Both the position numbers and the translations under genes were made by a program. From the NCBI RefSeq assembly GCF_000016745.1, contig NC_009483.1, positions 1,440,001 through 1,472,000 of the forward strand: a DNA stretch of 32,000 nucleotides. The letters run 5' to 3'. Source of the DNA: Geotalea uraniireducens Rf4. GTDB lineage: Bacteria > Desulfobacterota > Desulfuromonadia > Geobacterales > Geobacteraceae. The notes beneath the pieces were generated by a model that worked only from the letters and a program-made list of their open reading frames with translations, did not search any database and was not told the DNA's origin. The stretch's first letter is position 1. Each line of letters opens with the position of its first letter. Positions 1 to 32,000 of this stretch are shown here, one piece after another.

Positions 1-144
1 CGGGCAGCACAACAATCCGAGGAACGCGAAAAGAAAGAGAAAGCTATCCCGTTGCCGGTCGCCCCTGCCAAGCCGGCACCGGTTCAGGTCAGGGAGGAGA
101 CAGCATACGAGGCCGATGCTGACGGTCAGCTGCTGCTCTGTTGA
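1..144 (+). CDS. 3' end of an unidentified CDS (partial, open from window start, stop TGA 142-144)
   Basis: Frame 1 is open from nt 1 to the TGA at 142-144. The peptide is charged and Pro/Ala-rich (...EEREKKEKAIPLPVAPAKPAPVQV...). It is convergent with the kinase gene. No domain recognised. Confidence 0.25.
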   Translation, partial: RAAQQSEEREKKEKAIPLPVAPAKPAPVQVREETAYEADADGQLLLC

Positions 145-160
145 ATCAATGGCATCTCCA

Positions 161-2074
161 TCATGCCACCGGCAGAGAGACAAAAAACGTGCTCCCCTTG
201 CCGAGAGTGCTTTCCACCCATACTTCCCCCCCATGAGCCGTGACAATCTCCCGCACGAGGGCAAGGCCCAGGCCGGTTCCGCCGAATACGCGGCAGGCGG
301 TGTTGTTAACGCGATAAAATCTCTCGAAGATCCTCTCGACAGCCTGCGGCGAAATGCCTATCCCTTCGTCTCTCACGGTGATGACAACACAGTCCTTTTC
401 CCGGCGTGCCGCCACTCTGACAGCTCCACCCTTCGGGGAGTACTTCACGGCATTGGAGACGAGATTGTTGAAGACCTGACGGAGCTGCTTGTTATCGCCG
501 CATATCCGGGGGAGATCGGACGGACAGTCCAGGGTTATGTGATGCCGTTCCGACACCCGTGTGAAGAGGGCGACGGTTTCCTCCAGAAGCGGTTGAAGGG
601 GGAGTGGCCGCCACGTGACGGTCTCCTTTCGGGATCTTAACCGCTGCAGGTCGAGGAAATTGCCGATCAGCTCATTCAGTTTCTCGGATTCGTGCAGGGT
701 GATCCGGAGGTATTCCCTCTGTTGGTCCGCGGGGACCTCATTGTCCAGCATGAATTCGGTGTAGCCCAGCATTGCGGTAAGGGGGGTGCGCATTTCATGG
801 CTGACGGCGGAAATCATCTCGTCCTTCATCTGCTCCATCTCTTTCCGCTCGGTGATGTCGCGCCCTATGGTCGACACGGCGACTACTCTTCCCTGCGCAT
901 CTCTGATAGGGGAATAGGAAAGCGACATGTGAATCAGTTGCCCATCCTTTCTCCTTCGTACGGTTTCGAAATGTTCGATGTGTTCTCCATGCCTGAGCCT
1001 TTCATCCATCTGAAGCACTTCATCTACATTTTCAGCCGGGATCAGCATCGTTATCGGTTTGCCGAGCACTTCGTCCTCGCTGTAACCGAATATTTTTTCG
1101 GCGCCTCTATTCCAACTGGTGATTATCCCATCAAGCGTCTTACCGACGATCGCATCATCGGAAGACTCCACCATGACCGCTAACCGCAGGTTTTTCTCCT
1201 CGGCCTGTTTGCGTTCCGTGATGTCCGAGAAGCTGCCCCGTGTGCCAAGATGATTTCCGTTGTCGTCGAAAACAGGGATGCAGACATGGTGGACCCAGCG
1301 AATATCTCCGTCGGGACGGACGATGCGTAATTCGAGCTCGCCCAGGGCCTTGGTCTGGGTGATATCGTGCCGGTGGTCAGTCCAAAGATGCCGGTCATCC
1401 GGGTGAATGATACTCCGGAGCAAACCGGGATCGGCATTGAACTCTTCGGCCCCATGACCACTGATGCGCCGGCAGGAAGGCGACGTGTAAATGAATCTGT
1501 CTGCCGGGCTCAGCCAGAATTCCCAGTTGTAGGTGTTGTCGGCGACGATCCGGTATTTGACCGCGACCTCCCGCAGAGCCTCTTCTGCCTCCCTGCGTTT
1601 GGTGATGTCGCGTCCTTCCGGCAACAGAAGGACCACATTTCCGTCATCATCCTTCACCGGTTTAAGCGAAAAATCGACGTAAATCAGCTTTCCATCAGCA
1701 GTTGGATGGGTAGCTTCAAAACTGACGAACTCGCCTTGGGCAGCAGACTTGATGGCTTGGCGGAGCCGCTCTTGCAGTTCAGGCGAATGAACCCAGGCTA
1801 AAGTTTCCCAGAAAGGTTTGCCGATCGCTTCAGATTTCGTGCCTCCTATCACATCGAAAGCTGAAGAGTTAATGTCCAGAACAGTTCCATCCGGTTTCAA
1901 TACGCTTATTAATGAAGATGACTGATCGAACATGACACGCAAGAGCGCATAACTCTCAGCCTCTTCCATCTGCTTGCGCTCTTTGGCTCGCATTTTACGT
2001 AAGAAATGTTTCAGAAGATTTGCCCGCATAAAGTTAGCCTTCGTTCGAGGGGATCCAATGGGCTTGATAAACAT
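161..2074 (-). CDS. multi-PAS sensor histidine kinase (PAS x3, HisKA, HATPase_c)
   Basis: 637-aa ORF with repeated PAS-like blocks (DITERK/DITKRREAE linkers). H-box SHEMRTPL. N, G1 and G2 boxes (NLVSNAVKY, DEGIGI, GGTGLGL). The true start may be an internal Met. Confidence 0.9.
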   Translation of the reverse strand: MFIKPIGSPRTKANFMRANLLKHFLRKMRAKERKQMEEAESYALLRVMFDQSSSLISVLKPDGTVLDINSSAFDVIGGTKSEAIGKPFWETLAWVHSPELQERLRQAIKSAAQGEFVSFEATHPTADGKLIYVDFSLKPVKDDDGNVVLLLPEGRDITKRREAEEALREVAVKYRIVADNTYNWEFWLSPADRFIYTSPSCRRISGHGAEEFNADPGLLRSIIHPDDRHLWTDHRHDITQTKALGELELRIVRPDGDIRWVHHVCIPVFDDNGNHLGTRGSFSDITERKQAEEKNLRLAVMVESSDDAIVGKTLDGIITSWNRGAEKIFGYSEDEVLGKPITMLIPAENVDEVLQMDERLRHGEHIEHFETVRRRKDGQLIHMSLSYSPIRDAQGRVVAVSTIGRDITERKEMEQMKDEMISAVSHEMRTPLTAMLGYTEFMLDNEVPADQQREYLRITLHESEKLNELIGNFLDLQRLRSRKETVTWRPLPLQPLLEETVALFTRVSERHHITLDCPSDLPRICGDNKQLRQVFNNLVSNAVKYSPKGGAVRVAARREKDCVVITVRDEGIGISPQAVERIFERFYRVNNTACRVFGGTGLGLALVREIVTAHGGEVWVESTLGKGSTFFVSLPVA

Positions 2075-2249
2075 TATAACAGGTTAATGGAATAGTAGCC
2101 ATCGGCGGTGTTTTCCCTTTACCCGAGGTACGGGATGGCTACTCAAGACCTTGAGGATAAGACTTGAAGATACGCATGGCGGGTGACAGACCATGAACAT
2201 GGCCATGGGGGAGCAGCGAGATGGAGAGGGCGTAACACACAGTCAAACC

Positions 2250-2957
2250 TTATGGCGTATCTCTTAGACGATAGCCGACTCCCGGCTCAGTCAGGATGTA
2301 GCGGGGGCGGGAGGGGTCTGTCTCGATCTTGTGGCGCAGGTTGCTGATGTTGACGCGCAGCACGTGGGGCTGTTCAACGTAGGCAACACCCCAGATCTGC
2401 CGGAGGATCTGGCTGTGGGTCAGGACCTTCCCCGCATGGGTCACCAGCAGGCGCAGCAGTTCGTATTCGGTGGGGGTTAGTTGCACCTCTTCGCCGCGGA
2501 CCGTTACCCGGCGGCGGGGGAGGTCCACTTCCAGCTCGTTTATCCGGTAGACCGGTTCCGGGACCTGCTGCATGGAGCGGCGCAGCGTCACCCGTATCCG
2601 GGCGGTCAGTTCCCCGATGCCGAACGGCTTGGTCAGGTAGTCGTCGGCGCCGGCGTCCAGGGCCTTCACCTTGTCGTCTTCCCGCTCCCGCACCGACAGG
2701 ACGAGGATCGGCACCTGCGACCATTCCCGTATCCGCCTGATCACCTCCACCCCGTCCATGTCCGGCAATCCAAGGTCAAGGAGGATCACATCGGGCTTGA
2801 TTGCTACGGCTGCCGCCAGCGCAGCATGGCCGTTTTCCGCCTGGTGGAGGGAGAACTCCCCGGTATCCAGCGCAGTACGCAGGAAACGCTGAATTGCCAT
2901 CTCATCGTCTACCACCAGGATGCGCGGCAGGCTGGCGCTGGTCTTCTCGCTCGACAT
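2250..2957 (-). CDS. kdpE: OmpR-family response regulator, KdpE-type
   Basis: Receiver domain (ILVVDDE...DLGLPDMDG...KP) plus winged-helix output (LTPTEYELLRLL...GVGYRL). Start moved to ATG 2957 (MSSEKT...), preceded by a GGTGGA RBS. The longer ORF-track start at 3044 runs into the repeat array. Same strand as kdpD. Confidence 0.85.
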   Translation of the reverse strand: MSSEKTSASLPRILVVDDEMAIQRFLRTALDTGEFSLHQAENGHAALAAAVAIKPDVILLDLGLPDMDGVEVIRRIREWSQVPILVLSVREREDDKVKALDAGADDYLTKPFGIGELTARIRVTLRRSMQQVPEPVYRINELEVDLPRRRVTVRGEEVQLTPTEYELLRLLVTHAGKVLTHSQILRQIWGVAYVEQPHVLRVNISNLRHKIETDPSRPRYILTEPGVGYRLRDTP

Positions 2958-2989
2958 GACTTCCACCTTTCCTATAAAAAGCATTTTAA

Positions 2990-3104
2990 CCACGAATGAC
3001 ACGAATTTGCACGAATATACAAGCTCTTGCGATGCAAAAGGCACTCACCAGATCGGTGACTTCTCAAGATTTAACAAAGGGTTAAAAACATTCGTGTTTA
3101 TTCG
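2990..3104. repeat. palindromic array of phased CACGAAT heptamers, interrupted by the group II intron (remaining 12 nt at 5178-5189)
   Basis: CACGAAT at 2991, 3000 and 3010. Inverted ATTCGTG at 3090 and ATTCG at 3100. TGTCATTCGTGG at 5178-5189 is the reverse complement of 2990-3001. Confidence 0.6.
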
Positions 3105-3672
3105 GTACGCCAGGCCAAGCCTGGCTGATCTATCTGACTGAAAAGTGTCAGACATGTAAATTGCTCGTTCACCATGTAGTCGCGGTCTGTCACGAGAGGG
3201 TAACCAAACGTGGGGAGTAAGACCGGTTCTTTGTAAGAAAAGAGCGAAGGGTACGATAACTACCCTGACGACGAAGACGCGAGCCCAGCGCAAGCGAACC
3301 CGTTTCGGCCTCGTTACACGTAGTTGACAGTGGCCAACCTTCCGAATGTGGTGAAGCCTGCCACCCACCGGTGATAAACGAGCGAAAGAACCGGTGGGAC
3401 TGTCCGGGGTGATTGGGGAGGGCGCGTGTCGAAAGATCAGCCGAGGAACCTGGGAGGTCCGACGTAATTCCCAAAGCGAAAGGGTTTCGCCGAAGGGAGA
3501 ACGCCGACGGGGAATCAATAACCCGCCAAGCGTGTACGGTCGGAATTCGGAGCGGCCCATAGTAGCCGGGAAGCGGGGTAATGCCCGTGGAGCCAAGGGG
3601 CCGTACTTCAGTCATGTTTACACGGAAAGAGAGGAGACCCGCTTGAGCGACAGACGCTCCATAACGGAATGG

Positions 3673-4977
3673 ATGGCCGAAGGATTCGAACCTGAACCCG
3701 GACTGCCGGTAAAAGTCTCCCTTCTGCGGTGGAAACTGAGCAGCAAGGCCAAACGAGAACCGCAGTTCCGGTTCTATGCCCTTTACGACCGAATCCATCG
3801 TCGTGATGTACTTGAAACGGCGTGGTTGCGAGTAAAGGCGAACAAGGGCGCGCCGGGAGTCGATGGTGTCAGCATTGAATCCATCGAGGTGCGGGCAGAC
3901 GGAATATCCGGCTATCTTGACGAAATTCAAGAAAGCCTGAGAACCAAAAACTACAAACCATCCCCGGTGCGTCGCGTCTACATCACCAAGCCCAACGGCA
4001 AACTGCGCCCGCTCGGCATACCGTGCGTGCGGGACAGAATTGTACAGGCAGCCGTACTCCTTATCCTCGAACCGATATTTGAGGTGGACTTTCTCGACTG
4101 CTCCCATGGATTTCGTCCCAAAAGGCGTCCCCATGGAGCCCTCGACCAAGTCGGTAATAACCTCCAACTCGGACGGCAGGAAGTGTATGACGCGGATCTT
4201 TCGAGCTACTTTGACAGCATCCCCCACGAGCACCTGATAGTAGAACTTGAGCGGCGCATAGCCGACCGGAGTGTCCTCAAACTGATCCGGCAATGGCTTC
4301 ACAGTCCGGTAGTAGAAGAAGACGGCAGCATCAGCCGTCCCAAACAAGGGACGCCACAAGGCGGGGTAATATCTCCCCTTCTTGCCAACATCTACCTTCA
4401 CCGGCTCGACCGGGCCTTTCACGAAGAAGCAGACAGCCCCTACCACTTCGCCAGAGCGCGCATGGTACGGTTTGCCGACGACTTCGTAGTAATGGCCAGA
4501 CACATGGGCAATCGCATAACCGGATGGCTGGAAGAGAAACTCGAAACAGACCTTGGACTCAGCATCAACCGTGACAAAACCGGTATTGTCAGAATGAACA
4601 AGAAAGAGAGCCTGAACTTTCTGGGATTCACCCTCCGCTATGACCGTGACCTGCGGGGCAGAGATTGGGATTATCTCAACATCATGCCGAGTAAGAAGGC
4701 CATAGGAGCACTCAAGGGAAAAATCCGGGAGAAGACCCGAAGCGGATACAAAAAGCCGCTTGTCGAAGCAATTGCCGAGGTAAACAGCATCCTTCGCGGA
4801 TGGGGCAACTACTTCGACTACGGGTATCCCCGGAAAGTATTTCGAGACGTGAATCATTACACGAGGACTCGCTTTCGAATATTTCTGAACAATCGGAGCC
4901 AAAGGCGGAGCAAACCCTTCAGGGCAGGTGAAAGCCTGTATGCCGGACTTAAGCGATATGGTCTGGTTTACCTGTAA
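3673..4977 (+). CDS. group II intron-encoded reverse transcriptase/maturase (no endonuclease domain evident)
   Basis: [15 protein letters not shown]...[11 protein letters not shown]-terminus, RT blocks (RPLGIP, SHGFRP) and an FADD catalytic motif. Maturase-like tail (ILRGWGNYF). Start chosen at ATG 3673, because the ORF-track start at 3394 lies inside ribozyme domains. Confidence 0.9.
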
Positions 4978-5028
4978 CAGCAAAGCCACAACTCCTCAAT
5001 AATGCCGTGCAGCAAGAGGCTGATAGGT

Positions 5029-5061
5029 AAGCCGTATGCGGGAAATCCGCACGTACGGTTT
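5029..5061 (+). ncRNA. domain V of intron 1
   Basis: AAGCCGTAT-GCGG-GAAA-TCCGC-AC-GTACGGTTT. This gives a 9-bp lower helix with an AGC triad, a 2-nt AC bulge and a GAAA loop, matching the textbook domain V. Confidence 0.85.
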
Positions 5062-5211
5062 GACGAGGGGGAGCTGGTTAAGGCAACTATGGTAAGGCTA
5101 CTTAGGCACCGCCAAACGAAAGGGGCGGAAACGGACAAGCCAAACCTAATGATGTAGTAACCTGCTTCCTACTCTACTGTCATTCGTGGCTAACTGCCCT
5201 TTTTGGGTTAA

Positions 5212-7881
5212 TTACTTGACGGGGAGCGTGGCGATTACCCGCAATCCTCCGCCGTCCCGGTTTTCCGCCCGGATCTTTCCATGATGGGCTTCGACGATTC
5301 CCTTGCAGATGGAGAGCCCGAGTCCGGTTCCGCCGGCACCCTCGGGGACCGGAATCCGGTAGAACTTGTCGAAGATCCTCTTCAGGTCTGACTCCGGTAC
5401 ACCGGGGCCGCGGTCGGAAACCTCCAGCGTCAGTCTGCCGTCGTCCACCCGGGCGGCAATGTCGATAATGCTCGCATGCGGCGAATATTTCAAGGCGTTA
5501 TCCAGCAGGTTCACCAGCACCTGGGTCATCAGCGCCATGTCCAGCTTGACCAGCGGCAGGCCGTCCGGCAGCTGCACCTTGACTTCCCTTGCGCCGATTC
5601 GCTGTTCCAGCGCGGCCAGGGCGCATCCGACCAGGTCCTGAATGTCGCACGGTTCTTCCTTCAAGGTGACCGCGCCGGCTTCCAGGCGGGTCATGTCCAG
5701 CAGGTTCCCGACAAAGCGGTTCAGCCGCCCGGCCTCTTCCCATGCGGCATCGAGAAGCTCCCGCCGTCTCGTATCGCTTAACCGGTGTTCCTTGTCCCGG
5801 AGGGTGCCCAAGGCCCCGGTTATGGATACGAGCGGAGTCCGCAAGTCGTGGGAAACGGAATTGAGGAGGGCCCGTTCCAGGGTTTCCCGTCCCTGGAGGA
5901 TCAGGGCCTGTGCGGCCTGTTTTCCGAGCTGGACCCGCTCGATGGCAAGGGTCGTCTGGGTGGTGAAGGCGTCGAGAAGCCTGCGGCTCTGGGTGTTGGC
6001 ATAATCCGCCTCGTCTTCCAGCTCTACCCCCAATACGCCGAGCACGCTCGCCGAAGTCTGCAACGGAAGATAGAGGAGCCGGGCCGAACTGAGGGTTTCG
6101 GTGCCGTGCCCCGCAGACTGGCGGTTCCGAAATGCCCAGTCGGCCACCGCCAGCTCCTTCGTATCAAGCTGCATTTCACGGCTTGCGGCCTTTATCTCCA
6201 GGCGCTCACCTTCCGGGATAAGGACAGCCAGCCTGCCGTTGAAGCTTTCTCCGAAGTTCTTGGCTACGGCGTCCAGGACCGCCCCGATGTCGGCGGAAAC
6301 GGCCAGGTCGCGACTCAGGTAGTAGAGGCTCGCTGTCTGGACTTCCCGCTTTCGTATCGCCTCGGCCCGTTCGCGGGACCTGGCGACAAGGGTGCTGATC
6401 ACCACCCCCACCGTGAAGAGGGCGACGAAGGTGATGAGATATTCGGTATCGGCAACGGCGAAGGTCAGGCGTGGCGGGACGAAGAAGAAGTCGAAGGCGA
6501 GAATCCCCAGAAATGCCGTAACGATCGCCGGTTTCAGTCCGAGCCGGAGCGCCGCCAGCACCACCGCCAATAGATACGCCATGACCATGTTGGTCGGCGC
6601 CAGGAACGGGCGGACCAGTTCACAGGCAAGGGTTGCCGCGGCAACGAGCGCCAGGCTCTTCATGTAGCCGGACCAGGGGGATGGGCTTTTGCGCCTGGCT
6701 AGAGCCGTTCCCTCGCTCTTTTCGGAAGGCTCGATGCTGACGACGTAGACGTCGATCGTCCCGCTCCTGCGGATGATCTGGTCGACGAGGGGAGGATTCA
6801 GGAATTCCATCCAGCGCGGCTTGGTCGGTTTGCCGACCACGATCTTCGTGACGTTATGCTTGACGGCAAAGTCGATGACAGAATCGGCCACCGAGGTTGC
6901 CGAGACAGTCGCCACCTCTCCCCCCAGGCTTTCGGCGAGCCGGAGGTCCTTCCAGACCCGCTCCCGGTTTTCCTGCACATGCTTCCCACTGCCGGGAGTT
7001 TCGATGTAGACCGTGTACCAGTGCGCCTTCATCTCATCCGCAAGCCGCCGTGTCGAGCGGATCAGCTTTTCACCGAAAGGGCTGCCGCTCACGCAGACCA
7101 GGAGTCGCTCCGCGGCGGGCCATGGACCGGCGATGGAGCGCGTCTCCATGTAGGCCCGCATCTCTTCGTCCACGCGGACTGCGGCCCGTCGCAGCGACAG
7201 CTCCCGCAGGGCGATCAGGTTCCCCGGCTTGAAAAACTTCTCCATTGCCAGGGTCGCCTGTTTAGGGATGTAGACCTTCCCTTCGTGGAGACGCTGGAGG
7301 AGTTCATCCGGCGGTATGTCCACCAGCCTGATCTCCGCCGCCTCGTCCAGGAGCCGGTCGGGAACGGTCTCCCGCACCACCACGCCGGTAATCTGGGCGA
7401 CGATGTCGTTCAGGCTCTCGAAGTGCTGAATGTTGACCGTGGTGTAGACGTCGATCCCGCTGGCCAGGATCTCCTCCACATCCTGCCACCGCTTCTCGTG
7501 GCGGGAGCCGCGGGCATTGGTGTGGGCCAGCTCGTCCACCAGGGCTATCTGGGGCTTTCTGGCAAGCACCGCATCGGTGTCCAACTCAGGAAGTAACACC
7601 CCCATATGCTCGATCTGCGCCTTGGGGATGATCTCCACCCCGGACATGGAGAGTAGCGAGTCGGTCTCGAACCGGCCGTGGGACTCCACGTAGGCGGCCA
7701 CCACGTCCCGTCCCTCCATTTTCCTCTGCCACCCCGCTTCCAGCATGGCATAGGTCTTCCCGACCCCTGCGGCGTAGCCGAGAAATATCTTCAGCTTCCC
7801 CCTTCCGTCTTCCTTTTCTTCCGCCTGGGCCAGCTTCAGCAGGGCTTCCGGTGAGGGGCGTTTGTCGTCGTTGTCGGTCAT
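5212..7881 (-). CDS. kdpD: sensor histidine kinase KdpD
   Basis: 889 aa. KdpD N-terminal P-loop domain (LGYAAGVGKTY), a Usp-like region, a 4-TM block and a GAF-like region. HisKA (SHDLRTPL) and HATPase (GGTGLGLSI). The start overlaps the kdpC stop (ATGA). Confidence 0.95.
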   Translation of the reverse strand: MTDNDDKRPSPEALLKLAQAEEKEDGRGKLKIFLGYAAGVGKTYAMLEAGWQRKMEGRDVVAAYVESHGRFETDSLLSMSGVEIIPKAQIEHMGVLLPELDTDAVLARKPQIALVDELAHTNARGSRHEKRWQDVEEILASGIDVYTTVNIQHFESLNDIVAQITGVVVRETVPDRLLDEAAEIRLVDIPPDELLQRLHEGKVYIPKQATLAMEKFFKPGNLIALRELSLRRAAVRVDEEMRAYMETRSIAGPWPAAERLLVCVSGSPFGEKLIRSTRRLADEMKAHWYTVYIETPGSGKHVQENRERVWKDLRLAESLGGEVATVSATSVADSVIDFAVKHNVTKIVVGKPTKPRWMEFLNPPLVDQIIRRSGTIDVYVVSIEPSEKSEGTALARRKSPSPWSGYMKSLALVAAATLACELVRPFLAPTNMVMAYLLAVVLAALRLGLKPAIVTAFLGILAFDFFFVPPRLTFAVADTEYLITFVALFTVGVVISTLVARSRERAEAIRKREVQTASLYYLSRDLAVSADIGAVLDAVAKNFGESFNGRLAVLIPEGERLEIKAASREMQLDTKELAVADWAFRNRQSAGHGTETLSSARLLYLPLQTSASVLGVLGVELEDEADYANTQSRRLLDAFTTQTTLAIERVQLGKQAAQALILQGRETLERALLNSVSHDLRTPLVSITGALGTLRDKEHRLSDTRRRELLDAAWEEAGRLNRFVGNLLDMTRLEAGAVTLKEEPCDIQDLVGCALAALEQRIGAREVKVQLPDGLPLVKLDMALMTQVLVNLLDNALKYSPHASIIDIAARVDDGRLTLEVSDRGPGVPESDLKRIFDKFYRIPVPEGAGGTGLGLSICKGIVEAHHGKIRAENRDGGGLRVIATLPVK

Positions 7882-8447
7882 CGTGAAAGTTTATCCAGTT
7901 CCAGGTTCAATTCAAGCACATTCACCCGCTGCTCCCCTAAAAAGCCGAGCTGGCGGTCCTCTGTCCGGGCGTCGACGAGCTTTTTGAGCTCTTCCATCGT
8001 CATTCCGCGCGCCTTGGCGACACGGGGGACCTGTACTTTGGCCGCTTCCGGCGTAATGTGAGGATCGAGGCCGCTGGCCGAGGCCTCCACCAGGTCGGCC
8101 GGGATGTTGCCGGTAATGCCGGTGTCATGGAGCGATTTTACCCGGTCGCCAACGGTCTTGAGGAAATCGGGGTTGGTCGGCCCTGAGTTGGAGCCGCCGG
8201 AAGTCATCGGGTTGTATCCGAAATCTGTGGTGGCGGAAGGACGGGGCCAGAAGTATCGCGCATCGGAGAATGGCTGGCCGATGAGTGCAGAACCGATCTC
8301 CCGCCCGCTCTTGTCGGTGATGAAGCTCCCCTTGGCCTGTTTGGGGAAGACTGCATGGGCGATGCTAGTGACGACGGCCGGGTAAACTCCCCCGCACAGG
8401 ATGGTAAAGACGATAAAGAACAGAATGGCGGGTTTTATCTCTTTCAT
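7878..8447 (-). CDS. kdpC: K+-transporting ATPase subunit C
   Basis: MKEIKPAILFFIVFTILCGGVYP... has a single N-terminal TM and KdpC-like motifs (SGGSNSGPTNP, SASGLDPHITP). Start set at ATG 8447 with an AGGAGA RBS. The ORF-track extension to 8531 translates the REP elements. Confidence 0.9.
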   Translation of the reverse strand: MKEIKPAILFFIVFTILCGGVYPAVVTSIAHAVFPKQAKGSFITDKSGREIGSALIGQPFSDARYFWPRPSATTDFGYNPMTSGGSNSGPTNPDFLKTVGDRVKSLHDTGITGNIPADLVEASASGLDPHITPEAAKVQVPRVAKARGMTMEELKKLVDARTEDRQLGFLGEQRVNVLELNLELDKLSR

Positions 8448-8458
8448 GATTTTCTCCT

Positions 8459-8541
8459 GTAGGGGCGGACGGCGTCCGCCCTGGTCGGTAATAGCAATAT
8501 CGGGGATGATGGCAACAAGGGCGCATGCCATGCGCCCCTAC
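8459..8541. repeat. REP doublet (REPIN/BIME-like) in the kdpB-kdpC gap
   Basis: GTAGGGGCGGACGGCGTCCGCCC (8459-8481) and its inverted partner GGGCGCATGCCATGCGCCCCTAC (8519-8541). Each is GTAG plus a GC-rich palindrome. Confidence 0.6.
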
Positions 8542-8551
8542 GAACATACCG

Positions 8552-10618
8552 TTACACAAACAGCCCTATTGCCAGGTCTATACCCTTGATCCCCACGAAC
8601 GGCGCGATGATCCCCCCGACCCCGTAGATGAGGAGGTTGTAGATCAGGAGCTTTTGCGCCGGCATGGGGCGGTACTTGGTCCCTTTGAGCGCCAGCGGGA
8701 TGAGGAGCGGAATGATCACGGCGTTGAAGATGACAGCAGACAGAATGGCGCTGTAAGGGCTGGCCAGCCGCATGACGTTGAGCGCATTCAGCTGCGGGTA
8801 GATGGAGATGATCGCCGCCGGGATGATGGCGAAGTACTTGGCGATGTCGTTGGAGATGCTGAAGGTGGTCAGGTTCCCGCGGGTCATGAGGATCTGCTTG
8901 CCGATCTCCACGATGTCGAGGAGCTTGGTCGGGTTAGAGTCCAGGTCGATGATGTTTGCGGCCTCTTTAGCCGACTGGGTGCCGGTGTTCATCGCCACCG
9001 CCACGTCCGCTTGCGCCAGGGCCGGGGCGTCGTTCGTGCCGTCGCCGGTCATGGCCACCATGTAGCCGGCCTCCTGGTTCTCTCTTATGAGCCGCAGCTT
9101 GTCCTCCGGCTTCGCCTGGGCCAGGAAGTCGTCCACCTGTGCCTCGGCGGCAATGGCTGCGGCGGTCAATGGGTTGTCGCCGGTGATCATCACCGTCTTG
9201 ATCCCCATGCTCCGCAGCTGCTGGAACCGCTCCTGGATCCCCCCTTTCAGGATGTCTTTGAGGTTTACGACCCCCAGAACCTCTGTGTCGCAGCTGACAA
9301 CCAGAGGTGTGGACCCGGCGCGGGCGATCTCGTCCACCTTGCCTGCCAGATCCTTGGGGATGTTCCCCCCAAGATTCCCGACAAAGGCGACGACGGAGTC
9401 TGCTGCACCTTTACGATACTGCTTGCCTCCCAGGTTCACGCCGGAGAGACGGGTGTCAGGGCTGAATGCTATGTTTTCGGCATCAGCAGGGAGGACCTCA
9501 AGCTTCTGGCTGTATTTCTGTTTCGCCAGCGTTACGATGCTGCGTCCTTCCGGGGTTTCATCGGACAGCGAAGCTGTGAGAACTGCCTCGGCCAGTTCCT
9601 GTTCGGTATGCCCCCCTACCGGGACGAAAGCCACCGCTTCCCGGTTCCCCAGGGTGATGGTGCCGGTTTTGTCGAGGAGGAGCACGTTCACGTCTCCGGC
9701 CGCTTCGATGGCCCTGCCCGACAGGGCGATGACGTTCTTCTGGAAGAGCCGGTCCATCCCTGCGATGCCGATGGCGGGGAGGAGCGCGGCGATGGTGGTC
9801 GGCGCCAGGCAGACGAAGAGGGCGACGAGGACTGTGAGAGAGACGGGCGTCCCCTGGCCGGCGGCCTTCACGCTGTAAATGGAGAGGGGGCTCATGTTCG
9901 CCACCACCAGGAGGAAGACGAAGGTGAGGGCAATGAGGAGGACCTCCAGGGCGATCTCGTTGGGTGTCTTGCGCCGCTTGGCCCCCTCGATGAGGGAGAT
10001 CATCCGGTCGAGGAAGGTCTCGCCGGGATTGGCGGTTATCCTGACGATAATGGAGCTGGCGAGCACCTCGGTGCCGCCGGTGACGGCACTCCGGTCGCCT
10101 CCCGACTCGCGCACCACCGGCGCCGATTCTCCGGTCACCGCCGCTTCGTTGACCAGCGCCGCTCCGGCAACGACGTCGCCGTCACCGGCGATCATGTCGT
10201 GGGTTTCCACAAGGATACAGTCGTCCTTGCGGAGCTCGTTCGCGCCGACGATCTCGTATGGGCTTCCGAACTCGGCCCTTTTCAGACGCTTGGCCTTGAC
10301 CTCGGTGCGGGTTTTCCGCAAGCTGGCGGCGCGTGCCTTGCCGCGCCCTTCCGCCAGCGCCTCGGCAAAGGTGGCGAAGAGGACGGTCAGCCAGAGCCAC
10401 AGTGACACTAGACCGGTGAACCAGGCAGGCTCATGGCTTTTTCCCGTGAGCGACATGATGAACGTGATCAGGGTGATGCTGCTGCTGATTTCCACGGCGA
10501 ACATGACCGGATTGCGCCATAGGGTGCGCGGGTCGAGCTTCTTGAATGAATCGAGCAGGGCGGGTCGCATGATCCGCGGATCAAAGATGGATATGGGTTG
10601 CGGGGCATGTTTCGTCAT
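8552..10618 (-). CDS. kdpB: K+-transporting P-type ATPase subunit B
   Basis: 688 aa with DKTGTIT phosphorylation motif, MITGDN and [13 protein letters not shown]. KdpB-like N-terminus ([19 protein letters not shown]). Confidence 0.95.
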
Positions 10619-10647
10619 TATTTTGTTCTCCGTCGTTTCATTGTTCC

Positions 10648-10800
10648 GTAGGGGCGGGGTTGCCCCGCCCGCCTTTCATCGCAGATTGTCAAGGGCGGGG
10701 AAACCCCGAGGGCGGGGAAACCCCGAGGGCGGGTAAACCCCGAGGGCGGGTAAACCCCGAGGGCGGGTAAACCCCGAGGGCGGGGAAACCCCGCCCCTAC
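10648..10800. repeat. REP doublet with internal minisatellite in the kdpA-kdpB gap
   Basis: Left end is GTAGGGGCGGGGTTGCCCCGCCC (10648-10670). The right end read in reverse complement is GTAGGGGCGGGGTTTCCCCGCCC (10778-10800). These 23-nt terminal inverted repeats differ by one loop nucleotide. Confidence 0.6.
10693..10794. repeat. 17-nt tandem repeat x6 (GGGCGGG[G/T]AAACCCCGA)
   Basis: Units start at 10693, 10710, 10727, 10744, 10761 and 10778. Each unit holds a CGGGG-AAA-CCCCG mini-hairpin. The array runs to within 2 nt of the kdpA stop codon (10797-10799). Confidence 0.9.
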
Positions 10801-12575
10801 CGCATCATAATCAATTGTTCGGCGATCGGCCCCATGGCCAGGGCCGGGAAAAAGGTGAGCGCGCCGACGATCAGGATGACCAGCGTCAGCCAGAGGGCAA
10901 AAGGCGCCTGATCGGTGGGAAGGGTGCCGAGGCTGGGTGGTACGTATTTTTTCTCCGCCAGGCCGCCGGCCATGGCGAGCACCGCCACCGCCGGGACAAA
11001 GCGGCCCAGTAACATGGCCACCGCGCCGGTCAGATTGTAGAAGAGGGTGTTGCCGTTCAGCCCGGCGAAGGCGCTGCCGTTGTTGTTGGACATGGAGGCA
11101 AAGGCGTAGAGCACCTCGGAGAGGCCGTGGGCGCCGGAGTTATTCATGGAGGAGACCCCGGCCGGCAGGATCATGGCAATCCCCGAGAAGATGAGGACCA
11201 GGATGCCGGAGGCGAGGACGGTAGTGATCGACATCCACATCTCCCGCACCTCGATCTTCTTGCCGAGGTATTCGGGGGTGCGGCCGATCATCAGCCCGGC
11301 GACGAAAACTGCGATCACCACGAAGGCGAGCATGGTGTAAAGCCCCGTGCCGACTCCGCCGAAAATCACCTCGGAGAGGAGGATCAGGGAGAGCGGCACC
11401 ATGCCGCCGATCGGGGTGAGGGAATCGTGCATGGTGTTGACCGCGCCGCAGGAGGTGCCGGTGGTGGCAGTGGCGAAGAGGGCGCTCCCTGCCAGGCCGA
11501 AGCGGGTCTCCTTCCCTTCCATGTTGATGCCGTGCACGCCGAGCTTCGCCACCAGCGGGTTGCCGCTACTCTCCGCCCGGTAGAAAACGCCTATCGCCAG
11601 GATGAGGATGGCCAGCATCACCGCCAGGAGCGCCCATCCCTGACGGGTATTCCCGGCCATGCGGCCGAAGGTATAGGTGAGCCCGCCGGAGATGAGGAGG
11701 ATCAGGAAGACCTCGAAGATGTTGGAGAGGGGCGTCGGGTTTTCGAAGGGGTGGGCCGAGTTGGCGTTGAAGAAGCCGCCGCCGTTGGTGCCGAGCTCCT
11801 TGATCGCCTCCTGGGAGGCGACCGGCCCCATGGGAATGGTGACTTCCTTGACCGTCACGCTCTCGGTCACCGGATTTCCCTTGGCATCCTTGATGGGGGT
11901 CCCCTTGGCGTCCAGCCGCGGTTTCTCAAAGCTGGTTGCCTGCACGAGCGGCACCGTTTTATATGGGGAGAAGTTCTGGATCACCCCCTGGGAGACCAGG
12001 AATATTGCGGCAATGAGCGAAAGCGGCAGGAGGATGTAGAGGGTGCACCTGGTCGTATCCACCCAGAAATTTCCGAGGGCGGAGCTCTTGCGCCGCACCA
12101 GACCGCGGATTGCGGCAATCGCTATGACGATGCCGGTGGCGGCGGAGGTAAAGTTGTGCACCGCGAAGCCGAACATCTGGGTGAAGTAGCTGGCGGCCGC
12201 TTCACCGCCGTAATTCTGCCAGTTGGTGTTGGTCGTGAAGCTGATGGCTGTATTGAGCGCCAGTGGCCAGGAAAATGCCGGTAATTTCTGCGGATTGAGG
12301 GGCAAAATTCCCTGGAGGAGCAGCATCGCAAAGAGGCTCACGGCGAACACCAGGTTAAAGAGGAGCATGGCACAGGCATAGCGCTTCCACCCCATCTCAT
12401 CGTCCTTGTCCACCCCGCAGATCCGATAGAGGAGATTCTCGCAGGGGACAAAGACGGGCGACAGGAGGGTCCGCTCTCCCTGGAAGACTTTGGCCATGTA
12501 AGTGCCAAAGGGCTTTATCAGCGCCAGCAGGACGACGAAAAAGAGAATCGTTTCCAGCCATTCATACGGGTTCAT
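10797..12575 (-). CDS. kdpA: K+-transporting ATPase subunit A
   Basis: 592-aa polytopic membrane protein with a KdpA-like N-terminus ([13 protein letters not shown]...) and selectivity-filter-like TNGGGFF. GGAGA RBS. Confidence 0.95.
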
Positions 12576-12861
12576 AATTTGGTCTCCGGTTGATATCGTT
12601 CTTTACCAAGTTTACCACGCAATACGCTTGCAGACAGGAGCGGGCCGTGTGCGGAGTTCCCGGCGCTGCAAACGGACCGTTCCATGATTGTCACTGTAGC
12701 GCGAAAGTGATAAAGGGGGGCTCAAGATGCCATGGAAAGACGTCAAGAAGTTATCAAGATGTGGAAGAGAAAGAGCAGCCCCGGCTGCATTTGTATTTGC
12801 CTCAGCCGGTGATAACCTTTACCCTTGAAACGCAGCGTGATTAAATTCCTGGAGGTGCTTC

Positions 12862-13347
12862 ATGCGGAAATCCGTCATCAAGGGAATCTTCAGTTCGGCT
12901 CTGTCGGCTGTCAGCAGCATCGGCGCCCGCTCTCTGGAGCCGGGGGAAAAGGCTCCCCCCTTCGAGGCCCCCTCGACCAGCGGAGTGGTGCGGCTGGCCG
13001 ATTACCTGGGGAAGCGGAACGTGCTGCTTGCCTTCTATTTCGTCGACTTCACCCCGACCTGAACGGATGAGATGCGGGCCTTTCAGCGGGACCTCTCCCG
13101 CTTCGAAGGCCTCAACGTCCAGGTCCTGGGCGTAAGTCCCGACAGCCCCGCCACCCACGATGAATTCAGCGCCAGGCACGGCATCACCTTTCCCCTCATC
13201 TCCGACGAGAAAGGGGCGGTGCAGAGGCAGTACGCTCCCGGCCGCGTCACCTTCATCATCGACAAGGCCGGAATCGTCCGTTTCATCCAGAAGGGGGTGC
13301 CGGACAACGAGCTGCTCCTCGGGGAACTGGAAAAACTCGAGACTTGA
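12862..13347 (+). CDS. peroxiredoxin (Bcp/PrxQ-like), predicted selenoprotein with Sec at TGA 13060-13062
   Basis: ORFs 12862-13062 and 13072-13347 share one frame. The joined sequence reads ...LLAFYFVDFTPT-[TGA]-TDEMRAF...VLGVSPDS...FPLISD. The TGA sits where the peroxidatic Cys of the TPxCTxE motif belongs. GGAGG RBS before ATG 12862. Confidence 0.75.
13077..13111 (+). promoter_or_regulatory. candidate bacterial SECIS stem-loop
   Basis: It begins 15 nt after the TGA. Lower stem GGCCTT/AAGGCC, upper stem AGCGGGA/TCCCGCT, apical loop CCTC. The loop lacks the usual G/U, so this is tentative. Confidence 0.4.
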
Positions 13348-13361
13348 TACTTAATTCCTCC

Positions 13362-13390
13362 TTGACTTATATAAGCACATCGATTAAATT
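13362..13390 (+). promoter_or_regulatory. sigma70-like promoter candidate for the DTW gene
   Basis: TTGACT (13362-13367), a 17-nt spacer, then TAAATT (13385-13390). Confidence 0.35.
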
Positions 13391-13453
13391 CCGCCCCTGT
13401 CCCGAATTGCACGCATACTTCGATATTTTTCAAAGGTAAAGAGTTCCACTGTT

Positions 13454-14056
13454 ATGGGTTCCAGATCAAAACGAAGCGAACGTTGCCCGCGGTGCCGAAT
13501 GCACGTTCCCCTGTGCATTTGCCGATCGATTCCCCGGTATGCCCTCGATACCCGTCTCGTCCTCGTGATGCACCATCGCGAGCACATAAAGACCACTGCG
13601 ACCGGTCCACTTGCCCTTGAAGCTCTGCCCAACAGCGAATTGCGCATTCACGGTCATCGGGACCGGCCGCTAGATTTCAGCGATCTCGACATTCCCGACC
13701 GGAGAACGCTTCTCCTCTACCCGGGAGATGACGTTCCGGTACTGAGCAGGAGTTTACTGGAGCAGGACAACCGGCCCGTCACCCTCGTGGTTCCTGACGG
13801 CAACTGGCGTCAGGCCTCCAGAATGGGACGGAGGCTTCCAGGACTTGAGCACGCGGAAATGGTCCGGCTTCCGGAAGGACCTCTGACCCGGTGGGGAATC
13901 CGAAGAGAGGCCCACCCGCAGGGCCTGGCGACATTCGAAGCCATTGCCAGGGCCCTCGGCATCATTGAATCACCTGCTGTTCAGGCGGGCATGGAAGATC
14001 TCTTTCGCCTCATGGTGCAAACAACACTCCATTCACGAGGATGCCCGGTCGTATAG
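13454..14056 (+). CDS. DTW-domain protein (tRNA-uridine aminocarboxypropyltransferase family)
   Basis: N-terminal Cys cluster CPRCRMHVPLCIC, and LVVPDGNWRQA in place of the DTW motif. About 200 aa, typical for the family. Confidence 0.8.
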   Translation: MGSRSKRSERCPRCRMHVPLCICRSIPRYALDTRLVLVMHHREHIKTTATGPLALEALPNSELRIHGHRDRPLDFSDLDIPDRRTLLLYPGDDVPVLSRSLLEQDNRPVTLVVPDGNWRQASRMGRRLPGLEHAEMVRLPEGPLTRWGIRREAHPQGLATFEAIARALGIIESPAVQAGMEDLFRLMVQTTLHSRGCPVV

Positions 14057-14115
14057 GCGGACCTGCCTTACGACGTGAGTCGTTACAATATGTGAGCAAA
14101 ACCGAACTGCAATAG

Positions 14116-14220
14116 CACACGGATTTAACGGATTGTACGGATTTACACGGATTTTTTTAGCAAGATTTTTTATTTAGTCTTATCCGTGATAATCCGTCAA
14201 AATCAGATTTTATCCGTGTG
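14116..14220. repeat. palindromic array of phased ACGGATT/ATCCGT heptamers
   Basis: ACGGATT at 14119, 14128, 14137 and 14147. Inverted ATCCGT at 14182, 14192 and 14212, plus a degenerate copy near 14202. The termini CACACGGAT...ATCCGTGTG are inverted. Confidence 0.7.
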
Positions 14221-14302
14221 AAAATGTCTTTTGGTTTTTCCTGTTTGGTTCCGGCTTCGCCGGCTTAGGTGGGATGAATTTAGCTGTTTGAATGTTCGAA
14301 AG

Positions 14303-14323
14303 ACCCGCGCAAGCGGGTTTTTT
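14303..14323 (+). terminator. intrinsic terminator T1
   Basis: ACCCGC-GCAA-GCGGGT followed by a run of 6 T. No annotated gene ends nearby. Confidence 0.6.
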
Positions 14324-14439
14324 GCGTTCAAAAAGAGGTGGGTGTAAGGGCGGTCCCGAAAAGGTGTGGGAAATAAGGTAGAAGGAACCGCCCGCCAAGC
14401 AGAAGGAAAAAGGTGAAGAAAAGAAATAGAGTGATGGAA

Positions 14440-14469
14440 AAGGGTTAGCTGAAAGGCTAACCCTTTTTT
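14440..14469 (+). terminator. intrinsic terminator T2 (hairpin also usable from the minus strand)
   Basis: 10-bp stem AAGGGTTAGC/GCTAACCCTT, loop TGAAAG, and a run of 6 T. On the minus strand the hairpin is followed by TTTT. Confidence 0.75.
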
Positions 14470-14474
14470 AGTTA

Positions 14475-15125
14475 GTGCGCCAGGCATGGCGCGTGGCGCG
14501 TAAGCGCCATCCAATCAGGTGTGGTGCCTGATTGGTGACTTGGAGGTGCAAGTCCTCTACGGACCCTGATGGTGGGAACCGTTAGCCGAACAGCAAGGGT
14601 GTCCGGGGCGACCCGGAATCTGAAGGAAGCTGTAAGCAAAGTCCCGGCCCGACGAACAGGAATCGCATATGAGGCAGCCACATCTGGGCGAGAGGGCTAA
14701 GAGACTCAAAACCCGATTACCATCCGGAAGGTGTGGAAGTAGATGCGGCGGGTGTATGGGATGAAGGTCACGCGAATTACCCTGGGAGATCTGGCAACCT
14801 GCCTTGTGCTACCGACATCGAGAGGTGTCGGGATGGGATGCCAGAAGTCAGCAGACGCCATATTAGTCGGCCTTACCAGTTGATGAAGGGCTGAACCTGT
14901 CAGAGCGTCCTTGATGGATATTCTGATTGTCTTGAGCAGAAGCCTCGCAAGAGGGCCTGATAAACCCGTAAGTAGCGGACGGAATCCGTGAGGCAGGGTT
15001 GGGTGCTTATAGGACATCAGGGATGGAAGTCAATAACGGAACATGCTGACAGGAATCGCCGTGTACGGAACCGTACGCACGGTGGTGTGGGAGGACGGCG
15101 GGGGCGACCCCGCCTCCTACCCGAT
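14475..15125 (+). mobile_element. ORF-less group II intron-like RNA (651 nt)
   Basis: 5' GTGCGCCAGGC. Domain V at 15056-15085. Domain VI at 15089-15122 has a GCGA tetraloop and bulged A15119, 7 nt from the AT-3' end. No RT-like ORF is present inside. Confidence 0.75.
15056..15085 (+). ncRNA. domain V of intron 2
   Basis: TCGCCGTGT-ACG-GAAC-CGT-AC-GCACGGTGG. This gives a 9-bp lower helix with a CGC triad and an AC bulge, but only a 3-bp upper helix and a non-GNRA loop. Confidence 0.7.
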
Positions 15126-15650
15126 TCATTATTTATAGTTGCCATCAATAATCGGCCAAAGCCGACCGTTTCCAATGGTTCGCCGCAGTGCAGACATAAA
15201 CAAAACCACTATCCCACGCAATTTCACCTTGATAACAGTTACTTCCACTGGCTGGAGTTCTTGGGGTATCAATACGAATGGTATCTCCTGCCATATGCAG
15301 TTTTCCGGTTCCTGAGAGGGCCGGGGCCGTGGTGCCTATACCCACAATGCCATTGTAGTTTATACGCATTCTTTCCGGTTTATATTTATCTACTCCGGTA
15401 GAAAAACGAATATTGGAGGGGGCATAGTTTAAGGCAACAGGGCCTGCTTGACTATCTATGCCGAGTATTATGCTTGCTGAGGCAAGATATTGTGCCCCAT
15501 CATAAGCGAGTCCGTGGAAGGCAGCGACATTATCGCCCTGTAACACAGCAGTTGGCGCGGATGATGAACCGCGACTCCCTCTGTGCCAATATAAGTGAGA
15601 CACTTACCTCCCCTTAAATTACTGTAGAGGGTGGGGAGGAAAGAAAGGAT

Positions 15651-16154
15651 ATGACCATCAGTAATGTGAAGCGCATCCCGGTAATTGCAGGAGCCCGTAA
15701 GGCGAGTGCAATTACCGGGATGGCCCCCGAAGATTTAACTCGGCAACAGCAGGAATTGACTACCTCACCGCCTGACCCGGAGGTAGCGGAAAAGCCTGTA
15801 CGCAGGCGTTTCACGGCTAAGTACAAACTTGACATCCTAAACCAAGTCGACTCTTGCACCAAGCCCGGTAGCCTGGCAGCGCTATTACGTCGAGAGGGGC
15901 TTTATGCTTCCAACCTCAACACCTGGCGCCGCCAGCGGGATGAAGGAAGCCTTGCGGCGCTTACGCCCAAGCAGAGGGGCCGTAAAGCGCTAAAGCCCGA
16001 TCCCATGGCCGTCGAGAACGAGCGACTGCGCAAGGAGATTACCCGCCTTGCCAAACGCCTCAAACAGGCCGAGTTGATCATCGATGTCCAAAAAAAAGTC
16101 TCGCAGATCCTGGGGATCACCTTGGATACGCCGCCAGAGAGCGAGAGCGACTGA
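15651..16154 (+). CDS. IS3 transposase OrfA (HTH/leucine zipper part)
   Basis: 167 aa, typical IS3 OrfA. It ends just downstream of the A-run slippery site. Confidence 0.85.
   Translation: MTISNVKRIPVIAGARKASAITGMAPEDLTRQQQELTTSPPDPEVAEKPVRRRFTAKYKLDILNQVDSCTKPGSLAALLRREGLYASNLNTWRRQRDEGSLAALTPKQRGRKALKPDPMAVENERLRKEITRLAKRLKQAELIIDVQKKVSQILGITLDTPPESESD
16090..16098 (+). promoter_or_regulatory. programmed -1 frameshift slippery run (A8G)
   Basis: AAAAAAAAG lies in the orfA/orfB overlap window, like the IS3-family A6G/A7 motifs. Confidence 0.6.
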
Positions 16155-17152
16155 TGGAAGCTGTCGAAATACTTGCCCCTGATGTGGGCACCGATCCTGC
16201 CTGTAAAGCTCTTGGTGTTTCCCGTGCCGGGCTGTATCGCAGGCGCGCAATCAGCAAGACAGCGCCGCGTGTACCCCAAAAGCGCCCTGTGCCGCCACGG
16301 ACCTTGCCATCAGAGGAAAGGCAGGCAGTACTCGATATTCTGCATTCCGAGCGCTTTCAGGACAAGGCACCCCATGAGGTGTATGCAACGCTTTTGGACG
16401 AAGGGGCCTATCACTGCTCGATCCGCACGATGTATCGAATTCTCGAAGAAAACGCCGAAGTCAAAGAGCGGAGAAATCAGTTGCGGCATCCCGACTACAA
16501 AAAGCCTGAGCTTCTGGCAACGGCCCCAAATCAAGTCTGGTCGTGGGATATTACCAAATTGATGGGGCCTGCTAAATGGTCCTATTTTTACCTCTATGTG
16601 ATTCTCGATATCTTCAGCCGCTATGTGGTCGGCTGGATGGTTGCAACCTGCGAGTCGTCGGAACTGGCCAAACGGCTGTTCAAAGAAACGTGTGAGAAAC
16701 AAGTCATCCAGAAAGGGCAGTTAACGATCCACGCCGATCGCGGCTCTTCCATGAAATCCAAGCCGGTAGCTTTTCTGTTTGCTGATCTGGGGATCACTAA
16801 AACGCACTCAAGGCCCTATACGAGCGACGACAACCCATATTCGGAAGCCCAATTTAAAACGCTGAAATATCAGCCTGATTTCCCGGAAAGATTCGGCAGT
16901 ATAGAAGACGCAAGATCGTTCTGCCAAACCTTTTTCCCCTGGTATAACCAGGAACACAAGCATTCCGGCATCAGCCTACTTACACCTGAAGTAGTACATT
17001 ACGGCAGAGCTGAGGAAGTCATCCGATCAAGGCAAACCGTGTTGACTGCTGCTTATGCAGCCCATCCTGAACGCTTCGTCAGGAAAATACCATTACATAA
17101 ACCGTTACCGGAAGCGGCGTGGATCAACCCGCCAAAACCGGCCACTAGCTAA
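16154..17152 (+). CDS. IS3 transposase OrfB (DDE/rve integrase core), probably made as an OrfAB fusion
   Basis: WSWDIT...LYVILDIFSR...HADRGS...NPYSEAQFKTLKY are typical of rve-domain cores. The -1 frame is open from 16091 to the ATG at 16154. Confidence 0.9.
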   Translation: MEAVEILAPDVGTDPACKALGVSRAGLYRRRAISKTAPRVPQKRPVPPRTLPSEERQAVLDILHSERFQDKAPHEVYATLLDEGAYHCSIRTMYRILEENAEVKERRNQLRHPDYKKPELLATAPNQVWSWDITKLMGPAKWSYFYLYVILDIFSRYVVGWMVATCESSELAKRLFKETCEKQVIQKGQLTIHADRGSSMKSKPVAFLFADLGITKTHSRPYTSDDNPYSEAQFKTLKYQPDFPERFGSIEDARSFCQTFFPWYNQEHKHSGISLLTPEVVHYGRAEEVIRSRQTVLTAAYAAHPERFVRKIPLHKPLPEAAWINPPKPATS

Positions 17153-17522
17153 AATTCGCTACACTAAATTCGACAGGTAAGTGTCTCAAAGTCATTGACA
17201 GATTCCGACTTCTCTTAATATTGACTACTCCAGCCGGCCCCCCATCGCCATATTGGTTTATGGTTAGCCCACGGTCAGGATTTCCCAATTCTTCGACAAG
17301 ATGAAGCGCAGAAACAGGAGCTTGTGTTCCCACGCCAAGACGCTTTGTTATGGGGTCGTATTTCAATCCAGGAGCAATAAATGTTCCATCGTCCTGGACG
17401 GTGAAAACTTTGTTTTTACTTGCGTCTTTTACTGAAAACTTGTCACTTCCGGCTATTGCTGGTGATGCAAATAACATTACAAACAGAGCAATTACGATAT
17501 GGTGCATAATCCCCTCCTATAT

Positions 17523-18140
17523 TTATTGTGCAATTGTTGTCCAGGCTAGTCCACGGCTTGTCTTCATACAAACCTGCAAGGTGTCGGTTGCCCCATTAAT
17601 AAACCAGAACGTACCACGTAGAGTATCAACACATGCTGGTTGTGCCGTGGACGGAGCTATTTTGAGACTCCCAACCAGCTCCATGTTGCCGTCATAGTCA
17701 ATTTTTAGAGTCGGTTTAAGGTTAGGAATGGGTTGGCCTTGCGTATTCCCTTTGCTTAGAAAGATGCGATATCCCGCGCCACCAGAACCGACAATTACTG
17801 CTTTGCCATCCGAAGATTTTTGTACCCATCCATGGTTCGCATCATAAGCAGCTCCCGATGACAGGAAGAAATTGTTTTCACCTGCCGAAGTAATGTAACC
17901 ACCGGTATCACTGTCATTGGCTGAGAAATGCATTTGAGAATTCAGCGCCCCGTCATTGTTCGCCACATCAACTGCATATCTGGGCACAACATTGACCCCT
18001 ATAAGCCCTGAATCAGTGGCAGTAAAAGCGTTGCTTGTCTTGGTTGAGTTTTTTACAACAAGTCTATCAGCTGCGGTAACGTGATGTGAATTCAACAACA
18101 GACTGCAGAAAAACACTGTCATAAATATATATATTCTCAT
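17523..18140 (-). CDS. small secreted tail-fibre-like protein, paralogue P2 (intact)
   Basis: Signal peptide MRIYIFMTVFFCSLLLNSHHVTA, then RLVVKNSTKTSNAFTATDSGLIGVN. C-terminal ACVDTLRGTFWFINGATDTLQVCMKTSRGLAW. Start set at ATG 18140 (GGGAG RBS); an alternative ATG is at 18152. Confidence 0.7.
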   Translation of the reverse strand: MRIYIFMTVFFCSLLLNSHHVTAADRLVVKNSTKTSNAFTATDSGLIGVNVVPRYAVDVANNDGALNSQMHFSANDSDTGGYITSAGENNFFLSSGAAYDANHGWVQKSSDGKAVIVGSGGAGYRIFLSKGNTQGQPIPNLKPTLKIDYDGNMELVGSLKIAPSTAQPACVDTLRGTFWFINGATDTLQVCMKTSRGLAWTTIAQ

Positions 18141-18806
18141 GTAAGCTCCCATTGAATATAAATGACTGCACGACGGGGGAATTTGCTCAGAGTGCGCAAA
18201 GTCGTATGCAATAATGAAATAAAAGTCTTAATTACGGACCCAATGTTGCGGTTTTCCAAGAATAGGTCGAAGCGGCTGTTTGTACACAGACTTTCATTAC
18301 GTCTGCTGTCCCAACTAATTCAAACCATATAGTTCCGCGTGAATTCGCGTCACACGCTGGAGCAGTCCCTGTGCTATTAATCCTTACACCGCCATAGACT
18401 TCCAATTTTTGGTTAACTAAATTGCCCCCCGAGTTAATGCCAACGTTGCCGTCACCTTGGATTTTCATACGTATCGGCGCCGAAGACGTCCCTTTGGGAG
18501 TGGTTGAAAAGACGAGTTGAGTCCCATGCGCCGTTGGCGTAAAAGCCTCTTCAGTAATCGCCGTTATTGCAGCGTTGCCTGATGGGCTAAAATTAGTACC
18601 ATCGTGACCACGGAAATTGATATTACCTATCGCTGCCCCCGCTGGGAGAGCAGTGGGGGATGCGGCAGTGCCATTGGCACTTCGCATTGTAAAACGGGCT
18701 TGATCGTTAATACTGGTTGCGGTAAAAATAAGTTGAGTAGTACTCACTCCATTAATTGGCCATTCCCATTGAAGGTCAAATGGATTTATTGGAGATACCC
18801 CAACGC

Positions 18807-20704
18807 CAGCAATTCCCGCTGGCGCAGTAACACCCTGAAAAAATGTATGTTTTCGGAAGTCGCTTCGTAATGATTCTCTCATATTGGAGCATTTCAAGGC
18901 CAATTTGGCAGTGCTTCGGAGTGCTTGCCCACGTAGGCCGCGACGGCCACTCGAGGAGAGGTAACCTATTGATAATATAGATAAATAATAATCTGCCGCA
19001 GTGCTTTTTCGCTTGACAAGCGGCCTGGAAGGCGGCGGCGTTTTTCCTCATTAGCATTTATAAACTACTGAGGAGATCGCCCATGCCCCCGAAACGTATC
19101 TAGCCACCCAAGGTAAAAGCTCCAACCATGAAGACTGTCAAGACTTACCTCAGCAAGGACGCTCAACTGGGCGTGCTTCGATGCTGTCTCGAGCACATCC
19201 CGGACCAACGAGACGGAGCCAAGATTTCTCTGGCGGACGTCTTGATGTCCGGGTATGCGATGTTCGACCTGAAGGACCCCTCGCTACTGGCTTTCGACGA
19301 ACGCCGCTGCCGAGATGCCGCCAATCTTCAGCGGATTTACGGTATCGGCAAGGTCGCTTGCGATACTCAGCTGCGAACCGTGATCGATCCGGTTGATCCG
19401 GCAGGGTTGCGGCCGGGTTTCAAAACCATCGTCGCGACGCTGCAGCGGGGAAAGGCGCTCCAGCAACTGGCCTACTACGAGGGGTACTACCTGCTCAGCC
19501 TGGATGGAACCGGCTCCTTCGGCTCCGAAAACCTCAGTTCGGCCTCCTGTCTGGTCAAGAACAAAAGCAACGGCAAGAAGCTTTATTATCAGCAGGTGCT
19601 TGGTGCCGCCCTGGTCCATCCCGACAGCCGGGTGGTCATCCCCTTGGCGCCGGAGATGATCATTCCCCAAGACGGTGCGACCAAGAACGACTGCGAAAGA
19701 AACGCCTCCAAGAGGTTCCTGCCCAACTTCCGCGAGGATTTCCCGAGACTGCCGGTGATCGTCGTCGAGGACGGCCTAAGCTCAAACGGGCCGCACATAC
19801 GGGATCTGCAGCAACACAACATGCGTTTCATTCTGGGAGCGAAGCCGGGGGATCACCCGCTCCTGTTCGAGAACCTGACGGACGCGATCAAAAAGAAAAC
19901 GGCCACGACATTCGCTCAAATCGACCCGAAGAATCCGCAGATAATGCACTCCTACTGCTTCCTCAACGACACGCCCCTCAACCAAGCCAACCCGGATCTG
20001 AAAGTGAACTTCCTGGTTTACGAGGAGCACAATGCCAAGACCGGAAAGACCCAACGCTTCTCCTGGGTGACCGACTTACCCATTACCGAGGAGAACGCCT
20101 ATATCCTGATGCGGGGGGGCCGCAGTCGCTGGAAGATCGAGAACGAAACCTTCAACACCCTGAAAAATCAGGGATACAATCTGGAGCACAATTACGGTCT
20201 GGGCAAAGAGCACTTGAGCGAAAACTTCGTGATGCTGATGATGCTGGCTTTCCTGGTCGACCAGGCCCAGCAGCTTTGTTCGCCCCTGTTTCAGGCCGCC
20301 CTGGAAAGGGCAGGGAGCAGAAGATCCCTCTGGGAACAGCAGCGAAATCTCTTCAACAGCTTCGAACTGGACTCGATGGCCACGATCTACACCATGATCA
20401 TCAACGGGTTCAGGAAGCCGAGCCCCGATATCATTTATGACGAGTAGCACCCGGCGGTAAGCATCACATCCTGAACTACCGACCACCGCCGGCGCAAGGA
20501 CACCCTTGGATCGAAAGGGAGAAGTGCGCCCGCTGCCTGCCGGAATATCGTTATGGTGCGGTGACATCATGCTCCACATGCATGACGAGGGCATGAAAAG
20601 GCGAAACTAGATTGCAGATTAACTACTTTTTGGTTAGAAAGTCGTCCTCCAGGCAAATTTGACTGTTTTACACGGGATTGGCATTTGTTAACCGGGAATT
20701 GCTG
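18807..20704 (+). mobile_element. IS4-superfamily insertion sequence
   Basis: 12-bp perfect terminal inverted repeats CAGCAATTCCCG (18807-18818) and CGGGAATTGCTG (20693-20704). 9-bp direct repeat CCCCAACGC at 18798-18806 and 20705-20713. Confidence 0.85.
19128..20447 (+). CDS. DDE transposase, IS4-like
   Basis: 439 aa with a C-terminal RSRWKIENETFNTLKNQ block resembling the IS4 Y-R-E-K signature region. A 9-bp target duplication fits this family. Confidence 0.8.
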   Translation: MKTVKTYLSKDAQLGVLRCCLEHIPDQRDGAKISLADVLMSGYAMFDLKDPSLLAFDERRCRDAANLQRIYGIGKVACDTQLRTVIDPVDPAGLRPGFKTIVATLQRGKALQQLAYYEGYYLLSLDGTGSFGSENLSSASCLVKNKSNGKKLYYQQVLGAALVHPDSRVVIPLAPEMIIPQDGATKNDCERNASKRFLPNFREDFPRLPVIVVEDGLSSNGPHIRDLQQHNMRFILGAKPGDHPLLFENLTDAIKKKTATTFAQIDPKNPQIMHSYCFLNDTPLNQANPDLKVNFLVYEEHNAKTGKTQRFSWVTDLPITEENAYILMRGGRSRWKIENETFNTLKNQGYNLEHNYGLGKEHLSENFVMLMMLAFLVDQAQQLCSPLFQAALERAGSRRSLWEQQRNLFNSFELDSMATIYTMIINGFRKPSPDIIYDE

Positions 20705-20968
20705 CCCCAACGCCCACCTTGCCTTGGTCCGACACAGTAAACATGCTTTGGCCATTAGGGGCTTTCACATTAAACCTATTTCCAGCCATTGCCGGGACCG
20801 ACATGCCTGTTATCGCAGCTATGAATAGAACCGCCATATTCATCATCTTCATATCAAGACCTCTTATTTCTATAAACGGTTTGCTTTAGTGTCATAAAAA
20901 TCAAATATCAATCAAGCTTGAACGGTTTTTATTTTGCTCCATGCTTGACTGCTATAAACAAGCAGAAG

Positions 20969-22537
20969 TCACTCTAAAACTACGGAACTTTCAACGTTTA
21001 TATTTCCATCACTAATAATCATATTCCCGTTGATAGTCAAACTTCCGGTTATTGAACTATAGTCACAGGAGTAACCGCCATCCAGGGTCACGGACACATT
21101 GCGGTCCAGGCTCAGGCTCTCCATATGATCGTACATATTTCCCTGAATTGTGTCGCCGTTTGCTGCGGCATTGTAGGCAGCTTGAAGCGAGAGATAGTTG
21201 ACAGGCGTAGCTCCGGCCAGTCGCGCCGGGTAATTGGTGCAGGGCGGCGCAGAAGCGGCTCCAAAGTTAGCTATTATAGTATGGTTGCTCGCAACATTGG
21301 CAAGAGTGTAATAGTATCTTTTCCCAGAAGGCCCCTGCATCGATGACAAAGTCGCAAGATTGACTGCAGCGTTATCAACAAGAAGGCTTGTGAGAGTGCC
21401 TGGCAGATAGGAGTAGCATGTATTTGTTGATGATTCATAGGTGCCATTTGAGCAGGTCGGTGATGCTGTATAGGTGGTTGAGACGTAACAGTTTATGCCT
21501 GAGAGCGTCCCACCGCTAGGGCAAATAGGGGTATTTTGACAGGTGGTGCCTATAAGGGTGCCACCATTGGGGCAGGAATAGATAGTAGTTTGACCATAAA
21601 TACCTGGAGACGGTGCGACATATCCATATAGGGTATACCCGGAGGTGGGAGCACTGGCAACTAGACCCCAGGTATTACCATTGACAGCCGATATCGGTGA
21701 TGTTGTTCCGTTTGCATTGCTGCTTGAAATATATCCGTATAATTTTGAAGCTGCACAATATCCAAAATTTATTCTATATATCGCAACGCCCGTAGAGGCA
21801 TTAATGTTGTTACATGTATGTGAGAAAGAATTGTATACTTCTAGATATACAGGAAGGGTAGCTGTTGCAGTACTGGTTCCTGAGGCATACCCAGCTATTC
21901 CATAGCAGCCATTAGCGGTAGTGCAAATTAAACCAGGGCCGCCTATTAGTGTTCCAAATGTACCTATGTATATAGGCTGGTCGTAAGTTGTTCCTCCAGT
22001 TAGTGTACCGGTCGCCGAGTACTCACATTGGCCGCTTCCCGTATTCAAGGAACCCTGCCCAGCAGAACATGATGCCTGATATGTCGATGTCACTAATTGT
22101 GTGCATTGTGAGCCATTGAGAGTATACCCAGAAGGGCATCCCGGCGGAGTCTTCTCACAGCGGTTATTGGCAGTAACAAACGTGTAGCCGCTTGGGCAGG
22201 TTGATGCCGTTGGTGAAGTACCCTGTTCTATAAAAAAAGTCTGGTTGTTACCTGAAGCAACAGTTATTGTGCCTGATGGAACAATCGAGCCGTATCCTGA
22301 AGCCATCGCATTGATGGTAAGGTTGTTGAGAAGTTGGCCGATGTAGGTACTCTTCACCGTCCGATTGCCGACCTTATCGTAGTCATAACTTATGACGGTC
22401 CCGTCCTCGTATTGCGTCCACTTCAAACGGTCAAATTCATCGTAGCCATGGCGTGAAGATTGGGCTGCAATGGATTTGGAGACCGGCAAAATGGTGAAAA
22501 AAGCCAACGCTGCGAATACCAATATCTTGAACGGCAT
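20969..22537 (-). CDS. secreted Cys-rich protein with an N-terminal YD repeat
   Basis: Start set at ATG 22537 (GGAGG RBS; MPFKILVFAALAFFTILPVSKSIAA signal peptide). YD/RHS-like YDEFDRLKWTQYEDGTVISYDYDKVGNR. Six C-[PS]-[SNA]-G...C hairpin-like motifs. Confidence 0.75.
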   Translation of the reverse strand: MPFKILVFAALAFFTILPVSKSIAAQSSRHGYDEFDRLKWTQYEDGTVISYDYDKVGNRTVKSTYIGQLLNNLTINAMASGYGSIVPSGTITVASGNNQTFFIEQGTSPTASTCPSGYTFVTANNRCEKTPPGCPSGYTLNGSQCTQLVTSTYQASCSAGQGSLNTGSGQCEYSATGTLTGGTTYDQPIYIGTFGTLIGGPGLICTTANGCYGIAGYASGTSTATATLPVYLEVYNSFSHTCNNINASTGVAIYRINFGYCAASKLYGYISSSNANGTTSPISAVNGNTWGLVASAPTSGYTLYGYVAPSPGIYGQTTIYSCPNGGTLIGTTCQNTPICPSGGTLSGINCYVSTTYTASPTCSNGTYESSTNTCYSYLPGTLTSLLVDNAAVNLATLSSMQGPSGKRYYYTLANVASNHTIIANFGAASAPPCTNYPARLAGATPVNYLSLQAAYNAAANGDTIQGNMYDHMESLSLDRNVSVTLDGGYSCDYSSITGSLTINGNMIISDGNINVESSVVLE

Positions 22538-22588
22538 ATTATAACCCTCCGTGATTAAATGCATAAAAGGTCACCTCTTCAACTATCT

Positions 22589-22915
22589 TCAATCCTTTTT
22601 CTCTTTCTGTTTTTTCTTACGTTCGCGCAATTCCGCCACGGCTTCTTGCCCTTTAGTTGTTGCATAGTATCTGACAGCGCCAAAAACGGTAAGCGCAATG
22701 GTGACACCTATTTTCTCTGACACCGTAACACCAGGCATAAGCAAAATAGGTAATATTACGGTAGGAAACATAAATATCCCAATAATTATGGAATAATGCT
22801 TCCAATTAAGATTATCAGCGCCAACTTTCCTTCCATAAAAATATATAGTAATTCCTATACCGAATACTCCTGCTAAACCGCCGTAAAACAGCCAGTCACC
22901 GTATAAATTGCTCAT
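22589..22915 (-). CDS. small 3-TM membrane protein, candidate immunity protein for the Rhs toxin domain
   Basis: 108 aa with three hydrophobic helices and a Lys-rich tail (RERKKKQKEKKD). AGGTGA RBS. It starts 50 nt after the rhs stop, in an AT-rich cassette. Confidence 0.55.
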   Translation of the reverse strand: MSNLYGDWLFYGGLAGVFGIGITIYFYGRKVGADNLNWKHYSIIIGIFMFPTVILPILLMPGVTVSEKIGVTIALTVFGAVRYYATTKGQEAVAELRERKKKQKEKKD

Positions 22916-22968
22916 ATTGTCACCTTAATTTTCAATAGTCACACTTTCTGAGAGTATAATAACTGTCA

Positions 22969-23649
22969 CCACCAATCACCTCCAGCATCACCATCATCTC
23001 CACCATCATCATCAGACCCACCGCCCGAAGAACCTGAATTACCAGTCGTTGAACCAGAATTATCGGATGTAGAGCCAGTATTACCAGAAGTCGAATTATT
23101 GCCAGGTGTGTAGTTTTGATACCAACTGTTGAAATCATAAGTCGGTAAAGTATAAGTAGGAATTGAAGGTAAATCGGGCATAGGCGATTGAGATAACAGA
23201 TAAGACAAACTACCATCAATTTGACCAGAACCCAAAAGGGATTGGTCGAATGCATTACCTTTAGCAGTCGATGAAGAATGTTCACCATAAGTCTCAAAAA
23301 CATCTTTTGTAAATAAAGGAACTCCAGCGGCGCGAGTCATTGTAGCGATTGACCTGTCCGCAACTTCTGCAGTTTCAACAACTGTTTCAATGTTTCTTCC
23401 TATCTTTGCCGCAGCTGCAGCGCTTCCAACACTAAGAAGATTGAGTGATTCCAGCCCCATAGTTGCTTTGTAATCAAAGTCCGACATAGTTCCAGTTTTG
23501 TGCTCATAATACGCATTCCCCATTGATAATAAAGACAAGCCAATTCCAGTACCTTTAACAATGGCACCACCAACGCCGGTCGGAGCTGCATAAACTGCCG
23601 CTGTATTAACAACAGTGCTACAGAACCCCAATGCGCAAGACCTGGGCGA
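22969..23649 (-). other. Rhs C-terminal (post-DPSGH) toxin domain, family unassigned
   Basis: 227 aa after the core motif. It has Gly/Ala-rich hydrophobic stretches (AAVYAAPTGVGGAIVKGTGIGLSLLSMG; LLSVGSAAAAAKIG). An S/T/N/G low-complexity region follows. The tail is acidic (GGGSDDDGGDDGDAGGDWW). Confidence 0.6.
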
Positions 23650-24975
23650 ATGGCCGCTAGGGTCTCTGTATTTGACCGGATTATTCAGCGCATAAGCATA
23701 CCTGTTCAGACTCTGCGGGTTCCCCGGACTAGGCACGATACTATCGGGAGAAATAAACCGCCCAATATCGGGGTCATAAAGTCTTGCACCGTAGTTATAG
23801 AGTCCTGTTTCATAATCCAGCTCCTGGGCGGTGTACTTATGAGTCATGCCACCTATTGGCTTGCTGTCCAGCCTTGTTTCGCCGTAAGGGTAGTAGTAGA
23901 TGTCCTCCACCTTGTTGCCGTAGTCATCGGTCGTAATCGCCGTACTTCCAAGGTGGTCAGGGTGGTAATATATGGTCGAACCCTGGAAGTTCCTCGCAAT
24001 TCTGGTATTTCCGGCAAAGATGTAATTGCCGCAGTTACCATTGATGCATTCGTACAATTTACCGATGTACATCCTTGTATTCGAGTTTAACTTTTTCACC
24101 CTTTTTCCGTTGCCGTCATAAATGAACGTCGTTGTGACACCGTTCATGGTAGCAGTTTTCGGCAAGTTGTCCGGGGTATACGTTACCGTCCTCTGGCCGT
24201 CGGATGTCATATTGCCGTTGTCGTCGTACTGGTAGACCCTACCGGGTGCGGTCGAGGCGGTCTGAACGGCATGGGCACGGGTCGGATCAAGGGTATAGCC
24301 GACCGAGCCATAAGTAAGGTTATGCGGGATGGAGGGATTGACAAGGTCATTCAGGTCAATCATATTCCCCTTGCTGTCATAGTTGTAGGTGCGGTAAAGC
24401 AGACTATTCTGCAGCTGATCGGCCTTCATGGCAAAAAGGCGGTAATTTTGCGGATAGTACCAGTAACTGGTGACGATGCCGTTGCCATAGTAGAGTTTGC
24501 CTGGCTGGCCGAGGGCGTTGTACTCGTCGTATTCCGCATAGCCGCTGATGTCGAACAGGTTGCCAGCCGCGTCGTAATGGTAATCAACGGATTCGCCATC
24601 CGGGTAAGTGATGTTGTTCAACCTTCCCATGCCGTCATAGGATTTCACAATGGTATAGTCGACGTTGTCTACCGTTTTGACGGTTCTTGTCACCCTGCCG
24701 GAGAGGTCATAATTGTAGGTGGTCTTCCCGGAACCGTCTGTCATGGAGGTAAGCCTGCCAAACGGATTGATTGAGGTCGTTTCGTCGTAAGTAAAGACTA
24801 CGTCTGTTTCACCCGAATCTGCCGGGTAATGTTTGTGCGTTGGCCGGTTCAAAGCATCGATGTCGAAGGTGATGAGCTGGCCATTTACCTTGTGATTGGC
24901 ATCTTTGACCCAAAGCAGGCTGCCATCGGGATAATAGCGGCGGGTGTCAAGGTAGTTGTCGCCTCTGTTGAATTT

Positions 24976-26001
24976 TTATGCGGCGTCAAGAAGTTCGACT
25001 TCCGCCGTTGGTTCAGGGTTAAGATAAACTGTTTCCACTGGCTCCCAGTTTCGGATGTTTTTTGACCAGCGGTTTGGGTTTTGTTGCCGGGCCTTCTCGT
25101 ATATCTCCCGGCGGTTTAACAGGATGGCTTTCTCCCGGCCGAAGTGGCGATCGTCCGGGGTGACGAAGCGAATGCCGCTGTGCAGATGCTCCGTGTTATA
25201 CCAAGCGACGAAACCATCAACCCAAGTCTGGGCCGCTGCCAGACTTGAAAAAGGCCGACTCGGATAACCAGGTCTATATTTCATGGTTCGGAACAGCGCT
25301 TCTGAGAAAGGGTTGTCGTCACTGACCTGTGGCCTGCTGAAGGAAGGAATTACGCCCAGGCGCTGGAGAGTAGCCAGCATGGTCGCCCCTTTCATCGGGC
25401 CGCCGTTGTCGGAGTGAAGAATCAGGCCTTCCGGATTGATGCCGAGCCTGATACAGGCTTTCAGAAACAGCCTGGCGCTATAGTCATTGGATTCTTTTAA
25501 AAACACCGTGGACGCTACGATCTTGCGGCTCCAGACATCCATGATCATGTAGAGATAAAAGAACTGCCCAAGAATCGGGCTCTTCAAGTAGGTGATGTCC
25601 CATGACCAGACCTGGCAAGGACCGGTAGCCACATGTTCTTTTGGCTTGCGGCTGGTGGCGGGCCGGGAGGGTTCCCGGTGAGTCATCAGCCCATCGTCTT
25701 TGAGCACCCGGTAGAAACTCGATTCCGACGCCACGTATATTCCCTGATCGGCCAATTGCGGCACGATCTGTTTCGGCGAAATATCCCGAAACGCCGGGGA
25801 GTTTGCAATATCGATGATGTTCTGCCGCTCCGACGGAGCCAGCTTGTTCGCCGGTTCTGCGACTGGCCCATGTCGCCGATCTGCTCCGTCATCCTGGAGA
25901 TTCCAACGCTGGAACGTGCGAATGCTCAGCCCGATGGCGACAACGGCCGATTCAAGTCTCGCTCCGGAATGGGTTGCCTCTTCAATAAGTTGCCCGATCA
26001 T
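24976..26001 (-). CDS. IS3 transposase OrfB (rve/DDE core)
   Basis: WSWDITYL...LYMIMDVWSR...HSDNGG...NPFSEALFRTMKY. The -1 frame is open from the A-run to its ATG. Confidence 0.9.
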   Translation of the reverse strand: MIGQLIEEATHSGARLESAVVAIGLSIRTFQRWNLQDDGADRRHGPVAEPANKLAPSERQNIIDIANSPAFRDISPKQIVPQLADQGIYVASESSFYRVLKDDGLMTHREPSRPATSRKPKEHVATGPCQVWSWDITYLKSPILGQFFYLYMIMDVWSRKIVASTVFLKESNDYSARLFLKACIRLGINPEGLILHSDNGGPMKGATMLATLQRLGVIPSFSRPQVSDDNPFSEALFRTMKYRPGYPSRPFSSLAAAQTWVDGFVAWYNTEHLHSGIRFVTPDDRHFGREKAILLNRREIYEKARQQNPNRWSKNIRNWEPVETVYLNPEPTAEVELLDAA

Positions 26002-26531
26002 CTGCCGTTCCTCTTGTCCGTGGGCTCGTCCTCGCCCCCCCAGATCGATTGGACTTTTTTTTTGAGGATCAAAATCGCGGCGGCCTCGGCCAATGCTTTA
26101 TCTTTGCGCAGTAATTCTTTTTCCAGTGCATGAATTTTGCGAGTTTCCTCTGATGTTTTTGAGGAAGGCCGAGACGGTTTTTGCAGCCCCGAAAGCATCA
26201 TGGCGCGCCACTCGCGTAACTGTGCTTCATGAATTCCATTGCGACGCAGGAAGGCGCCAAGTTGATCTTCGGCAACCGTCTCGGCTTCGATGACGATTTT
26301 GAGCTTTTCTTCGGCAGACTTGTCTTGTGGGCGCTTTGGGGACATTGTTCTCCATGGTGCTTCAGAAATTGGGGAGTTACCAGATTCATTCACGACATTT
26401 GCGTCTCGAAGCCAGCGAGAGAGTGATTGTTGGGGAATTCCCACTTCTCGGGATAGAGCTGAGGCCGAGACGCCATTAGGGCAGGCCATCTTGCGAACCA
26501 GGCTGGATTTGAATCCTTGTGTGTATGTCAT
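25998..26531 (-). CDS. IS3 transposase OrfA
   Basis: 177-aa HTH-type OrfA. Its stop overlaps the orfB ATG (ATGA). Confidence 0.85.
   Translation of the reverse strand: MTYTQGFKSSLVRKMACPNGVSASALSREVGIPQQSLSRWLRDANVVNESGNSPISEAPWRTMSPKRPQDKSAEEKLKIVIEAETVAEDQLGAFLRRNGIHEAQLREWRAMMLSGLQKPSRPSSKTSEETRKIHALEKELLRKDKALAEAAAILILKKKVQSIWGGEDEPTDKRNGR
26055..26063 (-). promoter_or_regulatory. programmed -1 frameshift slippery run (A9 followed by G on the minus strand)
   Basis: The minus strand reads CTC AAA AAA AAA GTC within orfA (LKKKV). The -1 frame continues into orfB. Confidence 0.6.
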
Positions 26532-29500
26532 TATAGATCCTTGCTGCCCCCAGATGTTGAAAAAATACGGGTCGCCGGCTTTTGCCGGTCCCGGTCTTTC
26601 GAGCTGAATCGCAAGCTCGCTACGCTCGTTGCAATTCAGCTCGAAAGACCGTGGCTAAACAACCCATCTGAGGCGACAACTATTCTGACACAGGGGGATA
26701 GCTGTATTCCCAATACCCCATGTCCGGGTCGGTCATGTTCTTTTTCCGCCCCAAGGTGTCGTACTCAATGTGCGTTTTTTTCTGATTGGCGACGGGCACG
26801 CCCATCTGGTTGGCATCGATTACATCCGTAAGATTTCCAAGAACGTCGTAAGTATAGGTGGTAGTAGCGTAAAGTGTGAACTGGCTTGGATTCTGAGTTG
26901 TGTCGCATGTCGTGGAGGTCCCCGTGTACTCTTCCACTGTAACAAGACGTCCCAGTGCATCCCGCGTTTCACGCCTGCGGTGGCCGTTTTCGTCTATGAA
27001 GACGCTCACGAGGTCGTTGTAGCAGGCCAGTGTGAACGTGTTGTCCGGGTTGGTTGTTCTCGTCACTCTTCCCATCGGGTCATAGGTGTAAGTCCGGTAA
27101 ACCGGCGTTTCAACGCCCTCAAAATAAGGGGCTGAAACACTGTTCACCTTTCCTCTTTGGTCATATACCGTTTCGGTGACGATAACCTTGTTGTCAGGCC
27201 CGCTTTTCCGTACCTTGAATGTCCGTCCCAAGCCGTCGAAATAGGAGGCGGACCACATGCCCAACTGATTATAGGTATAAACGTTTTGACTGCCGACCGT
27301 ACCGAAGGAGTTATAAGCAGTACTCGTCGAGAACAGGTCCGGCTGAATATCCTTTGTCTTTCTGCCGAATACATCGTACACCGCCGTTATGGTCGCGTTG
27401 TTGGGGTCGGAAATACTCTTCAGTTGGCCAAAGCGTCCATTGTCGGCGGCTATGCCGACGCCATAATAGGCGGAGGTCGTCGTCTGGGTCTTGGCATTGG
27501 TGCTTGAGACAGGGAAAGTTTGATAGATGGTGTCAAAACCTGTTGTGGTTACGTTGCCGTTAGGGTCGCGGGTGCATACCGGATTGCCGTAGCCGTCATA
27601 AGCCGTCCGGGTTTCAGAGTTGTTGCCACCATTGAGCCAGCGGGATACGACGGTTAGGTTCCCATTAGTTGGAGTATGATTGTATTGGGAGGCGGCAGAG
27701 CAATTGGCAAGAGGGAAGTCATCGTAATAATAATCCGTCTGGCTGACCTTCAGGTTGGTACCGATATTTGTATCGCCTATGCCTTGGAAAACGCTAACAG
27801 TGGCTGGTAAAGATACTATCCAGTTGGTAACATTTGGTGAAAACTGCCTCTCGATGGTCATGTTCAGGGAGACATTAGCAGGATTCATGATGTCACCATA
27901 ACGATCTTCGCGGGTCACATTGCCGTAATTTGCATGAGGTGAGGTAAGGTAATCATCGTAGTAGTAGACGGTTCGTGTCTGTCGAGCGCTACCACTATCC
28001 CTGCACTGCCCGTATGCTTGCCCATCACAGATGTAGGTGTCTACCTTGGTGGCTGGACTGTAGTTGTAAGGGGTTGACGTGTAAGTCGAGTATGATGTCT
28101 CAGTTTCGGAATATACTTTACCCTGACCGTCAGATATCCGTGTCCTGTAAGGTTTCCCTTTCATGAACCCAACGGTCGCCGATGGGTTGTTCACGTCTAC
28201 AGCGGTATCATCCCCTTGGTGAAACCATGTTTCTGTTACGGTCAGTTCATTGTTCTTTCCGGGACCGATTACCTTCGCAGAGTTGAAGCCGCGAAAGTCC
28301 TTTGCACTGAAATTGTAGTAGCCGCCGGAATAGGAATAGTTCGAGGTGGAGGTGTTGTTGTTACCGTCACTGACGGATACGCTTGAGATAAGTTGCATGG
28401 TGAATGGAAGCTGGGCATACCATGAGGAGGGTGAATAGGAGACGCTGATTTCGCCGCCAAGGCCGTTGGAGACGTGCGTAAGAAGGTCAGTCAACGGCGC
28501 GTTGGCATAGCCCGATTCCCAATGAAAAGCTCCACCTGGATAAGAGGTGTCATGTGGATAGCACACGATGTCGGTCTTGCCATCGGCATTATAGTCTCCG
28601 GCAAAGCATTGCTGGCTGACTGACGTTTCAGGAGAAGGGCCGCCGTCCCAAGAAAGGGTGTTCCAGCCGTTTCCGAGAGATAAAGCCGTGCTCCAGATAC
28701 CGCCGGAGGTGTAGCAGGAAATATCGGTTTTGCCGTCGCCATTGAAATCGCCGGACAAGCATTTTGTGTTGATTGGAAAGGAGACGATGGCGCCGCCCAT
28801 CGAGAAAGAGGCCGTGTCCCAGCTGCTGCCGGTTGACAGTTGAACATTCCACAAACCGCTGCCGGAGGCACAGGCAATATCGGTCTTGCCGTCACCGTTG
28901 TAATCTCCAGTCATACAGATTCCGCTCAGGATGTAGTTTGATTTGACGAAGTCCGGAGCCATCCCGTTGCTATACCAAGTGGCAGGCGTCCAACCGTTGC
29001 CGTTGGAGAGGTACATATTCCAGGTGCTGGTGTTCCCGGAGTTGCAGGCAAAGTCGGTTTTGCCGTCGCCGTCGAAGTCACCGGTCAGGCAGTTGTTGGT
29101 TGGATAAGTGAAGGTAGTTGGCCCGTCGGACCATTGGACTGGGCTGCTGCCCCATGCGCTGCCGGTGGACAACGCCATTTTCCAGGTATTGCTGGCATAA
29201 CAGGCAAAGTCCGACTTGCCGTTGCCGTCGAAATCACCGCCAAAACATTGAGTTATGGGCAGAACAGTTGGAGCGTTATGCCAGGTTTCTTTAGTCCAGA
29301 TTTCTCCGGCTCCTCCCGGGAAAACCATGGTCCAGTCCCCGTTATTGGCAAAATTGCAGGCAAGGGCGTTTTTCCCTTCGCCATTGAAATCGCCGGTAAC
29401 GCATTGATGTCCCAAAGAATCCTGGGAAAGATCCGTAGGCTTGTTGCCGTCAGGTAACCATTGCAAAGATATCCCATTCACGTCAAGATTGTTGAATAAA

Positions 29501-30962
29501 TACTTGAGGTCCCACCCGGTGCTACCGGTAGAGCAAAGGATATCGAATCTGCTGCCGAATTTGCCGGGGATGCAGTACATGCCGACAGGGAGCGGCATAG
29601 ATACCCCGATAGGGTCAGAAAGACTCCATCCGCCGCTGGATGTTCCGCCGGCAACGGTGTAACCGTTGGAGTATCCAAGGGTGATAGGCGGCTTTGTGGT
29701 CGTACCGTCACTGCCGTACTCTGTCACCGTGCCGAGAACCGACCTGTTGGTCAGTGGACTGTACTGGTTGCCGGTCGTCGTCGAGTCGGCATCATAGTTC
29801 AGTTCATATTTTCTTACCCGCAAGGGTTGTGTGTTAACTGTGTTATAGTTGGACCAAACCTCGATGGTCTTGAGCCGCTTCGCCGTGGTGACGGCAAAGT
29901 TGGTTGTGTACATTGTCGGGGCGTCGTTGCGGTCTTCGAGGATGAACTTTACAGAATTGGTAGGGGGGAGTTTATGAGTGACAGGGTCGTTGCCGGTGTA
30001 GTCTATCTCGTTCAAGTATAACTGGTTCCGGTCCGGGGTGTAGTTGAGAGTGACGTAATTGCCATTCGTATCGGTTATCAGGTCAAGACACCATTTGAAG
30101 ACGTGGGCCGGCTTGTTGGGGTCGTAGACTGTGGTGTTGGGTTCGTGACCGAAACGGAAGCGTACCCCCTTTTTATCAATCGCTTCCCAATAGGTTCCAT
30201 AATTTATAAACCGAATGAAGTTCCCTTCTATCTTGGCGCGGTATTCGGAGGTGCCGGGGAGATTGACCAATTCCGTTACCCCGCCCGGTCCGCGCAATAG
30301 AAAGTCGCTGGCGTCATAGTTCACGCCTCCTTTGGTGCTCCGCTCTATTGAACCCATTTCCAGTTCCCAGCCGACACCCAGCCAACCGTTGCCGTTCGTG
30401 CTCCGATAGGTGAGGACTATGCCGGGATCTACACCTCTACGGCCGGGCGGGACTTCAATAGGAATGCGATAGCTCATGGTCCCTGTGAAGAGGTCTGGTA
30501 AAGGCGTGTCGCTGTTTGCCGAGGTGTCGGTTCCGTCAGCGACTTCCTTGCCGACAACTTTCTCGTCTGCCGCATGGGCATTTACGGTGAAGAAGATGGA
30601 AAGCGTCAGGCATAGAACGAGAACGGCGTTTTGCAGGGAATTGCCAGCACAACGGATGGGAATCATGTGGAGCCTCCGTTTATATTGCATTAAATTAAAA
30701 GGTAACTATTCAGCGTATATGTTTTGACGTCGGAGGATAGGCATCCTGCCTGTCTTCAGGCGAAGTTTCATCAGCCTGACAAGTTTGAACTGAACACATG
30801 TTCAAGCGATAAACCCGCTTGAAACACAGGCTAGAAGCCTATTGGTTGGTTGGGGAACCATCAAGATATCGCAGTGCTGCCGTTGTCGTTCGTTTTTTCT
30901 TCTTTCCCGGAATTCCTGGCTAACCCTTTCTTGCCTGATTCATATTTCAGAAGATAAACAGG

Positions 30963-31121
30963 TCATAGCTTCCGCGCCTTGAGCCCGCACAAGGGGCAGC
31001 GCTTCTCCACAACTGCCTGCTCACATGATTCGCACCAGTACTGAAGGTTTTCCCTGTCCCGGCATACCCGGCAGACTTCAGCCGGTTTACTATTGCCGCA
31101 TGTGCACTCCCTATCGGCCAT
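30963..31121 (-). CDS. small zinc-ribbon protein (4 x CxxC)
   Basis: MADRECTCG...CRVC...CESC...CPLC, 52 aa. ATG 31121 has a GAGGT RBS. The ORF-track GTG start at 31175 would overlap the nitroreductase gene. Confidence 0.45.
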   Translation of the reverse strand: MADRECTCGNSKPAEVCRVCRDRENLQYWCESCEQAVVEKRCPLCGLKARKL

Positions 31122-31162
31122 GGCCGTTACCTCGCATTTCCCTTCTGCGGTAAATACAGCCG

Positions 31163-31723
31163 CTACGCCTTCCACTTCTCGTAGAAAACGATCTGGTCCA
31201 GCGGCTTTCTTGGCGGCCCCGCCTTCACTTCCTCCTGCGGGTAGCCGAGCGGGAAGAGGCCGATGATGCGGATCTCCGGCGGAATGTCCAGAAGGTCCCC
31301 CAGCTTTTCCTCGTCGAAAACGCCGACGAAAACGCTTCCCAGCCCCAGGTCGTGGGCGGCAAGCATCAGGTTTTCAGCGGCGATCCCCACATCGGTCATG
31401 TAGTAATGTTCGCCACGCAAATCCCCGGACTGGGTAGGATCGGCGCAGGCGACGATGACCACCGGCGCATCGGCCAGGGCCTTCTGCGCAGGATTGGTCT
31501 TGTATCCCCTCGGCACGAAGAACGCCTCCACGTACGACAGTTCGCTGATCTGCGTTTTTGTCGCCGGGTCCTGCACCACCACGAACCGCCAGCACTGCAT
31601 GTTCGCCCAGGAAGGGGCGATCTGCGCCGCTTCCAGCACTGCCTGGAGTTTTTCCGGTTCCACCGGCCTGTCGGAGAATTTGCGGATGCTGCGTCTGGTT
31701 TTGATCGCTTCGAGTGTATCCAT
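31163..31723 (-). CDS. nitroreductase-family flavoprotein
   Basis: [16 protein letters not shown]... and [10 protein letters not shown] motifs typical of the NADH/FMN nitroreductase fold. Start set at ATG 31723 (GGAGG RBS). Confidence 0.85.
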
Positions 31724-31763
31724 TGTTGCCTCCTTTGAATTGATCGGTTCATTCACCTTTTTA

Positions 31764-32000
31764 CTATATCAGATTCTTCGCCTTGATCTCGGCCTTGAGC
31801 CAGGCGTATGCTACTGGCGCCGCTACCAGGCCCCCTATGCCGAAGACCGCTTCCATTGCCAGCATGGCGCAGAGCAGTTCCCAGGCGCTGGCGTGCACTT
31901 GTCCGCCGACAATCTTGGCGTTGGTGAAATACTCCAGCTTGTGAATCGCGATGAGAAAAACCAGCGAAGCCAGTGCCACCCCCGGCGACATGCCGAGGCT
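31764..32000 (-). CDS. AI-2E (PerM/YhhT) family transporter, C-terminal part (runs off window end)
   Basis: IHKLEYF.N.KIVG...WELL...[14 protein letters not shown] resembles the conserved C-terminal region of the family. The frame is open to nt 32000. Confidence 0.65.

Follow-up and report, generated by a model that had tools for sequence, protein, structure and literature searches.

Peroxiredoxins that carry selenocysteine (Sec) in a TxxU motif of the AhpC/TSA domain (PF00578) are an established family of bacterial selenoproteins (PMC13188914, PMC1794560). Described examples include PrxU of Eubacterium acidaminophilum, reported in 2001, and the proteins of Geobacter metallireducens, Syntrophus and Anaeromyxobacter (PMC13188914, PMC1794560); twelve Sec-peroxiredoxin genes were listed in a survey of 2006 (PMC1794560), and the family is also found in the table of a review from 2026 (PMC13188914). 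For Geobacter uraniumreducens, eight selenoproteins have been reported, namely SelD, two FdhA proteins and five others (PMC1794560), and the name 'peroxiredoxin' does not occur among these eight. They include a Prx-like thiol:disulfide oxidoreductase, representing a type of selenoprotein characterized by UxxC or UxxU, e.g. WUPYC in Geobacter (PMC1794560, PMC13188914). The RNA element which accompanies the recoded UGA has been condensed into the bSECIS model, a hairpin with a loop of 3-9 nt, a stem of 4-16 bp, a spacing of 16-37 nt, a G within the first two loop nucleotides and a minimum free energy of -7.5 kcal/mol or lower (PMC13188914, Fig. 2). Many bacterial SECIS elements are, however, unlike each other, and a subset of them fails the model (PMC13188914).

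In the present study, we analyzed a window of 32,000 nt of the Geotalea uraniireducens Rf4 chromosome (NC_009483.1, positions 1,440,001 to 1,472,000 of the forward strand; all positions below refer to this window). An earlier note on this DNA had drawn attention to two open reading frames in the same frame, split only by a TGA and three sense codons, and this layout was confirmed. The first frame (12862-13062, plus strand) encodes 66 and the second (13072-13347, plus strand) 91 amino acids; both start with ATG, and nothing but the TGA at 13060-13062 followed by ACG GAT GAG lies between them. Reading through yields a product of 161 amino acids, the normal length that the note had proposed, with exactly one internal stop, no frameshift and an end at a second TGA. 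We conclude that 12862-13347 is very probably a real single gene for a Sec-containing peroxiredoxin which has been cut in two by ORF callers, and that the TGA within its frame almost certainly specifies selenocysteine in the active site. The features of the locus are listed in Table 1. The sequence is neither among the twelve Sec-peroxiredoxins nor elsewhere in the sequence supplement of the 2006 survey (PMC1794560), and the protein collection queried has no entry for the full-length protein with X, W or C at codon 67.

Table 1. Positions of the features of the putative selenoprotein gene within the 32,000-nt window.
Feature	Position	Strand	Remarks
Shine-Dalgarno-like motif GGAGG	12851..12855	+	6 nt 5' of the ATG; seen in the sequence
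Complete selenoprotein CDS (proposed)	12862..13347	+	161 codons; Sec is codon 67; true stop TGA at 13345-13347
Predicted N-terminal signal peptide	12862..12933	+	Residues 1-24, MRKSVIKGIFSSALSAVSSIGARS; predicted cleavage directly before LEPGEKAP
Thr64 codon of the TxxU active-site motif (T-P-T-U)	13051..13053	+	From the sequence; TxxU is the Sec-Prx motif in PMC13188914
UGA, proposed Sec67 at the peroxidatic position	13060..13062	+	Aligned to the peroxidatic Cys in PDB entries; TGA conserved
SECIS-like two-tier hairpin	13076..13112	+	Lower stem 13076-13083/13105-13112; upper stem 13085-13091/13096-13102; loop 13092-13095
Arg128 codon, conserved peroxiredoxin active-site Arg (GRVTF)	13243..13245	+	Near-invariant column; in Bcp1 the aligned residue is the Arg of 'PARITFVID'

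In alignments with PDB sequences, the TGA coincides with the column of the peroxidatic cysteine (DNTPGCTTE in 5enu; 3drn is a Cys-to-Ser mutant of Bcp1), which agrees with the previous assignment of the TGA to exactly the catalytic Cys of an FTPxCTxE motif. With Thr64, Sec67 and Arg128 present and conserved, the usual catalytic triad is complete. The first proline of the canonical PxxxTxxC is replaced by phenylalanine in the window protein (FVDFTPTU), and F or Y occupies this position in most members of the clade. Cysteine-containing homologues, whose alignment the earlier note had proposed as a check, place their Cys in the same column: this applies to the Cys of the PDB and Pfam sequences, to the TGC or TGT found in 8 of 80 metagenomic relatives, and to a clade member with 62% identity to the window protein (P0001, locus L023), in which TGC (FRPVCTGE) is part of a single chain of 161 residues. 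TGA itself occupies the column in the remaining 72 of the 80 metagenomic relatives and in all of the 19 full-length loci identified by a scan of species-representative genomes, which belong to the Desulfuromonadales/Geobacteraceae, Desulfobulbales, Desulfobacterales, Deferrimicrobia and Thermodesulfovibrionia. It is likewise present at the DNA level in five further loci (L025-L029).

This distribution bears directly on the possibility that the catalytic codon (TGC or TGT) was hit by a nonsense mutation and that the two reading frames are the decaying remnants of a pseudogene. A single base change would be sufficient to turn TGC into TGA, public gene sets call the halves separately, and the 66-aa and 91-aa halves are both missing from the NCBI-sourced proteins, as would be compatible with annotation as a pseudogene. 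A decaying gene would, however, hardly account for a TGA that is retained across several phyla, and the coding sequence contains no further stops or frameshifts. Upstream of the TGA (38 codons) the dN/dS ratio ranges from 0.04 to 0.40 and downstream of it (45 codons) from 0.04 to 0.33, values well below 1; by this sequence measure, the two halves are constrained in a common frame by purifying selection. Moreover, the ribosome-binding site and the N-terminal extension are conserved, and the hairpin described below is specifically tied to the TGA forms. The conservation data thus effectively refute the pseudogene reading, which we regard as having virtually no chance of being correct, and they bear out the earlier preference for recoding.

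The start codons speak to a different explanation, according to which the locus gives rise to two products, an exported peptide of 66 residues and a fragment of 91 residues initiated at the ATG at 13072, which would either associate or act independently. This ATG is located three codons past the TGA and is preceded by GGAUGAG, possibly a weak Shine-Dalgarno sequence, and some termination at UGA is likely when selenium is limiting. Among 20 homologues, however, the corresponding codon is ATG in only seven and otherwise CTG, ATT, ATC, CTC or CTT, and the downstream frame thus has no conserved start. In contrast, ATG is found at the equivalent upstream start in 20 of the 20 Sec homologues, and in most of them a Shine-Dalgarno-like motif is located 5' of it. 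A split would furthermore take away the catalytic residue and interrupt the peroxiredoxin fold within its first active-site helix, and the Cys homologue P0001 is a single chain. Given the unconserved downstream ATG and the undivided Cys homologue, the two-gene reading was rejected; we consider it extremely improbable. A protein search retrieved dozens of proteins of 89-92 residues which match the C-terminal half only, at 58-97% identity, indicating that the same split has been made in many relatives.

Several full-length forms in the databases carry a tryptophan at the column (P0005-P0012). This might suggest that UGA is decoded as a standard amino acid without any involvement of selenium, either as Trp or Gly by an alternative genetic code (codes 4 or 25) or as Cys, Trp or Arg by near-cognate read-through, and the context of the codon is indeed conserved, with A as the base following UGA at 81 of 92 loci. 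However, the single 'W' form examined at the DNA level (P0005, locus L025) has TGA at this position, which had been translated by the gene caller with another code. In the window, TGA is the terminator of five of the 15 well-supported genes, 12862-13347 included; no internal TGA occurs in any other of these genes, and TGG serves for Trp. The column is that of the redox-active Cys, and Trp or Gly at this site would abolish catalysis. The genome also encodes SelA and SelB, and a hairpin is present at SECIS distance. An alternative code was rejected, as TGA is an ordinary stop in five of the window genes, and insertion of a standard amino acid by whichever route is very improbable. We therefore retain recoding to selenocysteine as the reading of the TGA.

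The hairpin in question has a length of 37 nt and starts 13 nt after the TGA; its apical loop is CCUC. The coordinates determined here are essentially those of the two-tier stem-loop that had been noted before at 13077-13111. A 66-nt segment folds with a free energy of -31 kcal/mol (z = -3.7), and none of 200 shuffled sequences was equally stable. Among the 131 windows of 45 nt in the gene, that of the hairpin ranks first in stability, and it is more stable than 79 of 79 control blocks (percentile 0). In the near-identical relatives L026-L029 the upper stem is kept, and one pair of the lower stem is broken by a Gly-to-Val change. In the Cys form L023, the hairpin is absent from the position (-6.9 kcal/mol, rank 114 of 148); this sequence has diverged in the AFQRD segment, which is conserved otherwise. 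As the register of the hairpin differs between clades, stability was ranked without alignment and for each gene separately. For the region following the UGA, the within-gene stability percentile across 92 Sec loci is 0.139 in the median, and 71% of the loci have 0.25 or less (Wilcoxon p = 1.3e-14); at nine Cys loci, the median is 0.405 (Mann-Whitney p = 0.003). The p-values are optimistic in both cases because the loci are related to each other. In addition, synonymous codon identity is 0.55 in codons +1 to +17 compared with 0.42-0.44 in the flanks.

Set against the bSECIS model and elements of the Escherichia coli fdhF type, the structure has the expected location within the open reading frame immediately 3' of the UGA, and its UGA-to-loop spacing (29 nt), stem (7 bp), loop length (4 nt) and energy (-24.3 kcal/mol) are all within the range of the model. 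The minimum-energy loop CCUC, in contrast, does not have the required G at either of the first two positions; a G is placed there only when the two uppermost pairs are left unpaired, which yields the loop GACCUCUC at -20.0 instead of -24.3 kcal/mol. By our own implementation of the four criteria of the model, 12 of 20 Sec genes pass, as compared to 18.6% of control sites. A covariance-model search of the kind that the earlier note had recommended turned out negative, as no Rfam SECIS family was matched, either in the whole window at the gathering threshold or within 12800-13400 at E <= 10. Register and loop of the hairpin vary by clade even within this protein family, from UUCCAG-CGNGAU-CUGGAA in the Desulfobacterales to a long two-tier stem in the Desulfuromonadales. 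Three candidate structures were examined for covariation in a fixed register, using 20 and then 93 Sec sequences; none of them rose above shuffled or slid controls, and RNAalifold gave no consensus on 15 close relatives. The proposal that the stem-loop occupies the position of a SECIS element is hence upheld with regard to distance and strength of the hairpin, and it falls short with regard to the G of the loop and a SECIS consensus across clades. As a separate observation, compensatory changes in the upper stem (C-G, U-A and G-C at one pair, and others) occur in sequences sharing the register of the window, a subset that was picked by eye.

Recoding by such an element would depend on the selenocysteine machinery. 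SelA (ABQ28305.1) and SelB (ABQ24380.1) are recorded for Geotalea uraniireducens Rf4, as retrieved with the 'Geobacter uraniumreducens' sequences in the supplement of PMC1794560 as queries, and SelD is listed for the organism (PMC1794560), as had been anticipated should the gene be a selenoprotein gene. No sel genes were found in the window or in the fetched loci, and no tRNA-Sec in the window or in the 24 loci searched. We infer from the recorded proteins that the Sec machinery is present in the source genome.

With a Cys placed at the internal stop, the read-through protein matches the Pfam family AhpC-TSA (PF00578) over residues 27-141 and thus across both halves (1.4e-31; 109.4 bits at a cut-off of 26). 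The cut-offs of the NCBIfam equivalogs are all missed, with 56.5 vs 140 bits for Bcp (NF006960), 50.4 vs 270 for PrxU (NF040737) and 52.8 vs 260 for PrxQ; the thiol-disulfide oxidoreductase ResA scores 42 bits. By sequence, the PDB entries that match best are BCP/PrxQ proteins (2e-19), and the leading Foldseek hit is of this type as well. The AlphaFold model of the Cys-containing clade member P0001 (pLDDT 89.9) superimposes on structures of Bcp1, AhpE and Prx6 with TM scores of 0.77-0.86; the best E-value is obtained with Bcp1, and the best TM scores (0.82-0.86) and rmsd values (1.4-1.8 A) with AhpE of Mycobacterium tuberculosis. The earlier designation as 'Bcp/PrxQ-type' therefore holds for the best sequence matches and has to be qualified in that the structures of lowest rmsd are those of the 1-Cys protein AhpE and no equivalog cut-off is reached.

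The window protein shares with BCP/PrxQ (Sulfolobus solfataricus Bcp1, 3drn; E. coli Bcp) the size class and an active-site helix of the TP-x-C-T-x-E type. It differs from these proteins by the absence of the resolving Cys five residues after the peroxidatic residue and of the loop before the conserved Arg, by a score below the Bcp cut-off, by Sec in place of Cys and by a predicted signal peptide. M. tuberculosis AhpE (PDB 1xvw/4x0x) has the fold closest to the P0001 model and likewise relies on a single redox residue and an external reductant. Identity to AhpE is only about 30%, however, and AhpE is a cytoplasmic, Cys-based enzyme reduced by mycothiol/mycoredoxin; mycothiol and mycoredoxin are not known from the bacteria considered here. 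From the Prx-like thiol:disulfide oxidoreductase selenoproteins, with which it shares the Pfam domain and the host organisms, the window protein is distinguished by its T-P-T-U-T-D-E site without Cys or Sec at +3, and the WUPYC sequences are unrelated around the site. The gene is accordingly placed within a Bcp/AhpE-like clade and is neither a PrxU equivalog nor a UxxC 'Prx-like thiol:disulfide oxidoreductase'.

In common with the Sec-peroxiredoxins described so far, the window protein has the AhpC/TSA domain, Sec in place of the peroxidatic Cys within T-x-x-U, an in-frame hairpin after the UGA and an occurrence in anaerobic lineages of the deltaproteobacterial type, and both PMC13188914 and PMC1794560 agree with the statement of the earlier note that such proteins are a known bacterial selenoprotein class. 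It differs from PrxU by scoring far below the cut-off of that family, and from the known members in general by an N-terminal extension resembling a signal peptide, by the lack of Cys, by a shorter mature part of about 137 residues and by the Phe in place of the first Pro. When the literature was searched for Sec-peroxiredoxins that are exported or located in the periplasm, nothing relevant came up.

An N-terminal extension of 22-27 residues is found in 19 of 20 Sec homologues and one of about 33 residues in L006. The extensions show basic residues in the n-region, then a hydrophobic core, and small side chains at positions -3 and -1 (AxA/SxA/SxG), after which the peroxiredoxin domain starts with a conserved L-[ED]-V-G-x-x-A-P, and in the P0001 model the equivalent region has a pLDDT below 50. 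The maximum 10-residue Kyte-Doolittle mean is between 2.0 and 3.8 in most Sec homologues, as opposed to 1.61 in the window protein and 1.32 in L002, the core of which contains an Arg. The suggestion of a signal or anchor peptide thus finds support in the extensions of the homologues, less so in the window protein itself, whose core is among the weakest. Judged by these sequence features, export is likely for the proteins of the clade and less certain for the window protein, as its own hydrophobic core is so weak. No cysteine occurs in the mature part of the window protein or of any of the 20 Sec forms. Taken with the signal-peptide-like N-terminus, this suggests that the Sec forms are exported 1-Sec peroxidases.

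It might be argued from the same weak core, and from the Arg in that of L002, that the gene encodes a real selenoprotein which resides in the cytoplasm or is anchored in the membrane and whose role is that of a thiol-disulfide oxidoreductase or redox sensor instead of an exported peroxidase. The Phe replacing the first Pro of PxxxTxxC, the ResA score in NCBIfam and the lack of a conserved partner gene would be in line with such a function. On the other hand, the Thr-x-x-Sec and Arg triad of peroxidases is intact, neither a CxxC nor a UxxC motif is present, the closest matches in sequence as well as in structure are peroxiredoxins throughout, and most homologues possess textbook signal peptides. 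We therefore consider a non-exported oxidoreductase or sensor unlikely and favor an exported peroxidase. Across the 21 loci compared, no partner gene is conserved, and no neighbor hints at the reductant.

Based on these data, the following scheme may be proposed. The UGA would be recoded by SelB-GTP-Sec-tRNA(Sec), with SelB being recruited by the mRNA hairpin within the coding sequence, and Sec would be placed at residue 67, where the TxxU motif has its peroxidatic residue. Translation would run on to the true stop TGA at 13345-13347, after which no such hairpin is found. For the approximately 24 N-terminal residues, the probable role is that of a Sec-pathway signal peptide which directs export via the Sec translocon and is cleaved off, and the mature protein of about 137 residues may function as a periplasmic 1-Sec peroxidase. 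The selenolate, assisted by Thr64 and Arg128, would attack the peroxide and be converted to a selenenic acid, which would have to be reduced by an external partner because the mature protein does not contain any Cys. The recoding step of this scheme is strongly supported by comparative sequence evidence, while selenium insertion itself and binding of SelB to the hairpin are inferred. Export, the chemistry of a peroxidase and the need for a reductant are put forward as would be expected from knowledge of the family.

The sampled relatives comprise around 90 TGA forms and a handful of Cys forms, and the clade, which almost always uses Sec, seems to be poorly covered by annotation models. It might be speculated, with somewhat less than even confidence, that the locus belongs to a distinct and largely unannotated clade of exported, Cys-free '1-Sec' peroxiredoxins between Bcp and AhpE in which Sec is near-obligatory. 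As equally tentative parts of the same proposal, the clade might occur widely among anaerobic bacteria of sediments and soils, with SECIS hairpins having been re-invented in other registers in each lineage, and its members might detoxify peroxide in the periplasm by means of a reductant other than a thiol pair, e.g. a thioredoxin-like periplasmic protein or c-type cytochromes.

The gene belongs to an already known class of selenoproteins, the Sec-peroxiredoxins, and the current understanding is not overturned since both this class and bacterial SECIS elements within open reading frames are well established. Nevertheless, public gene sets represent a real antioxidant gene by two fragments of 66 and 91 residues that have no meaning by themselves, dozens of its relatives are likewise split or mistranslated with Trp, and no NCBIfam equivalog model covers the family. 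Counts of the selenoproteome and of peroxide defence in Geobacter-type and other anaerobic bacteria are, as a consequence, too low. Sec as the sole redox residue of a peroxiredoxin that bears a signal peptide raises the question of which reductant serves such a protein outside of the cytoplasm, and, as a second question, why Sec has been so strongly retained in this clade.

In the near-identical relatives at loci L026-L029, the block formed by the peroxiredoxin and DTW-domain genes is 98% identical to that of the window, and kdpA is separated from the peroxiredoxin gene by a 4.6-kb segment (e.g. L026 5127-9775) with a 1394-aa Kelch/beta-propeller gene; the counterpart in the window (site 12766-12846) comprises a 286-nt intergenic region only. 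A sigma-70-like match is located between the peroxiredoxin and DTW genes (13362-13390). Since their pairing is retained in the closest relatives only, the two genes are probably not functionally linked.

The window further harbors group II intron sequences and insertion-sequence-like elements. One group II intron (3394-5177, +) is located between kdpD and a response-regulator gene, on the strand opposite to both. A 599-aa ORF at 3190-4989 (-) yielded no Pfam match and is an antisense shadow of the RT/maturase ORF of this intron. Directly downstream of the DTW gene, the element at 14602-15125 (+), in which only about 160 nt are present at the expected place of the intron ORF, resembles a group II intron that has degenerated or carries no ORF. 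Two insertion-sequence-like elements each contain an ORF with an rve integrase core, and in the second the HTH_Tnp_1 and rve ORFs share a 4-nt overlap, an arrangement as in IS3-family elements. The region 22966-30690 (-) is a Tc-toxin-like locus. In the close relative L026 the RHS protein has 1032 aa, of which the RHS-repeat ORF of the window matches only residues 400-806, with 68% identity; the ORF appears to have lost its 5' part, beside the insertion sequence.

Further features of the window (window positions)
Feature	Position	Strand	Remarks
Response-regulator gene	2250-3044	-	flanks group II intron
RT/maturase ORF	3394-4977	+	group II intron; TIGR04416, 1e-115
Intron_gpII	5027-5177	+	Rfam; same intron as RT/maturase ORF
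kdpD	5212-7881	-	flanks group II intron
DTW-domain gene	13454-14056	+	Pfam 2.3e-38; 106 nt downstream of peroxiredoxin gene, same strand
Group II intron domains D1-D4	14602-14775, 14809-14891	+	Rfam
Group II intron catalytic domain	15054-15125	+	Rfam
IS-like element 1	15651-17152	+	rve integrase-core ORF
RHS-repeat ORF	22966-24852	-	Tc-toxin-like locus
IS-like element 2	24976-26531	-	rve ORF 24976-26001, HTH_Tnp_1 ORF 25998-26531
SpvB/TcdB-midN/FG-GAP protein	26680-30690	-	Tc-toxin-like locus

Position +4 relative to the Sec-UGA (13063 in the window) is A in 81 of the 92 TGA loci. The synonymous codon identity amounts to 0.96 among the 20 genome loci, and across all 92 the codon is mostly GTC, GGT, GGC or ACC. 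These figures hint that the recoded stop has a preferred sequence context. The sole Cys form found within the clade of the window, P0001 (L023 1543-2028), possesses a second Cys: it reads VLGVCADT at the site that is VLGVSPDS in the Sec forms. The hairpin is lost at this locus, as is the conserved AFQRD segment. These differences would fit a switch between Sec and Cys together with the gain of a possible resolving Cys.

TGA also occupies the peroxidatic column in many peroxiredoxin genes that form a large group more distant from the window (L061-L111; e.g. L107 739-741) and come mostly from soil metagenomes, with motifs including FYVFAFTGG*TKEMKAF, FYIAAFTxT*TQE and FYPLDWTPV*SEQ (asterisk, TGA), and each TGA is followed by a hairpin of its own. 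Thus, Sec at this column extends far past the clade of the window.

Follow-up and report, generated by a model that had tools for sequence, protein, structure and literature searches.

Our data indicate that positions 14475-15125 of the + strand in the window (the whole stretch of DNA that was analysed, 32 kb in length) form a structurally intact class C (IIC) group II intron of 651 nt that has no intron-encoded protein, a reading to which we assign a probability of roughly 0.85. With equal confidence, we place the element in a coherent ORF-less lineage that multiplies within genomes behind intrinsic terminators. For a long time, bacterial group II introns that lack an ORF were held to be rare oddities. 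An earlier note, made from the letters of the window, had proposed a class C intron that has no ORF and sits directly behind an intrinsic terminator, and this core reading is borne out by Rfam matches, by direct folding of the hairpin in front of the element and by the insertion sites of its family.

The element and its genomic surroundings

The element sits between convergent reading frames, and the hairpin that precedes it is one of two terminator-like structures on its upstream side. The features of this region are the following.

Further upstream (-): kdpD/B/A genes
13454-14056 (+): DTW-domain gene, upstream of the element
14119-14217: array of short ACGGAT/ATCCGT repeats, after the DTW-domain gene
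14302-14324: first terminator-like hairpin, upstream, with a purine-rich spacer between it and the hairpin at 14435-14470
14435-14470 (+): hairpin of the intrinsic-terminator type, folding at -21.8 kcal/mol, with a GC core formed by 14440-14449 and 14456-14465
14451-14454 and 14464-14469 (+): loop and T-run of this hairpin, from direct folding
14475-15125 (+): ORF-less class C (IIC) intron, 5' GUGCG ... GAU 3', identified by Rfam matches, co-linear homologues and covariation
15145-15603 (-): 152-aa reading frame that could not be annotated, downstream of the element
15651-17152: IS3-type transposase pair, downstream of the 152-aa frame

The 152-aa frame was not on record in the database search. 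The placement of the element behind a terminator, flanked by convergent genes, suggests that it is nearly neutral to its host. Transcription arriving from upstream would have to pass both hairpins (14302-14324 and 14435-14470), a point that counts against the explanation we prefer.

An Rfam scan of the whole window returned three models of clan CL00102 within the element, each above its gathering threshold: RF02001 (group-II-D1D4-3) at 14602-14775 (137.6 bits, E 1e-28; threshold 32 bits), RF01998 (D1D4-1) at 14809-14891 (65.1 bits; threshold 35) and RF00029 (DV-DVI) at 15054-15125 (42.3 bits; threshold 40). Covariance models, the check that had been suggested from the letters, therefore recognize DI-DIII as well as DV-DVI, and the likeness to a group II intron greatly exceeds chance. 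Apart from these, the window gave one group II match, to RF00029 at 5027-5177, which is part of an RT-encoding intron at 3105-5177. The intron starts with GTGCGCCAGGCATGG and ends with CCTACCCGAT, and its termini and branch site are those of a group II intron, with GUGCG at 14475, a GAU end at 15125 and a bulged A at 15119; each of the sequence features described earlier (the GTGCG start, the hairpin, DV, DVI and A15119) was found at its reported place.

A tblastn search with three intron RTs revealed no RT-like frame in the element, and the three ORFs that overlap it, at 14706-15017 (-), 14988-15401 (+) and 14203-14514 (-), had no Pfam match at E values up to 0.1, in agreement with the previous description of the element as ORF-less. 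An intron-encoded RT without an endonuclease domain, which is a trait of class C introns, is absent, as the element contains no ORF; this is expected of an ORF-less derivative.

The RT-encoding intron at 3105-5177 offers a local source of protein, and the earlier note had considered that the element might be non-autonomous, spliced and mobilized by the RT/maturase encoded at 3673-4977. This 434-aa protein contains RVT_1 and GIIM domains, its gene is full length and lies 9.5 kb away, and over their first 11 nt the two introns have a single mismatch. The neighbour resembles the element in being a group II intron and in lying on the + strand of the window, but it belongs to another structural class: it had no match to a D1-D4 model even at permissive thresholds, its DV has an AGC triad and a GAAA loop, its DVI carries a large insertion, and no terminator hairpin with a T-run stands in front of it. 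Nor did the two RNAs show significant likeness; the best blastn match between them had an E value of 7, and they share four 9-mers versus 6.3 expected from shuffles. The strings that had been noted as common to both introns are real, but the meaning given to them did not hold up, as the 9-mers are at chance level and ATAACGGAA, one of the four, precedes the ORF in one intron but falls close to where DIV ends in the other, which puts it on opposite sides of DIV. Finally, the neighbouring RT shares 32% identity with its counterpart in an ORF-containing relative of the element, in Brucella, versus 56% between the RTs of two such relatives. Because the RNAs are unrelated, the common 9-mer does not exceed chance and the RT identity is 32%, we consider mobilization in trans by the 3673-4977 protein very improbable. 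Descent of the element from the 3105-5177 intron, or kinship with it, was likewise rejected, with blastn, k-mer counts against shuffles, Rfam models and RT identity all speaking against it, and for purposes of annotation the element has no relation to this RT-encoding neighbour.

Domain anatomy and condition of the window copy

Six domains could be placed on the element by combining the Rfam alignments with an RNAalifold consensus of its family, as follows.

14480-14785 (+): domain I, consensus columns 6-318, including the RF02001 match at 14602-14775
14786-14849 (+): domain II, consensus columns 319-397; the RF01998 match begins at 14809
14850-14856 (+): J2/3 linker (AGCAGAC), unpaired and almost invariant, between DII and DIII
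14857-14891 (+): domain III, consensus columns 405-441; the RF01998 match ends at 14891
14896-15053 (+): domain IV, 158 nt, no ORF, with a closing stem of 14896-14901 and 15048-15053
14943-14954 (+): conserved DIV hairpin CCUC-GCAA-GAGG
14975-14989 (+): conserved DIV hairpin GCGGA-CGGAA-UCCGU, preceded by an invariant GUAG
15055-15086 (+): domain V, 32 nt, from the RF00029 alignment; helix 28, paired 100% in 25 sequences, with 2 covarying pairs
15089-15122 (+): domain VI, from the RF00029 alignment; helix 29, with 4 covarying pairs and a GCGA loop

The anatomy of DV and DVI agrees with what had been described from the letters (CGC triad, AC bulge, GCGA loop and a bulged A15119 as the 7th base counted from the 3' end at 15125). 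DV contains the triad C15057-G15058-C15059, a bulge formed by A15075-C15076, a lower helix of 10 pairs and an upper helix of 3 bp that is capped by a GAAC loop at 15068-15071. This short upper helix with its GAAC loop had been called odd, but it is invariant in 25 of 25 aligned family members and also present in two ORF-containing relatives (L005 and L011); a domain V of this form is normal within the element's family. The triad, too, is invariant across the 25 aligned family sequences, and a CGC rather than an AGC triad is typical of class C. In DVI, the basal helix consists of 3 bp (GGG at 15089-15091 with CCC at 15120-15122) beneath the bulged branch-site A15119. In the literature, the CGC triad is given “for some introns” (PMC4424553), and a 3-bp DVI basal helix is a feature of most IIC introns (PMC4748821).

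The consensus fold was derived from an alignment (A3) of 25 sequences with a mean column identity of 79%, and comprises 154 pairs in 29 helices that map to DI-DVI. Pair-preserving changes on both sides were found at 68 of these 154 pairs. When the structure was held fixed, 98.3% of cells in the alignment were standard pairs, versus 37-42% when the partners were slid by 1-3 columns; shuffling of columns left 89.5% of cells paired, and none of 500 shuffles reached any of the five observed measures. Compensatory changes extend into DIV, where they occur in the closing stem and three internal helices (helices 23, 25, 26 and 27). These comparisons of sequence show that purifying selection maintains the six-domain fold of the ribozyme.

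The copy in the window departs little from this fold. Three of its 154 pairs are non-standard (0-4 in the copies of multi-copy genomes), and, at columns where 22 or more of the other 24 sequences agree, it carries four private substitutions, against 0-35 in those sequences. One of these substitutions, A14711, breaks the basal pair of the stem that bears EBS1, and this broken pair is a point against our best explanation; another, U15056, converts a C-G pair of DV into U-G. The triad, the bulge, the branch A and both termini are all undamaged, and the window copy looks functional from its sequence.

The element might instead be a dead relic, a formerly mobile copy that is now inert and slowly decaying. 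Such a reading would suit the presence of one copy within the 32-kb window and of no identical copy in the collections searched (in which the host genome is not included), as well as the two terminators upstream and the one broken pair beside EBS1. The number of mispairs and of private changes is, however, no worse than in members of multi-copy genomes, the parts listed above are undamaged, and EBS1 and IBS1 have stayed matched through a double change (see below). We thus regard decay, which had been offered earlier as one option, as quite unlikely, and the element as an intact ribozyme.

Target choice and exon recognition

The hairpin at 14435-14470, which had been pointed out from the letters, is a real structure by direct folding. 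A simple consensus terminator scan left it unreported; we read this miss as the effect of an A/T extension of the stem that consumes the T-run. The sequence AGTTA separates the T-run from the intron, which begins 5 nt past the T-run, and at the insertion junction the 5' exon ends in TTTTTTAGTTA and the 3' exon begins with TCATT.

This arrangement recurs throughout the family, as 46 of 46 distinct insertion sites lie just 3' of a hairpin and T-run, with the copies beginning 3-8 nt beyond the T-run of a GC-rich hairpin. The 42 nt upstream of these sites have a mean MFE of -20.9 kcal/mol, compared with -10.3 (sd 4.6) for random windows of the same loci, and contain 5-9 T within positions -14 to -3; exon positions -5 and further upstream correspond to the T-run and hairpin. 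At 32 of the 46 sites the 5' exon ends in TTG. Insertion just 3' of an intrinsic terminator is a defining property of class C/IIC introns (PMC4424553; PMC4748821).

The sequences that the element would use to recognize its exons are the following.

14472-14474 (+): IBS1 (TTA), the 3-nt end of the 5' exon, complementary to EBS1
14698-14700 (+): EBS1 (UAA), carried by the loop that caps the Id hairpin (14691-14707), covarying with the 5' exon
15126 (+): presumed IBS3 (T), the first base of the 3' exon, a pyrimidine at 46 of 46 sites

EBS1, which the earlier note had proposed to look for in DI, was located by a mutual-information scan in which every intron column was compared with each exon position over 45 sites with no prior for location. 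The best partner of exon position -1 was 14698 (93% paired) and that of position -3 was 14700 (98% paired), and across the family the loop at 14695-14704 covaries with the end of the 5' exon, giving the loop/exon pairs CAA-TTG, CAAA-TTTG, CAAT-ATTG, CACA-TGTG, AACG-CGTT and AAAC-GTTT. In the window, UAA of EBS1 matches the exon end UUA over 3 bp, whereas the 90% identical relative L025 has CAA with UUG; U14698 and A-1 in the window versus C and G in L025 therefore amount to a double change that preserves pairing. Exon position -4 is unpaired in the window, with a G opposite a G, and an EBS1-IBS1 match of 3 bp only, with G-G at -4, counts against the explanation that we favour.

The first base of the 3' exon is C at 33 and T at 13 of the 46 sites. 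The same scan yielded no convincing column for EBS3, or for any other partner of the 3' exon; the 3' exon starts with CCTG at 14 of 46 sites, and no column pairing with this sequence was found in the scan.

Relatives, origin of domain IV and mobility

Co-linear homologues that cover at least 80% of the element were detected by blastn in 11 plasmid records. Five of these homologues were fetched; they are 651-684 nt long, contain no ORF and lie in unannotated intergenic DNA. Their sources are Sinorhizobium fredii NGR234 (plasmid pNGR234b; 76.7% identity), Rhizobium ruizarguesonis, Aeromonas IncP-1 plasmids, megaplasmids of Pseudomonas and a Citrobacter plasmid of the IncC type. Overall, the ORF-less homologues measure 644-684 nt and occur in plasmids, genomes and metagenomes of several phyla, while phage records gave partial matches only, none of them full length. 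In a species-representative genome collection, 75 loci matched a degenerate pattern that is specific for DIV of the ORF-less form and the start of DV. One chromosome of Ectopseudomonas mendocina has at least 17 copies, Pseudomonas sp. NFX224 has at least 13 and P. borbori at least 9; one Hydrogenedentota MAG gave 4 pattern matches, and other matches lie in Rhizobium, Stutzerimonas and Pelobacter. The ORF-less element is also present in MAGs of Desulfobacteria, Nitrospirota, Phycisphaerae, Myxococcales and Rhodospirillales.

Among the genome copies, L025 (90.2% identity), from a Desulfobacteria MAG, is the closest, and a metagenome scan by 33-mer recovered four copies that are 91-94% identical and lie at unrelated loci. 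Peat and sediment-type metagenomes are among the sources of relatives. Neither the genome collection nor the metagenome scan, in collections that do not hold the host genome, yielded an identical copy or an empty site, and the Logan contigs with an identical DTW gene end at 14133, inside the short-repeat array and short of the intron. The search for further copies that the earlier note had recommended thus turned up relatives at other loci, the closest of them 90-94% identical.

The family also has RT-encoding relatives, on Brucella anthropi pOANT01 and on a Pseudomonas kurunegalensis plasmid, which by blastn align with element positions 1-425 and 575-651 only. DI-DIII and DV-DVI are 72-77% identical to those of the RT-encoding relatives in Brucella and Pseudomonas plasmids, and the interior of DIV is not shared. 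The RTs of the ORF-containing relatives are 467-473 aa long (the 56% identity cited above is that of the Brucella and Pseudomonas proteins), and only about 20-40 nt of DIV lie on either side of the ORF. The possibility that DIV of the element is a decayed RT gene was rejected, since tblastn with three RTs at E values up to 10 gave matches of 5-13 residues only. The covarying DIV, the lack of an RT remnant and the short DIV flanks of the relatives together argue that the ORF-less form is a lineage of its own rather than the product of several recent deletions. E. coli plasmids do carry a derivative that arose independently by deletion (L006), and it keeps a 54-aa tail of the RT. At another locus (L019), an ORF-less copy stands head-to-tail with an RT-encoding relative.

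These data suggest a mechanism in which read-through of the upstream terminator or terminators would produce an RNA that folds and excises itself. Excision would probably be hydrolytic for a protein-free IIC ribozyme, as IIC ribozymes generally do not branch unless their own protein is present (PMC4748821). The free ribozyme could then read single-stranded DNA beside a terminator hairpin by means of the 3-4-nt EBS1-IBS1 pairing and one 3' exon pyrimidine, and would reverse-splice into, or cleave, the DNA so recognized. A new DNA copy would be made by an RT supplied in trans, for which the most plausible source is the RT of a class C intron elsewhere in the genome. The 32-kb window itself shows no class C RT, and we infer this step from a target choice identical to that of RT-encoding IIC introns, from the tandem pair at L019 and from the pattern described in the literature (PMC4424553). 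Since DIV of the lineage is unlike that of its RT-encoding relatives, recognition by the relatives' RT is not assured. The unrelated DIV, together with plasmids that carry the ORF-less form only, weakens the trans-RT step.

IIC ribozymes that lack a protein gene have been published under the name of HYERs, which stands for hydrolytic endonucleolytic ribozymes (Liu et al., Science 2024; HYER1, PDB 8K0P/8K0S). The 2024 work is reported to have found that such introns proliferate even though they carry no protein gene, and that they can serve as small RNAs programmed to cut DNA. According to the published descriptions, HYERs are ORF-less IIC introns that are multi-copy in the genomes in which they reside, and HYER1 is 637 nt long with a 6-nt target recognition site (PMC11754743; PMC12990946). 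The likeness to our element, an IIC ribozyme of ~0.65 kb with no intron-encoded protein, a multi-copy family and a short target-recognition sequence, is one of anatomy and published description. In these same terms, the ORF-less hydrolytic ribozymes of about 600 nt that the earlier note had mentioned proved the right comparison. The anatomy supports the view that the element may work like a HYER, and the element, though real, is of a kind already known, as it fits the published description of HYERs as ORF-less IIC introns.

A stricter version of this comparison holds that the element would need no intron RT at all, acting as a protein-independent hydrolytic endonuclease on DNA or RNA and spreading by host enzymes or recombination. 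HYERs are reported to cut RNA and single-stranded DNA without protein (PMC11754743; PMC12990946), the IncP-1 plasmids have an ORF-less copy only, at one place per record, and DIV is a conserved, covarying RNA module without an RT remnant. However, a DNA copy of an inserted RNA needs reverse transcription, the target choice is the same as that of RT-encoding IIC introns, one of which forms the tandem pair with an ORF-less copy in L019, and ORF-less bacterial introns nearly always reside together with related RT-encoding introns (PMC4424553). We consider spread without a reverse transcriptase unlikely, preferring an intron-derived RT that acts in trans.

The element also bears comparison with other known introns. 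Like the RT-encoding IIC introns O.i.I1, B.h.I1 and A.v.I2, it is inserted next to a terminator, has a CGC triad and a 3-bp DVI basal helix, and has a short EBS1-IBS1 pairing, presumably with single-base recognition of the 3' exon; it differs from them in that its DIV is a 158-nt structured RNA with no ORF, conserved within the ORF-less lineage and unrelated to the short DIV flanks of RT-encoding relatives. Like the cyanobacterial ORF-less introns that are served in trans (PMC4424553), it is non-coding and presumably dependent on an RT/maturase encoded elsewhere, whereas its lineage is old and widely dispersed, has a DIV of its own and is not a recent deletion derivative.

DIV, which is 150-190 nt long in the lineage, could conceivably be a dedicated functional RNA module that has replaced the protein gene, for instance a site at which a heterologous or host polymerase docks, or an element for self-assembly. 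This idea, which draws on the covarying hairpins, the invariant GUAG...CGGAA, the lack of any trace of an RT and the lack of likeness to the relatives' DIV, is a doubtful one. If it is true, there would be an old lineage of mobile ribozymes without a protein gene, present in at least five phyla and having its own copying route, and the CCTG bias of the 3' exon could belong to the copying mechanism.

On the evidence of anatomy, target choice and distribution, the element is best regarded as a putative selfish mobile ribozyme of the HYER kind. It represents an intact ORF-less IIC member from a different host background, with its closest genome relative in a Desulfobacteria MAG, and the survey of its family provides a target logo from 46 sites, evidence that EBS1 and IBS1 covary, and a fold backed by covariation in which domain IV is included. 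The survey also identifies genomes that have from 9 to at least 17 copies of the ORF-less element.

Surroundings of the ORF-less intron

The DNA on either side of the ORF-less class C (IIC) group II intron at 14475-15125 includes the following features.

14119-14217, ACGGAT/ATCCGT array, four direct ACGGAT units followed by three inverted ATCCGT units, 3' of the DTW gene
14302-14324, second terminator-like hairpin (-18.2 kcal/mol), 115 nt 5' of the hairpin that precedes the intron
15145-15603 (-), 152-aa frame, its end 20 nt from the 3' end of the intron

Two Logan contigs, identical to the window across 12001-14133, both terminate within the array, suggesting that the assembly breaks at this point or that the repeat recurs across the genome. 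The purine-rich spacer between the two terminator-like hairpins contains no recognisable gene or Rfam family. The 152-aa frame has no Pfam match, is absent from the called genes on record and may be a gene fragment.

The RT-encoding intron and other repeats in the window

The neighbouring group II intron at 3105-5177 encodes a reverse transcriptase (RT) and belongs to a different class from the ORF-less element; its DVI carries a large insertion, and the Rfam D1-D4 models gave no matches to it. Its distinguishing features are as follows.

5' start, GUACG
5029-5061, domain V of the AGC/GAAA type
2992-3016 (CACGAAT), 3091-3097 and 5183-5189 (ATTCGTG), short-repeat array around the intron

The right arm of the CACGAAT/ATTCGTG array appears to be the place where this intron inserted. 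Elsewhere in the window, the kdpA-kdpB gap (10675-10810) is filled by a 17-nt unit, AGGGCGGGGAAACCCCG, which forms a small hairpin and is present in six to seven tandem copies. A 57-nt segment occurs six times at ~156-nt spacing (28555-29406) within a 1336-aa frame (26680-30690, -), and the presence of these six copies inside the frame indicates a predicted repeat-domain protein.

Insertion sites of the family and tandem IIC introns

The first base of the 3' exon, the DNA directly after the intron's 3' end, is a pyrimidine at every insertion site of the ORF-less family (loci L012-L090). The 3' exon begins with CCTG at 14 of the 46 sites and with CCCG at another five, mainly in Pseudomonas and Ectopseudomonas, and no intron columns able to pair with these bases were found in the family across the 46 sites. 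Head-to-tail tandems of IIC introns with zero spacer occur at three loci (L005, 1154-4993; L010, 155-2156; L019, about 4030-6500); at L019, the end of the ORF-less copy, ...CCTACCCGAT, abuts GTGTGCC, the start of an RT-encoding IIC intron.

Plasmid-borne relatives

Escherichia coli plasmid pSF10EC-2 carries a ~1-kb IIC intron derivative between bcsB and bcsC (L006, 2001-3008), in which the RT is reduced to only a 54-aa C-terminal remnant; this ORF loss is independent of the ORF-less lineage with a structured DIV. An ORF-less copy is present on the IncP-1 plasmid pKAM345_1 of Aeromonas caviae (L004, 2001-2682), where it is the only such copy and lies in the IncP-1 backbone, between the ParB-family gene and the gene that follows. 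Its length class, 682 nt, is the one found in multiple copies in the E. mendocina chromosome. Carriage on an IncP-1 plasmid may offer the element a way to spread horizontally.

What the first reader, a model, noticed from the sequence alone, without database searches (positions are those of the whole stretch)
22589..23664. Unassigned Rhs C-terminal toxin domain with a 3-TM immunity candidate in an AT-rich swap cassette
After the RHS core cleavage motif (NPVKYRDPSGH, 23650-23664) come 227 aa with no catalytic signature I recognise. There is no HNH, deaminase, ADP-ribosyltransferase or metallopeptidase motif.

Instead the domain has:
- Gly/Ala-rich amphipathic or hydrophobic segments (AAVYAAPTGVGGAIVKGTGIGLSLLSMG, LLSVGSAAAAAKIG), reminiscent of glycine-zipper membrane-active peptides.
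- An S/T/N/G low-complexity region.
- An odd acidic tail ending in GGDWW.

The next gene (22589-22915) encodes a 108-aa protein with three TM helices and a poly-Lys tail. A membrane-embedded immunity protein would fit a membrane-targeting toxin. Base composition drops visibly from about 23650 leftwards, as expected for horizontally exchanged toxin/immunity tips.
Basis: partly seen in the sequence, partly recalled or inferred. Interest (0 to 1): 0.7.

Follow-up and report, generated by a model that had tools for sequence, protein, structure and literature searches.

The report
Rare Rhs toxin tip, membrane immunity
The tip of a giant Rhs "toxin-cocoon" gene in Geotalea uraniireducens carries a previously undescribed, very rare toxin module that always travels with a small three-helix membrane protein (its likely antidote), but here the carrier gene has been broken by a jumping gene.

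Summary
After the Rhs core (DPSGH, 23650-23664, minus strand) come 227 aa with no match in Pfam, NCBIfam, PADLOC or PDB. The next gene (22589-22915) encodes a 108-aa, three-helix membrane protein with a basic tail. GC3 falls from 0.62-0.64 in the Rhs core to 0.29 (CT) and 0.36 (108-aa gene).

New findings:
- An IS3-family element (24945-26690) splits the Rhs gene. Removing it restores a 1992-aa ORF.
- The CT family is tiny. About 15 billion proteins yielded four other loci, plus one short contig with only a tail remnant.
- Every CT is followed directly by a homologue of the 108-aa gene. One sits on an unrelated Rhs scaffold (CT 41-45% identical, partner 46%). Two standalone copies also exist.
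- The shared toxin core is about 135 aa. The S/T/N/G repeats and acidic W-ending tail are a lineage-specific extension.
- A secreted third gene (20969-22564) is conserved in three loci.
- Both genes are under purifying selection (dN/dS 0.1-0.2).

A mobile toxin/immunity cassette is well supported. A membrane-permeabilising mechanism, as for Tse5-CT/Tsi5, is the best guess (about 0.5). It rests only on a conserved weakly hydrophobic hairpin and the membrane immunity. The glycine zipper is not conserved.

The parts
26691..30690 (-). N-terminal part of the interrupted Rhs gene. Contains a Sec-type signal peptide, an SpvB/TcB-like N-terminus, FG-GAP repeats, the TcdB middle/N domain and the first RHS repeats. 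The called ORF 26680-30690 runs a few codons into the IS end.
   Evidence: Pfam SpvB 9.7e-24, FG-GAP_3 1.2e-20, TcdB_toxin_midN 1.2e-14, RHS_repeat. 63% identical over its full length to the intact 1969-aa protein of L004. The signal peptide is read from the sequence (inference).
24945..26690 (-). IS3-family insertion sequence splitting the rhs gene. orfA is 25998-26531 and orfB is 24976-26001, overlapping as in IS3 elements. Terminal inverted repeats lie at 24944-24977 and 26658-26691.
   Evidence: Pfam HTH_Tnp_1 for orfA; rve, rve_3 and HTH_32 for orfB. Inverted repeat of 34 nt, 76% complementary. Junction sequences read. Deleting 24945-26690 restores one 1992-aa ORF. The exact target-site duplication was not resolved.
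23650..24944 (-). C-terminal part of the Rhs shell, with the RHS-repeat-associated core ending in DPSGH (23650-23664). This is the presumed autoproteolytic boundary.
   Evidence: RHS_repeat 2.8e-14. TIGR03696 Rhs_assc_core 8.5e-23, residues 320-401 of ORF 22966-24852. Matches the TccC3, YenC2 and Tse5 C-terminal plug regions in the PDB. Cleavage is inferred from family knowledge.
23245..23649 (-). CT core, residues 1-135: the shared toxin module. It has two weakly hydrophobic segments (about 4-22 and 33-48) followed by helices rich in conserved acidic and polar residues (E49, D57, D59, E67, N70, N86, E88, R106, K115, D116, E119).
   Evidence: This is the only part conserved in P0010 (41% by HMMER, 45% in the alignment). 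dN/dS about 0.11. Hydropathy. No family hit.
23110..23244 (-). CT residues 136-180: a Ser/Pro/Tyr-rich segment conserved only in the Geobacter-type relatives (window, L003, L004).
   Evidence: Alignments. dN/dS 0.07-0.11. Absent from P0010.
22966..23109 (-). CT residues 181-227 plus the stop codon: about three 7-aa [ST][ST]GN[ST]GS repeats, then the acidic tail ...SDDDGGDDGDAGGDWW.
   Evidence: L003 ends ...SDDWW, L004 ends ...GGDDE, and the L009 remnant ends ...LEDW. Selection is more relaxed here, dN/dS 0.26-0.40.
22589..22915 (-). Candidate immunity gene: a 108-aa protein with three transmembrane helices. Predicted topology is N-terminus out and C-terminus in. Conserved motifs are YGDW.FYGG, FP..LP.LL.P and RYYATTKGQE, with a basic C-terminal tail.
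   Evidence: Hydropathy. AlphaFold2 mean pLDDT 76.5 with three helices. Seven homologues. Sits immediately downstream of the CT in L001/L002, L003, L004 and L008. dN/dS 0.13-0.18. Topology follows from the positive-inside rule (inference).
20969..22564 (-). Third gene of the cluster: a 531-aa secreted protein. It has a signal peptide, one YD/RHS repeat pair, an InlB-B-repeat-like segment, a Cys-rich insert and a conserved C-terminal domain of about 90 aa. Its role is unknown.
   Evidence: Homologues occupy the same position in L003 (E 1e-42) and L008 (E 9e-12 over the C-terminal 81 aa). No Pfam, NCBIfam or PDB assignment.

Best explanation
This is a mobile polymorphic-toxin cassette at the 3' tip of a Sec-exported, TcB/TcC-like Rhs cocoon protein of Geotalea uraniireducens.

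The module of about 135 aa after the DPSGH boundary is a toxin of a new, very rare sequence family. The adjacent 108-aa, three-helix inner-membrane protein is its cognate immunity protein.

Proposed mechanism:
1. The Rhs shell encapsulates the CT after aspartyl autoproteolysis at DPSGH.
2. Once released at a target cell's inner membrane, the CT inserts its two weakly hydrophobic, small-residue-rich helices (about residues 4-22 and 33-48) as a hairpin.
3. Together with the following amphipathic helices it forms an ion-conducting pore or ionophore that dissipates the membrane potential, as Tse5-CT and the CDI ionophores do.
4. The immunity protein blocks it by helix-helix contact within the membrane.

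Residues 136-227 (a P/Y/S-rich segment, heptad S/T/G/N repeats and an acidic W-ending tail) are a lineage-specific appendage, not the toxic core.

In this genome an IS3-family element has split the rhs gene. The toxin is therefore most likely no longer delivered, while the immunity gene remains intact.

Shown: gene anatomy, the IS disruption, absence of known domains, rarity, strict CT/immunity synteny across unrelated scaffolds, purifying selection, and the compositional break.

Inferred: cleavage, toxicity, protection, membrane insertion and pore formation.
For: Cassette identity:
- The Rhs core ends at DPSGH and the CT has no known domain.
- An exhaustive HMMER scan of 1.84 billion representatives found only the window's own protein, the orphan P0001 and P0010. 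Word-indexed searches of 5.8 billion clusters found only P0001.
- In L003 and L004 the same CT ends TcB/TcC-type Rhs proteins.
- In L008 a CT 41-45% identical ends a DUF6531-type Rhs with a quite different N-terminus.
- In all of these, and in the orphan locus L001/L002, the next ORF is a homologue of the 108-aa protein.
- The two genes diverge in step. CT identities to the window are 83, 72, 77 and 45%. Partner identities are 81, 65, 68 and 46%.
- Two standalone immunity copies lie next to unrelated genes (L005 and the P0008 contig). L009 keeps only an acidic-tail remnant upstream. P0001 is an orphan, frameshifted CT. These are typical of Rhs toxin/immunity dynamics.
- GC3 drops from 0.62-0.64 to 0.29 and 0.36.
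- dN/dS is 0.11 for the CT core and 0.13-0.18 for the immunity gene.

Membrane mechanism:
- The immunity protein is essentially all transmembrane helix.
- The CT has two hydrophobic segments, conserved in all five sequences, separated by a charged or polar turn. Their KD19 maxima are 1.25-1.53 and their apparent insertion energy is about +3 to +5 kcal/mol, comparable to the immunity protein's third TM helix.
- There is no enzymatic signature.
- Precedents are Tse5-CT, an Rhs-encapsulated 149-aa pore former with a 2-TM immunity protein (PMC9637101, PMC10684867), and the CDI ionophores with small TM immunity proteins (PMC11630599).

IS disruption.
Against: - No experiment or structural model supports membrane insertion. 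The AlphaFold2 model of the CT is unusable (mean pLDDT 42, three-sequence alignment).
- No CT segment reaches the usual hydropathy threshold for a transmembrane helix.
- The GxxxG ladder seen in the window is not conserved in L003, L004 or P0001.
- The second Ala-rich segment is interrupted by K-C-K-K in P0010.
- Eleven charged or polar residues are invariant, including a D-x-D pair (D57, D59). They could equally mark a catalytic or ligand-binding site.
- The most conserved motif of the immunity protein (RYYATTKGQE) is predicted to lie on the cytoplasmic side. This is not obviously where a pore former arriving from the periplasm would be intercepted.
- No delivery apparatus (TcA, T6SS) lies in the window.
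Confidence: 0.5

Rival explanations
1. The toxin is bipartite. The N-terminal hydrophobic hairpin (residues 1-50) is only a membrane-translocation or entry element, like the glycine-zipper region of Tde1 or the entry domains of CDI toxins. Residues about 50-135 are a small helical enzyme or binding domain acting at the cytoplasmic face or in the cytoplasm. The immunity protein neutralises it with its conserved cytoplasmic juxtamembrane helix (RYYATTKGQE).
For: - Acidic and polar residues are invariant across sequences only 45% identical: E49, D57, D59, E67, N70, N86, E88, R106, K115, D116, E119.
- The best-conserved immunity motif is predicted to be cytoplasmic.
- Precedents are Tde1's glycine zipper used for translocation (PMC10240207, abstract) and the two-domain CDI toxins (PMC11630599).
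Against: - No nuclease, NADase, ADP-ribosyltransferase, deaminase or peptidase profile matches, even at E<=10.
- Immunity proteins of cytoplasm-acting polymorphic toxins are normally soluble. This one is almost entirely membrane-embedded, with no globular domain.
Confidence: 0.2
2. The CT is a toxin that is not a pore former. It acts on a membrane-embedded or lipid-linked target, for example the lipid II or undecaprenyl-phosphate cycle, or it binds and jams an inner-membrane transporter. The 3-TM protein works as a decoy or shield in the membrane.
For: - The immunity protein is integral to the membrane.
- The conserved D-x-D and Glu residues are compatible with metal-dependent chemistry on a phosphate-containing lipid.
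- CDI ionophores are known to depend on specific membrane-protein receptors (PMC11630599).
Against: - There is no similarity to colicin M, TelC or any phosphatase or lipase family.
- The module is small (135 aa) and predicted to be all-helical, although that model is of low confidence.
Confidence: 0.15
3. This is not a toxin/immunity pair. The post-DPSGH sequence is non-toxic cargo or decaying sequence at the tip of a dead gene, and the 108-aa membrane protein is an unrelated neighbour.
For: - The rhs gene is IS-disrupted here.
- One relative (P0001) is frameshifted.
- The family is extremely small.
- The CT has low-complexity regions and a poor structure prediction.
Against: - Both genes are under strong purifying selection.
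- L004 carries an intact 1969-aa gene with the same CT.
- The pair is conserved in order and spacing on two unrelated Rhs scaffolds at 41-46% identity.
- Two standalone partner copies exist next to unrelated genes (L005 and the P0008 contig).
Confidence: 0.07

Closest known systems
Tse5 (RhsP1, PA2684) C-terminal toxin with Tsi5 immunity, Pseudomonas aeruginosa H1-T6SS
   Same: - The toxin is an Rhs-encapsulated C-terminal fragment of similar size (149 aa against a core of about 135 aa), released by aspartyl autoproteolysis.
- It has no enzymatic signature and carries hydrophobic and amphipathic helices.
- The immunity protein is a small integral inner-membrane protein encoded immediately downstream (PMC9637101, PMC10684867).
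   Different: - There is no detectable sequence similarity. The CT alone and the CT profile hit no Tse5 chain in the PDB at E<=10. Tse5 entries 8cp6 and 9i9y are in that library, but whether they include the CT chain was not verified.
- Tsi5 has two predicted TM helices; this protein has three.
- Tse5 has a PAAR-like N-terminus and is T6SS-delivered. This carrier has a Sec signal peptide and a TcB-like SpvB/FG-GAP/TcdB_midN N-terminus.
- Pore formation is demonstrated for Tse5 and only inferred here.
CDI ionophore toxins (CdiA-CT EC93 family) with CdiI
   Same: - They are polymorphic C-terminal toxins predicted to be all-helical, paired with small, very hydrophobic immunity proteins.
- Toxin and immunity protein co-diverge (PMC11630599).
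   Different: - The only shared element of that family, a GxxxGxxxG zipper, is not conserved here.
- CdiI proteins are 72-100-aa two-helix hairpins with both termini in the cytoplasm. This protein has 108 aa and three helices.
- The carrier there is CdiA (type V secretion); here it is Rhs.
- There is no sequence similarity, including no tblastn hit in 72,556 plasmids.
Pore-forming colicins and their E1/Ia-type immunity proteins
   Same: - The toxin is soluble before it inserts, with a moderately hydrophobic Ala/Gly-rich helical hairpin.
- The immunity proteins are of about 110 aa with three TM helices in the inner membrane (established knowledge of ImmE1 and Iia, from my own knowledge).
- The Gly/Ser/Asn-rich, Trp-containing disordered tail loosely recalls colicin translocation domains.
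   Different: - There is no hit to the colicin pore-forming domain profile or to any other Pfam model.
- The core of about 135 aa is shorter than the colicin channel domain of about 200 aa and 10 helices.
- The disordered region here is C-terminal, not N-terminal.
- Delivery is by an Rhs cocoon, not a receptor-binding colicin architecture.
Tox-WTIP, the only pore-forming toxin domain in the Zhang et al. 2012 census of polymorphic toxins
   Same: It is a non-enzymatic C-terminal domain with two predicted membrane-spanning helices, and some examples sit on RHS proteins (PMC3482391).
   Different: The defining RxxR and Wx[ST]IP motifs are absent. The CT core contains no tryptophan at all. No Pfam hit.
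Tc toxin TcB-TcC (BC) cocoons, such as TcdB2-TccC3 and YenB-YenC
   Same: - The N-terminal SpvB-like region, FG-GAP beta-propeller, TcdB middle/N domain, RHS shell and C-terminal aspartyl-protease plug lie in one polypeptide.
- The cargo is a hypervariable C-terminal region.
   Different: - This protein has a Sec signal peptide.
- No TcA-like gene lies in the 32-kb window.
- The cargo has a dedicated downstream membrane immunity gene, which points to an antibacterial rather than an insecticidal use.

Membership tests
Rhs/YD-repeat polymorphic toxin | RHS/YD repeats forming the shell | tested here: met
   PF05593 2.8e-14 in the C-part and 4.1e-05 in the N-part. TIGR01643 2.9e-11.
Rhs/YD-repeat polymorphic toxin | RHS-repeat-associated core ending in the DPxG[LH] boundary, followed by a variable CT | tested here: met
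   TIGR03696 8.5e-23, residues 320-401, ending at DPSGH. The sequence after it is unrelated to the CTs of other Rhs structures.
Rhs/YD-repeat polymorphic toxin | Cognate immunity gene immediately downstream, co-varying with the CT | tested here: met
   Synteny in L001/L002, L003, L004 and L008, with parallel divergence of the two genes. Protection itself was not tested.
Rhs/YD-repeat polymorphic toxin | Intact full-length gene in this genome | tested here: not met
   An IS3-family element at 24945-26690 splits the ORF into 1336-aa and 628-aa pieces. The family assignment of the parts is unaffected.
Tc-toxin-like BC (TcB-TcC) cocoon | SpvB N-terminal region, FG-GAP propeller and TcdB middle/N domain upstream of the RHS shell | tested here: met
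   Pfam PF03534 9.7e-24, PF13517 1.2e-20 and PF12256 1.2e-14. Weak PDB hits to the YenB and TcdB1 N-termini.
Tc-toxin-like BC (TcB-TcC) cocoon | Partner TcA translocation subunit | tested here: not met
   None among the genes of the 32-kb window, which are the kdp operon, two-component systems, IS elements and small secreted proteins. The rest of the genome was not searchable.
Tse5-CT-like Rhs pore-forming toxin | Sequence or profile homology to Tse5-CT | tested here: not met
   No PDB chain matched the CT or the CT profile at E<=10 apart from chance hits. Whether the Tse5-CT chain is in the library was not verified.
Tse5-CT-like Rhs pore-forming toxin | Transmembrane or amphipathic helices in the CT and an integral-membrane immunity protein | tested here: inconclusive
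   The CT has two conserved weakly hydrophobic segments below the usual TM threshold. The immunity protein is clearly integral to the membrane, but with three helices rather than two.
Tse5-CT-like Rhs pore-forming toxin | Membrane depolarisation and ion-channel activity, reversed by the immunity protein | not testable with these tools
   Requires expression, DiBAC4(3) flow cytometry and bilayer electrophysiology.
CDI ionophore toxins (CdiA-CT EC93 type) | Conserved GxxxGxxxG glycine zipper | tested here: not met
   Only G33xxxG37 is present, in the window and P0010. L003 and L004 have T33...V37. No GxxxGxxxG is conserved.
CDI ionophore toxins (CdiA-CT EC93 type) | Two-helix hairpin CdiI of 72-100 aa | tested here: not met
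   108 aa with three helices.
Tox-WTIP | RxxR and Wx[ST]IP motifs in two TM helices | tested here: not met
   Neither motif is present, and there is no Trp in residues 1-135. No Pfam hit.
Pore-forming colicin channel domain | Match to the colicin pore-forming domain profile | tested here: not met
   No Pfam family at E<=10 for any of the five CT cores, other than three chance hits.

The most novel reading that the evidence does not exclude
The Geobacter-type extension of the CT could be an import module rather than filler. It comprises residues 136-227: a strongly constrained P/Y/S-rich segment, heptad S/T/G/N repeats and an acidic tail ending in Trp.

On this reading it is functionally analogous to the intrinsically disordered, Gly/Ser/Asn-rich, Trp-containing translocation domains of colicins (the TolB-box type). 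It may work together with the conserved secreted third gene (20969-22564). That would let a Sec-secreted, TcA-less and T6SS-less Rhs cocoon deliver a pore-forming cargo across a competitor's outer membrane. This would be a new, secretion-system-independent entry route for Rhs toxins.
Probability: 0.07. Interest if true: 0.8.

Novelty: new variant of a known kind. Interest (0 to 1): 0.45.

Why it matters
Rhs and other polymorphic toxins are a main source of new antibacterial activities. Only one Rhs cargo, Tse5-CT, has been shown to be a pore former.

This cassette defines a second, sequence-unrelated candidate. It comes with a clean genetic signature:
- strict pairing with a 3-TM immunity protein;
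- transfer between unrelated Rhs scaffolds;
- orphan copies of both the CT and the immunity gene.

It is carried by Sec-exported, TcB/TcC-like cocoons in Geobacter-type bacteria, for which no delivery route is known. If toxicity and depolarisation are confirmed, it would add a compact membrane-active domain of about 135 aa and a matching inhibitor. The conserved third gene and the odd acidic, Trp-ending tail would then become leads to how such cocoons reach their targets.

It is nevertheless one more uncharacterised CT among many. In this genome the carrier gene is inactivated.

Tried and rejected
- AlphaFold2 of the CT, using the three-row alignment the tool allowed, gave mean pLDDT 42. I did not run Foldseek on it because low-confidence models give meaningless matches.
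- Foldseek of the immunity model against the PDB gave nothing below E=4.5.
A co-fold of toxin and immunity protein was not possible.
- Scans for further CT relatives found none in GTDB species genomes, JGI metagenome contigs, IMG/VR or plasmids.
- Scans for the immunity protein found none in genomes, viral contigs or plasmids.
- The immunity scan of metagenome contigs gave two weak 37% hits (L006, L007). Neither has an Rhs context. I set them aside as unrelated or too distant.
- Sub-threshold Pfam hits of the 108-aa protein (Yip1 and DUF7139, E about 1e-3, below the gathering score) were judged to be generic TM-helix similarity.
- Glycine zipper: checked column by column and found not conserved.
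- Lipobox reading of SCALGFC: rejected, because F at position -1 does not fit.
- Target-site duplication of the IS: the flanks (…GCGGG | IS | CAGGGGG…) allow several readings. Only removal of 24945-26690 (1746 nt) keeps the reading frame, and it leaves six extra residues relative to L004. This is unresolved.
- A P0001-like alternative reading frame for the CT tail (ORF 22932-23303) was rejected. L003 and L004 support the window's frame, and P0001 is the frameshifted one.
Full report
**Origin and anatomy**

The 108-aa protein is 100% identical to a hypothetical protein of Geotalea (Geobacter) uraniireducens on a 5.14-Mb contig. The window is therefore chromosomal DNA of that species.

On the minus strand lies a very large rhs gene. 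ORF 26680-30690 (1336 aa) carries:
- a Sec-type signal peptide (read from the sequence);
- an SpvB/TcB-like N-terminus;
- FG-GAP repeats;
- the TcdB middle/N domain;
- the first RHS repeats.

ORF 22966-24852 (628 aa) carries further RHS repeats and the RHS-repeat-associated core. The core is TIGR03696, residues 320-401, and ends exactly at ...YRDPSGH.

Between the two ORFs sits an IS3-family element. Its orfA is 25998-26531 and its orfB is 24976-26001. Imperfect terminal inverted repeats lie at 24944-24977 and 26658-26691. Deleting 24945-26690 in silico restores a single 1992-aa ORF. That ORF is 63% identical over its whole length to an intact 1969-aa metagenomic protein of the same architecture (L004). 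The representative library holds only a 592-aa C-terminal fragment from this gene (P0009).

**Check of the observation**

Every family search was negative:
- Pfam at E<=0.1 on the whole 628-aa ORF, which contains the CT, found only RHS repeats;
- Pfam at E<=10 on five CT cores found only three chance hits;
- NCBIfam found nothing for the CT at E<=1;
- PADLOC found nothing;
- PDB sequences, by phmmer and by profile, gave only chance-level hits;
- tblastn against 72,556 plasmids found nothing.

Fifty nucleotides downstream, behind an AAGGTG Shine-Dalgarno, is the 108-aa gene (22589-22915). It has three hydrophobic stretches. AlphaFold2, with a seven-sequence alignment, gives three helices at 3-31, 38-58 and 65-107, with mean pLDDT 76.5. 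Charges in loop 1 and in the RERKKKQKEKKD tail imply an N-out, C-in topology (positive-inside rule, inference). Foldseek against the PDB found nothing.

The compositional break is sharp at third codon positions. GC3 is 0.62-0.64 in the Rhs core, 0.29 in the CT, 0.36 in the 108-aa gene and 0.44 in the next gene (sliding GC).

**Relatives**

The CT family is extraordinarily small.
- The word-indexed search of 5.8 billion clusters returned one protein, P0001. A profile search returned the same one.
- The exhaustive HMMER scan of 1.84 billion representatives returned three proteins: the window's own fragment (P0009), P0001 and P0010.
- GTDB species genomes, JGI metagenome contigs and IMG/VR gave no further CT.

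The 108-aa protein has seven homologues. Tracing these gave the decisive context.

| Locus | What carries the CT | Downstream partner |
|---|---|---|
| L003 | Partial Rhs with the same CT, including the repeats and a ...SDDWW end | P0004 |
| L004 | Intact 1969-aa SpvB/FG-GAP/TcdB/RHS protein with the same CT, ending ...GGDDE | P0005 |
| L001/L002 | Orphan CT fragment (P0001) retaining ...NPINYRDPSGH, frameshifted after about residue 150 | P0003 |
| L008 | P0010, a 1724-aa Rhs with a different N-terminal architecture (signal peptide, DUF6531, TEN_YD-shell; no SpvB). Its last 137 aa are 41-45% identical to CT residues 1-135 | An uncalled ORF 26 nt after the stop, 46% identical to the 108-aa protein |
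| L009 | A remnant ...DDGGSDDEGLEDW* | P0007 |
| L005 | None; the immunity homologue stands alone behind two-component genes | (P0006 itself) |
| P0008 contig | None; stands alone next to a cupin gene on a 979-nt contig with only 84 nt upstream and no DNA available | (P0008 itself) |

CT and partner diverge in parallel. CT identities to the window are 83, 72, 77 and 45%. Partner identities are 81, 65, 68 and 46%.

Both genes are under purifying selection. dN/dS is about 0.11 for the CT core and 0.13-0.18 for the partner against its Geobacter-type homologues, rising to 0.29 against the distant L008 copy.

The cassette is AT-richer than its carrier in L004 and L008 as well.

Taken together, this is the signature of a polymorphic toxin/immunity cassette that moves between Rhs scaffolds and leaves orphan CTs and orphan immunity genes behind.

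**What the 227 aa consist of**

P0010 ends a few residues after the region aligned to CT residue 135. The shared toxic module is therefore about 135 aa.
- Residues 136-180 (P/Y/S-rich) are specific to the Geobacter-type proteins but as constrained as the core (dN/dS 0.07-0.11).
- Residues 181-227 are about three 7-aa [ST][ST]GN[ST]GS repeats plus an acidic tail, under weaker constraint (dN/dS 0.26-0.40).
- The terminal Trp(s) occur in the window, L003 and the L009 remnant, but not in L004.

Within the core, two weakly hydrophobic segments are conserved in all five sequences. They lie at about residues 4-22 and 33-48 and are separated by a polar or charged turn (PTGVGGAIVK here, EDDLLAAKVTK in P0010). 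Their KD19 maxima are 1.25-1.53. A simple Hessa-scale sum gives +3 to +5 kcal/mol, similar to the immunity protein's third helix.

The window's small-residue ladder (A17-A21-G25-A29-G33-G37) is not conserved. L003 and L004 have L29, T33 and V37. The 'glycine zipper' is therefore not a family feature.

The rest of the core has many invariant charged or polar residues: E49, D57, D59, E67, N70, N86, E88, R106, K115, D116 and E119.

The AlphaFold2 model is all-helical but unreliable (mean pLDDT 42).

**Mechanism**

The best-supported reading is a membrane-acting toxin neutralised in the membrane. Four arguments support it:
- The immunity protein has no soluble domain.
- The toxin has a conserved hydrophobic helical hairpin.
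- The toxin has no enzymatic signature.
- There are direct precedents.

The precedents are as follows. Tse5-CT is a 149-aa Rhs-encapsulated fragment that inserts spontaneously into lipid layers. It forms cation-preferring pores and depolarises cells, and it is countered by the 2-TM inner-membrane protein Tsi5 (PMC9637101, PMC10684867). CDI ionophores pair helical toxins with small hydrophobic CdiI proteins (PMC11630599). From my own knowledge, E1/Ia-type colicin immunity proteins are proteins of about 110 aa with three TM helices.

I put about 0.85 on 'toxin/immunity cassette' and about 0.5 on 'pore former or ionophore'. The rivals are:
- a bipartite toxin whose hydrophobic hairpin only mediates membrane entry (compare the Tde1 glycine zipper, PMC10240207), with residues 50-135 acting at the cytoplasmic face; this would explain the invariant acidic residues and the strongly conserved, predicted-cytoplasmic RYYATTKGQE motif of the immunity protein;
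- a toxin acting on a membrane protein or a lipid-linked substrate;
- not a toxin at all, which is disfavoured by the synteny and selection data.

**Delivery**

How delivery works is unknown. The carrier is Sec-exported and TcB/TcC-like, but no TcA or T6SS gene lies in the window. The window instead holds the kdp operon, two-component systems, IS elements and small secreted proteins.

**Comparison with known families**

By architecture this is a member of the Rhs polymorphic toxins with a TcB/TcC-like shell (features tested and met).

The CT is not a member of any of the following:
- Tse5-CT: no sequence match;
- the CDI ionophore family: no conserved GxxxGxxxG, and the immunity topology differs;
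- Tox-WTIP: no RxxR or WxTIP motif, and no Trp in the core (PMC3482391);
- the colicin pore domain: no profile hit.

It may well work like these toxins, but that is inference.

**Novelty and interest**

This is a new, very rare CT family with a new immunity family, within a well-known kind of system. That makes it a new variant of a known kind.

Features that raise interest:
- the extreme rarity;
- transfer between unrelated scaffolds;
- the constrained extension with an acidic, Trp-ending tail;
- a conserved third gene.

Features that lower interest:
- uncharacterised Rhs tips are common;
- the mechanism is unproven;
- the gene is broken here.

**Third gene**

ORF 20969-22564 encodes a 531-aa protein with a signal peptide, one YD repeat pair, an InlB-B-repeat-like segment, a Cys-rich insert and a conserved C-terminal domain of about 90 aa. 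It follows the immunity gene after 24-51 nt.

Homologues occupy the same position in L003 (E 1e-42) and in the distant L008 (E 9e-12 over the C-terminal domain). L001 and L004 lack it. It has no Pfam, NCBIfam or PDB assignment. Whether it belongs functionally to the cassette is open.

Noticed in passing
window 24945-26690: An IS3-family insertion sequence (orfA 25998-26531, orfB 24976-26001, inverted repeats at 24944-24977 and 26658-26691) splits the rhs gene. Excising it in silico restores a 1992-aa ORF. The target-site duplication could not be defined, and six extra residues remain at the junction relative to L004.
   Followed up: yes
window 20969-22564 (-); L003 4302-5210; L008 10244-11416: A secreted protein with one YD repeat pair, an InlB-B-repeat-like segment and a conserved C-terminal domain of about 90 aa (Y..LQAAYNAA..G..I...L.GGY) lies directly after the immunity gene in three loci, including the distant one. 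It may be a third component of the cassette. No family assignment.
   Followed up: partly
window 15145-15603, 17145-17507, 17523-18152, 18232-18903, 20688-20852 (all -): A cluster of paralogous small secreted proteins. They share an N-terminal 'F.VK......F.V.D.G.(I/V)G' motif, and several share a C-terminal 'C.....RGT.WF.......(L/M).VC.......W' motif. They are interspersed with IS elements. Function unknown.
   Followed up: no
window 15651-17152 (+) and 19128-20447 (+): A second IS3-family element (orfA 15651-16154, orfB 16154-17152) and an IS4-like transposase ORF (weak NF033591 hit). The rhs locus therefore sits in an IS-rich island next to the kdpABC/kdpD operon (5212-12575).
   Followed up: partly
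L001 9237-9884 (P0001) and L001 8475-9104: An orphan CT fragment retains the end of the Rhs core (NPINYRDPSGH) but is frameshifted after about residue 150. Its out-of-frame tail matches the alternative frame of the window (ORF 22932-23303). Upstream is a 209-aa signal-peptide protein with YD repeats, and downstream a 699-aa NHL-repeat lipoprotein.
   Followed up: partly
L005 5493-5834; L009 1-229: In L005 an immunity homologue (P0006) stands alone after two-component genes, as an orphan immunity gene. In L009 the immunity homologue P0007 is preceded only by a decayed acidic-tail remnant (...DDGGSDDEGLEDW*).
   Followed up: partly
window 22966-23010 and 22589-22625: The acidic C-terminal tail of the toxin (DDDGGDDGDAGGDWW) co-occurs with a poly-Lys/Arg C-terminal tail on the immunity protein in the window, L003 and L004. 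P0010 has no acidic tail, and its partner's tail is shorter and less basic. This might reflect an electrostatic tail-to-tail contact, or coincidence (n=4).
   Followed up: no
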